Of a stretch of 37,587 bases of DNA, positions 1 to 37,587 are shown piece after piece. Under the pieces are notes generated by a model that worked only from the letters and a program-made list of their open reading frames with translations, was not told the origin of the DNA and did not search any database. The stretch lies in NCBI GenBank assembly GCA_029563245.1, contig JAKQSG010000059.1, forward strand, positions 1 through 37,587. Reading direction: 5' to 3'. The first letter of the stretch is position 1, and each line of letters opens with the position of its first letter. The position numbers and the translations under genes were made by a program. Source of the stretch: Candidatus Omnitrophota bacterium (GTDB lineage: Bacteria; Omnitrophota; Gorgyraeia; Gygaellales; Profunditerraquicolaceae).

Positions 1-1
1 G

Positions 2-484
2 ATCAATTCTGCGGATCTGGTTATTGTATTATTTGACGGAAGCAGTAAATTGTCTAAGGAAGATCTGTTTCTCATTAATAAACTAAAGAGTAAAAGGTCG
101 ATCGCCGTAATAAATAAAAGCGATCTTCGGCAGAAAATCGAAAGAGAGAAAATCCTTAAGGCCTTTGAGAATAACGTAGATATCTCGGCTAGGAGGTTGA
201 AAAATATCGATTTGCTTGAAAAAAAGATAACAGGGCTAATATATAAAGGGGCAATCATAAAACCCGAATCTGTTATGGTAAGCAACTTAAGGCATATACA
301 GCTTTTGTTAAAGGTGCAAAAAAGCATTGCGCAAATTCAGAAATCGTTGGATAATAAGTTATCGGTAGAATTTATTGCCCATGATGCTAGGGAGGCGTTG
401 GGTTTCTTGGACGATATCCTGGGTAAAAGATTCTCTGTGGATTTACTTGATAAAATATTTTTGGAATTTTGTATAGGTAAATAG
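2..484 (+). CDS. mnmE: tRNA modification GTPase MnmE, C-terminal part (5' end outside window)
   Basis: The frame is open from nt 2. G-domain-like ADLVIVLFD...VINKSDL is present, and the protein ends in the MnmE-typical C-terminus ...FCIGK. Confidence 0.85.
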   Translation: MNSADLVIVLFDGSSKLSKEDLFLINKLKSKRSIAVINKSDLRQKIEREKILKAFENNVDISARRLKNIDLLEKKITGLIYKGAIIKPESVMVSNLRHIQLLLKVQKSIAQIQKSLDNKLSVEFIAHDAREALGFLDDILGKRFSVDLLDKIFLEFCIGK

Positions 485-493
485 GCGGTAATA

Positions 494-1051
494 TTGAACA
501 GGAAAAAAATTGAAAAGGCAGTACGGGATATTCTGGTTGCTATAGGCGAGAATCCTAAAAGAAAAGACCTCTTGGATACTCCTAAGAGGGTAGCACTTAT
601 GTACGAGGAGATCTTTTCCGGGATAAATGACGATCCTAATGAAGAACTGGAGGTAATATTAGACCAGAAACATCACGAGATAATATTGCTTAAAGGGATA
701 CCTTTATATAGCGTATGTGAACACCACCTCCTCCCTTTTATCGGTCTGGCCAATATAGCATATATACCCAAAAAAGGCAGGGTTACGGGCTTGAGTAAAT
801 TGGCCAGGGTAGTCGATATCCTTTCGCGCAGGCCGCAGGTACAGGAACGCCTGACTACGCAGATCGCAGATATTATAATGTCTAAACTAAGGCCATTAGG
901 GGTTATGGTAGTTATCGAGGCAGAGCATCTTTGCATGTCTATGAGAGGGGTAAGAAAGCCCGGAACTAAGACTGTTACCTCTGCGGTAAGGGGTATCTTT
1001 AAAGAGAATGAGAAAACCCGGTCAGAGACTTTAGCGCTTATTAAGCAGTAG
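494..1051 (+). CDS. folE: GTP cyclohydrolase I
   Basis: 185 aa with the FolE core motifs [10 protein letters not shown] and [12 protein letters not shown] start 10 nt after the mnmE stop. Confidence 0.9.
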
Positions 1052-1065
1052 AACAAGGAGGACAT

Positions 1066-1404
1066 ATGGAAAGCAATAATTTAGGCAAGGCATCTATGGG
1101 AATGGAGGCAAATATTGCCGCCCTTTTGAGTTATTTTCTGGGTTTTATAACCGGTATATTGTTTTATGTTCTAGAAAAGGAAAATAAGTTTGTACGTTTT
1201 CATGCTATGCAGTCTATGCTGGTCTTTGGCTCGTTGCTGGTTATATCTTTAGTACTGCAGATTCTGGCCTTCATGCTATGGCCGCTCATTATCCTTTTGA
1301 ATATCGCGGGCATAGTCCTGTGGCTTCTCCTAATGGTGAAGGCATACCAGGGAGAATATTTTAAGCTTCCCATTGTCGGTGATATAGCTGAGAATAACTC
1401 TTAA
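1066..1404 (+). CDS. Small integral membrane protein (DUF4870-like)
   Basis: 112 aa, GGAGG RBS upstream, 3 predicted TM helices, KFVRFHAMQS motif typical of the DUF4870/TMEM-type family. Confidence 0.6.
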   Translation: MESNNLGKASMGMEANIAALLSYFLGFITGILFYVLEKENKFVRFHAMQSMLVFGSLLVISLVLQILAFMLWPLIILLNIAGIVLWLLLMVKAYQGEYFKLPIVGDIAENNS

Positions 1405-1517
1405 ATACCAGCTTTAGATAAAAGAAAACGCTTCCTTCAGAAGGCAAAATAATCTTGATTTCTATCCCGACTGTGTGGCATACTCATAGCAGAGGAAAGG
1501 AATGAGGTAATCTACCT

Positions 1518-1859
1518 ATGCCGAAAGAAGCGTTTGCCGAAAAAAGGAAGTTTGTCCGTTTCTTAATCTCTATTCCATTAAAGTATGCTAAGGTCGGCAT
1601 TAAGCAAATCGCCAGTGTTGTTACCAGGGATATAAGTGCCGAAGGCCTTGGGCTAATTACTGCCGAAGAGGTCCCGGTTAACGCCCCATTAAGCGTATGC
1701 CTTACCATTCCCGATAACGGTGAGGAGATACCATTGGATGCTCAGGTCTGCTGGACGCGCAAAGACGGGCAAGGCCAATACCATTCAGGGCTAAAGTTAA
1801 AACGTTCCCGGATAAAACCTATCCCCTTAGTCCTAAGGACAGTAAGCTCGAGATTATAG
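1518..1859 (+). CDS. PilZ domain protein (putative c-di-GMP receptor)
   Basis: RxxxR-like KRKFVRF followed by DISAEGLGL (D/NxSxxG), the bipartite PilZ signature. Confidence 0.75.
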   Translation: MPKEAFAEKRKFVRFLISIPLKYAKVGIKQIASVVTRDISAEGLGLITAEEVPVNAPLSVCLTIPDNGEEIPLDAQVCWTRKDGQGQYHSGLKLKRSRIKPIPLVLRTVSSRL

Positions 1860-1900
1860 TAAACCAGCCATATTTCATCCAGTTTCAAATAATTTAGAAA

Positions 1901-1929
1901 TTGACATCTTAATCCCTAAGTAGTATTAT
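1901..1929 (+). promoter_or_regulatory. Sigma70-like promoter for the PKD lipoprotein gene
   Basis: TTGACA (1901-1906), 17-nt spacer, TATTAT (1924-1929), about 35 nt upstream of the 1965 start. Confidence 0.45.
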
Positions 1930-1964
1930 GTCAGTAATATTGTTAATACCTAAGGGGGAAAAGT

Positions 1965-2858
1965 TTGAAGAGGTTATATTTAATTCCGTTTATAATTTTA
2001 TTCTTCAGCGGGTGTGCCACTTATAGTATCCAGAAAGAAAAAGACGGTTTTGCTGTGGCCAGGTACAAGAAGGTGCTCCCTGAATATACCCAGGGGGCTG
2101 ATAATTCTTTCCCGGAGAAAGCTCTAGCCCAGGAGCGTTTTAACAGGCGCAGGAAGACGGTAGAGGATTATTATAAGAAAATGGGCTTTATCGAGAACCG
2201 TTTTAAGCAGGTATTTATGAATCCGCCGTTAGTATTCGTGCAATTCATAGCGGGTATTTTTCGTATGCCTTTTATAATGGTATCCGACTACAAGTATAAT
2301 CGTAATCCGCAATATAAAGAGAGAATGGATAAAATAGATGATGAAAAGTATGAGGCTGAGAAAGCACGCATTAAAGGTTTAAAAGATAAGCTGAACCTTT
2401 ATATAAAAGAGGATTTGGCTACGGAGTCTTCGCTTAAAGTTACCCAGAAGATTCAGCCAATATCTGAGGTGAAGCCAGCTGAGCCTCCAGCCGTAGAACC
2501 AAGGCCTCTTCCTAAAGAGACCGTGAAGCCTGCCGCCGCTATTAAGGCTAAGCCGCAAGAGCTCGAACCTGTGGTTAACCTCCAGAATCCGCAGGCCTTT
2601 ATAATAGCCAAGCCGCAAAGCGGGCCTTCTCCGTTAAGGGTTATGTTCTATGGTAATAAATCTAAATCGCCAAACGGCAAAATTGTTTCTTATGAATGGG
2701 ATTTTGGAGACGGGGATAAGTCCAATAAGACCAACCCCTCCAATACATATTGGAGTACTACTTACGGCCCAAGGGAGTTTATTGTTACCCTGACTGTAAC
2801 CGATAGTAAAGGAATGAAATCCCACTCCAACGCCACTATTTCAGTAGTAAATGACTAA
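1965..2858 (+). CDS. Lipoprotein with Pro-rich linker and C-terminal PKD domain
   Basis: Lipobox LFFSGC; Pro/Lys/Glu-rich linker (KPAEPPAVEPRPLPKE...); PKD signature P..V.F......G.IVSYEWDFGDG. Confidence 0.7.
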   Translation: MKRLYLIPFIILFFSGCATYSIQKEKDGFAVARYKKVLPEYTQGADNSFPEKALAQERFNRRRKTVEDYYKKMGFIENRFKQVFMNPPLVFVQFIAGIFRMPFIMVSDYKYNRNPQYKERMDKIDDEKYEAEKARIKGLKDKLNLYIKEDLATESSLKVTQKIQPISEVKPAEPPAVEPRPLPKETVKPAAAIKAKPQELEPVVNLQNPQAFIIAKPQSGPSPLRVMFYGNKSKSPNGKIVSYEWDFGDGDKSNKTNPSNTYWSTTYGPREFIVTLTVTDSKGMKSHSNATISVVND

Positions 2859-2875
2859 AATGAATACTACCGGCC

Positions 2876-4423
2876 TTAGGTAAACCTTCTATCAAGATTT
2901 CTGTATTGAATTGCCTCTGAGATGTGTTGTGGCCGTATATCTTCCATCCCCGCTAAATCCGCGATGGTTCTGGCTACCTTGAGGACCTTATTATATGCCC
3001 TTGCCGACAGCCCTAATTCGCTTAGGGCCAAACGCATTAATTCCTTTGAATCCTTATCTAGGGGGCAGTATTTTCTTATAAGCCTGTTCTCTAGCTGGGT
3101 GTTACAAGAGATTTTCTCTCCTCCGTTCTTAAAGCGTTCCCCTTGAATAAAGCGGGCTTTTTCTACCCTTGATTTTATTATTGAGGAAGGTTCTGCTTCC
3201 TTAATTTCAGCCAGTTCCTTATATTGAACCCGGGGTAACTCGATTTGGATATCAATCCTATCTAATAATGGTCCGGATATTCTTCCCATATAGTTTTCTA
3301 TTTTTGTTGTGTTGCAATGACAGGTTTTCTGGTGGTCTCCGAAATATCCGCACGGACAGGGGTTAAAGGCAACGACAAGAAGGAAGGAAGAAGGGAATGA
3401 ACAGTTTCTTTTAATGCGGTTGACGTTGATTCTTCCTTCTTCAAGTGGTTGACGAAGGGCCTCTAGGCTTGCGCGCTGAAACTCAGGTAATTCATCCAGG
3501 AATAGCACTCCTTGGTGTGCCATGCTTATCTCCCCGGGGCTGGGGATAGATCCTCCTCCAATCAGGGCTATATCTGAAATAGTGTGATGCGGCGAGCGGA
3601 AGGGCCGATTAGTAATCAGCCATTCTCGGCTTTGCAGGCTTGTAGATGCAGAGTATATTTTAGTTATCTCCAGTGCTTCTTTTAGGGTTAGGTCAGGCAT
3701 TATGGTCGGGATTCTTTTGGCGATCATAGTCTTACCGCTTCCCGGAGGCCCAATCATGGCGATGTTATGTCCGCCCGCCACAGCTATTTCAACTGCTCTT
3801 TTTGCCAGATATTGTCCTTTTACCTCTGAGAAGTCGAGATTATAAAGGTTAGCTTTTTTAAAGAGACTATCGATGTCGATCTTTAAGGGTTCTGCTTGGG
3901 GATTATTCAGCAATGCCACTGCTTCCTTTAGATTTTTTACCGGGAAAACATTGATTCCAGAGACTACGGCTGCCTCCGGGGCGTTCTCGAAAGGAGCGAT
4001 AATGTTTATTTTGTGATAGCCGGTTGAAACCATCGACATAGCGATAGGTAATAAGCCTTTTATCGGCCTAATCATACCGTCTAAGGATAGTTCTCCGAGG
4101 ATATAATAGCTATTTAAGTTTAAGGGGCTGATTTGTTCTGTAGAGCATAGAATTCCCAGGGCTATCCCTAAGTCAAAGCAAGCCCCTTCCTTTTTTACCC
4201 CCGAGGGTGCTAGGCTTATGGTTATTTTTTCTGTAGGCCAGTGAAAACCAGAGTTTTTAATCGCAGATTTAACCCTTTCGCGGCTTTCTCTCACAGCCGA
4301 GTCCGGTAACCCCACTATATTTATTGCCGGAAGACCAAAGGATACGAATACCTCTATTTCTACCGGGTATGCTTCAATACCGCGTAGCCCACAGGCTAAA
4401 ACCTTAGATGTCATTTTTACCAC
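2876..4423 (-). CDS. yifB: YifB/ComM family Mg-chelatase-like AAA+ ATPase
   Basis: 515 aa. Lon-protease-like N-domain, Walker A GPPGSGKT, Walker B VLFLDELPEF, Cys cluster CPCGYFGDHQKTCHC, typical YifB C-terminus. Confidence 0.9.
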   Translation of the reverse strand: MVKMTSKVLACGLRGIEAYPVEIEVFVSFGLPAINIVGLPDSAVRESRERVKSAIKNSGFHWPTEKITISLAPSGVKKEGACFDLGIALGILCSTEQISPLNLNSYYILGELSLDGMIRPIKGLLPIAMSMVSTGYHKINIIAPFENAPEAAVVSGINVFPVKNLKEAVALLNNPQAEPLKIDIDSLFKKANLYNLDFSEVKGQYLAKRAVEIAVAGGHNIAMIGPPGSGKTMIAKRIPTIMPDLTLKEALEITKIYSASTSLQSREWLITNRPFRSPHHTISDIALIGGGSIPSPGEISMAHQGVLFLDELPEFQRASLEALRQPLEEGRINVNRIKRNCSFPSSFLLVVAFNPCPCGYFGDHQKTCHCNTTKIENYMGRISGPLLDRIDIQIELPRVQYKELAEIKEAEPSSIIKSRVEKARFIQGERFKNGGEKISCNTQLENRLIRKYCPLDKDSKELMRLALSELGLSARAYNKVLKVARTIADLAGMEDIRPQHISEAIQYRNLDRRFT

Positions 4424-4505
4424 CTCCTATACAATAGACGCGGTGGTCGGTAAAATCTAACGAACAATTTCGTATATTGTGTATATGTGTGATTCAAGAA
4501 AAGGC

Positions 4506-4533
4506 TTGCAATTTGGACCTCGGATTATATAAT
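4506..4533 (+). promoter_or_regulatory. Sigma70-like promoter at the head of the long plus-strand gene array
   Basis: TTGCAA (4506-4511), 16-nt spacer, TATAAT (4528-4533), in the divergent intergenic region between yifB and the DUF212 gene. Confidence 0.4.
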
Positions 4534-4568
4534 ATTACTTCAACCTTAAAATTAAATCTAAAGCCAGG

Positions 4569-5018
4569 ATGATTAAAGAGTTATTTACCCAAATAGCACA
4601 GAATAAGATTTTTATGACCACGATATCGGCGTGGTTAATCGCTCAGGCTATTAAAGTTATTATAGGGGTTATTTCTCAGAAAAAGTTTGATTTTCGCTGG
4701 TTTATCGGTACAGGCGGCATGCCTTCTTCCCATGCAACCGGAGCTTCCTGTCTGGCTGCTGCCATGGGTTTTGAATACGGTTTTAACGGCCCTTATTTTG
4801 CTCTGGCAGCTTCATTTGCTATCGTAGTGATGTTTGATGCCCAGGGTGTACGCAGGGCAACGGGAAAGCAGGCCCGGATCCTAAATAAGATTACGGAAGA
4901 TATATATTGGAAAGGTAAGGTGCCAGAGGGACGTTTGCGCGAATTAATCGGGCATACGCCTGTTGAGGTAATCGGTGGTTTTCTCCTCGGAGTTTTCATA
5001 GCATTCTTAGCCCGGTAA
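4569..5018 (+). CDS. Divergent PAP2 / DUF212 (acid phosphatase/vanadium haloperoxidase-related) membrane protein
   Basis: 149 aa membrane protein with GGMPSSHA and FDAQGVRR motifs typical of the YuiD/DUF212 family. Confidence 0.75.
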   Translation: MIKELFTQIAQNKIFMTTISAWLIAQAIKVIIGVISQKKFDFRWFIGTGGMPSSHATGASCLAAAMGFEYGFNGPYFALAASFAIVVMFDAQGVRRATGKQARILNKITEDIYWKGKVPEGRLRELIGHTPVEVIGGFLLGVFIAFLAR

Positions 5019-5031
5019 GGGAGGTCTGATA

Positions 5032-5853
5032 GTGAACATGAAAAGATTTGTTGTAGCCGCAAGCGCATTAATACTGATTTTTATTGTTATCCTAGTTGTT
5101 TTCTTAAAGAAGAATTCTAAGGTTATTGCTAGGGCGCAGGTTGAGAGTTCTGCCTCTATCACCAAGCTTTTGGGTAAGGCTAAGGAGTTTGAATCAAAAG
5201 GCGATATCTCAGGAGCGAAGGGCGTATATCAGCAGCTTGTCGAGGATTTCCCTAATTCTAGCGAGGTAATGAATTGGCTGAAGAAAATAGAGAGTATCAA
5301 TATTAAATCATTATTTTCCAACGTCCCTGATTCCAGGAGCACGCTTTATGAAATAAAGCCCGGGGATACCTTAAGCAAGATTGCCCGGGAATTCAATACT
5401 ACTACGGATTTGATTAAGAAAAGCAATAATTTAAAAGATGATCGGATAATGCCGGGAAGGAAGATAAAAGTTTGGGTTAAGCCTTTTAGTATACTGGTAT
5501 ATAAATCGCAGAATATCTTGATTCTTAAAAGCGACGGTGAAATCATGAAAACCTACACTGTGTCGACGGGCAAGGATAATTCTACCCCTGTAGGCACCTT
5601 TACGATTACCACTAAGTTGGAGAACCCCACCTGGTTTAGGGATGGTTCAGTTGTCCCCCCTGAGAGCCCGGAAAATATCCTGGGGACCAGATGGATGGGG
5701 ATTAACCTGCCTAGTTATGGCATACATGGTACAACCGAACCGCAAAGCTTAGGGCAGCAGGCTACGCAGGGATGCGTGCGCATGAGCAATGCAGACGTAG
5801 AAGAGCTTTATACTATAATCCCCACGGGTACGGAAGTTGTCATTGTAGACTAA
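5032..5853 (+). CDS. LysM domain-containing L,D-transpeptidase (YkuD family)
   Basis: N-terminal TM anchor; LysM (YEIKPGDTLSKIAREFNTTTDLIKKSNNL); YkuD catalytic motif GIHGT...GCVRM. Confidence 0.85.
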   Translation: MNMKRFVVAASALILIFIVILVVFLKKNSKVIARAQVESSASITKLLGKAKEFESKGDISGAKGVYQQLVEDFPNSSEVMNWLKKIESINIKSLFSNVPDSRSTLYEIKPGDTLSKIAREFNTTTDLIKKSNNLKDDRIMPGRKIKVWVKPFSILVYKSQNILILKSDGEIMKTYTVSTGKDNSTPVGTFTITTKLENPTWFRDGSVVPPESPENILGTRWMGINLPSYGIHGTTEPQSLGQQATQGCVRMSNADVEELYTIIPTGTEVVIVD

Positions 5854-5864
5854 CATAATAAAAT

Positions 5865-6812
5865 ATGGCCGGACTTGATTTCGAAAAGCCCATAGTTGAG
5901 CTTGAGAAGAAGATTCAAGAGCTCAGGCATTTTATAACAGATAAAAAGATCGATCTGTCTTCCGAGGTTAGAAAACTGGAAGATAAGTTAGAGCATCTTA
6001 GGAAAGATACCTATACAAATTTATCCCCTTGGCAAAAAGTCCAGCTTGCCCGTCATCCACAAAGGCCTTATACCTTGGATTATATTAATATTTTAATGAC
6101 TGATTTCCTGGAGGTGCACGGAGACAGGCTTTTTTCCGATGATAAGGCTCTGGTCTCAGGTTTTGCCAGGCTTGATAAACAAAAGGTTATAGTGATAGGC
6201 CATCAGAAGGGCAGAGATACAAAGGAGAACCTTAAGCGTAATTTCGGTTGTGCCCATCCTGAAGGTTACCGTAAGGCAATAAGAATGATGCAGCTAGCCG
6301 AAGAATTCAGTCTTCCGGTTATAATTTTTATTGATACCCCGGGGGCCTATCCCGGTATAGGGGCAGAAGAGAGGGGGCAATCTCAGGCAATTGCCACTAA
6401 TTTAAGGGAGATGTCTACTATTTCTACGCCTATTATTTCTGTGGTTATCGGAGAGGGCGGCTCAGGGGGGGCGCTTGGAGTGGGTGTGGCTGACCGCGTT
6501 TTTGTATTGGAAAATTCGTATTACTCGGTTATATCCCCCGAGGGATGCGCGGCTATATTATGGAAAGATGGTTCAAAGGCTCCGGATGCCGCCGCGGTTT
6601 TAAAGCTTACCGGAGAAGATTTAATTAAGCTTAAAGTTATAGACGGGATTATCCCCGAGCCTTTAGGAGGAGCTCACCGTGATCCCGAGAAGACGGCAGT
6701 CAATATTAAAGAGGTGCTTGTCAGGGAGCTTAAGGATCTGGTGGCCCTTAAGAAAGACGAGCTGGTTAAGCAACGATACAAAAAGTTCCGGAGCATGGGC
6801 GTAGTAGCATGA
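5865..6812 (+). CDS. accA: Acetyl-CoA carboxylase carboxyltransferase alpha subunit
   Basis: 315 aa with [30 protein letters not shown] and GEGGSGGAL, all characteristic of AccA. Confidence 0.95.
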
Positions 6813-7324
6813 TTGAGCAAGAGCTCTTATTGTTAGGTCTTTTGCGCAAGGGACCAAAACATGGTTATGAGATTAAGATCAGGGTAGGGCAGATACTTTC
6901 CCTCTTTGCCGGGATACAGCTTAAATCCATATATTATCCCTTAAAGATACTGGAACAAAAAGGCTTGATAGACAAGAAGATAGCTAAGGTTGGAAACAGG
7001 CCAAAGAGGATAGTCTATGATTTAACCCCTAAGGGAAGAAGCAGGTTTGAGGAGCTGTTGGGGAAAAGCCTGCTGGAGATTAAGCGTCCGCAATTCAGCC
7101 TAGACCTAAGTTTATATTTCTTGAATTATCTAAAGCCTGTTTCTGCGCGTAATAGGTTGCGCGCTAGATTGCGCATGTTAAAGAAAATATCTTCGGGGAT
7201 GGAGAAGATGTCAAAGGCCAAGAGAAATAAAGGGCACTCTTCCTTATCCCGCATCTTGGAGCATAACGCTTTGATGCTCGAGTCCGAATCCAAGTTTCTC
7301 TCCGCACTCATCAATACCCTCTAA
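6809..7324 (+). CDS. PadR family transcriptional regulator
   Basis: N-terminal winged helix [16 protein letters not shown]...[13 protein letters not shown]. Start overlaps the accA stop by 4 nt (ATGA). Confidence 0.8.
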
Positions 7325-7350
7325 GCATACTTTTTACTATTCGATTTATC

Positions 7351-7379
7351 TTGACAAAAGATTTTTTGTATGGCATATT
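7351..7379 (+). promoter_or_regulatory. Sigma70-like promoter of the marR-efflux operon
   Basis: TTGACA (7351-7356), 17-nt spacer, CATATT (7374-7379). Confidence 0.45.
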
Positions 7380-7397
7380 ATTAATGGTATTAATAAT
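7377..7397 (+). promoter_or_regulatory. Perfect 9-3-9 inverted repeat, putative MarR operator
   Basis: ATTATTAAT-GGT-ATTAATAAT read directly. It overlaps the -10 element and lies 30 nt upstream of the marR start. Confidence 0.45.
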
Positions 7398-7426
7398 TAA
7401 CATACTTAACAATCAGGAGGACAGCA

Positions 7427-7870
7427 GTGGCTGCTTTATCTTTACCGGATTTTGCGGATAGAATGAATGAGCTTATGCCTGTGTTAATGAAGGAGTTCGC
7501 CCATATGCAGCCTCAGGAGATTTATAAAGGGAAGGTCACCATGCCGCAGGTATTGATTTTGCAGCATTTAAATATAAAGGATTCCGTAAAAATGACGGAT
7601 ATTGCCCGTTTTATGAAGGTAAGTACGGCTGCGGCAACTGGTATTGTAGACAGGTTGGTAAAGTCTGGTTATGTTGACAGGGTTTTTGACCAGAGAGACC
7701 GCCGTATAATTAGGGTGCAGATTACCCCTAAGGGGTTGGCATTAATGAAGAAGGTTTTTTCTGAAAGGCGTAAGATGGTGATTGAGATATTCGGAAGGGT
7801 CTCCCAGAGAGACCGCCAGGATTACCTGCGCGTGCTAATGCGCATAAAAGGAATGTTATCCGGAGGGTAG
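7427..7870 (+). CDS. MarR family transcriptional regulator
   Basis: 147 aa; winged-HTH core (MTDIARFMKVSTAAATGIVDRLVKSGYVDR...DRRIIRVQITPKG). GTG start after a GGAGG RBS. Confidence 0.85.
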   Translation: MAALSLPDFADRMNELMPVLMKEFAHMQPQEIYKGKVTMPQVLILQHLNIKDSVKMTDIARFMKVSTAAATGIVDRLVKSGYVDRVFDQRDRRIIRVQITPKGLALMKKVFSERRKMVIEIFGRVSQRDRQDYLRVLMRIKGMLSGG

Positions 7871-7871
7871 C

Positions 7872-9136
7872 TTGAGGAAGATAATTTTTTTTACGATTCT
7901 TTTCTTCTCTGTAAGCTCTATTCTCATGGCTGAAGAGCTCCCCCTTGCCTTGGAGGATGCGCTTATAATAGCATTGAGGGAAAACCGAACTATATTGATT
8001 GGGCAAGAAGAGATAAATAAGGCGAAGGCTAAAATAGCAGAAAGCCATGCGGATCTTTTCCCTTCGCTCTCTTTCTTGGGCAGTTGGACATATACCAGGG
8101 GTTATTATTCCAAGGACATGAGCCAGACAGGCTCTCAATTGAGCCTGACCCAGCCTATATATACAGGGGGAAAACCTTTAATACTATAAAATACAACGGG
8201 TATATGTTTGAGGTTTCACAGGCTCTTTTGGATAAGCAGATTATTGAGACTGCCTTAAGCGTTAAGAACGGGATGCATACACTCTTACTTGCCCAGGAGT
8301 ATTCTAAATTAAATAAAATATTACTGGATAATGCAAAAGAACACCTTGATTCCATAAAAAGAAAATATGAATCCGGAGAGGCTTCTAAAACAGAACTTTT
8401 GATAGTGGAGGCTTCTTTGAGTAACCTAACGCAAGTTTATGAGTCTTCCTTAAGTCAGGTAAGGCTATCTCAAGAAACCTTGAATAATCTGCTATATCTA
8501 GACAAGGACGTTAAAATAATCGCATTGGGAGAGTTTAACTATGAGGCCAGGGATGTTGCTTTTGATGAGGGTTTATTGAAGGCGCTTGAAAATAGGCCGG
8601 AGATAAAACAATATGCAGCCCAGATTAATGCGGATAAAAGCGCCATAGAAATAGCTAAATCCGCATCCCGGCCGAGTATCTCCGCGGGATGGGATTATTA
8701 TAGCCGTTCTCACGCAGTAACTACTACCGTTAATACTAGGGATTGGCATGATTATAATGTCATAGGGGTTACCTTTTCATGGCCTATTTTTGATGGCTGG
8801 AAGACAAAGGCAAAAGTAGAGCAGGCGGTTGTAGATTTAAGAAAGACCCAGCTTATAAGGGATAGGGTTATAAAGGATATCTCCTTGGAGCTTAAAGATG
8901 CATACCTTAGGTTAAAAGATGCGTTGTATAAAATAAGCTCTTCAGAATCGGATCTGGTAGTTTATAAAGACAATTTGAGGCTTGTTAATGATAAATATGC
9001 AAAAGGCCAGGCGAGCCTGCTTGATAAAAGCGATGCCGGCGTTAAATTCGCCGTGGCAAAGTTTAACCGGGATCAGGCGGCCTATGATTATATTGTATCT
9101 AAGTCAACATTTGATAAAGCAACGGGAGGTTATTAA
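7872..9136 (+). pseudogene. TolC-family outer membrane efflux protein interrupted by a -1 frameshift at a G5 run (authentic pseudogene or homopolymer assembly error)
   Basis: ORF 7872-8189 carries the signal peptide and the TolC N-terminal repeat ending ...LTQPIYTGGK. ORF 8084-9136 continues in another frame as TFNTIKYNG... One extra G in GGGGG (8166-8170) fuses them into a single protein of about 420 aa. Confidence 0.7.
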
Positions 9137-9137
9137 T

Positions 9138-10010
9138 ATGCGCTGTCTGTATTTTATTATATTGATATTGAGCGTATTCTTTAATTACGGATGTCAACCA
9201 AAGGATGCAAGGCATAAGCCTTTGGAGAAAATTCCGGTTAAGGTAATGAAAGTACAGCCGAGGGATTTGTGCAATATGCTTAATTACGCAGGTGATGTTA
9301 AGGCTCAGGATGAGGCTATGATATATCCTAAGGTCAGTGGCAAGATAATTGAAAAGGTAAGGGATGATGGCAGCCCGGTTAAGAAGGGAGAGGTTATATG
9401 TTATATTGACCGGGATGAGGTAGGCCTTAAGTTTGAGAAGGCTCCGGTAGAGAGTACCTTAACTGGTGTAGTGGGAAGAGTTTTTGTGGATATAGGCGAA
9501 AATGTTAACAGTCAGACTCCTGTGGCTTTCGTAGTAAGTGCAGAGAAAGTTAAAATAAATTTAGATATACCGGAAAAGTATGCTCCGGGAATATCTTTAT
9601 CGCAAGAGGCAAAGATCAGGGTTGATGCTTGGCCGCAGGAGGAATTCAAAGGGGCAATTACCAAGGTCAGCCCGGTTATGGACCTTTCTACTCGCTCTGC
9701 CCCTATTGAGATAACCGTAGATAATCCTGGGGGCAGGTTAAGATCGGGGATGTTTGCCAGAGTAGATATAGTATTAGAAGAGAAGAAGGGTGCTTTAGCG
9801 ATAATGCAAGAAGCGGTTATGGGCAGGGAACCGGATGCCTATGTATTTATCGTAGAAGAGAATAAAGCAAGGCTTAAGAAGGTTAGTTTAGGCATCAGGC
9901 AGGGCCCCTATTATGAGATAATAAGCGGAATCCAAAATGGGGATTTAGTGGTTATTATGGGCCAGCAGAAACTTTATGAAGGCGCATTAGTTGAGGCGGA
10001 GGTTTTATAA
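9138..10010 (+). CDS. RND efflux periplasmic adaptor (membrane fusion protein, HlyD/AcrA family) lipoprotein
   Basis: ATG at 9138 follows a GGAGG RBS. Signal peptide plus lipobox FFNYGC; barrel-sandwich/lipoyl-like segments typical of MFPs. The 8982 start in the ORF track overlaps tolC and is unlikely. Confidence 0.85.
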   Translation: MRCLYFIILILSVFFNYGCQPKDARHKPLEKIPVKVMKVQPRDLCNMLNYAGDVKAQDEAMIYPKVSGKIIEKVRDDGSPVKKGEVICYIDRDEVGLKFEKAPVESTLTGVVGRVFVDIGENVNSQTPVAFVVSAEKVKINLDIPEKYAPGISLSQEAKIRVDAWPQEEFKGAITKVSPVMDLSTRSAPIEITVDNPGGRLRSGMFARVDIVLEEKKGALAIMQEAVMGREPDAYVFIVEENKARLKKVSLGIRQGPYYEIISGIQNGDLVVIMGQQKLYEGALVEAEVL

Positions 10011-13000
10011 TGAATCTTCCTGAGTTCGGAGTAAAAAGGCCGGTTACCAATTTAATGATTTTCTTCGCTATTATCATCCTGGCAGCTTATTCTTTAAGCC
10101 GCTTGGGTGTAGATATGATGCCTGAGATCGAACCTCCCTCAATAAGCGTTATATCTTCTTATGAAGGGGCAAGTCCTGAAGATGTAGAGATAAAGGTAAC
10201 TGAAGTCCTGGAGAATCAATTAAGCACCACCCCCGGACTGGAGAAGATAACCTCTGTTTCATCTGAAGGCTCCTCCGTTATAAGACTTAAGTTTATCTGG
10301 GGGACTAACCTTGACGAGGCCTCTAATGATATACGTGACCGTATAGAACGCGCCAAGCTCTTGCTTCCCGATATACCGGATGAAATGGATAACCCGGCTA
10401 TTTTCAAATTTAATACCGCAAATATCCCGATTATCTATTTAGGCATAACCGCAACGCAAACTTATCCTGATTTATATGATCTGATTGATCAAGGATTAGG
10501 GGATGCCTTAAGGCAGTTGCCCGGGGTAGGCACGGTTCAAATCCAGGGGGGTGGATTAGAGCGTCAAATTAATATCTGGGTAGACAGGCAGAGATTAGAA
10601 GGCTACGGTTTTTCCATTCTGGATATACAAAATAAACTGCTGAAGGAAAATGTTACCCAGCCGGTAGGAAATTTAAAGACAGGTTTAACTGATTATCTCA
10701 TCAGGATGCCCGGGGAATTCTCTAAGCCTCTGGAGATAAATTCGGTAATTTTAGGCAAGCGTAACGGTAAGCTGATCTATTTAAAAGATGTCGCCAGGGT
10801 TGAAGACAGCTTTAAGGAAATAATAGGGCATGTGCGTATTAATAAAAATCCTGGAATTATGATGATGATACAGAAGCAGTCCGGCACTAATACCGTAGAA
10901 GTAGCAAGGCGCGTTAAGGAAAGATTAAAAGATATAGAAAAAACTCTTCCGGCGGATGTAAAGGTAAATATTATATTTGATACCTCGCAGGATATCATCG
11001 ATTCTCTTGAGTCCCTGCAGTCTTCGGTATGGCTGGGAGTTGTAATGGTAATATTGGTGGTATGGTTTTTCCTCAGAGCCTTCACTCCAAGTTTAATTAT
11101 AGCCCTTACTTTGCCATTTTCGCTTTTGGTAGCTTTTATCTACCTTTTTTTAAGCGGCGGGACAATAAATGTAATCAGCCTTTCATCCCTGGCTATAGTT
11201 GCAGGGATGGTCGTTGATAATGCAATAGTTGTTGTAGATAATATACATAAGAGGCTGGAAAGGGGTAATAGGCCAAATGAAGCGGCTATCTTCGGGGCCT
11301 CAGAGCTATTCTTGGCAATTACAGCCTCGACTCTTACTACCGTGGTTGTTTTTCTGCCGATGCTTTTTATCCCCGGGGTTATAGGAATTATATTCGGCGT
11401 ACTGGCAATGGTTATTTGTGTTACCCTGGCCGCCTCTCTATTTACGGCCCTGACCTTTACCCCTATGGTCTGTTCGCAATGGATGCGGCCTCAGCATAAA
11501 CGAAAACCAGGGATTTTATCTAATTTATACAAGAAATCGGAAGAATGGTTTAAGGGCTGGGAGAATGCTTACGGGAGGGGGTTAGGTTTTTCCTTAAGGC
11601 ATAAGAAATTCGTATTGTTAATATTCTTAGCCGTATTTATCTGCGTATTATTTCTTTCACCTTTTGTGGGGAATGAATTCATGCCGGAAGAAGACTCCGG
11701 AGATTTGCGTATTACAGTTTATCTGCCCATAGGGACTCGCATCGAAGAGACGGATAAAGCTGCTCAAAGGATTGAAGATATGTTGGAGGCCAGCGTTCCA
11801 GAAGCCCAGTTCTATTATGCCAGAAGCGGTTCTATCAGGGGTATGGGAAGGTTGGTAGGTGGTTCTTCGGGCACACATATAATTTCAGCCGGGGCAAAGC
11901 TCATTCCTAAGCACAAAAGAAAGCGTTCAGTTAAAGAGATAGGGCAGACAATAAGGGCAAAGGTAAATACTATCCCCGGGGTCATTAAGACCGATATCAG
12001 CACTGGTAATCCCCTGGGCAGGATTGTCGCCGGTACGAGCGGCAAGGCTGTGCAGCTTGATATTATAGGCCATTCTTTTAAAGAGACAGATGCCTTGGCC
12101 GATAAAATAAAACACATACTTGAGAAAATACCTGGAGCAGTTGATGTGAGTGTCTCTCGTGAAGCAAACCGTCCGGAATTAAGGATAGGAGTTGATAGGG
12201 AGAAGGCGGCAAGCATAGGCCTTGATATGCATACGGTATCCCAGACATTAAAGACATTAATGCAGGGGTCAACCGCGACTAAATACCGGGAAAAGGGGAA
12301 TACCTATGATATATATGTAAGGCTTGAAGATTCTTCTCGCGAAAAGATAGAGGATGTAAAGGCCCTTTCTGTTGTTGTCCCCCTGCCCGAAGATAATGTC
12401 TCATTTGAGACTCTGGAAGCAGCAGTCAGCTCAAAAGGGATTAGCCGCAAGCAGATTAAGCTCAGTAATATAGCAAAGATTTACGAATCCAGCGGTCCGG
12501 AGACCATTGAGCGCTTAAACAGAGAGAGGGTGGTTACTGTCGAATGCAATGCATATAAACGCTCATCAGGAAAAATAATAGAGGATTTAAAGAGGGAGGT
12601 ATCTAAGATTACTTTGCCGGGAGATATTTTATTAAGTTTCGGAGGCGAGGCAGAAGAGCAAAAAAAGGCATTTGACGATTTAACCTTACTGTTTATTTTG
12701 GGGATATTCCTTGTTTACATGGTCATGGCTGCGCAATTTGAGTCTATGCTCGACCCTTTTATTATTATGTTTGCCATACCCTTTACCTTTGTAGGCGTGA
12801 TTCTGGGATTTCTGATTACCGGGACAACTTTAAGTATTAATACGTTCTTAGGGATAGTTATGCTTACCGGTATAGTGGTTAACAATGCTATTGTTTTGGT
12901 CAGTTATATTCAAATCCTGCGCTTGAGAGGGTTTAGTATGGAAGAGGCTATTACTAATGCAGGAAGGGAGAGGCTTAGGCCGGTACTTATGACTACTATT

Positions 13001-13186
13001 ACTACATTGGCAGGCTTAATGCCTTTAGCTTTCTCTAATGGCCCGGGCTCGGAAACCTGGCAGCCCTTAGGTATTACCATGATTAGCGGGTTATCGGTTT
13101 CAACGTTCATTACTCTGCTCTTTGTCCCCACGCTTTATGCGTCTTTCCATAAAAAACAGTTATTAAAGAAAGCCGGTGAAATATGA
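10010..13186 (+). CDS. RND superfamily efflux permease (AcrB/HAE1-like)
   Basis: 1058 aa with 12-TM/2-loop architecture. N-terminus RPVTNLMIFFAIIILAAYSLSRLGVDMMPEIEPPSISV and the internal repeat are typical of AcrB-type pumps. Confidence 0.95.
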   Translation: MNLPEFGVKRPVTNLMIFFAIIILAAYSLSRLGVDMMPEIEPPSISVISSYEGASPEDVEIKVTEVLENQLSTTPGLEKITSVSSEGSSVIRLKFIWGTNLDEASNDIRDRIERAKLLLPDIPDEMDNPAIFKFNTANIPIIYLGITATQTYPDLYDLIDQGLGDALRQLPGVGTVQIQGGGLERQINIWVDRQRLEGYGFSILDIQNKLLKENVTQPVGNLKTGLTDYLIRMPGEFSKPLEINSVILGKRNGKLIYLKDVARVEDSFKEIIGHVRINKNPGIMMMIQKQSGTNTVEVARRVKERLKDIEKTLPADVKVNIIFDTSQDIIDSLESLQSSVWLGVVMVILVVWFFLRAFTPSLIIALTLPFSLLVAFIYLFLSGGTINVISLSSLAIVAGMVVDNAIVVVDNIHKRLERGNRPNEAAIFGASELFLAITASTLTTVVVFLPMLFIPGVIGIIFGVLAMVICVTLAASLFTALTFTPMVCSQWMRPQHKRKPGILSNLYKKSEEWFKGWENAYGRGLGFSLRHKKFVLLIFLAVFICVLFLSPFVGNEFMPEEDSGDLRITVYLPIGTRIEETDKAAQRIEDMLEASVPEAQFYYARSGSIRGMGRLVGGSSGTHIISAGAKLIPKHKRKRSVKEIGQTIRAKVNTIPGVIKTDISTGNPLGRIVAGTSGKAVQLDIIGHSFKETDALADKIKHILEKIPGAVDVSVSREANRPELRIGVDREKAASIGLDMHTVSQTLKTLMQGSTATKYREKGNTYDIYVRLEDSSREKIEDVKALSVVVPLPEDNVSFETLEAAVSSKGISRKQIKLSNIAKIYESSGPETIERLNRERVVTVECNAYKRSSGKIIEDLKREVSKITLPGDILLSFGGEAEEQKKAFDDLTLLFILGIFLVYMVMAAQFESMLDPFIIMFAIPFTFVGVILGFLITGTTLSINTFLGIVMLTGIVVNNAIVLVSYIQILRLRGFSMEEAITNAGRERLRPVLMTTITTLAGLMPLAFSNGPGSETWQPLGITMISGLSVSTFITLLFVPTLYASFHKKQLLKKAGEI

Positions 13187-13473
13187 AGATGGTAATGATT
13201 GTTTATAATGAGGCTTTAGATAATGAAGTAATGGAGGCATTAGGGCATGCCGGCGTAAGAGGTTATACTAAAATTAACAAGGCCTTTGGCCGCGGAGATA
13301 AAAGCGGTACTCATTTAGGAACCGATATCTGGCCGGGGTTAAACAATATACTCTATATAGCATGTGAAGAAGCACAGGCGCAGGATCTGCTTAGGAGAGT
13401 AAAGGAATTAAGGAAGACCTTAGGGCATGAAGGGGTTAAGGCATTTATTCTTGCCGTTGAAGAGACTACCTGA
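13183..13473 (+). CDS. Small PII-like (beta-alpha-beta x2) transporter-associated protein
   Basis: 96 aa; start overlaps the RND stop (ATGA). The predicted b-a-b-loop-b-a-b pattern resembles the GlnB/PII fold. Similar small proteins are known next to RND pumps (recalled as the PG0541-type family, unverified). Confidence 0.55.
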   Translation: MKMVMIVYNEALDNEVMEALGHAGVRGYTKINKAFGRGDKSGTHLGTDIWPGLNNILYIACEEAQAQDLLRRVKELRKTLGHEGVKAFILAVEETT

Positions 13474-13492
13474 ACAAAATACCAAAATTAGC

Positions 13493-13521
13493 TTGACACT
13501 TACCGCGTGAGATTATAAAAT
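13493..13521 (+). promoter_or_regulatory. Near-consensus sigma70 promoter preceding the PKS-like cluster
   Basis: TTGACA (13493-13498), 17-nt spacer, TAAAAT (13516-13521), about 48 nt upstream of the 13570 start. Confidence 0.5.
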
Positions 13522-13569
13522 AATCCTGTTTATAAATAGTTAAATTTTACTATATAATTTAGAGAGACA

Positions 13570-13830
13570 ATGGATTGGGAAGCTAAAACCAAAGAAAAGT
13601 TTACGTTATTTATCTCTAAGATGCCTCTTTTCCACAGGCATATTACCGAGGCAGCGGTAATAAAAAGAGCGGAGGAGAATGCCAGGGGTAGGTCTGCTCT
13701 TGCGGTAGAAGAAGAAGATGTATTGGCAGCATTTTTTTCCGATGTTCCTTCTCCGTTTTACAGCATGATGGTCAGGTTATTGGAGCAGACAGGTTTTGAT
13801 TACAAGAAATATGGCTTCCCCAAAAGTTAA
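13570..13830 (+). CDS. Small hypothetical protein (PCP-reductase-like domain?)
   Basis: 86 aa. The pattern W..A...L..MP.F.R......IKRAEE.A...G...V.EEDV resembles the small PCP_red domain. Assignment is tentative. Confidence 0.4.
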   Translation: MDWEAKTKEKFTLFISKMPLFHRHITEAAVIKRAEENARGRSALAVEEEDVLAAFFSDVPSPFYSMMVRLLEQTGFDYKKYGFPKS

Positions 13831-13854
13831 AGTTCCTTCCGGAGGTAATCTTAG

Positions 13855-14862
13855 GTGAAAATTGCGGTAATCGGGGCAGGTGCAATAGGTTCCTTAGTAG
13901 CAGGGTATCTTAAGCTAAAAGAAGCAGACGTCTCTCTAATCGGCCGTAGGGATGCGGTAGATGCTATCCGTAAAAACGGCATTGTGATCTCTGGTGTGCG
14001 CGGTGACTTGAAGGTTAATATAGAGGCCTATGAACTGCTTGTTTTAAAGCCGGATTTAGTAATCCTTGCGACTAAGACCCAGGATATAGAGAGGGCCTTA
14101 AGAGATAATCTAGCCTTACTTAAAAATACCCCTGTTCTTACCACCCAGAATGGCATGCAGGCGGAATATATTACAGCTAAGCTTTTATCTAAAGAGAATA
14201 TAATCTCAAGTATAGTTATGTTTGGTGCTACCTATTTAAACCCTGGTAGGGTAACCCATAATTTTGAGGGTGATTGGATAATCGGGAGCGTATTTAAGGA
14301 TAGGCCTAATTACAATATGGTTGAAATAAGCATGGTTTTGGATAGGGCCTTTTCTATGGTTATGGCTGATGATATCTTGGGCAAGAAATATCTGAAAGTT
14401 TTTGTCAATGCTAATAACTGTATCCCCGCAATATTGGGGGTTAGTATGCAGGAGGCGTTTTCCGATCCTCAAATAAGCCGTATAAGCATAGCTCTTTGGG
14501 AAGAGGCCTTTAGTCTGCTTTCAAAACTTGGTATAGGCTTATCTGGGCTTCCCGGGTTTCCGGTTGAGAATGTAACTGGTCTTATTTCAATGCCTAAGGA
14601 AAAAGCGGCATTGGTATTCTCGGGGATAATGACTAAACTTAGCAAAGACCCTCTTTACGGATCAATATTGCAGAGCATAATGCGCGGGCGCAGCTCAGAG
14701 ATAGATTATATTAACGGCGAGTTTGTTTCCCTGGCAGAAAGAAATCAGCTCGAAAGCCCCATTAATAAAAAACTTGTAGAATTAGTGCATAAAGTTGAAC
14801 AGGATAAAAGGTTTCTTACCAAGGAAGAGTTGATTGATAGCCTGAAAGGAGTTTCCAGCTGA
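13855..14862 (+). CDS. Ketopantoate reductase (ApbA/PanE) family NAD(P)-dependent oxidoreductase
   Basis: N-terminal Rossmann MKIAVIGAGAIGSLVAGYL; C-terminal SSEIDYINGEFV...SPINKKLVELV typical of the PanE family. GTG start. Confidence 0.8.
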   Translation: MKIAVIGAGAIGSLVAGYLKLKEADVSLIGRRDAVDAIRKNGIVISGVRGDLKVNIEAYELLVLKPDLVILATKTQDIERALRDNLALLKNTPVLTTQNGMQAEYITAKLLSKENIISSIVMFGATYLNPGRVTHNFEGDWIIGSVFKDRPNYNMVEISMVLDRAFSMVMADDILGKKYLKVFVNANNCIPAILGVSMQEAFSDPQISRISIALWEEAFSLLSKLGIGLSGLPGFPVENVTGLISMPKEKAALVFSGIMTKLSKDPLYGSILQSIMRGRSSEIDYINGEFVSLAERNQLESPINKKLVELVHKVEQDKRFLTKEELIDSLKGVSS

Positions 14863-14863
14863 T

Positions 14864-15463
14864 ATGGATAAAGTTAAAACACCATTCCCGAAATTAAAAC
14901 TAACGGTAAGAGGAGTTTATGGCGAATGCTACCACGGTTACAAAAAAGGGGATGAGATTATTCTGGAGGATTTTACGCATCCGCCGGAACATTTCTGCTT
15001 AGGGTTGGTGCATGCTTTATTTCCGGTTATATACGCTTTAAGTTTTGGGGCAAAGTTTGGTTTTCGTGATAATCAAAGGTCTTTATTGGTTACTTGCCCG
15101 GACGGTGGAAAGCTGGAGTTTGAGGCAGAAATATTTAATAAGGATGGAAGCATAGAAAATATCCCTAAGGACCAAAAACATAAAGGACCTAATCCAAAGA
15201 AGATGGTAATTGAGGTGGTGCAGTCAAAAGGAAAATGTACCTTTGGGTATAAGGTAGGAGATAAGTGGGAGACGACCGGTTTAAAATGCGTTCCCGGATT
15301 ATGCGGCGCCGCATTCCATACCGCATTCCCGGCACTATTTGCATTAAACTTCGGGGCAAAGTTCTTTTTTATGAAAGATCCGAATTCAATTGATACGGTA
15401 ACTTGCCCTGACGGAGGCGATATTGTTTTTAAGGTTACCAGGGTAGAAGAGGGGAAGGAATAA
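14864..15463 (+). CDS. Tandem-duplicated TIGR04076-like Cys-rich protein
   Basis: There are two about 80-aa repeats (aa 11-91 and 113-193). Each has C..GYK.GD, ...C...FP..(Y/F)AL.FGAKF and VTCPDGG, which matches my recollection of the small TIGR04076 family. Confidence 0.6.
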   Translation: MDKVKTPFPKLKLTVRGVYGECYHGYKKGDEIILEDFTHPPEHFCLGLVHALFPVIYALSFGAKFGFRDNQRSLLVTCPDGGKLEFEAEIFNKDGSIENIPKDQKHKGPNPKKMVIEVVQSKGKCTFGYKVGDKWETTGLKCVPGLCGAAFHTAFPALFALNFGAKFFFMKDPNSIDTVTCPDGGDIVFKVTRVEEGKE

Positions 15464-15467
15464 TTTT

Positions 15468-16730
15468 ATGAATAAGAGAAGGGTAGTTATCACAGGGATA
15501 GGAGTAATATCCCCTAATGGTATCGGAAAGGATGCATGTTTTAAGGGGATGATTTCGGGTAAATCCGGGGTTTGCCGAGTTGATAATTTTGACGTATCAA
15601 TCTTTAATACTAAGATTGCAGCAGAAGTACGCGATTTTGACCCTTTCAAATTAGGGCTCTCCCATGAAGAAGCTATGCGTATGGACAGATACGTGCAGTT
15701 TGGCGTGGTGGCGGGTAATATGGCGGTTAAGGACAGCGGGTTAGATTTAACCCAAGAAGACCCTCAGCGCATTGGTGTCTGCCTTGCTAATGCAATATGC
15801 GGGACAAAATATATGGAGGAGGAGTTTGCCCTTGTTACGGAAGACGGGAAAAAACCCATTAATCCTTCTTTGGTGCGTCCGGACCTTTATGATGCCGCTA
15901 TGTTTAATACGCCTTCTATTGAGTTGAGCGCTAAATACGGGCTGAAAGGTATCTGTAACACTCTCTCTACAGGTTGTACCGCAGGTACAGACTCTTTGGG
16001 ATTTGGTCTGGAGACTATTCAGGATGGAGAGGAAGATATCATGATTTGCGGTGCGGCTGAGGCCCCCATCACTCCTATTACTTTTGGGGCTTTTGATGTG
16101 GTAAACGTATTATCGTCTAGAAACGATGATCCTCAAAAAGCCTCCAGGCCTTTTGATAATAAGCGTGATGGGTTTGTTTTATCTGAAGGGGCGGGTATTC
16201 TGATTTTAGAAGAATTGAACCATGCCTTAAGACGGAATGCCAGGATATATTGTGAAGTTTTAGGCTTCGGGACAAGCTGCAATGCCTTTCATATGACTGA
16301 TCTTCCTTCTGACGGCGGGGCAATGGTTAGCTGTATCAGCCTTGCCTTAAAAGACGCCCAGGTAAAGCCTGAAGAGATTGATTATATAAATGCCCATGGC
16401 TCTTCTACCAGGATGAATGATATATTTGAGACTAGCGCTTATAAATCTATTTTCGGAGAGTATGCCTATAAACTTCCGATTAGTTCCTTTAAATCGATGA
16501 TCGGGCATCCCTTGGCTGCCGCCAATGCCATTGAAATGACCGTCTGTTCTATGATTTTTGAAAAAAACATCCTTGCCCCGACTATAAATCAGGAAGAAAA
16601 AGATCCTCAATGCGATCTTTATTACATTCCTAATAAGGCAATTGATAAAAAAGTTGATACGATTTTAAAGACAAGCAGCGGATTTTCCGGGATTCATTCA
16701 TCGTTAGTATTAAGGAGATATAATGGATAA
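15468..16730 (+). CDS. Type II PKS-like ketosynthase alpha (beta-ketoacyl-ACP synthase)
   Basis: Active-site LSTGCTAGTDSLG (Cys170, codon TGT 15975-15977), NAHGSSTRMND and SMIGHPLAAA. The STGCT(S/A)G and HGS.T..ND forms look like aromatic PKS KS-alpha rather than FabF (ACA(T/S)G, HGTST). Confidence 0.9.
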   Translation: MNKRRVVITGIGVISPNGIGKDACFKGMISGKSGVCRVDNFDVSIFNTKIAAEVRDFDPFKLGLSHEEAMRMDRYVQFGVVAGNMAVKDSGLDLTQEDPQRIGVCLANAICGTKYMEEEFALVTEDGKKPINPSLVRPDLYDAAMFNTPSIELSAKYGLKGICNTLSTGCTAGTDSLGFGLETIQDGEEDIMICGAAEAPITPITFGAFDVVNVLSSRNDDPQKASRPFDNKRDGFVLSEGAGILILEELNHALRRNARIYCEVLGFGTSCNAFHMTDLPSDGGAMVSCISLALKDAQVKPEEIDYINAHGSSTRMNDIFETSAYKSIFGEYAYKLPISSFKSMIGHPLAAANAIEMTVCSMIFEKNILAPTINQEEKDPQCDLYYIPNKAIDKKVDTILKTSSGFSGIHSSLVLRRYNG

Positions 16731-17952
16731 GATTGCTTTAACCGGAATCGGGGCAGTATCCCCTTCGGGAATAGGTAAGCGCCAGCTTTGGGCAAATATT
16801 AAAAGCGGGCGTTCATTTATAAAAGAGATAACCAGATTTGACGCCTCCAGGTATCCTTCCCATATCGCCGGGCAGATAGATGATCTTGAAAAATACAGTA
16901 CTTTCTCAGAGCGGCTTTTAAAGAAGATTGATGCTTTTTCTCATATGGCCCTGATTGCCTCAGAGCTTGCCTTACAGGATGCAGGTGTCGATATCAAACA
17001 GGAAGATCCTAATCTTGTAGGTATCTTTTTAGGCAATGCCATCGGAGGATGGCTTTATGCCGAAACAGAGCTTCGGGATATGTATATCGAGGGGCGTGAA
17101 GGAGTATCTCCTTATATGGCTTCTGCCTGGTTTCCGGCAGCTCCGCAGGGGCAGGTCTCAATTTACTATGGGATAAAAGGATTTTCCAAGACAGTAGTAG
17201 CGGATCGCGCAAGCTCATTAATGGCTCTTGGTTATGCCAGGAAAATATTGGCTAAGGGTAAATTGAATCTGATCTTATCCGGGGGGATGGAGGCTCCAGT
17301 TTCTCCTTATGCATTATTATGTTGCAATACTTATGGAGGGCTTTCCAGCGATAATCAACATCCGCAGGAAGCCTATCGGCCTTTTGATAAGAGGCGCAGC
17401 GGTTTTGTAATCGGAGAAGGTTCGGGGGTAGTGGTTATGGAGAGTATTGAGAGGGCAAAATCACGCAATGCCAATATCTTGGCTTTAATCTCGGGATACG
17501 GGACAACCTGTGATGGAGTGGATCGTATTAATTCTGCTGTTGATGGAAAGGAGCTAGCCAGGGCAATTAGAATTGCCCTGGAAGATGCCCGGGCAGGAAT
17601 TGATGAAATCGATTATATCAGCTTAGACGGGATAGCTTTAGATATTTGGGATAATTCTGAGGTTGGGGCTATCAGGGAAGTATTTGGAAGCCGCTCAAAA
17701 GATATACCGGTAAGTTGTCCTAAATCTATGTTTGGTAATTTGCTGGGGGCTTCTGGAGTACTGGATATGATTATTGCCATACAGGCGATGGAGCATAGTT
17801 TAATTCCCCCCACGATAAATTTAGACGAGCCCTCAATCGCCGGGCTTAATTATGTTAGTAAGGAAGCAAGAGAACACAGGATTAAAAAGGCGTTGATTAT
17901 ATCCCGGGGAAGGGGAGGGATAAATTCCGCATTAATTATCGAGAAGGCTTAA
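16723..17952 (+). CDS. Ketosynthase beta / chain-length-factor-like subunit with degenerate catalytic triad
   Basis: KS fold, 8-nt overlap with KS-alpha. The positions aligned to Cys/His/His read Arg162 (VVADRASS, codon 17206-17208), Asp (SLDGIA) and Asn (MFGNLLG). Confidence 0.8.
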   Translation: MDKIALTGIGAVSPSGIGKRQLWANIKSGRSFIKEITRFDASRYPSHIAGQIDDLEKYSTFSERLLKKIDAFSHMALIASELALQDAGVDIKQEDPNLVGIFLGNAIGGWLYAETELRDMYIEGREGVSPYMASAWFPAAPQGQVSIYYGIKGFSKTVVADRASSLMALGYARKILAKGKLNLILSGGMEAPVSPYALLCCNTYGGLSSDNQHPQEAYRPFDKRRSGFVIGEGSGVVVMESIERAKSRNANILALISGYGTTCDGVDRINSAVDGKELARAIRIALEDARAGIDEIDYISLDGIALDIWDNSEVGAIREVFGSRSKDIPVSCPKSMFGNLLGASGVLDMIIAIQAMEHSLIPPTINLDEPSIAGLNYVSKEAREHRIKKALIISRGRGGINSALIIEKA

Positions 17953-17964
17953 AAGGAGGATTTA

Positions 17965-19428
17965 ATGAAAATATTATTTGTTATGCCTAAAGTAGGGGCT
18001 TGGGCAACGCATGGGATACACCGTTCTCCCAACCAGCTTTATGCGCACTGGGCAGCATATGTCAGGGATACGCGGGGTTATGCCGATGTTGCGGTTATTG
18101 ATGGTAAGGCTGACCAGCTTTCCATGGAACAATTGGTCGAACAGGTAAAGCAGAAGAGCCCTGATGTGGTTGTTATGGGTGAACAGCTGCACGGCTATGG
18201 CGGATACGGGGTATTGCGTCATTTTAAGGATGCGGCTGTGGAGATTAAGAAAGTTTCGCCTAAGACAAAGATAATTTTCGGAGGTTTATGGTATTCGGCT
18301 ATGCCGGTACCTACCTTGGAAGAAAATCCTGCAGTTGATTTTGTAGTTATGGGCGAAGAAGAATCTTTCGGTGATTTGATTGAGGCTATTGACAAGAATA
18401 GGCCATTAAAAGACGTAGGGGGTGTTACTTCCCGTATAGATGGGCAGATTGTCATGGGGCCGCATAAACCGCTTATGCCGGATTTAGATAAGCTGCCTCT
18501 TCCAGCCTATGATTTATTTCCTATGGATAAATATGTTGGGCATACTTATTGGAAGCCTTTTGTTGATATGGTTACCTCCCGTGGATGTCCTTCAGCATGT
18601 ACATTCTGTTATGAGTGGGACCAGTTTGACCCGCGTTCCCCTTCCGATTTCTTGAAGTGGCGCGCTAAATCTCCAGAGAGGGTTATGGAGGAGCTAAACC
18701 TGCTGCATAAGAAATACGGAGTCAAAGTTGTAGTTATCCAGGATGACAATTTTAATGTTGACCCTAAAAGGGTGCAGAAGTTCTGCGAACTTAAAAAGGC
18801 ATCTAACAATCCGATTAAATGGGTGTCTTTAGGCAGGGCTATTGATTGGGTGAATTGCGAGCCTATACTTCCGCTTATGAAGGAGAATGGTTTATTTATG
18901 GGAGTTTTTGGTATTGAGGTGACGACTCAATCAGAGCTAAAGAAGATCGCCAAAGGTATTACTCTGGATCAAATCAAGAAGACCATTGAAATCCTGCGTA
19001 AAAATGACATTGCTATTGTTGCCGATATAATGATGGGTTTTGACTATGACACGGAGGCTATCATCAAGCAGCGTTTTGAATTTACTGACGCAGTTGATCC
19101 GGATATCATGTGGGTAGGCTATGTTACTCCTGCTCCGAATTCGCCGATGTGGCGGATTGCTTTGAAAAAGAACTGGATTGATCCAAGGAAGGTAGATTTT
19201 AGCACCTGGGATTTCCTGCATCCGGTAATCCCAACGGATTATCTTACTACGGAAGACCTGGGCAGGTTAGGTTCTTGGTGCATGCGGGAATTCTTCTCAA
19301 AGCCAGGGCGCATTAATAGGATTATGGAGAGTAACTTCGATCCCTTGGCAAAGATTTGCTTCAAAGATGTAATGGATGGTATTAATAAATGGGAAGCAGC
19401 TGCCACAAAGGGAGAGGTACAGATATAG
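17965..19428 (+). CDS. B12-binding domain radical SAM enzyme (class B)
   Basis: N-terminal cobalamin-binding Rossmann-like domain; CPSACTFC (CX3CX2C, nt 18586-18609); 487 aa, typical of class B rSAM enzymes. Confidence 0.85.
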   Translation: MKILFVMPKVGAWATHGIHRSPNQLYAHWAAYVRDTRGYADVAVIDGKADQLSMEQLVEQVKQKSPDVVVMGEQLHGYGGYGVLRHFKDAAVEIKKVSPKTKIIFGGLWYSAMPVPTLEENPAVDFVVMGEEESFGDLIEAIDKNRPLKDVGGVTSRIDGQIVMGPHKPLMPDLDKLPLPAYDLFPMDKYVGHTYWKPFVDMVTSRGCPSACTFCYEWDQFDPRSPSDFLKWRAKSPERVMEELNLLHKKYGVKVVVIQDDNFNVDPKRVQKFCELKKASNNPIKWVSLGRAIDWVNCEPILPLMKENGLFMGVFGIEVTTQSELKKIAKGITLDQIKKTIEILRKNDIAIVADIMMGFDYDTEAIIKQRFEFTDAVDPDIMWVGYVTPAPNSPMWRIALKKNWIDPRKVDFSTWDFLHPVIPTDYLTTEDLGRLGSWCMREFFSKPGRINRIMESNFDPLAKICFKDVMDGINKWEAAATKGEVQI

Positions 19429-19439
19429 GGAGGTAATTT

Positions 19440-19670
19440 ATGGATACAAAATCAAAGCTTAAGGAAGTTTTGGCGGATTTATTAAAGGTTAAGCCCGAAG
19501 AGTTAAAAGACGATTTATCCTTGCAGGATAGCATCGGAGTCGATTCAACAGAGATGGTAGAATCAGTTATTGCCATAGAGAAGGCTTTTGGGGTTAAGCT
19601 AAGCCCGAGGGAGATTACAAAGTCATCAAGCATCAATGATATCGAGAAGGTAATCCTTTCAAAGGCGTAA
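19440..19670 (+). CDS. Acyl carrier protein
   Basis: 76 aa with a four-helix ACP pattern. Phosphopantetheine site GVDSTEMVE (Ser36, codon 19545-19547). Confidence 0.85.
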   Translation: MDTKSKLKEVLADLLKVKPEELKDDLSLQDSIGVDSTEMVESVIAIEKAFGVKLSPREITKSSSINDIEKVILSKA

Positions 19671-19705
19671 TGAACTTCGTATTAGGCAAATTGCAGGAGT
19701 GATGC

Positions 19706-20506
19706 ATGCAGATTATTGACTTGAGTCTGCCGATTGATGAAAAAGGATTTGAAGTCCATAAGGTTGATATCGAGCGGATAACCCATAAGGCGGGGGTTGA
19801 AAAATTTAACCGTGTGATTATGGGTAAGACCTTAAGGGGCAAGATTGGTTACCTTTTGGGAAGAAGAATCCTTAAGCCCGTAGACCTTCCGGATGGAGAA
19901 TTCCTCTCCCTTGAGATAGTGCATTCCCCCGTGCATGTAGGAACACACCTTGATTACTCCTTCCATTATGGCACTCGCTCTGAGGGGAGAGAATCTAAGA
20001 CCGCTGATGAGATACCTCTTGAATATTGCTATCAGAATGCAGTGCGCTTAGATTTACGCCACAAAAAAGCAGCTGAAGAGATAACCGCTGAAGACTTAGA
20101 AACCGCCTTAAAAAAAGAAGATTATATTTTAAAACCTTTTGATATTATATTAATCTGGACTGGTGCCGATAAATTTTACGGGACTCCCAGGTATTTTACG
20201 GATTATCCTGGCATAGGTACAACGGCGATAGACTTTATTATTGACCATGGGGTTAAGATTTTTGGCGTGGATACTATGGGTATTGACCGCCCTTATAAAT
20301 TTATGCTTAAGGAATTCATCGATTCAAAAGACCCCGCAAAGTTTTATCCGGCGCATTTTTACGGCAGAAAAAGAGAATTTATTCATATAGAAAGACTGGG
20401 TAATTTAGAAAGCCTTCCTCGGGCATCAGGATTTAAGGTTGCTTGCTTTCCGGTACGGATACGCCAGACCGGGGCTGCCTGGTCAAGGGTAGTTGCCCTT
20501 GTGTAA
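19706..20506 (+). CDS. Putative cyclase family protein (PF04199-type; kynurenine formamidase-like fold)
   Basis: HSPVHVGTHLDYSFH matches the HxGTHxDxPxH metal-binding motif of this family. 266 aa. Confidence 0.75.
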   Translation: MQIIDLSLPIDEKGFEVHKVDIERITHKAGVEKFNRVIMGKTLRGKIGYLLGRRILKPVDLPDGEFLSLEIVHSPVHVGTHLDYSFHYGTRSEGRESKTADEIPLEYCYQNAVRLDLRHKKAAEEITAEDLETALKKEDYILKPFDIILIWTGADKFYGTPRYFTDYPGIGTTAIDFIIDHGVKIFGVDTMGIDRPYKFMLKEFIDSKDPAKFYPAHFYGRKREFIHIERLGNLESLPRASGFKVACFPVRIRQTGAAWSRVVALV

Positions 20507-20542
20507 AATTTGAATCGGTAATGTATGTAAAAGGAGGACTGT

Positions 20543-20983
20543 ATGGGACATACCTGTAATTCGATTATAATCAATGCTCCTTATGGCTTGGTTTTCGATA
20601 TATCCAATGACATCCCCCGCTGGATAGATTTATTCGGCAGTGAATACAAGAAAGCCGAGATTATCAGTAAGGAAGGGGACAAGATCACCTTCCGCCTAAC
20701 TGATGATGAGGATAAATCATGGGTCTCCTGGAGGCTTTTATTCAAAGATGAATATTTTGCTTATGCCGAAAGGTTTGAACCTAAATTTCCTTTTATCTAC
20801 ATGAAGATTATCTGGCTTTATACCTTAAAGCCTGAAGGGGTGGAACTTACCTGGATTCAGCATTTCGAGATGGATGAAAAGGCGAAGTTTACCGATAAAG
20901 AGGTGGAAGGGTTTATTAATAAGCACTCCCAGGAGAACCTTGCTATTTTTAAAAGGGTAATCGAAAAAGAAGCGCAGCTTTGA
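20543..20983 (+). CDS. SRPBCC-fold polyketide aromatase/cyclase (TcmN/WhiE-ORFVI-like mono-domain ARO/CYC)
   Basis: 146 aa. RW..LF.SEY, FRLT.DED..W.SWR and PF.YM.I.W.Y....G...W.Q.F.M resemble my recollection of the TcmN ARO/CYC N-domain. Confidence 0.6.
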   Translation: MGHTCNSIIINAPYGLVFDISNDIPRWIDLFGSEYKKAEIISKEGDKITFRLTDDEDKSWVSWRLLFKDEYFAYAERFEPKFPFIYMKIIWLYTLKPEGVELTWIQHFEMDEKAKFTDKEVEGFINKHSQENLAIFKRVIEKEAQL

Positions 20984-22098
20984 AGAAGACCACCTTTTTT
21001 ATATTATGTTTAGAGGGAGCGGTTTTATCATTTAATGTCGCTGCAGCCGCAGCCTTGATACCTTCGATAGCAAAGGAGTTTGCTCTTTCTCAGTTTATAG
21101 TTGGTAAGGTCATATGGATTTATATGTTGACTTACGGTCTGGCTGCTTTAATCTACGGACCCTTAGTGCGTAAATTCGACGCGCGTAAAATAGAGTTAAC
21201 CTGTATTTTCTTGTTTGCTCTTGCCAATCTTCTGGCGGGCTTATCCGGTAATATAAATACCCTATTCTTGGGAAGGTTCTTTATGGGGTTATTTGGAGCC
21301 TCTGTTATACCGCTTGGTTTAATCTTAATCGGTAAACACAAAGCTAAAGAAAGAAGAGGTAAGTATATCGGGATATTTTTCGGCCTGACCTTTGTGGCTT
21401 CTCTTTTAGGTTTATTTTTAAGTGGGGTTATTTATTGGCGCTGGATATTCTTGATACCGGCTTTATCAGGGTTTATTCTCTGGATAGCCATGTATTTTTA
21501 CCTCCCTAGCTTCAAGGAAGATACAGGAGGATTTAAGTTTAATTACTTTAGGGTGTTTAATGATAAGGCGGCATTTAAGATATTAGCTTATATATTTTTT
21601 ATCAGTCTTATTTATCATGCTATACAACAATGGATGGGAGTATATTTCTCTACCCAGTTAAAGTATACCCAGTTTATTATCAGTATGTTGATAACCTTAA
21701 CTTCTCTAAGCGGTATAGTTGGTGAGTTTTGGGGAGGGTTGCTTGCGGATTCGCTGGGGAGAAGCAGGATAGTTAATATAGGTATAGGATTTATGATCTT
21801 TAGTATCTTCGCGCTCATTTTTAAATTACCTTTTTTTGCCTTTATTCTGATTATGGTAATTTGGGGGTTAGGGTGGACCTTTAACCATGTTGGCCTAGCG
21901 TCCATGCTTACCGATTTGCCTAAAGAATTTCTAAATGAGGCGGCGAGTTTGAACAGCGCAGTGCGTTTTATCTCCGGAGGCATAGGGGTGAGTTTAGGGG
22001 GATTGATTATGTCGCGCAGTTTTAGCTTAGGGTTTATTATTTTCGGTTTTGGGCTTTTGTTTTTATTGTTTTCGGGGAGATTAATTAAAGCTAATTAA
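20980..22098 (+). CDS. MFS transporter
   Basis: 372 aa, about 12 TM helices, GRFFMGLFGA-type MFS motif. TTG start overlaps the preceding stop. Confidence 0.8.
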   Translation: MKKTTFFILCLEGAVLSFNVAAAAALIPSIAKEFALSQFIVGKVIWIYMLTYGLAALIYGPLVRKFDARKIELTCIFLFALANLLAGLSGNINTLFLGRFFMGLFGASVIPLGLILIGKHKAKERRGKYIGIFFGLTFVASLLGLFLSGVIYWRWIFLIPALSGFILWIAMYFYLPSFKEDTGGFKFNYFRVFNDKAAFKILAYIFFISLIYHAIQQWMGVYFSTQLKYTQFIISMLITLTSLSGIVGEFWGGLLADSLGRSRIVNIGIGFMIFSIFALIFKLPFFAFILIMVIWGLGWTFNHVGLASMLTDLPKEFLNEAASLNSAVRFISGGIGVSLGGLIMSRSFSLGFIIFGFGLLFLLFSGRLIKAN

Positions 22099-22116
22099 TA
22101 CTAAGGGGGGATATTC

Positions 22117-22893
22117 ATGGGAGAAGAGCTTAAGGGGAAGGTTGCTATTGTTACAGGGGCTAGCCGGGGCATAGGTAAATCTCTGGCTTTAACTGCGGCA
22201 AGCCTAGGTATAAACTTAACGATCGCAGCACGCAACGAAGGTCCGTTAAAAGAGGCTGCAGATGAAATTTCCAAGAAATATAATGTAGAGGTCCTTGCTT
22301 TACCTTGCGATGTAATGAAATTGTCAGATTTAGAGAACTTAGCCAAAAAGACAAAAGAAAAATTCTCGCGGGTGGATATACTGATTAATTGTGCAGGCGT
22401 TTCTAGCCAGTATCCGTTTCAAGATCAGCCGATCGAAGACTTAGAGAAGCTTGCGCATACTAATTATTTAGGTTATGTTCGCCTTATCCGTTTGGTAATT
22501 AATGATATGATTAAGCAGAAGTCCGGGGCAATTATCAATATTGTCTCCGGATCTACGCTTGTAGACCCGGTACCGAGAAGTTTTATAGTGTATAGTTCGC
22601 TAAAGGTAGGGTTGCGCGCTTTTTCTAAGGGGTTATTTTGGGAATTGCGGGATCACGGCATTAAGGTTACCTCGATTCTTCCCGGAGTAACGGATACGGA
22701 CCTTACCGGCAAACTGGGTAATGTTACCAGCGATACCTCGAGGTTAATGTCGACTAAGGCTATCGAAGATGCCGTAAGGTTTGCGCTGACAGTCCCGGCC
22801 AATGTCTGTCCTTTGGAGATATCGGTCATTAATCAGCAGACACCTTGGGTGGCCCCGGTTATTCCGTTTAAACAGCAGCATCCGGATAAATAA
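22117..22893 (+). CDS. Short-chain dehydrogenase/reductase (putative ketoreductase)
   Basis: TGASRGIG cofactor motif, NCAG, catalytic YSSLK (YxxxK). 258 aa. Confidence 0.9.
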   Translation: MGEELKGKVAIVTGASRGIGKSLALTAASLGINLTIAARNEGPLKEAADEISKKYNVEVLALPCDVMKLSDLENLAKKTKEKFSRVDILINCAGVSSQYPFQDQPIEDLEKLAHTNYLGYVRLIRLVINDMIKQKSGAIINIVSGSTLVDPVPRSFIVYSSLKVGLRAFSKGLFWELRDHGIKVTSILPGVTDTDLTGKLGNVTSDTSRLMSTKAIEDAVRFALTVPANVCPLEISVINQQTPWVAPVIPFKQQHPDK

Positions 22894-22931
22894 GTTATTG
22901 ATTATAAAATATTTGAAAAACAGGAGGAAGA

Positions 22932-23540
22932 ATGAAAAAGGCTGGCTTGCTGGTAGCGTTAATTCTGGTTTTTTCCGTTGTTTCGTTTGCTCAGGGAGAC
23001 AATCTTATAATTGATGATTTTGAGACTCCCATAATCAAAGGATTGGACGGTACTATTGATTACGGTTCGGGTAACGGTTCTTCTGTGGAGGTATCATCAG
23101 AACCTAAGATAAAATATTCTAAAGATTCGTCATTAAAGGTAGTTTACAATGCTGTTGCGGGCGGATATATGTGGATTGCCCGAGGTTTTGACCTGGACGC
23201 TCAGAATGCCGGCTGGTTAGTTGATCCCCAGGATATCATCTGGGATGATTACAGCGCGCTAGCCTTCTATATGTACGGATCAGATTCAAAGAATAGGATA
23301 GCTGTTGATGTTAAGGATAGCGGTAATGAGGTGTGGCGTTTTATTATAAATGATGATTTTAACGGCTGGAGAGAAGTAGTGTGTCCGTTTGAACAATTTG
23401 CTGTACGGGATGATTGGCAGCCGGAGTCATCGGATAAGAACTCAATCATAAATTTTCCTCTGAAGAGCTACCAGTTTGAGCCATTGCCTGAATCAAGCGG
23501 GACCCTTTATTTTGACAGGGTGGAGTTGATAAAGAAATGA
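22932..23540 (+). CDS. Secreted beta-sandwich protein (CIA30/CBM11-like?)
   Basis: Signal peptide MKKAGLLVALILVFSVVSFAQG, then IIDDFE...; beta-rich, Trp/Asp-rich sequence. The family call is tentative. Confidence 0.45.
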   Translation: MKKAGLLVALILVFSVVSFAQGDNLIIDDFETPIIKGLDGTIDYGSGNGSSVEVSSEPKIKYSKDSSLKVVYNAVAGGYMWIARGFDLDAQNAGWLVDPQDIIWDDYSALAFYMYGSDSKNRIAVDVKDSGNEVWRFIINDDFNGWREVVCPFEQFAVRDDWQPESSDKNSIINFPLKSYQFEPLPESSGTLYFDRVELIKK

Positions 23541-23932
23541 TGGATAGGAGAGAGGTTAAGAATTTAAAAAAACGCTATCTTATATGGTTCTATAAGAGCG
23601 CTAAAGAATCATTGGATAAGATCGAGCGCAAGTTCACGCAGGTTGAGGTTGACAGGTTTATCCTTAAGGAGTTAAAGTCAAGGCTTAAGGATTCCTCTGC
23701 GGGTAAATTCATAAGGCACTTTGAAGAATATATAGAGAAAAAAGAGAAGGATGGTTTAGGGTTGAAATTTGAGGATAAGAAGTTTAAGCCTGATTATCTG
23801 TTTATCGTTGCTAAATTGCGCGCTATTGAAAAGGCCATTGTAAAAGAATTGGGCAGGAAGGCGCTTGAGGAGATCAAGCTTCTCTATGAGATAGAGATGA
23901 CTGAACGCATATTAGGGAGCAGGGAACATTAA
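23537..23932 (+). CDS. Hypothetical protein (highly charged, helical)
   Basis: 131-aa ORF overlapping both neighbours (4 nt upstream, 1 nt downstream). No recognisable motif. Confidence 0.5.
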   Translation: MMDRREVKNLKKRYLIWFYKSAKESLDKIERKFTQVEVDRFILKELKSRLKDSSAGKFIRHFEEYIEKKEKDGLGLKFEDKKFKPDYLFIVAKLRAIEKAIVKELGRKALEEIKLLYEIEMTERILGSREH

Positions 23933-24837
23933 TGGTCATTGATGCACATAGCCACTGGTTACCGGAAGGCATTATTAATAATGCTCATTTTTATCATAAG
24001 GGATGGGGGGAGATAGAGTCTCAACTTAGGGTTATGGATGAGGCAGGCGTTAGTAAGTCTGTGTTATCCTATCCTACATCCGATGCCCATTTAAGATTAG
24101 GGAGCATATCCGAAGTTGTCCGTATATTTAATGATAATGTAAGCAGAATAATAGAAAAATACCCGGATAGATTTATCGGGGCAGCCATACTTCCGATTGA
24201 TCATGAGCCTGACATGATTAAGGAGTTTAGGCGCTCAACCGAAGATCTGGGTTTTAAGGCGATATCCCTGGCGACTAGTTACAACGGGGTTTACCTGGAT
24301 GATTCTAGATTCATTCAGGTCTATAAAATAGCACAGGATAAAAATATTCCGATCTTTGTGCATTCCCAGATTGTAAATCCCATTGGTTTTGAACGGGTTA
24401 AGGACCCGCTTCTTACCCCGGTAATTGAATATATCTTTGATACTACTATTTGTATCGGCAAGCTTTTGGTCTCTGGTATTCTGCGGGATTACGGGGTAAA
24501 ATTCATCTTTGGCTACTTCGGCGGGGTAGTGCCTTATTTAGCCGGAAGATTCGATTCAACATATCAGATGTTGCGTTCAATGGATTTTGTTGAAGATTTA
24601 AAAGGCAAGCCTACGGATTATTTAAAGAACATTTATGTTGATACTTCGGGAGATAAAACCGAGGCAAATTTCAACGCAGCTATTGAGTTGCTAGGCCCAG
24701 GGCATATTTTATGGGGGAGCGACTATCCGGCGAAAAAGGACCCTTCTGCCAGTATCCAGGCAATCAGGGATTTGAAGATATCCCAAGAGGATAAGGATAA
24801 TATTCTCGGAATCAATTTGTCAAAGCTTATATCTTAA
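23932..24837 (+). CDS. Amidohydrolase_2 family protein (ACMSD/LigW-type metal-dependent hydrolase/decarboxylase)
   Basis: N-terminal VIDAHSHW (HxH) and C-terminal WGSDYP motifs of the PF04909-type TIM-barrel family. Confidence 0.8.
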   Translation: MVIDAHSHWLPEGIINNAHFYHKGWGEIESQLRVMDEAGVSKSVLSYPTSDAHLRLGSISEVVRIFNDNVSRIIEKYPDRFIGAAILPIDHEPDMIKEFRRSTEDLGFKAISLATSYNGVYLDDSRFIQVYKIAQDKNIPIFVHSQIVNPIGFERVKDPLLTPVIEYIFDTTICIGKLLVSGILRDYGVKFIFGYFGGVVPYLAGRFDSTYQMLRSMDFVEDLKGKPTDYLKNIYVDTSGDKTEANFNAAIELLGPGHILWGSDYPAKKDPSASIQAIRDLKISQEDKDNILGINLSKLIS

Positions 24838-24851
24838 AAGGAGAAATTAAT

Positions 24852-25601
24852 ATGCAGATGCAGAAAGAGGTACATTTAACAGGCAAGGATCTGACGAATA
24901 TGGTACAGCTTAGAGCGCAGGATGTAGGTAAATATGCAATAGTACCCGGGCCAAGAGATAGGCTGGATGTTCTATTGAAGAAGTTTGATAACCCGGTGAA
25001 GAATTTTACCTTTATGGAATATTCTATGTATACTGGTATGTTTGAAGGGATAAGGTTAACCGCGATTAACGGAGGGAGGTTTTCTACCGACACCTCCATT
25101 ACTACTGAAGTTATGTGCAATGCCCAGATTAATAATATTATTCGAGTCGGTACCGCCGGCTCTTTAGATGAAAGTATTAAGGTCGGAGACATATTCGTAG
25201 TAGATGAGGTTATCCGCGGCGATGGGGTTACGCCTTATTATGTAGATAAAGATTTTAAAACATTTGCCGACAAAAGAATAGCTGATACCCTATATGAAGT
25301 AGCAAAGGGTATGGGTGTTAATGTGCACCGTGGCAAGGCCTGGACAACAGATGCGCTTTTAAGGGAGACCCGCGAGATAGTTGAGGAAAAGCGCAAGGAG
25401 GGGGCCCTGGTGGTTGATATGGTCTCTTCGACCCTTTTGACTATTGCCCAGACCTATAATATTAAAGCTGGTTCAGTCTTGGCGGTGAGCGATAATGTGG
25501 TTACGGGCGAGATGGGTTTCATGAACCCGTTGTATTATATGGCAGAGGCAAGTATCCTAAAGATTGCCTTGGAGACAGTAAAAAAACTAGAGGGAAAATG
25601 A
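24852..25601 (+). CDS. PNP/UDP family nucleoside phosphorylase
   Basis: IRVGTAGS, GDIFVVDEVIRGDG and VVDMVSS (EME-like position) match the hexameric Udp/DeoD-type nucleoside phosphorylase layout. Confidence 0.8.
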   Translation: MQMQKEVHLTGKDLTNMVQLRAQDVGKYAIVPGPRDRLDVLLKKFDNPVKNFTFMEYSMYTGMFEGIRLTAINGGRFSTDTSITTEVMCNAQINNIIRVGTAGSLDESIKVGDIFVVDEVIRGDGVTPYYVDKDFKTFADKRIADTLYEVAKGMGVNVHRGKAWTTDALLRETREIVEEKRKEGALVVDMVSSTLLTIAQTYNIKAGSVLAVSDNVVTGEMGFMNPLYYMAEASILKIALETVKKLEGK

Positions 25602-26524
25602 AATTTTCTCCGCTATTTTGGCCAATCCAGTTAAAAGGAAAGATTATTTACATACTCGATGAGACTAAACTTCCGCAGGAGCTTGCCTATATAAAGGCGC
25701 GTAATTACCGGCAGGCCTGCAAGGCAATAAAGGATATGAAGACTCGTGCGGTTGGACAGGTACTTCTGGTGATGTATATTTTTCTTCAGCTGATTAAGCA
25801 GGGGAGGGGCAAGGAGCTGAAAAGAGTTTCCGCGGCGATTAATAAAACCCGCCCAACGTTATCATTTAAGTTTTTAACCGATATGGTATTAAACTGGGCA
25901 AAAGGCAAAGCGCCTCTGGAAGAATGTATATTAGGTTTTCTCGAAGGTTTAAAATATAGCAGGTTTGCGCAGGCAGAAGAAGCAGCAAGGTTATTAAAGG
26001 ATGGGGATGTTGTCTTAACCCATTGCAACATAAGCGGACTTATGCCTTTAATCGCAGCTATAGCCAAGAAAGAGCACAAAGCTATAAAATTCTTTGCTAC
26101 CGAGACGCGCCCTTATATGCAGGGCTCTAGGCTTACTGCCTGGGAGTTAAAAAGAGCGGGTTTTGATGTTACATTAATTACGGATAATATGGTAGCTTCG
26201 GTAATGTCGCTGAAGAAAATAAATAAGGTAATTGTAGGAGCAGATCATCTGGCCTTAAACGGAGATATTGCCAATAAGATCGGAACATATCAGATTGCGG
26301 TTGTGGCTAAGTATTTTAAGATTCCCTTTTATGTTATATGCCCCCCTGCCTCGGATAAAAAAAGCGGCAAGGAGATAAAGATAGAAATTCGCCCGGATAA
26401 GGAGATGCTGGAATACCAGGGACTAAGGCTTGCTCCTAAAGGTGCCAAAGGCTATTATCCTGCTTTTGATATTACTCCGGATAATTTAATCACCAAACAC
26501 ATCCGCATGGAGATTAAAAGATGA
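25598..26524 (+). CDS. eIF-2B alpha/beta/delta-like sugar-1-phosphate isomerase (MtnA / 5-deoxyribose-1-P isomerase-like)
   Basis: VLTHCN, ATETRPYMQGSRLTAWEL, LITDNM and VGADHLALNGDIANKIGTYQIAVVAKYFKIPFYV match MtnA-family signatures. The N-terminal RGAPAIG block is divergent (TRAVGQV). Confidence 0.75.
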   Translation: MKFSPLFWPIQLKGKIIYILDETKLPQELAYIKARNYRQACKAIKDMKTRAVGQVLLVMYIFLQLIKQGRGKELKRVSAAINKTRPTLSFKFLTDMVLNWAKGKAPLEECILGFLEGLKYSRFAQAEEAARLLKDGDVVLTHCNISGLMPLIAAIAKKEHKAIKFFATETRPYMQGSRLTAWELKRAGFDVTLITDNMVASVMSLKKINKVIVGADHLALNGDIANKIGTYQIAVVAKYFKIPFYVICPPASDKKSGKEIKIEIRPDKEMLEYQGLRLAPKGAKGYYPAFDITPDNLITKHIRMEIKR

Positions 26525-27522
26525 TTTTTGGAAAAGAGCTTAAGTTAAGAAAGGAAATAATAAAGATAGGCAGCCGGCTTCATGAGTCCAGGCTTGCGGT
26601 AGCTAAATCCGGTAATATTAGTGCTCGCCTGGATGATAAAAATATACTTATTACCGCAACCTCAACCGCTTTGGGGGATCTAAGCTATAGAGATATCGTG
26701 AAGGTAAATTTAGATACCGGGAAGGTGTATTCTTCTGTTAAGCCAAGCTCAGAATTGCCGCTTCACTCCTTAGTTTATAAAAACTTTAAGTCGCAGGTAG
26801 TAATACATGCCCATCCTCCCCTGATTAACGGTTATTTTGCGGTAACTTCTGATCTGAAGGCATTGACCTTCGAGACAAAATTTTATTTAGGCACTGTTCC
26901 GGTTGTTGAGCAGGATACTCCGACGGTGGTAAACGCCCAGCCGGTTATTGCTGCACTTAAAACGAATAATCTCGTGGTATTAAAAAACCACGGGGTAGTG
27001 GCCTTGGCAGATAAATTTTACGATGCCTTAAGCCTTATTGAGGCTTTAGAAGAGGCAGTGCGTACTGCGTCCATAGCAAGAATTTTCAAAAACGATATTC
27101 TTGATGATCTGGATAAGGCGTTAAAATCAGATTTAACGCTAAATTTAAGCCTGCCTATGTTTTCAATGGAACATATACAGGCAATTGTTGATCTGGTTAA
27201 TAAGGATGAGTTGATTGCCAGAAAAGGCGAAGAGTTGAATCTTACCGTAAAGCTGGCGATCAAGCTCGACGGATCGGATAAGGTTTATAAGTTTAACTTT
27301 GAAAAAGGAAAAATTGTAAGGCTTGACCTGGACGCGGACGCCCCGTTTGTTATTTCCGCGCCCCGGGAAGTCTGGGAGCAGGTATTCTTAGGAAAATTGG
27401 ATTCTTTTGTTGCCGTGACCCAGGGGAAGATGAAGTTATCCGGACAGTTAGGGCAGCTCTCAAAATGGTATGTACCATTTACCAGGCTTTTTGCTTTATT
27501 TAAGGAAGTTAAAATACGATGA
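26521..27522 (+). CDS. Class II aldolase/adducin-family protein fused to a C-terminal SCP2-like domain
   Basis: Aldolase part: GNISAR, SSELPLH (catalytic Glu), VIHAHPP and NHGVV (metal His ligands). The C-terminal region of about 110 aa (...GKLDSFVAVTQGKMKLSGQLGQLSKW...) resembles SCP2 sterol-carrier domains. Confidence 0.75.
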   Translation: MIFGKELKLRKEIIKIGSRLHESRLAVAKSGNISARLDDKNILITATSTALGDLSYRDIVKVNLDTGKVYSSVKPSSELPLHSLVYKNFKSQVVIHAHPPLINGYFAVTSDLKALTFETKFYLGTVPVVEQDTPTVVNAQPVIAALKTNNLVVLKNHGVVALADKFYDALSLIEALEEAVRTASIARIFKNDILDDLDKALKSDLTLNLSLPMFSMEHIQAIVDLVNKDELIARKGEELNLTVKLAIKLDGSDKVYKFNFEKGKIVRLDLDADAPFVISAPREVWEQVFLGKLDSFVAVTQGKMKLSGQLGQLSKWYVPFTRLFALFKEVKIR

Positions 27523-29003
27523 ATTGTGTTCCTTTATATATAAACGGAGAGTTTATCGAAACTAGGGAGAGGCAGAATGTCCTTAATCCCTCTACGGGCA
27601 AGGTTATTGCCCAGGTTTTTCTTGCTTCAGAAAAAGAAATTGACCTGGCTATTGAGAGCGCCCGGAAGGCTTTTGACAAAGGATTATGGTCGGGTTTGCC
27701 GCCTTTGGAGCGTAAGGCGGTTATTCTTAGGATTGCCCAGGGTATCCTTAATAAGGCAGGAGAGCTGGCAAGGATTGAAACAGAGAGTACCGGTAAACCT
27801 ATAAAAGAGACGACTTTTATGGATGTGCCTTCTGCTGCTAAGACTTTTGAGTTTGCCGCTAATAATCTTGAAGCTTATCTTGCTGATGAAGCTTTAACTC
27901 CTGCGGAAGAGGCAGGAGCGGTTTTATTGCGCGAGCCGGTAGGGGTAGTAGCTTTAATTATCCCGTGGAATTACCCGCTTTTAATTGCTTCATGGAAGCT
28001 GGCTTCTGCCCTTGCAGCGGGCAATACCGTAATATTAAAGCCTTCCAGCATAACCCCGCTTACTGCTTTTGAATTAGGCAAGATTATTCATGATGCAGGA
28101 ATGCCTCCCGGGGTGGTGAATATTATCAATGCAAGCGGGGCAAATTCCGGGCAGGTACTTTGCTGCGATAAGAGAATAGATATGGTTTCCTTTACCGGCA
28201 GCCTCGAAGTTGGCAAAGAAATCCTTAGGTATACATCTTCAAGCGTTAAGAAGCTTATTCTGGAGTTGGGAGGCAAATCTGCAAGTTTGATTTTTGCGGA
28301 TGTGGATATCGAAACAGCAGTCAACAGTTCTCTTTGTTCGGTTTTCTTAAATCAAGGACAGATGTGTGCGGCTATGTCGCGCATCTTTGTCCAGGAAAAG
28401 ATCTACGACCAATTTATCGCTAGTTTTGTAAGTAAGGCTAAGGCTATAAAATTAGGTTTATCGGATAACCATGAGACCCAAATGGGCCCCTTAGTTACCG
28501 ATAGCCAGCGCAAGAAAATTATTGCCTACCTGGAGAAGGCTAAGACAGAGGGGGCAAGAATTTTGTGTGGCGGCAAGATACCTCAGGATGCGGAGCTTAA
28601 AAACGGGTATTTCTTTGAGCCTACGGTTATCGGCAATGTCAAACCGCATATGCATATATTTAAAGAAGAGGTTTTTGGGCCGGTAACTATAGTTGGAAGT
28701 TTTTCTGATGCCAAGGAGGCAGTGGAGCTGGCTAATCATTCTGATTTTGGCCTGGCGGCTTGTATCTGGAGTAAAGACCTAGTGTTTGCTGAAGAAGTGG
28801 CTAAGAAGATTAATGCCGGGACAATATGGATAAATACCTACGGCATGTTTTATAACCAGCTTCCTTACGGCGGGTTCAAGCAGAGCGGTTTTGGCAAGGA
28901 GCTGGGCCGGGAGGGCCTTTTAGAGTATACCCGGCTAAAGAATGTAATAATTGATCATTCAAATGAGGGTAAGCCTTTAGTTAGCTATTGGTACGGTTTT
29001 TAA
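27519..29003 (+). CDS. NAD(P)+-dependent aldehyde dehydrogenase
   Basis: 494 aa with ELGGKS, the catalytic Cys in FLNQGQMCAAMSR, and EEVFGPV. Confidence 0.95.
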   Translation: MNCVPLYINGEFIETRERQNVLNPSTGKVIAQVFLASEKEIDLAIESARKAFDKGLWSGLPPLERKAVILRIAQGILNKAGELARIETESTGKPIKETTFMDVPSAAKTFEFAANNLEAYLADEALTPAEEAGAVLLREPVGVVALIIPWNYPLLIASWKLASALAAGNTVILKPSSITPLTAFELGKIIHDAGMPPGVVNIINASGANSGQVLCCDKRIDMVSFTGSLEVGKEILRYTSSSVKKLILELGGKSASLIFADVDIETAVNSSLCSVFLNQGQMCAAMSRIFVQEKIYDQFIASFVSKAKAIKLGLSDNHETQMGPLVTDSQRKKIIAYLEKAKTEGARILCGGKIPQDAELKNGYFFEPTVIGNVKPHMHIFKEEVFGPVTIVGSFSDAKEAVELANHSDFGLAACIWSKDLVFAEEVAKKINAGTIWINTYGMFYNQLPYGGFKQSGFGKELGREGLLEYTRLKNVIIDHSNEGKPLVSYWYGF

Positions 29004-29009
29004 AATACT

Positions 29010-29732
29010 ATGCTTAAAATATTCCTTTCTATCGCCATTTGGATTTACAATTTAATATTAACTATGGCACTTACCTTTGTAGTCTTCTTTTTATGGGCCG
29101 TTCTTTATTTTGTTGATAAAAAGAGAAAAATCGCGCACATGCAGTGTTTTTGGTGGTCGGATGCCATTATCCGTTTAAATCCATTCTGGAAATTTGAAAT
29201 CAAGGGGCTTGAGAATATTGATTACGGCAGGGTTTATGTGGCTATCGCCAACCATGAAAGTATGGCTGATATTGTTGTTCTTTATAAGACAAGAATGCAA
29301 TTCAAATGGGTTGCTAAGGAGAGCCTGTTTAAGGTGCCATTTATCGGATGGTGCCTTTCGCTTACCGAGCATATAAAGCTTGCCCGCGGGGAATATTCCA
29401 GTATTAAAAAGGTTTACCGGGAAGCGGCTCAGTGGCTTAGAAAAGATATGTCGGTGCTATTTTTTCCCGAAGGCACACGCAGCGATACTGACGAAATGAA
29501 TGTTTTTCAGAATGGGGCATTTAAGCTGGCGATAAAAAAGAAGAAACCCATTCTTCCTATTTGTATAAAAGGGACCCGTGATGCAATCCCTAAAGGAAGC
29601 TGGATATTTAAATCAAAAGTTTTCGCCAGTGTTACTGTCTTACCTCCCGTTGAGACATCTTCCTTTGGGCCGGGAGATTTTTCCAAATTAAGAGATAAGG
29701 TTTTCAATAGCATAAATAGCGAAAGGAAATAA
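29010..29732 (+). CDS. plsC: 1-acyl-sn-glycerol-3-phosphate acyltransferase
   Basis: HX4D motif NHESMAD, plus FPEGTRS; N-terminal TM segment. Confidence 0.85.
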   Translation: MLKIFLSIAIWIYNLILTMALTFVVFFLWAVLYFVDKKRKIAHMQCFWWSDAIIRLNPFWKFEIKGLENIDYGRVYVAIANHESMADIVVLYKTRMQFKWVAKESLFKVPFIGWCLSLTEHIKLARGEYSSIKKVYREAAQWLRKDMSVLFFPEGTRSDTDEMNVFQNGAFKLAIKKKKPILPICIKGTRDAIPKGSWIFKSKVFASVTVLPPVETSSFGPGDFSKLRDKVFNSINSERK

Positions 29733-29735
29733 AAT

Positions 29736-30578
29736 ATGAATACCTATATTCTTCTTTTGCAGTGCAAGGACCAGAAGGGAATAGTAGCCAGGGTATCTGA
29801 TTTCATATTTAAATCTACAGGAAATATTATTACCCTTGATCAGTATTCTTCTAACCCCCGGGGAGGTTATTTCTTCATGCGGGTTGAGTTTATAGCGGAT
29901 GATAAGGAGTGCAATACAGGCAAATTGGAGGAAAGGTTAAATAAGGTTGCAGGATATTTTAAGGCAAAGGCAAGGCTTTATGAAAAAGGGGTGCCGCTAT
30001 CAATGGGTATACTTGCTTCTAAGCCAGACCATTGCCTTGCCGAGATACTTTATCTTTATAAGAGGGGAGAGCTCGGCGTTAATATTCCTTTTGTAATTAG
30101 TAATTTCGAGGGACACGGTAGGTTAGTAGAGCAGCATAACCTGCCTTTTTATTTTATCCCGGCTAATAAAAGCAACAGGAGGGAGAAGGAGATAATCTCT
30201 TTAGCTAAAGGTTCTGCCGATTTTCTGGCCCTTGCCCGTTATATGCTGGTATTATCCCCGCATTTTATTCAATCCTTCGGTAAAGACATTATCAATATAC
30301 ATCATGGGCTTCTCCCTTCGTTTAAGGGGAAGAATCCTTATCAGCAGGCATTAGATAGAGGGGTTAAGGTAATTGGGGCAACTAGCCATTTTGTTACTGC
30401 GGGGCTTGATACCGGGCCGATTATTGCCCAGGCAGTAGAGGAGATATCGCACAAAGATGATTTAAGGACGCTTCTTTTAAAGGGTAGGAATTTAGAGAAG
30501 AGGGCACTCTCCGATGCCCTGCGTGCTTATATCGAGCATCGAGTCTTCAGGTTTAAAGATAAGACCGTTATTTTTTAG
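29736..30578 (+). CDS. purU: Formyltetrahydrofolate deformylase
   Basis: N-terminal ACT domain (CKDQKGIVARVSDFI) plus a formyltransferase domain (INIHHGLLPSFKG, TSHFVT..LDTGPII). Confidence 0.9.
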   Translation: MNTYILLLQCKDQKGIVARVSDFIFKSTGNIITLDQYSSNPRGGYFFMRVEFIADDKECNTGKLEERLNKVAGYFKAKARLYEKGVPLSMGILASKPDHCLAEILYLYKRGELGVNIPFVISNFEGHGRLVEQHNLPFYFIPANKSNRREKEIISLAKGSADFLALARYMLVLSPHFIQSFGKDIINIHHGLLPSFKGKNPYQQALDRGVKVIGATSHFVTAGLDTGPIIAQAVEEISHKDDLRTLLLKGRNLEKRALSDALRAYIEHRVFRFKDKTVIF

Positions 30579-30605
30579 GCTGTATTTAATTTAAAGGTTT
30601 AATGC

Positions 30606-31682
30606 ATGAAAAAATTCTCTAAGGTATTAATTGCATTTATCATTACGGTTATCGCCTTATTTATTATTCTCAACTTAACCTTTCCTTATCTTGCCAAGGA
30701 GGCAATAGTTAGGCAGATTGAACAGGGCCTTAAGGTTAAGGCAAGCATTAGCAAGGTAAGCGTTACTTTCCCCCTAACTGTTAATTTAATTAAACTTAAG
30801 GCGGGAGAGCTAATGCAGGCCGATAAGGTTTCGGTTTCACCCAGCCTGTTGGGATTTCTTGCCGGCAAGATTGTTTTAAACAGGGTAGGCTTGGTTAATC
30901 CGGTTATAGTGCTTGAGCAGTCTGCCGAGGGTAAAATCAATATTCCTCAGTTTGATTCAAAGGGGCAGGCACCAAAGGTATATTTAGCCGGTTTAACTAT
31001 AAGAAGCGGCACGGTTATTTTCATCGATAAGAAGGTAGATGCCGGAGGCTTTAAGACTATATTAACTGATATAAATGCGGATGTCTTTAAGGCGCCTTTT
31101 CCGGTAAGCTCTATGAAGGCAAATTTTAAGGTTTCGGCAAGTTTTCTTAATCTAAGCTCAGCTAAAATAGGGGATATTAATTTCACCGGGTGGGTAGATT
31201 TTGGTCCTAAGGATATGGATGCTGTTTTAAGGCTGCAGGATTTGGATTTAGCTTACTTTAGGCCTTACTGCGGTAATTTTATTTCTGAAAGCCAACTGGA
31301 CTCGGCAAGGCTTAATATGAGATCAGTATTCAGTTCGCAGAATAACGATTTAGAAATTATAACCGATCTTAATCTTTCGGATTTAGTCTATGCGCAGACT
31401 GAAAGGCAAGAGGCGGAATTTACCTCCTTTGATATGGCAAAGAGCGCCCTTGATTTATTTACCGATGCAAAAGGAGAGCTGGCATTGGAATTTAAGTTAA
31501 AGACTAGATTGAACAGCCCCGGATTTAATTCGAAGGAACTTAAGAAGATTATATTAACCTCCGCCGCTAAAAATCTTGCCCGGCAAAATCCCGCTGACTT
31601 AGTCAGGAAGGTAAGCGATAATATCGGAAAATTCAAAGATTTCGGCAAGGATCTAGAGAGGATCTTTAAGGATAAAAACTGA
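30606..31682 (+). CDS. Membrane-anchored DUF748/AsmA-like protein
   Basis: N-terminal TM helix followed by a beta-rich repetitive periplasmic region resembling AsmA/DUF748 proteins. Tentative. Confidence 0.5.
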   Translation: MKKFSKVLIAFIITVIALFIILNLTFPYLAKEAIVRQIEQGLKVKASISKVSVTFPLTVNLIKLKAGELMQADKVSVSPSLLGFLAGKIVLNRVGLVNPVIVLEQSAEGKINIPQFDSKGQAPKVYLAGLTIRSGTVIFIDKKVDAGGFKTILTDINADVFKAPFPVSSMKANFKVSASFLNLSSAKIGDINFTGWVDFGPKDMDAVLRLQDLDLAYFRPYCGNFISESQLDSARLNMRSVFSSQNNDLEIITDLNLSDLVYAQTERQEAEFTSFDMAKSALDLFTDAKGELALEFKLKTRLNSPGFNSKELKKIILTSAAKNLARQNPADLVRKVSDNIGKFKDFGKDLERIFKDKN

Positions 31683-32335
31683 TGGAAGCGCATAAGACAA
31701 AATCTCTCGAAGCTATCGAGAATAAAATGGCCTCTCTGGAAGAAGGTTCATTGCGTTATCATGTGTTAGAGAGCGCCAGGAACTTCAAATCATCCTGGAT
31801 TGGCCTGGGGTGCTCGCTATACACGGTACTTAAGGACAAGCTTTATAAGGAGTGGGGGTTTGCTACCTTTGAGTCCTATACCGCCAAAGAAGTCGGTATA
31901 AAGAAGATTACGGCGATGAAACTTTTGCGTTCTTATTATTTTCTGGAGAAAGAGGAACCGGCTTATCTTAAGGGAGATTATGGTAATACTGCAAACACCG
32001 CTAAGCTTCCCACTTACGAAGCAGTTGATTTATTGCGTAAGGCAAAGAATAAAAAGGATATCGACAAAGAGGATTATTCTAAGCTAAGGAAGGATGTTTT
32101 TGAGCATGGGAAAGATACTCAAGAGGTTAGAAAGGGCTTAACTGCGCTCATCAGGCAGAGGCAGGAATTAGCTCCTGAAGAGGCCCAGGAAAAGAGAAGG
32201 CTTGTTACTTTAAAGAGATTGTTAGGCAGTTTGAGAAGCCTGAAACAGGAAGCAGAAATGTCGCATTTATTGCCTGCTCCTGTGATCAGGGAAACGGGTG
32301 AACTTATAAAGAAAATAGAGGCAGAGTTAAGCTAA
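31682..32335 (+). CDS. Hypothetical protein
   Basis: 217-aa ORF; its ATG overlaps the upstream TGA by 1 nt. Charged helical C-terminus, no recognised motif. Confidence 0.5.
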   Translation: MEAHKTKSLEAIENKMASLEEGSLRYHVLESARNFKSSWIGLGCSLYTVLKDKLYKEWGFATFESYTAKEVGIKKITAMKLLRSYYFLEKEEPAYLKGDYGNTANTAKLPTYEAVDLLRKAKNKKDIDKEDYSKLRKDVFEHGKDTQEVRKGLTALIRQRQELAPEEAQEKRRLVTLKRLLGSLRSLKQEAEMSHLLPAPVIRETGELIKKIEAELS

Positions 32336-32337
32336 TT

Positions 32338-33843
32338 ATGCAGATATTAAAGATTCTAAGAGACCAGGCAAGCATTAATCCGGACAAGGTCGCGGTTATT
32401 TTCAGGGATGAAGAAATAACGTTGAAGAAATTACAGGAGAGATATCTTGCGCTGGCAAGCAGCCTTAAGAAAATAGGGGTAGAGAAGGGGGATAGGGTAG
32501 CTTTGTATCTTCCTAACTGGCCGGAGTATATTTATAGTTACTTGGCGATATGGGCGCTAGGGGCAGTAGCTGTACCCCTGGATTTCATGCTTACATCGGA
32601 TGAACTCTCTTCATGCCTTATGCATTCTGAGGCTAAGGTTTTGATAATAAAGACTAAGGCTACGCTGAATTTAGCCACCCTTAAGGAAAGATTACCCTGC
32701 TTAAAAACGATAATAACTTGTCAGGATAGCCAGGAGGGGCACTTATTCTTTAACGATTGTTTGGATAATGTCGGCAACGAAAAGATTGATACCGACATCC
32801 AAGGAAAGGATTGCGCGATAATCTTTTATACCTCAGGTACAACCGGAAGGCCCAAGGGGGTATTAATAAATTATAGCCAGCTTTTAGCCCCTCCTAAGTC
32901 CATGGAGTTTTTCGTAAATTCGGATTTAAGCCAGAAAGATACGGCGCTTTGCGCGTTACCTTTCTCTCACCTGGGAGGGCTTATTTATATTCAGAATACA
33001 ATATGTTTTTCCTTAAGGCTTATCTTAATGGAGCGTTTTATACCTCTTGAATTCTTAAAGAATATTGCCAAGCATAAGGTTAATTTCTTTTGGATAGTGC
33101 CCTCTATGTATTATGCCTTATTACAATTAAAAGAGTTTGAAAGCTTTGATTTAACCTCTTTGCGCTGGATTGTGACATTCGGGGCCTCAAACTCTCCCGA
33201 TGCATTACGCAGGTTCCATCAATTTTGTCCCAAGGCCCATCTTTTAAACGGATGGGGCATGACCGAGACTAATGCGCCTACCGCAGTATTGCCTATGGGT
33301 TCTGATAAGATTGAGAGTGTGGGAAAGCCTGCGCCGTGGATAGAGATAAAGATTTTCGATGATGCCGACCAAGAATTAAGCGCGGGGGTGATAGGAGAAG
33401 TGGTAGTTAAAAGTTGGGTTGTTACCGATGGATATTATAGAGATGCTAAGCTTACCGCGGAGAGTATGCGTAATGGGTGGTTCCATACCGGTGACTTGGG
33501 TAAATTTGACTCGCAGGGGTATCTTTATATTGTCGGCAGGAAGAAAGAGATGATTAAGGTGGGAGGGGAAATTGTTTTCGAACCGGAGGTAGAGGCAGCG
33601 ATACAGAAGAATGAGTCTGTGCTGGAGGTGGCGGTCGTGGGAGTTCCAGATAAATTAAGAGGCGAAGTGCCCAAGGCTTTCATAGTTACGAAAGAGGGGA
33701 AGCCCATTTCAGCAGAAGACCTGCGTTATTTTTTAAGGCAACACCTTGCCCATTTCAAGATTCCGCATTATTTTGTATTTAAAGACGCACTTCCCAAAAA
33801 CCGCGCCGGTAAGGTTGACAAAGAACAACTTCGCTGCCAATAA
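32338..33843 (+). CDS. AMP-dependent acyl-CoA synthetase/ligase (fatty-acid-CoA ligase-like)
   Basis: AMP-binding motif IFYTSGTTGRPKGV, GWGMTET, HTGDLG and the C-terminal PKNRAGKV. Confidence 0.9.
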   Translation: MQILKILRDQASINPDKVAVIFRDEEITLKKLQERYLALASSLKKIGVEKGDRVALYLPNWPEYIYSYLAIWALGAVAVPLDFMLTSDELSSCLMHSEAKVLIIKTKATLNLATLKERLPCLKTIITCQDSQEGHLFFNDCLDNVGNEKIDTDIQGKDCAIIFYTSGTTGRPKGVLINYSQLLAPPKSMEFFVNSDLSQKDTALCALPFSHLGGLIYIQNTICFSLRLILMERFIPLEFLKNIAKHKVNFFWIVPSMYYALLQLKEFESFDLTSLRWIVTFGASNSPDALRRFHQFCPKAHLLNGWGMTETNAPTAVLPMGSDKIESVGKPAPWIEIKIFDDADQELSAGVIGEVVVKSWVVTDGYYRDAKLTAESMRNGWFHTGDLGKFDSQGYLYIVGRKKEMIKVGGEIVFEPEVEAAIQKNESVLEVAVVGVPDKLRGEVPKAFIVTKEGKPISAEDLRYFLRQHLAHFKIPHYFVFKDALPKNRAGKVDKEQLRCQ

Positions 33844-33848
33844 TTAAT

Positions 33849-34880
33849 ATGCAGGATATCAAGGACCTTGATTTAAAGAATTTGGAAAGAGAGTTTTTAG
33901 CTTTAGGGGCTAAACCCTATCATGCCCGTCAGGTGTTTTCATGGCTATACAAAAGAGGGGTTTGGGATTTTAACTATATGAGCGATATTCCTCAGGCACT
34001 TAGAGGAAAGCTTGCGGATAGGTTTTATATCCTTGGTTTTAAGTTATTAAAGCATTTAGAGTCTAGGGATGGGACAAGAAAGATTCTCTTAGGCACAAAG
34101 GATAATAATTCAATTGAGTCTGTGCTTATCCCGGCTAATTCCAGGGTTACGGGATGCCTATCCTCACAGGTAGGTTGTAAATATGGATGTAGTTTCTGTG
34201 CCAGCGGCATGCTCGGATTTAAGAGAAATTTAACCGCGGGTGAAATTATCGAAGAGGTAATCTATTTAAAAGACAATGCTTTGGAAAATAGGCTTACTCA
34301 CCTGGTTTTTATGGGTACGGGAGAGCCTATGGATAATTACGAGAATGTAATTAAGGCAATTAGGATTATCAATTCAAGCGCGGGATTAAATATAGGAGCG
34401 CGCAGGATTACCATTTCAACCAACGGGATTATCCCCGGCATAGAAAGATTAAGTTCAGAGGGGCTGCAATTGGAGCTTTCCGTATCTTTGCATGCTGCGA
34501 CCGATGAATTAAGATCGAGCCTTATGCCGGTAAATAAGTCTTACCCTTTGTCAGAGCTTATTCAAGCCTGTAAAGAGTATAGCCTTAAGACCCATCGCCA
34601 GGTTACCTTTGAGTATATATTAATTAAAGGCCTTAATTCTTCGCTCAGGGATGCTGAAGGCCTGTTCAGGCTGCTAAAGGATTTTAAACTGGCTAAGGTA
34701 AACTTGATTCCCTCAAATCATATCCCGGAGTTAGAATTTGAACCGGCCTCAAAGAACAGCGTGGATATTTTCAAAGATTACCTTGTTAAGTCGCGGATCA
34801 ATGTAACGTTGCGTAAAGAGCGGGGCGAGGATATAAATGCTGCCTGCGGTCAGTTGAGGTTAAATTATGCCAAAAATTAA
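33849..34880 (+). CDS. rlmN: 23S rRNA/tRNA (adenine-C2)-methyltransferase, radical SAM
   Basis: SSQVGCKYGCSFCASG (CX3CX2C), MGTGEP and the C-terminal DINAACGQL, all characteristic of RlmN/Cfr. Confidence 0.9.
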   Translation: MQDIKDLDLKNLEREFLALGAKPYHARQVFSWLYKRGVWDFNYMSDIPQALRGKLADRFYILGFKLLKHLESRDGTRKILLGTKDNNSIESVLIPANSRVTGCLSSQVGCKYGCSFCASGMLGFKRNLTAGEIIEEVIYLKDNALENRLTHLVFMGTGEPMDNYENVIKAIRIINSSAGLNIGARRITISTNGIIPGIERLSSEGLQLELSVSLHAATDELRSSLMPVNKSYPLSELIQACKEYSLKTHRQVTFEYILIKGLNSSLRDAEGLFRLLKDFKLAKVNLIPSNHIPELEFEPASKNSVDIFKDYLVKSRINVTLRKERGEDINAACGQLRLNYAKN

Positions 34881-35487
34881 TAAACCACTAATAGCGCTGT
34901 TGGGTTTTTGCGTTATTGCTATTTCTGCTTGTGCCAAAAAAGAGATCCAGAATATAGATTCTTTTGGAGAGAATATTGTTTGTTTCGGAGATAGCATTAC
35001 TTTTGGTTATGGGGTAAAGCCAGGGGAAGATTACCCTTCAGTTCTTTCTAAAATGGTAAAAATGCCAGTAATAAATGCGGGGGTAGACGGAGATACCTCT
35101 ATCAGCGCCTTTAAGCGCATAGATAAAGATGTGCTAGATAAAAAACCTTTTTTAGTCTTAATTGAGTTTTGCGGTAACGATTTTCTAAAGGATATACCCC
35201 GTGAGTCTACTATGAATAATGTCAGGGCAATGATCCTAAAGGCCCAAGGCCAAGGAGCAATTACGGCCATTGTTGATGTAAGTGCGGGTTTTTTTCTGCG
35301 TGATTACCGAGAGAAATTTGCCAGGTTGGCCAAAGATACAGGTTCAATTTTTGTCCCGGCAGTCTTAAGCGGTATAATTACTAATCCTGCCATGAAGAGC
35401 GATTTTATGCACCCTAACCAAGAGGGGTATAGGATTATTGCCCAGCGCATATACCGCGCTATCAGCCCGTATCTAAAATCTGAATAA
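34867..35487 (+). CDS. SGNH/GDSL hydrolase family lipoprotein (arylesterase/lysophospholipase-like)
   Basis: Lipobox AISAC; block I FGDSITFGYG, block III CGNDF, block V DFMHPN. 14-nt overlap with rlmN. Confidence 0.8.
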   Translation: MPKINKPLIALLGFCVIAISACAKKEIQNIDSFGENIVCFGDSITFGYGVKPGEDYPSVLSKMVKMPVINAGVDGDTSISAFKRIDKDVLDKKPFLVLIEFCGNDFLKDIPRESTMNNVRAMILKAQGQGAITAIVDVSAGFFLRDYREKFARLAKDTGSIFVPAVLSGIITNPAMKSDFMHPNQEGYRIIAQRIYRAISPYLKSE

Positions 35488-35489
35488 TT

Positions 35490-37319
35490 TTATTTTTCCC
35501 CGCCGAAGCGCATTATATCTTTAAAAGAATTAAATAGGCCTTTATCAAAGTCGATTACCTTAGGAATTTCTACTCCTGCCATTTTGGCGACTTCTTCGAT
35601 AAAATTGCCTTTAATGTCTTCGTACATGTGTTCTTCTATTATCCAGCGTTGGTATAGGGCATCGATCTTGTTTTTAAGCTTAGGATGTTCTTTTTTTGCT
35701 ACATTAATAAAGCCTTCTTCCGGAGCGAAGGAGAACTTATACGTGTTATAGTAAGACCGGGCTGTTTTTAAAAAATCAGCTTCTCCTAAGAGTTGGCTTA
35801 ACTCGTCATAAAAATAAGCCCCCTTGGAATAGATTATCACGGCGTATTGCATGGTATCGGTGAATTCTGAGGAAGGCCGGTTAACTCCTTTATCGGATGT
35901 CCCCGCAAATTTCGCTAGCAGGATAGGCAACCTAAGGTTATAAAGTTTTTGTTCTTCAAATTTCGCCTTTCCGTATATCTTGTCAAAATAGATCAAAGAA
36001 AAATAATTAGTTAGTGATTCGTCAACCCAGGCGCTATTGATAGAGTCGCTTCCCACTACCGCATTCCACCATTGATGTCCGGCTTCATGCGCTACAATAA
36101 ACTCAAGGGTGTTTTGTAGCATGGGGCGTAAGCTCTCCTCCAGTTCCTTATTATTATTGCCAAAAAGAAGCGCCATAGGTCCCAAATTAATTTTAGGGTT
36201 ATTGTAATAAGAGGAGATGGTAATAAAAGCCGGAAATTCCATCCCTCCTGCGCCTCCTGTAAGATATGTCTCAACTACCTTAAGCTCAGTGAAGGGGTAC
36301 TCACCGAGTAAGCTTCCATAGAGCCTTAAGGCCTTAGCAGCGTAAGCGAGGACATTTTTGCCGAAATCTCCGTGGCCCTTTAAGAAATAAGATTCAATAA
36401 TAGTCTCTCCCACCTTTTCTTTGATGACCTGAAAATGTTTGCTTAGCTGAAAAGCGCATTCACGCATGCCGATGCCGATATAAGTCGATGTCTTTTTCCC
36501 CTTTGCTCCGGAGGTCTTTTCACCGGTTTTTACCCCTGCGCCGGCTATTACAGTATCATTATCCGCTGTAAAATTTATTTTAAAAATTCCTTCCTCAAAG
36601 TTTTGGATATCTCCGTTTCGCGCAGGAGGCGTACGCGACCACTCTCCGTTTCTATAAGGGGTTAGCATAGGAAACCAGTGCCCCAGGCTTATTATCTCCT
36701 TGTAATACCCAAATACGCCGTAATCAACAAATCCGGCAACGCTACTTGAAGTAGGGTCAAGGGAGTTAAATAGATTGTCTGAGGGCGGGATTATCTCTTG
36801 CAGCAGTTCGGAGAACTCCATATAAAGATTGATACTTTCATTCTGCTTTAGGGGTTGCGGGAGCTCTATCTCTAGCAGGGTACCTAAAAGTTCATAGTTT
36901 GCAGTAGTGCCGTTTATCTCGACTTTATTGAACCGGACGTTATCCTTGCGCATTATAAACATCGGGCTGTTGGGGTAAATGCGTAAATATAGAAAACTTG
37001 TAGGTTCTGGCTGGGTATTGGTGTAGACGATCAATTCTTTAATTTTAATACGATAGAGTACTTCGTCTATAACAGCGTCTACCAAATATACCGGGGAGTC
37101 TTTAAATTTGGTTATATATTTTTTGGCTGAGCTATTGAAAACACCGGAGGAATACAGGCTTGGGCTGGAAACTGTATTATGGATAATGGAACGGTTTTGG
37201 TCGGGAGTATTCATTCTTGCTGATTCTATGGTAAGCTTATCAAGAATACCGTTTTCGCCAAAGGAAAGTTGCAAGGCTAAGCATAGAAAACAAACTAACA
37301 AGATTATCTTTTTCTGCAT
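35490..37319 (-). CDS. Secreted M1-family zinc metallopeptidase (aminopeptidase N-like)
   Basis: HEAGHQWW (HExxH) followed by WVDESLTNY. The signal peptide MQKKIILLVCFLCLALQLSFG starts at ATG 37319. The longer track ORF (to 37418) would run into the tRNA gene. Confidence 0.85.
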   Translation of the reverse strand: MQKKIILLVCFLCLALQLSFGENGILDKLTIESARMNTPDQNRSIIHNTVSSPSLYSSGVFNSSAKKYITKFKDSPVYLVDAVIDEVLYRIKIKELIVYTNTQPEPTSFLYLRIYPNSPMFIMRKDNVRFNKVEINGTTANYELLGTLLEIELPQPLKQNESINLYMEFSELLQEIIPPSDNLFNSLDPTSSSVAGFVDYGVFGYYKEIISLGHWFPMLTPYRNGEWSRTPPARNGDIQNFEEGIFKINFTADNDTVIAGAGVKTGEKTSGAKGKKTSTYIGIGMRECAFQLSKHFQVIKEKVGETIIESYFLKGHGDFGKNVLAYAAKALRLYGSLLGEYPFTELKVVETYLTGGAGGMEFPAFITISSYYNNPKINLGPMALLFGNNNKELEESLRPMLQNTLEFIVAHEAGHQWWNAVVGSDSINSAWVDESLTNYFSLIYFDKIYGKAKFEEQKLYNLRLPILLAKFAGTSDKGVNRPSSEFTDTMQYAVIIYSKGAYFYDELSQLLGEADFLKTARSYYNTYKFSFAPEEGFINVAKKEHPKLKNKIDALYQRWIIEEHMYEDIKGNFIEEVAKMAGVEIPKVIDFDKGLFNSFKDIMRFGGEK

Positions 37320-37341
37320 ATTAAAAGAGGCAACAAAATAG

Positions 37342-37424
37342 TGCCGAAGGAGGGAGTTGAACCCACATGAGCTTGCGCTCAACAGCTTTTGAGGCTGCCG
37401 CGTATGCCATTTCGCCACTTCGGC
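37342..37424 (-). tRNA. tRNA-Leu (anticodon CAA), class II with long variable arm
   Basis: The reverse complement folds as a cloverleaf. Acceptor GCCGAAG/CTTCGGC+A; anticodon stem GCAGC/GCTGT with loop CTCAAAA; variable hairpin GAGC-GCAA-GCTC; T-loop TTCAACT (one U-U mismatch in the T-stem). The 5' half closely resembles E. coli leuX as recalled. No encoded CCA. Confidence 0.88.
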
Positions 37425-37439
37425 AATAGATATACGGAG

Positions 37440-37587
37440 AGTAATTGTGGTCCTTACTGGATAAGGTTAGAACCTGTATCCAGCAGAACCTTTAATCTAT
37501 ATCAATAGGCACCGCCGCTTGGGCGGCTCCCGTATCTCCCGTGTATCGTTCGGCTTTGCTGGGGCAAAGCCTCACTTGGCGCCCCGC
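37440..37587. ncRNA. GC-rich structured region, possible ncRNA truncated by the window end (identity and strand unresolved; weak RNase P RNA 3'-region resemblance on minus strand)
   Basis: Three clean hairpins were read directly: 37457-37483 (7-bp outer stem), 37512-37526 (CCGCC/GGCGG) and 37552-37571 (8-bp GGCTTTGC/GCAAAGCC with a tetraloop). The region is much more GC-rich than its surroundings, and no ORF of 60 aa or more is present. Confidence 0.3.

Follow-up and report, generated by a model that had tools for sequence, protein, structure and literature searches.

Does the tightly packed run of ketosynthase, cyclase and radical SAM genes in this DNA encode an aromatic type II polyketide synthase (PKS), or does it serve the synthesis of lipids or fatty acids? 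We analysed the whole stretch of 37,587 nucleotides (the window), which comes from an uncultivated diderm, Candidatus Omnitrophota, in line with the uncultivated Gram-negative host proposed in a preliminary description. The reading that we favour, with a probability of roughly 70%, is that of an anaerobe-type ("ancestral", non-actinomycete) aromatic type II PKS operon. The pathway and its PKS function are predicted from the genes. KS-CLF pairs of Candidatus Omnitrophica, none of them characterised, already figure in a bioinformatic catalogue (PMC10132072).

Eleven closely packed genes, all on the plus strand, lie between 13570 and 22893 behind a strong promoter (Table). Every open reading frame described beforehand was found again at its position on the plus strand, except that the genes number eleven rather than ten. 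Close plus-strand packing continues well past 22893; the right-hand border placed there was therefore set too early, and the functional unit reaches further downstream, with a conserved operator upstream. The GC content of the block equals that of its flanks. AccA is encoded upstream of the block and PlsC downstream. Domain and NCBIfam profile scans found no dehydratase or enoyl reductase gene in the block, and no gene of the FabZ, FabA, FabI, FabD or FabH types. Among the scanned window ORFs none had an MCAT or PPTase domain, as previously stated.

Table. Features of the locus, in window coordinates.
Feature	Position	Strand	Basis
PadR-family regulator, candidate operator repressor	6809..7324	+	PF03551
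MarR-OEP-MFP-RND-PII efflux module	7427..13473	+	domain assignments
Sigma-70-type promoter-like TTGACA-17-TAAAAT	13493..13521	+	11/12, top site in region
Palindromic operator (putative), 16 bp	13537..13552	.	TAGTTAAATTTTACTA; consensus TAGTAAAATTTTACTA
86-aa PCP_red/DUF2621-like protein	13570..13830	+	in Omnitrophota loci only
PanE/ApbA-family NAD(P)H oxidoreductase	13855..14862	+	PF02558 + PF08546; TIGR00745 178 bits, cut-off 141
Tandem TIGR04076 protein	14864..15463	+	101.5 bits, cut-off 33; two ~90-aa repeats
KS-alpha, active ketosynthase (predicted)	15468..16730	+	PF00109 + PF02801; Cys170, His310, His347
KS-beta / CLF-like partner	16723..17952	+	PF00109 + PF02801; no catalytic triad; conserved ADRAS motif
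Class B (B12-binding) radical SAM	17965..19428	+	PF02310 + PF04055; CPSACTFC cluster motif
Acyl carrier protein	19440..19670	+	PF00550 48 bits; GVDST serine motif (DS in translation)
PF04199 "cyclase", metal-dependent, OxyN/DpsY-type cluster position	19706..20506	+	PF04199 98 bits
Mono-domain TcmN-type aromatase/cyclase (SRPBCC)	20543..20983	+	TcmN E 9e-25
MFS efflux transporter, variable member	20980..22098	+	PF07690 146 bits
Classical SDR oxidoreductase	22117..22893	+	adh_short 167 bits
Amidohydro_2, ACMSD/LigW/gamma-resorcylate decarboxylase group	23932..24837	+	PF04909
Four-gene module: nucleoside phosphorylase, MtnA-like isomerase, class II aldolase-SCP2 fusion, aldehyde dehydrogenase	24852..29003	+	
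FadD/MenE-like acyl-CoA ligase, possible module member	32338..33843	+	AMP-binding domain

The catalytic triad of KS-alpha lies in the motifs STGCTAG (Cys170), NAHGSST (His310) and IGHPL (His347). The best solved relatives of the protein were AntD (377 bits) and ActKS (374 bits), with FabF at 355 bits or less. The lead over FabF is about 20 bits only. KS-alpha and AntD have the motifs STGC, HMTD and HGSST in common, and in a rough neighbour-joining tree, built with a single FabF outgroup and holding no characterised CLF apart from inference, KS-alpha clustered with AntD, ActKS and the Clostridium KS-alpha. The start of KS-beta overlaps the KS-alpha stop by 8 nt, and the two genes appear to be translationally coupled. 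KS-beta has Arg, Asp and Asn where KS-alpha has Cys170, His310 and His347, and is predicted to be catalytically dead. Its relatives are Desulfobacterota MAG proteins (57%), a C. beijerinckii/puniceum protein (44%) and a Ktedonobacter protein (40%), and the family takes in the CLFs of clostrubin-producing clostridia and of Ktedonobacter. One relative is shared by the two producers of clostrubin, C. beijerinckii and C. puniceum, and is equated with ClrB by this species co-occurrence and not by an accession match. The initial label of KS-beta as CLF-like holds for the missing triad and the CLF relatives, but the protein is FabF-like rather than actinomycete-CLF-like (the family profile gave 430 bits for FabF and 338 for Act CLF), and the CLF glutamine is absent from it.

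Both cyclases named in the preliminary description were recovered. The SRPBCC protein scored 25.4 bits against Pfam, under the threshold of 27.4; its sole good solved relatives were the polyketide ARO/CYCs TcmN and WhiE (E ~1e-23 for the latter), and no other solved family matched it. The PF04199 protein carries the VHVGTHLDYSFH motif. Its gene adjoins the SRPBCC gene in four of five divergent loci and stands one gene off in the remaining one, L087 (43-46% identity). Among solved structures it gave weak hydrolase matches only, and no link to a characterised polyketide cyclase was found beyond family and position. The proposed minimal aromatic type II PKS holds up on the scores and tree placement of KS-alpha, the relatives of KS-beta, the TcmN-like SRPBCC protein and the gene order. 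Of the relatives whose product is known, the closest make aromatic polyketides.

The three partners singled out as non-canonical, namely the B12 radical SAM enzyme, the TIGR04076 tandem protein and the PanE-like reductase, are real and recur in related clusters. The B12-binding and Radical_SAM domains and the cluster motif uphold the class B assignment of the radical SAM enzyme; it reached 200 bits on the BchE model (cut-off 481) and 152 on HpnJ, and by these scores is closest to both while belonging to neither. The two TIGR04076 repeats each have three invariant cysteines (Cys22, Cys45, Cys78). Five independent type II PKS loci contain members of this family, including an ACP fusion in Clostridium; neither sequence nor fold comparison turned up a solved relative. 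The ketopantoate-reductase-like protein scored above the TIGR00745 cut-off, and its orthologues adjoin TIGR04076 and KS-alpha in L084 and L089; the protein itself is generic. The 86-aa protein is present in 66 loci (64-98% identity) and absent from the Desulfobacterota relative. Alone it gave no significant match. Its orthologues touched DUF2621 (14/14) and PCP_red (11/14, best E 1.6e-4), all under the gathering score; the PCP_red-like label is therefore weakly supported. The MFS exporter, also as described, is found in about 35 of the 57 Omnitrophota loci that span its position and in L084. The SDR is absent from L084. It had been taken for a ketoreductase, a label that the matches leave unsupported: it is a generic SDR, its top solved relatives are generic and ActKR is not among them.

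The near-consensus promoter reported upstream matches at 11 of 12 positions. Of 66 sequences, 56 carry an equivalent site (11/12 matches or better) in front of the orthologous first gene. Promoter-like sites in the region are not above chance in number (28 vs 24.4). The palindrome TAGTTAAATTTTACTA has a single match in the window. Sixty-three loci each hold one exact copy of the consensus TAGTAAAATTTTACTA, and one locus holds two; if one mismatch is allowed, 66 of 83 Omnitrophota loci have the palindrome, in most cases 26-104 nt 5' of the first gene. Of 57 loci, 38 have a PadR homologue within 7 kb, and in 29 it ends fewer than 400 nt upstream of the palindrome. In this genome the efflux module sits between the PadR gene and the operon; it is absent from L001-type genomes, and 11 of 53 loci have an RND gene immediately 5' of the operon's first gene.

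Several genes beyond 22893 are linked to the block. The best solved relatives of the Amidohydro_2 protein were an unnamed amidohydrolase (3nur), then non-oxidative aromatic-acid decarboxylases; 48 Omnitrophota loci and the PKS loci L084, L086 and L089 have homologues. In the Desulfobacterota locus L084, too, the PKS is followed by the phosphorylase, isomerase and aldolase-SCP2 genes, and the aldolase follows the isomerase in 16 of 16 loci. In three loci (L022, L059 and L070) the module has changed place: it precedes the PKS genes and sits behind this operator, and the first gene past the operator is a 53% homologue of the ligase. The module, including the CoA ligase, thus stays in the operon after rearrangement.

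These genes suggest the following pathway. The KS-alpha/KS-beta heterodimer would build a poly-beta-keto chain from malonyl units on the ACP, with AccA nearby and MCAT and PPTase supplied from elsewhere in the genome, possibly borrowed from FAS as the preliminary description supposed. The TcmN-type cyclase would close and aromatise the first ring and the PF04199 cyclase a later ring; the Amidohydro_2 enzyme would remove an aromatic carboxylate, and the PanE-like reductase and the SDR would reduce carbonyls. The BchE/HpnJ-like B12 radical SAM enzyme may catalyse an oxygen-independent C-methylation, oxidation or ring formation, a stage at which aerobic pathways use oxygenases. The cysteine-rich TIGR04076 pair is probably a metal-binding accessory and would work together with the intermediate carried on the ACP. 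Export would proceed via the MFS protein and, here, also via the inserted RND pump. The PadR-type repressor would act on the palindrome and probably be freed by a phenolic ligand. The phosphorylase/isomerase/aldolase/aldehyde dehydrogenase module would most simply clear 5'-deoxyadenosine, an inhibitory radical SAM by-product.

Among the 80 best-matching species genomes, all those with a contig across the region contain the block. Median identities were 90% for the radical SAM enzyme (the most conserved block protein, with a 51% orthologue in L084), 84% for KS-alpha, 82% for the SDR in Omnitrophota, 81.5% for TIGR04076 and 80% for KS-beta, compared with 77% for AccA, 64% for YkuD and 61% for ChlI among the housekeeping neighbours. 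Block proteins are conserved as much as these neighbours, or more. Conservation this high is unusual for a secondary-metabolite cluster. The cluster is not sporadic but a strongly conserved, apparently vertically inherited operon of the lineage. Five divergent loci carry the KS-alpha/KS-beta/cyclase/SRPBCC core, with TIGR04076 in four, PanE in two and Amidohydro_2 in three. Divergent relatives are found in Desulfobacterota MAGs and in clostrubin-producing clostridia. Locus L084 also has MMPL and DUF1329 genes of lipid-export type. The operon is kept almost unchanged in at least 80 related species and therefore probably makes an important aromatic compound, without using oxygen; a pigment, an oxygen protectant, a toxin or a membrane component are candidate roles. 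It is possible, if on the unlikely side, that the same chemistry yields, instead of a pigment or antibiotic, a core physiological molecule on which these anaerobes depend, for example an electron carrier of the quinone kind or a phenolic compound with a structural role in the membrane. The cluster proteins exceed AccA and the other neighbours in conservation across 80 species, position is syntenic, GC content is native, and regulation is tight and conserved, all as such a product would have it. However, the presence of MFS and RND exporters speaks for a compound that is exported, a repressor of the PadR type would fit conditional expression better than constitutive expression, and the mosaic of identities in locus L038 suggests exchange between lineages.

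The ladderane "Cluster I" of anammox bacteria offers a precedent for a different product: there an active FabF pairs with a mutated one in a KS/CLF-like heterodimer, and radical SAM enzymes are encoded alongside. By analogy, an acyl chain would be extended by the KS pair and modified by the B12 enzyme, giving a specialised lipid or other reduced acyl product. The FabF-like KS-beta, the core-like conservation, the flanking AccA and PlsC, the lipid-export-type genes of L084 and the antiSMASH "ladderane" calls reported in Omnitrophota, Desulfobacterota and Fibrobacterota would all fit. We nevertheless consider it improbable: the block has no FabZ-, FabA- or FabI-type gene, the TcmN-type ARO/CYC and the PF04199 cyclase are always there, and the nearest relatives of known product make aromatic polyketides. 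Moreover, the radical SAM enzyme scored only 68 bits on the ladderane-associated TIGR04072 (cut-off 360), and KS-alpha reached 280 bits on the heterodimer 9s5h, presumably the anammox KS pair, against 377 on AntD.

For the downstream module, a role on the polyketide itself seems very unlikely. The radical SAM enzyme would add a 5'-deoxyadenosyl group, as in the futalosine and adenosylhopane pathways, after which adenine would be taken off and the ribose cut to a two-carbon aldehyde, oxidised and activated as a CoA ester. In its favour, module and PKS keep together in two phyla and through rearrangement, the aldolase carries a fused lipid-binding SCP2 domain, the ligase is of the FadD/MenE and not the acetyl-CoA synthetase type, and the radical SAM enzyme is HpnJ/BchE-like. 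The phosphorylase weakly matches HpnG and futalosine hydrolase but is closer to uridine and DeoD phosphorylases. The adenosylating radical SAM enzymes HpnH and MqnE are not known to bind B12. A DHAP shunt salvage covers three of the five genes with no new chemistry. Finally, housekeeping fatty acid synthesis by a FabF/FabB pair with FabG and ACP, the naming used in the NCBI and JGI annotations and in keeping with 448 bits for KS-alpha on PRK07314 (the broad "beta-ketoacyl-ACP synthase II" subfamily, cut-off 387), can practically be discarded, as it is contradicted by the triad-less KS-beta, by 463 bits for KS-alpha on the fabF equivalog (cut-off 494), by the polyketide cyclases, B12 radical SAM enzyme and exporter in the same operon, and by the lack of FabZ, FabI, FabD and FabH in the block.

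The aromatic type II PKS reading places the locus among known systems as follows. The order KS-CLF-ACP-OxyN-type cyclase-TcmN is that of the "ancestral" non-actinomycete type II PKS architecture (PMC7693217). The TIGR04076 gene here is separate and tandem; its Clostridium counterpart forms a fusion with the ACP. Compared with actinorhodin, KS-alpha is close to ActKS (374 bits), but KS-beta is closer to FabF (430 bits) than to Act CLF (338 bits). With the anammox lipid pathway, in which a KS/CLF-like heterodimer has radical SAM partners, the locus shares the combination of a KS pair with a radical SAM enzyme, here of the B12 type.

Eleven open reading frames, all on the plus strand and separated by intergenic gaps of -8 to +38 nt, make up the polyketide synthase (PKS) operon; the preliminary description had recognised the genes but counted ten. 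Its family labels were nearly all upheld by Pfam and NCBIfam searches, those of the MFS and SDR proteins included. The PanE/ApbA protein scored 178 bits on TIGR00745 (cut-off 141), the tandem TIGR04076 protein, which carries two repeats, 101.5 bits (curated cut-off 33), and the discrete ACP, with its GVDST phosphopantetheine-serine motif, 48 bits on PF00550. The PF04199 'cyclase' has the HxGTHxD motif of its family. The SRPBCC protein fell slightly below the Pfam threshold; comparison with solved structures matched it to TcmN across residues 3-142 (E 9e-25), in agreement with the proposed TcmN-like aromatase/cyclase, and its solved relatives were only TcmN/WhiE polyketide aromatase/cyclases, apart from a marginal match to 3tfz, a 'Cyclase' (E = 2). 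Two labels held in part. The 86-aa product of the first gene, thought to be PCP_red-like, had no significant family match by itself, but DUF2621 was matched in 14/14 of its orthologues and PCP_red in 11/14 (best E 1.6e-4). The supposed SDR ketoreductase is indeed an SDR, but a generic one: its best solved relatives were gluconate 5-dehydrogenase, clavaldehyde dehydrogenase and FabG, with the actinorhodin ketoreductase not among them. MCAT and PPTase domains were absent from the window ORFs scanned, as had been noticed. OxyN, the cyclase of ancestral-type clusters, is taken here to be a PF04199 member. The window gene order, KS-CLF-[rSAM]-ACP-PF04199-TcmN, can thus be set beside the KS-CLF-ACP-TcmN-OxyN order of those clusters (PMC7693217).

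Positions of the operon, its neighbours and comparable features in related loci
Feature	Sequence	Position (strand)	Remarks
PadR gene	window	6809-7324	
MarR-OEP-MFP-RND-PII efflux module	window	7427-13473	insertion between PadR and operon
Palindrome copy	window	13537-13552	one mismatch; sole match within the window
PKS operon	window	13570-22893 (+)	eleven ORFs
Amidohydro_2	window	23932-24837	most like 5-carboxyvanillate decarboxylase, ACMSD and gamma-resorcylate decarboxylase
Phosphorylase/isomerase/aldolase-SCP2/aldehyde dehydrogenase module	window	24852-29003	
Protein gene	window	26521-27522	product 100% identical to one in Candidatus Omnitrophica bacterium ADurb.Bin205
CoA ligase	window	32338-33843	homologue of the ligase of the relocated module
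M1 peptidase-like ORF, as called	window	35490-37418 (-)	5' end overlapped by tRNA-Leu(CAA)
tRNA-Leu(CAA)	window	37341-37424 (-)	
Second B12-binding radical SAM gene	L001 (Omnitrophota)	1329-2729	also on a 612-kb Omnitrophota contig; missing from the window
Relocated module	L022 (Omnitrophota)	447-6731	between operator and PKS genes
Relocated module	L059 (Omnitrophota)	461-6786	between operator and PKS genes
Relocated module	L070 (Omnitrophota)	594-6839	between operator and PKS genes
AFOR (aldehyde:ferredoxin oxidoreductase) gene	L084 (Desulfobacterota MAG)	4851-6824	where Omnitrophota have the SDR
AFOR gene	L084 (Desulfobacterota MAG)	14177-16156	where Omnitrophota have the SDR
TIGR04076-ACP fusion	L086 (Clostridium beijerinckii)	11260-11787	TIGR04076 at the ACP N-terminus; directly after the KS-beta gene

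The catalytic triad of KS-alpha is intact, Cys170, His310 and His347 aligning with the catalytic positions of ActKS, AntD and FabF. Its best solved relatives were AntD of the Photorhabdus anthraquinone PKS (PDB 6smo; 377 bits, 45% identity) and the actinorhodin KS (PDB 1tqy; 374 bits, 43% identity), ahead by a small margin of the best FabF (355 bits); the heterodimer 9s5h scored 280 bits and the ishigamide KS Iga11 (6kxd) 245 bits. KS-alpha and AntD have the motifs STGC(T/A)AG, HMTD and HGSST in common, where B. subtilis FabF reads TACATG, HITA and HGTST. In a rough neighbor-joining tree rooted on B. subtilis FabF, KS-alpha fell together with AntD, ActKS and its counterparts from five related loci, and the KS-beta proteins formed a separate clade. 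Scores and tree therefore agree with the aromatic-PKS type first read from the motifs.

The KS-alpha and KS-beta genes overlap by 8 nt, at the stop of the former and the start of the latter. KS-beta carries Arg, Asp and Asn in place of the triad and has no catalytic cysteine, the Arg at the active-site Cys position belonging to a conserved family motif, ADRAS. Actinomycete CLFs have Gln at this position; in KS-beta the CLF glutamine for decarboxylative priming is absent. Since the KS-beta family profile ranked FabF (430 bits) over the Act CLF (338 bits), KS-beta appears to be a FabF-like dead subunit outside the actinomycete CLF clade: the 'CLF-like' protein is a triad-less partner, but probably not a close relative of the actinomycete CLFs. 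A search of representative sequences with KS-beta was dominated by giant type I PKSs and yielded few single-domain relatives, at 40-57% identity: a Desulfobacterota MAG protein (57%), a Ktedonobacter racemifer CLF (40%) and a protein common to Clostridium beijerinckii and C. puniceum, the published clostrubin producers (44%). AntE was not among the matches. ClrB sits in the most ancestral CLF clade (PMC7693217). A survey of KS-CLF pairs reported them from 14 phyla, Omnitrophica included, and described a clade, mostly from outside the actinobacteria, whose KS partners are often assigned to type II FAS; the FabF-like KS-beta fits this combination of a type II KS with a type II FAS protein, reported there for many non-actinobacterial pairs (PMC10132072).

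The radical SAM enzyme (rSAM) combines an N-terminal B12-binding domain (PF02310, 39.6 bits; cut-off 32.1) with a CxxxCxxC radical SAM core (PF04055, 73.7 bits; CPSACTFC motif), the definition of class B, to which it had been assigned. The nearest named family is that of BchE, the anaerobic Mg-protoporphyrin monomethyl ester cyclase, but membership is rejected at 200 bits against 481; the score on the HpnJ model (152 bits) was also under the cut-off. Some Omnitrophota genomes have another B12-binding radical SAM gene, encoding 466 aa, ~5 kb upstream of the operon. As for TIGR04076, three Cys are invariant and one His nearly invariant across the nine domains compared, which suggests a metal site. 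No solved relative came up when the PDB was searched by sequence, and the AlphaFold model (pLDDT 75.8, pTM 0.61) gave no Foldseek match in the PDB at E <= 0.001, the top entries being XdhC-like with TM 0.26-0.32; the fold thus provided no functional lead. A literature search showed TIGR04076 named in two papers, neither of them dealing with a PKS.

We followed the operon across genomes. The first 120 database clusters retrieved with KS-alpha all hold homologues of 84-91% identity, and every source name among them is Candidatus Omnitrophica or Omnitrophota; the matches listed for KS-alpha, TIGR04076 and the aldolase were from Omnitrophota only, at 70-100% identity. When one genome per species was scanned, 496 genomes had a KS-beta relative; the best 80 of these 496, with 77-88% identity, carry submitter labels of Omnitrophota/Omnitrophica (67) or Planctomycetales (13). 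Each of the best 80 loci whose contig covers the block has it in full and in the same order: small protein, PanE, TIGR04076, KS-alpha, KS-beta, rSAM, ACP, cyclase, SRPBCC ... SDR. The MFS gene is variable (~35/57 loci), and the efflux module is directly upstream of the operon in 11/53 loci. Median identities to the window were 90% for rSAM, 84% for KS-alpha, 82% for SDR, 81.5% for TIGR04076, 80% for KS-beta, 78% for SRPBCC, 76% for ACP, 73% for the cyclase, 69% for the small protein and 60% for PanE; the neighbouring AccA, DUF212, YkuD and ChlI-like ATPase reached 77, 72, 64 and 61%. These values indicate that the cluster core is under constraint at least equal to that of housekeeping genes. 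The GC content of the block is that of its flanks.

Two further observations concern individual sequences. Compared with the window, the Omnitrophota locus L038 shows 64-87% identity from the small protein to KS-beta and 89-97% from rSAM to the isomerase, a mosaic that suggests inter-lineage recombination inside the operon. At the right end of the window, the overlap with tRNA-Leu(CAA) places the true start of the M1 peptidase-like ORF further downstream than called.

The near-consensus promoter of the preliminary description, TTGACA-17-TAAAAT, proved to be conserved: in 56/66 sequences the first gene is preceded by a site that matches at 11/12 positions or more. A perfect palindrome of 16 bp, TAGTAAAATTTTACTA, follows immediately 3' of the promoter. 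It is present as a single exact copy in 63 loci and as two copies in one locus and, when up to one mismatch is allowed, occurs in 66/83 Omnitrophota loci. This palindrome is probably a repressor operator. Its layout, xxGT-N8-ACxx, is like that of PadR operators, and a PadR gene is its commonest upstream neighbour, ending <400 nt upstream in 29/57 loci and lying within 7 kb in 38/57 loci where the efflux module is inserted. No riboswitch was detected upstream of the operon by Rfam.

The dense plus-strand packing runs on past 22893, where the right border had been drawn. It takes in an Amidohydro_2 gene, found again in 3/5 divergent PKS loci, and after it, in order, a nucleoside phosphorylase, an MtnA-subfamily isomerase (TIGR00524, 200.8 bits; subfamily cut-off 185.85), a class II aldolase-SCP2 fusion and an aldehyde dehydrogenase. 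Phosphorylase and aldolase, the latter with its additional SCP2 domain, scored below all curated cut-offs. In L084, a Desulfobacterota MAG locus, the phosphorylase, isomerase and aldolase-SCP2 fusion come after the PKS too; the isomerase is followed by the aldolase in 16/16 Omnitrophota loci; and in L022, L059 and L070, three Omnitrophota loci of greater divergence, the module stands behind the same promoter and operator as the window operon, led by a FadD/MenE-like CoA ligase and continuing with phosphorylase, isomerase, aldolase-SCP2 and aldehyde dehydrogenase. The module therefore appears to be linked to the PKS by more than adjacency, and its placement between operator and PKS genes in three lineages argues for co-transcription and functional linkage. 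The simplest function for it would be disposal of 5'-deoxyadenosine or MTA, by-products of SAM enzymes, a route known as the DHAP shunt. The aldolase-SCP2 fusion and the type of ligase would also be compatible with a module that acts more directly on the polyketide.

A ladderane-like or other lipid role for the operon would suit the FabF-like KS-beta and the high conservation, and has a precedent in anammox bacteria; however, the polyketide cyclases are always there, FabZ and FabI are missing from the block, and the rSAM fails the ladderane-associated TIGR04072 (68 bits; cut-off 360). Membership in a ladderane-type (anammox) cluster was rejected on this score and the missing FabZ. A literature search on fatty acid synthesis in Omnitrophota gave no usable result. 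Housekeeping FAS II (FabF/FabB), raised as an alternative in the preliminary description, was rejected on the triad-less KS-beta, the operon content and the lack of FabZ/FabI in the block; KS-alpha itself scored 463 bits as a housekeeping fabF, under the equivalog cut-off of 494. A highly reducing or aryl-polyene type II PKS, the aryl-polyene type having also been raised there, is dismissed by the Iga11 score (245 bits), far under those of AntD and ActKS, and by the missing dehydratase gene.

We propose that the operon directs synthesis of an aromatic polyketide. KS-alpha/KS-beta and the ACP would produce a poly-beta-keto chain, which the TcmN-type and PF04199 cyclases would fold into rings; Amidohydro_2 may decarboxylate an aromatic acid, and PanE and the SDR may reduce carbonyls. 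The BchE/HpnJ-like B12 rSAM could catalyse, without oxygen, a methylation, an oxidation or the formation of a ring, with TIGR04076 acting together with the ACP. Export of the product would rely on the MFS and RND pumps, and PadR would sense a phenolic ligand. Extended to its full reach, this proposal would mean that the operon, far from being a sporadic antibiotic cluster, encodes a nearly essential pathway that defines the Omnitrophota lineage, with undescribed polyketide enzymology: a Cys-rich TIGR04076 pair working on the ACP-bound chain, a BchE/HpnJ-like B12 rSAM standing in for oxygenases, and a module, CoA ligase included, that handles an adenosylated polyketide intermediate instead of free 5'-deoxyadenosine. 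We regard this complete reading as rather improbable, with a probability of about 0.15.

Type II PKSs are known almost wholly from aerobic actinomycetes, and to our knowledge only a handful of anaerobic ones, such as those for clostrubin and dendrubin, have a known product. Omnitrophota are a large uncultivated phylum; its bacteria are very small and may depend on hosts or be predators. An anaerobe-type PKS fixed in this phylum offers a concrete and very common target for the chemistry that they use in nature, and the operon provides a case in which the tailoring of aromatic polyketides without oxygen, by a B12 radical SAM enzyme, can be tested. Recurrent partnership with a PKS ACP, together with a fusion in Clostridium, gives TIGR04076, an uncharacterised family, a first functional context. 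Type II PKSs of non-actinomycete anaerobes and catalogued Omnitrophica KS-CLF pairs are known already; the accessory set of TIGR04076, PanE and B12 rSAM was not found in a literature search, nor were the linked module, the conserved operator or the phylum-wide constraint. The catalogued Candidatus Omnitrophica pairs are probably the same gene pairs as that of the window, their accessory genes, conservation, regulation and product not being analysed in the catalogue (PMC10132072).

Compared with the window, the five divergent PKS loci have KS-alpha at 45-65%, KS-beta at 39-56%, PF04199 at 43-46% and SRPBCC at 35-53% identity. The Desulfobacterota locus L084 shares the rSAM (51%), PanE (50%), tandem TIGR04076 (56%), KS-alpha (65%), KS-beta (56%), ACP, cyclase, SRPBCC, MFS and Amidohydro_2 (49%). 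In contrast to the window, it is without the SDR and the 86-aa protein, has its rSAM upstream of the KS genes, and carries two AFOR-family oxidoreductases, an amine-oxidase-like flavoprotein and MMPL and DUF1329 export genes. A second divergent locus (L089) runs PanE, two single TIGR04076 genes, KS-alpha, KS-beta, ACP, cyclase, SRPBCC, flavin reductase and Amidohydro_2; in a third (L088), a single TIGR04076 gene lies beside the cyclase and the B12 rSAM is present as three paralogues. L086, from Clostridium, is probably the clostrubin cluster, whose PKS (clr) belongs to the 'ancestor 1' clade (PMC7693217). This clostrubin-type locus resembles the window in its anaerobic host, KS-alpha (45%), KS-beta (43%), PF04199 (46%), mono-domain SRPBCC (42%), Amidohydro_2 (34%) and TIGR04076 domains, one fused to the ACP, unlike in the window, and a second free-standing. 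It lacks a B12 rSAM orthologue, PanE, the small PCP_red-like protein and the phosphorylase/isomerase/aldolase module, and has its own PPTases, a FabH-like KSIII and hydrolases.

AntD/AntE and the actinorhodin KS/CLF have the KS-alpha signature motifs in common with the window, whose KS-beta resembles FabF more closely than it does the Act CLF and replaces the CLF glutamine (ADRAS). The Act/Ant tailoring set differs in its di-domain cyclases and oxygenases, both absent from the window; oxygenases are usual in aerobic aromatic PKS pathways. Anammox bacteria belong to a phylum with kinship to Omnitrophota. Their ladderane 'Cluster I' (amxFabF2/amxFabFmut) likewise pairs an active KS with a triad-less FabF-like partner and has a dedicated ACP, radical SAM enzymes and an anaerobic host, but it includes FabZ and is without polyketide cyclases (bioRxiv 10.64898/2026.05.19.726425). 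Its sequence similarity to the window is lower, at 280 and 194 bits. Finally, antiSMASH 'ladderane' clusters have been reported in MAGs of Omnitrophota, Desulfobacterota and Fibrobacterota (PMC9902471); because the family combining KS/KS-beta with a B12 rSAM occurs in the same phyla, some of these metagenome calls may correspond to the cluster family described here.

Follow-up and report, generated by a model that had tools for sequence, protein, structure and literature searches.

A putative nucleoside-splitting gene module within a B12 radical SAM and ketosynthase cluster of uncultured Omnitrophota

A row of four overlapping genes in a 37,587-nucleotide stretch of Candidatus Omnitrophota bacterium DNA (GCA_029563245.1 JAKQSG010000059.1:1-37587; the window) raises the question of whether the encoded enzymes dispose of SAM by-products for the whole cell or serve the biosynthetic genes beside them. 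A preliminary description had implied general, self-contained salvage by the logic of the DHAP shunt: phosphorylase, sugar-1-phosphate isomerase, aldolase and aldehyde dehydrogenase (ALDH). Here that enzyme logic was supported by the protein families, and because the catalytic residues of the isomerase, aldolase and ALDH are intact; the general salvage role was not supported.

Gene structure and enzyme families

Four open reading frames were found at exactly the positions previously described (24852-29003):

24852-25601, + strand: divergent purine-type PNP/UDP phosphorylase, 249 aa (Pfam PF01048 PNP_UDP_1, 1.5e-32)
25598-26524, + strand: truncated MtnA-like sugar-1-phosphate isomerase, 308 aa (Pfam IF-2B, 5.6e-55)
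26521-27522, + strand: class II aldolase-SCP2 fusion (Pfam Aldolase_II, 2.1e-33; SCP2, 3.5e-5), with the class II aldolase at residues 1-190, a disordered linker at 191-208 and a lipid-binding SCP2 domain at about 210-333
27519-29003, + strand: hydrolytic NAD(P)+ aldehyde dehydrogenase, 494 aa (Pfam Aldedh, 3.8e-164)

All three internal junctions are ATGA overlaps in which start and stop share 4 nt, in agreement with the preliminary description. In this compact window as many as 6/34 same-strand junctions overlap by 4 nt, so that three in succession are only mildly unusual; stronger evidence that the module is a unit comes from its gene order, which is conserved at 54 related loci (protein identity 64-93%). 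A 14-nt gap containing an AAGGAG ribosome-binding site lies 5′ of the module and a 6-nt gap lies 3′ of it. The four-gene module is real, and in principle it could split an adenosine-type nucleoside into base, three-carbon sugar phosphate and small acid. No publication describing it was found in a literature search.

The phosphorylase is Udp/DeoD-like and not MtnP-like, as had been proposed: Udp and DeoD models scored best, far under their cut-offs (top NCBIfam model Udp, 110 bits versus a cut-off of 280). Alignment with E. coli DeoD, Udp and MtnN indicated that the phosphate ligands R37, R98 and T101 and the purine-N7 Asp (within S213-D214) are retained, and that the insert with which Udp recognizes uracil (Gln166/Arg168) is missing. 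One phosphate Arg is lost (M55 at the position of DeoD Arg43), V191 takes the place of the ribose-binding Glu181 in all orthologues, and the family carries a D-M-V motif instead of E-M-E. A conserved N-terminal His aligns two positions off Udp His8, which is a 5′-OH ligand.

The isomerase scored 223-243 bits against MtnA models (cut-offs 271-279) and exceeded the cut-off of the TIGR00524 subfamily model (200.8 versus 185.85). Its catalytic C143 (THCN) and D216 (GADH) align with Cys160 and Asp240 of B. subtilis MtnA. The N-terminal domain is indeed divergent and, compared with the canonical MtnA of the same genome, all orthologues have lost 7 aa directly behind the catalytic Cys and have a shortened C-terminus. 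Identity as a ribose-1,5-bisphosphate isomerase was not supported, that model scoring 120 bits, about half the MtnA score.

The aldolase contains E78, H96, H98 and H157, the full FucA catalytic and Zn set, and FucA residues G28, N29, S71, S72, E73, H92, H94 and H155 are all conserved, at only about 26% overall identity to the E. coli enzyme. In an AF2 model of the fusion (pLDDT 84) the aldolase domain is approximately equally close to YgbL, FucA and B. thuringiensis DrdA (TM about 0.8). Matches to haloarchaeal ribulose-1-P aldolase (68 bits) and MtnB (57-65 bits) models were weak. Both the aldolase and the ALDH gained further scores, against archaeal fuculose-1-P aldolase and lactaldehyde dehydrogenase models. 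The ALDH closes the four-gene row, the endpoint given in the preliminary description. Its top models are betaine-, aminobutyr- and phenylacet-aldehyde dehydrogenases, all under cut-off; it retains N151, E249 (ELGGK), C283 (GQMC) and EEVFGP, and the predicted product is therefore a free acid, not a CoA ester.

Two alternatives to a DHAP shunt bear directly on these assignments. Purine nucleoside catabolism, in which a nucleoside would yield ribose-1-P, ribulose-1-P, then DHAP and glycolaldehyde, and finally glycolate, fits the lineage of the phosphorylase, its N-terminal His, the haloarchaeal match of the aldolase and the failure to find deoB or deoC homologues. We regard it as quite improbable: the ribose-binding Glu is lost, SCP2 goes unexplained, the close radical SAM linkage described below would be unexpected, and the known substrates of MtnA-type isomerases are 5-deoxy and 5-thio sugars. 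A classical methionine salvage pathway, in which the aldolase-fold protein would be an MtnB dehydratase, or an archaeal-type pentose-bisphosphate pathway could draw on the weak MtnB matches and the ribose-1,5-bisphosphate isomerase score, and is very improbable. MtnA models score double on the isomerase, an ALDH comes after the aldolase, MtnD/ARD was absent from the source genome and five relatives, and neither RuBisCO/RLP nor an AMP/thymidine-phosphorylase homologue was found; both routes, named beforehand as the ones that would overturn the DHAP-shunt assignment, thus came out negative as far as these searches reach. The source genome is 73% complete, but the five relatives (94-96% complete) agree with it for ARD and for Aldolase_II, of which the fusion is the sole member in all six.

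Linkage and distribution

The module lies among the following features:

13855-24837, + strand: upstream cluster, by Pfam ApbA-like reductase, Cys-rich protein, KS-alpha, KS-beta, the radical SAM enzyme, ACP region, cyclase, SRPBCC, MFS, SDR, CBM11-like protein, orphan ORF and Amidohydro_2
17965-19428, + strand: B12-binding radical SAM enzyme (B12-binding and Radical_SAM domains)
32338-33843, + strand: acyl-CoA/AMP ligase (AMP-binding, 1e-84)

Two radical SAM genes had been noted in this array, and both were recovered: the B12-type enzyme and rlmN (33849-34880). The former matched BchE (200 bits) and HpnJ (152 bits) best among NCBIfam models, both far under cut-off, and did not match the HpnH or MqnE models. 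No terminator-like site was found in the intergenic sequence from 13855 to 29003, and no halogenase or SAM-cleaving enzyme was annotated by Pfam among the cluster ORFs. The order of the upstream cluster is conserved across the 54 loci as far as the flanks extend, with the module 3′ of it in 54/54. A KS-alpha orthologue and the aldolase-SCP2 fusion occur together in 69/71 genomes (Fisher p = 2.5e-54), and phosphorylase and aldolase together in 76.

The constant partner is the B12 radical SAM gene, which lies beside the module in every arrangement, ketosynthase-less lineages included. Reshuffled lineages show ALDH-radical SAM (loci L060-62), isomerase-radical SAM-aldolase (L063/64) and ligase-radical SAM-phosphorylase (L067) neighbourhoods. 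The ALDH follows the aldolase in nearly all ketosynthase-bearing loci; in some ketosynthase-less loci it is distant (L067) or was not seen beside the aldolase (L063, L064). In lineages that lack ketosynthases the neighbours of the module are still the B12 radical SAM enzyme, a ligase of fatty-acid type and exporters of lipid type (MMPL/RND, LolA-like, DUF1302). The cluster product is probably a lipid.

The ligase is a probable fifth member of the module. It lies directly 3′ of the ALDH in about 20 loci and directly 5′ of the phosphorylase in distant lineages, and in this window is separated from the module by an inserted plsC-purU-DUF748-orf block. Its top NCBIfam model is a long-chain-fatty-acid-CoA ligase subfamily (441 bits), and its A5 motif (WGMTE) has Gly at the position occupied by Trp in acetyl-CoA synthetase. 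This ligase and the SCP2 domain were both missing from the preliminary description.

These data bear on whether the module is a housekeeping DHAP shunt that clears the 5′-deoxyadenosine and MTA produced by every SAM enzyme in the cell, its cluster position being incidental. The enzyme logic would fit, the source genome encodes at least 22 radical SAM genes, and its separate canonical MtnP and MtnA might also feed the sole class II aldolase. However, phosphorylase orthologues occur in 80/301 Omnitrophota genomes, the module thus being confined to roughly one in four genomes of the phylum and absent from about 73% (about 220/301); within the same family, genomes with and without it carry similar numbers of radical SAM genes (15-43 versus 21-45); canonical MtnA is retained in 242/301 genomes irrespective of the cluster; and the linkage outlasts several rearrangements. 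The distribution disfavours this role, which we judge improbable. The module is never free-standing, always being found within or beside the B12-radical-SAM/ketosynthase/lipid-export cluster. In these uncultured Omnitrophota it forms a fixed part of that large cluster, inherited together with it as an accessory dedicated to this one set of biosynthetic genes, rather than an independent recycling operon or the cell's general salvage of SAM by-products.

5′-Deoxyadenosine as candidate substrate

Tentatively, and at somewhat under an even chance, we propose that the module removes 5′-deoxyadenosine arising from the cluster's own radical SAM enzyme and recovers its carbon. 5′-Deoxyadenosine is a co-product of B12 radical SAM enzymes; that which the cluster's enzyme would release stoichiometrically is the most likely substrate. 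We infer a flux in which the phosphorylase would convert a 5′-deoxy or 5′-substituted adenosine-type nucleoside to base and pentose-1-phosphate, the isomerase would form the pentulose-1-phosphate, the Zn-dependent aldolase would cleave this to DHAP and an aldehyde, and the ALDH would oxidize the aldehyde to a free acid, possibly activated by the co-travelling ligase. Product inhibition would be relieved and carbon returned as DHAP and acetate, with the SCP2 domain perhaps keeping the aldolase at the lipid-handling machinery. Consistent with this proposal are the three phosphate ligands and purine-type Asp of the phosphorylase, an aldolase fold equally near to FucA and to DrdA, a 5-deoxyribulose-1-P aldolase, and the linkage, co-occurrence and persistent radical SAM adjacency described above.

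The same three-step chemistry, carried out by the same folds, is established in the DHAP shunt for 5-deoxyribose disposal (MtnP or MtnN plus MtnK/DrdK, MtnA/DrdI, Ald2/DrdA), where nucleoside or sugar passes through pentose-1-P and pentulose-1-P to DHAP and aldehyde (PMC6079011, PMC10986504). The enzyme order of DrdK/I/A and of its phosphorylase-started variants matches that of the module (PMC6079011), as does, with its ALDH step, that of the fluoroacetate route discussed below (PMC3999930). The aldolase domain of the module superposes on DrdA (6BTD) with a TM of 0.8. The module differs in its D-M-V phosphorylase of the Udp/DeoD lineage, its truncated isomerase, its SCP2-fused aldolase, the extension by ALDH and ligase, and its invariable association with a B12-radical-SAM cluster. 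The presence of canonical MtnP and MtnA elsewhere in the genome recalls the situation in Bacillus, where paralogues occur alongside canonical MtnA.

Several observations sit uneasily with 5′-deoxyadenosine as the substrate. It is hard to see what SCP2 would contribute to cleavage of a small sugar phosphate. The phosphorylase, besides departing from the MtnP type, is missing the Glu that binds ribose as well as one phosphate Arg, and a deletion adjoins the catalytic Cys of the isomerase. The linked ligase is of fatty-acid and not acetate type, recovery of acetaldehyde through free acid and ATP-dependent re-activation would be wasteful, and the canonical MtnP/MtnA pair could already handle 5′-deoxyadenosine.

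The SCP2 domain and related pathways

The C-terminal domain of the aldolase is a true SCP2 fold. Modelled alone it reached a pLDDT of 92, all 38 significant matches in a Foldseek search of the PDB were SCP2 folds (TM 0.81 to Thermus SCP2; UbiJ-SCP2 at ranks 4-11), and all full-length orthologues retain it, even those with as little as 35% identity. The same fold occurs in UbiJ, the alkylsulfatases SdsA1/Pisa1 and MFE-2, where it presents or holds a hydrophobic substrate; in the literature searched, no SCP2 domain fused to a sugar-phosphate aldolase was found. Together with the linker it replaces the C-terminal tail that in FucA covers the aldehyde end of the active site, and FucA Tyr113 is Phe in all members of the family.

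These features would suit a radical SAM enzyme that joins the adenosyl 5′-carbon to a hydrophobic acyl, polyketide or lipid intermediate, with the module trimming the adduct: the phosphorylase would drop adenine in the manner of HpnG, C1-C3 would come off as DHAP through the isomerase and SCP2-aldolase, and ALDH and ligase would make an activated acid of the two-carbon remainder, so that two SAM carbons would be donated to a lipid. The long-chain-type ligase with its open pocket, the export genes of ketosynthase-less clusters and the remodelled phosphorylase and isomerase active sites are in line with this scheme, which we nonetheless consider rather unlikely. HpnH and MqnE are radical SAM enzymes that make such a join; the only one in the cluster is B12-binding and BchE/HpnJ-like, and we know of no adenosylating radical SAM enzyme that is B12-dependent. 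The adduct itself is hypothetical, and SCP2 may serve localization alone. The precedent is the hopanoid pathway, where HpnH adenosylates and the PNP-family HpnG removes adenine to build the side chain (PMC13459092). That system likewise places a radical SAM and a PNP-superfamily enzyme around a lipid, with an MMPL exporter (HpnN) whose counterpart on the module side occurs in ketosynthase-less relatives, but it has no isomerase, aldolase or ALDH, and the HpnG model scored only 45 bits on the phosphorylase (cut-off 187).

The fluoroacetate pathway of Streptomyces cattleya and Nocardia brasiliensis has the identical four-enzyme order, from the phosphorylase FlB through 5-FDRP isomerase and aldolase to fluoroacetaldehyde dehydrogenase, and converts a 5′-substituted 5′-deoxyadenosine to a substituted acetate (PMC3999930). 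Its phosphorylase is MTAP-like, it lacks SCP2 and its genes are scattered, whereas those of the module overlap; the Omnitrophota cluster contains no fluorinase or chlorinase. Salinosporamide biosynthesis (SalL, SalT) also begins by phosphorolysis of such a nucleoside, SAM-derived 5′-chloro-5′-deoxyadenosine, and carries ribose carbons into chloroethylmalonyl-CoA, an activated acid that serves the polyketide synthase as extender unit; downstream it employs a dehydrogenase and dehydratase, not an isomerase and aldolase, and the module cluster lacks a halogenase (PMC9516700). By analogy, the B12 radical SAM enzyme might C5′-methylate or otherwise alter a small adenosine that the module would convert to a short acid, lactate or a substituted acetate, activated by the ligase as a ketosynthase starter or extender. 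The pairing of ALDH with ligase, the placement of the ligase beside the phosphorylase in distant lineages and the fuculose-1-P aldolase and lactaldehyde dehydrogenase scores point in this direction. Supply of a building block is nevertheless about as unlikely as the trimming scheme: the module is also kept in ketosynthase-less lineages, neither a halogenase nor a SAM-cleaving enzyme was annotated in the cluster, SCP2 is left unexplained and the idea itself is wholly conjectural.

Finally, E. coli FucA and AldA likewise pair a class II aldolase bearing the same catalytic residues with an NAD+ aldehyde dehydrogenase acting next on the aldehyde set free, but that route starts from a free sugar, whereas the route proposed for the module would start from a nucleoside.

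Gene layout and family assignment of the module

Four genes were found on the forward strand, in exact agreement with the positions given in a preliminary description, and Pfam assigned each to a family:

24852-25601, + strand: nucleoside phosphorylase (PNP), PNP_UDP_1
25598-26524, + strand: truncated MtnA-like isomerase (ISO), IF-2B
26521-27522, + strand: aldolase (ALD), Aldolase_II with a C-terminal SCP2 domain
27519-29003, + strand: aldehyde dehydrogenase (ALDH), Aldedh

The ATGA start/stop overlaps described earlier were present at all three internal junctions. The 14-nt gap between the preceding Amidohydro_2 gene and PNP includes AAGGAG, and plsC begins 6 nt after ALDH. Because 4-nt overlaps are common in this compact window (6/34 junctions), the argument for a unit rests on conservation and not on the overlaps. 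From the overlaps, the short gaps and the lack of intergenic terminator-like sites we infer that the module would be co-transcribed; a promoter and terminator scan gave match counts that were not above those of shuffled sequence. The top sigma-70-like match in the region (window 13493-13521, TTGACA, 17 nt, TAAAAT, 11/12) falls within the 668-nt gap ahead of the ApbA-like gene that opens the upstream cluster (13855-24837), and may be the operon promoter.

None of the four proteins reached an NCBIfam equivalog cut-off. For PNP the best-scoring models were Udp, at 110 bits against a cut-off of 280, and DeoD, and no MTAP model was matched; it is not an MtnP, which bears out the suggestion that the phosphorylase is atypical. 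ISO scored highest on MtnA, reaching 223-243 bits against cut-offs of 271-279, and passed only the broad TIGR00524 subfamily. The best model for ALD, an unnamed archaeal 'aldolase', gave 103 bits against a cut-off of 203; that for ALDH, betaine-aldehyde dehydrogenase, gave 518 bits against one of 669. ISO and ALD are classed here by model scores and fold matches.

Linkage to a radical SAM cluster across Omnitrophota

The aldolase led to 54 related loci in Omnitrophota. In every one the ISO-ALD-ALDH row comes directly after the same cluster, with the preceding genes in the order KS-alpha, KS-beta, B12 radical SAM enzyme (rSAM, 17965-19428 in the window), cyclase, SRPBCC, MFS, SDR, (CBM11-like), orphan ORF, Amidohydro_2 and PNP. 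Among 301 evenly sampled Omnitrophota genomes, 71 had a KS-alpha orthologue and 79 the full-length aldolase-SCP2 fusion, with 69 genomes containing both (Fisher p = 2.5e-54). A PNP orthologue was detected in 80 genomes, 76 of them shared with the aldolase.

The genes after ALDH vary, with an acyl-CoA-type ligase there in ~20 loci. The window's ligase (32338-33843), a probable fifth module member, is of the fatty-acid type (WGMTE motif, NF004837 match) and sits behind a block at 29010-32335 comprising plsC, purU, a DUF748/AsmA-like gene and an unnamed ORF. This block is shared with the closest relatives of the window lineage and looks like an insertion, because the ligase directly follows ALDH in most other loci.

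One clade carries, at the position of PNP, a class IV aminotransferase (IlvE/PabC-like; Aminotran_4, PF01063) flanked by amidohydrolase and isomerase, at these loci:

L019:7225-8055, aminotransferase
L037:8223-9029, aminotransferase
L044:8216-9022, aminotransferase
L047:8043-8894, aminotransferase
L033:6941-7828, aminotransferase
L025:878-1702, aminotransferase

In this clade the rSAM gene has been relocated and immediately precedes the amidohydrolase gene. The proposal that PNP is dispensable was rejected, since this group only seemed to lack the gene: in the phylum survey these genomes proved to have a phosphorylase of 40-42% identity, lying upstream of KS-alpha.

Rearranged lineages show that rSAM is the constant partner of the module:

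L060-62: ligase-PNP-ISO-ALD-ALDH-rSAM-ApbA-KS
L063/64: ligase-PNP-ISO-rSAM-ALD, in genomes without any KS-alpha orthologue
L067: ligase-rSAM-PNP-ISO-ALD

At L063 and L067 the row runs on with an MMPL/RND pump, a LolA-like/DUF1329 protein and DUF1302, and the pump contains a sterol-sensing-like domain. The extent of these clusters lacking KS is:

L063:3790-15382, PadR regulator, ligase, PNP, ISO, rSAM, small ORF, ALD and export genes
L067:3076-15586, the same families without the PadR regulator

Judged by family membership, these proteins suggest lipid/envelope export, and the gene content as a whole suggests a lipid sent to the envelope. The rSAM protein scored best on the BchE and HpnJ models, far under their cut-offs, and HpnH was absent from its matches; PNP reached only 45 bits on the HpnG model TIGR03468 (cut-off 187). 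Membership in a hopanoid HpnH/HpnG system, and the identity of PNP as HpnG, were rejected on these scores.

The Amidohydro_2 gene upstream of PNP (ACMSD/LigW-type, window 23932-24837) accompanies the module in most KS-bearing loci at 63-89% identity, and at 38-51% in distant clades; it could be a member of either cluster half. Same-family genomes without the cluster contain an aldolase-only remnant of ~200 aa that has 53% identity and no SCP2 (L073 in G222:C7, L074 in G236:C6, L075 in G179:C63, and also G297:C42). The remnants lie between carB and rlmN, which is the site of the cluster in the window, and two have an in-frame TAA; they look like decay after cluster loss.

Active sites and the predicted reaction sequence

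PNP residues were read from an alignment with E. coli DeoD, Udp and MtnN. The phosphate ligands are kept (R37, R98 and T101, corresponding to DeoD Arg24, Arg87 and Ser90), as is the purine-protonating Asp in S213-D214 (DeoD Asp204), indicating that PNP is likely a purine phosphorylase. Uridine phosphorylase was rejected, as the purine-type Ser-Asp motif is present and the Udp insert bearing Gln166 and Arg168 is missing. An MtnN-like nucleosidase was graded unlikely, given that the Arg24, Arg87 and Ser90 equivalents are kept and the cluster has no kinase. Two positions are remodelled: Met replaces DeoD Arg43, and D189-M190-V191 (D-M-V) stands where all three references have E-M-E, such that the Glu181 binding the ribose 2'/3'-hydroxyls is lost. 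These active-site traits are common to every orthologue, down to 36% identity.

In ISO, C143 and D216 align with the catalytic Cys160 and Asp240 of B. subtilis MtnA. As had been noted, its N-terminal domain is divergent. Compared with the canonical MtnA of the same genome, ISO differs in that domain, lacks 7 residues immediately following the Cys and has a short C-terminus. Distant versions of the module contain an extra ORF of ~160 aa (L063:9119-9598, L067:10333-10818 (- strand)) between the isomerase, or the rSAM gene, and the aldolase; the window has none. This ORF resembles the middle of the IF-2B/MtnA fold (PF01008 positions 125-214), and second weak ISO matches also occur in L061, L062 and L072. 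It may encode a partner subunit of the truncated isomerase.

ALD is a class II aldolase of the FucA/DrdA/Ald2 type, conserved in its His triad for Zn, in Glu73 and in the residues that bind phosphate: FucA G28, N29, S71, S72, E73, H92, H94 and H155 are all kept, and FucA Tyr113 is Phe across the whole aldolase-SCP2 family. The AlphaFold model of the fusion (pLDDT 84) has a disordered linker at residues 191-208. Its N-domain is matched about equally by YgbL, FucA and DrdA (5-deoxyribulose-1-phosphate aldolase), at TM ~0.8. SCP2 was recognized by Pfam at 24.5 bits (cut-off 21.3), and when the C-domain was modelled alone (AF2, pLDDT 92) all 38 significant Foldseek matches in the PDB were SCP2 folds, led by Thermus SCP2 (TM 0.81) with UbiJ next. 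The modelled C-domain thus has the alpha/beta SCP2 fold, with lipid binding as a predicted property. ALDH closes the row, an endpoint singled out earlier as atypical, and its N151, E249 and C283 point to a hydrolytic enzyme with a free acid as the predicted product.

Folds and residues support the enzyme logic of the DHAP shunt that the preliminary description had proposed, and the predicted overall conversion is of a nucleoside to base, DHAP and acid. PNP would act on a purine 5'-deoxy or 5'-substituted nucleoside and phosphate to release base and pentose-1-P; ISO would convert this to pentulose-1-P, which ALD would cleave to DHAP and an aldehyde, and ALDH would oxidize the aldehyde to the acid. 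The module would correspond to the DHAP shunt (PMC6079011) extended by ALDH. The enzyme order is also identical to that of the fluoroacetate route (PMC3999930); no Pfam match to a SAM-dependent halogenase (fluorinase/chlorinase) was detected among the cluster ORFs scanned.

Candidate substrates and pathway context

The window's own genome encodes a canonical MtnA on another contig, between tatD and thiL (400 bits on TIGR00512); of a canonical MtnP it has the C-terminal portion, located where a contig ends:

G000:C134:5654-6703 (L001:1369-2421), canonical MtnA

Five relatives that are 94-96% complete each contain an MtnP-type and a cluster-type PNP_UDP_1 gene, one of them with two further weaker matches, and in all five the SCP2 fusion is the sole class II aldolase. 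A separate canonical MtnP/MtnA pair here would parallel the Mtn/Drd paralogues of Bacillus. Canonical MtnA is nearly universal in Omnitrophota, occurring in 242/301 genomes regardless of the cluster, and most of these 242 have no match to the module's aldolase.

Two alternatives raised at the outset were rejected. For the pentose-bisphosphate pathway, ISO scored 120 bits on TIGR00511 (cut-off 314) against 223-243 on MtnA, and the window's own genome (73% complete) had no match to RuBisCO or RuBisCO-like protein (PF00016) and, by tblastn, none to DeoA/AMPpase. For methionine salvage through an MtnB dehydratase with MtnC/MtnD or MtnW/X, acireductone dioxygenase (PF03079) was absent from this genome and the five relatives, the search for RuBisCO-like protein in the window's own genome was negative here too, and the aldolase-fold gene is followed by ALDH. 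We consider either pathway highly improbable. DeoB, DeoC and MtnN of E. coli likewise had no homologue in the 73%-complete genome. Plain nucleoside catabolism appears very unlikely.

General salvage of SAM by-products, as implied earlier, was not supported. The rSAM cluster always encloses or adjoins the module, which is absent from ~73% of the phylum, and same-family genomes have similar numbers of radical SAM genes without (21-45) and with (15-43) the module, indicating that overall radical SAM load does not explain its presence. A general housekeeping shunt is therefore rated unlikely. The same linkage led us to reject a free-standing DHAP-shunt unit, a three-gene cluster often found with sugar transporters.

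Our leading, though tentative, reading is that the substrate is 5'-deoxyadenosine released by the cluster's own rSAM. The tight, rearrangement-proof linkage would then reflect a by-product sink dedicated to a step with high flux. Counting against this reading are the conserved SCP2 domain, the remodelled PNP and ISO sites, the fatty-acid-type ligase and the wasteful route of making an acid and then spending ATP on it, and these features keep two others alive. In one, radical SAM chemistry would join the SAM adenosyl C5' to a hydrophobic acyl/lipid intermediate, for which HpnH/HpnG (PMC13459092) offers a precedent. The D-M-V phosphorylase, the truncated MtnA paralogue and the SCP2-aldolase would strip adenine and DHAP, and ALDH and the ligase would make an activated carboxylate from the two-carbon stub, with SAM as two-carbon donor. 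The product would be a membrane lipid or polyketide in anaerobes, by a carbon-carbon building logic that is undescribed; we give this a small chance. In the other, a modified small nucleoside would serve as a building block, as in chloroethylmalonyl-CoA (PMC9516700), a possibility to which we assign a similarly low probability.

Were the substrate 5'-deoxyadenosine, the module would be a clear case of by-product disposal hard-wired into one biosynthetic cluster, and this would imply that the cluster's rSAM step carries a bulk, lipid-scale flux in a phylum that is widespread and uncultured. Were either of the building readings true, a lipid or polyketide would draw carbon units from the SAM ribose, and such biochemistry would be new. 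On any of these readings, the D-M-V phosphorylase and the fusion of aldolase with SCP2 are each a well-defined family, present in roughly one in four of the sampled Omnitrophota genomes, and the module offers a starting point for identifying the cluster product. Our literature searches found no publication describing the fusion, the D-M-V phosphorylase or the module, in Omnitrophota or otherwise, and a comparative-genomics paper on ladderanes (PMC2649909) makes no mention of a phosphorylase, isomerase or aldolase. The cluster may be of the type that antiSMASH labels 'ladderane' in Omnitrophota (PMC9902471). Finally, nine loci with the cluster at 64-80% identity (L005, L014, L016, L017, L027, L043, L044, L048, L051) come from MAG records titled 'uncultured Planctomycetales/Planctomycetia bacterium', which looks like a difference of labelling and not of biology.
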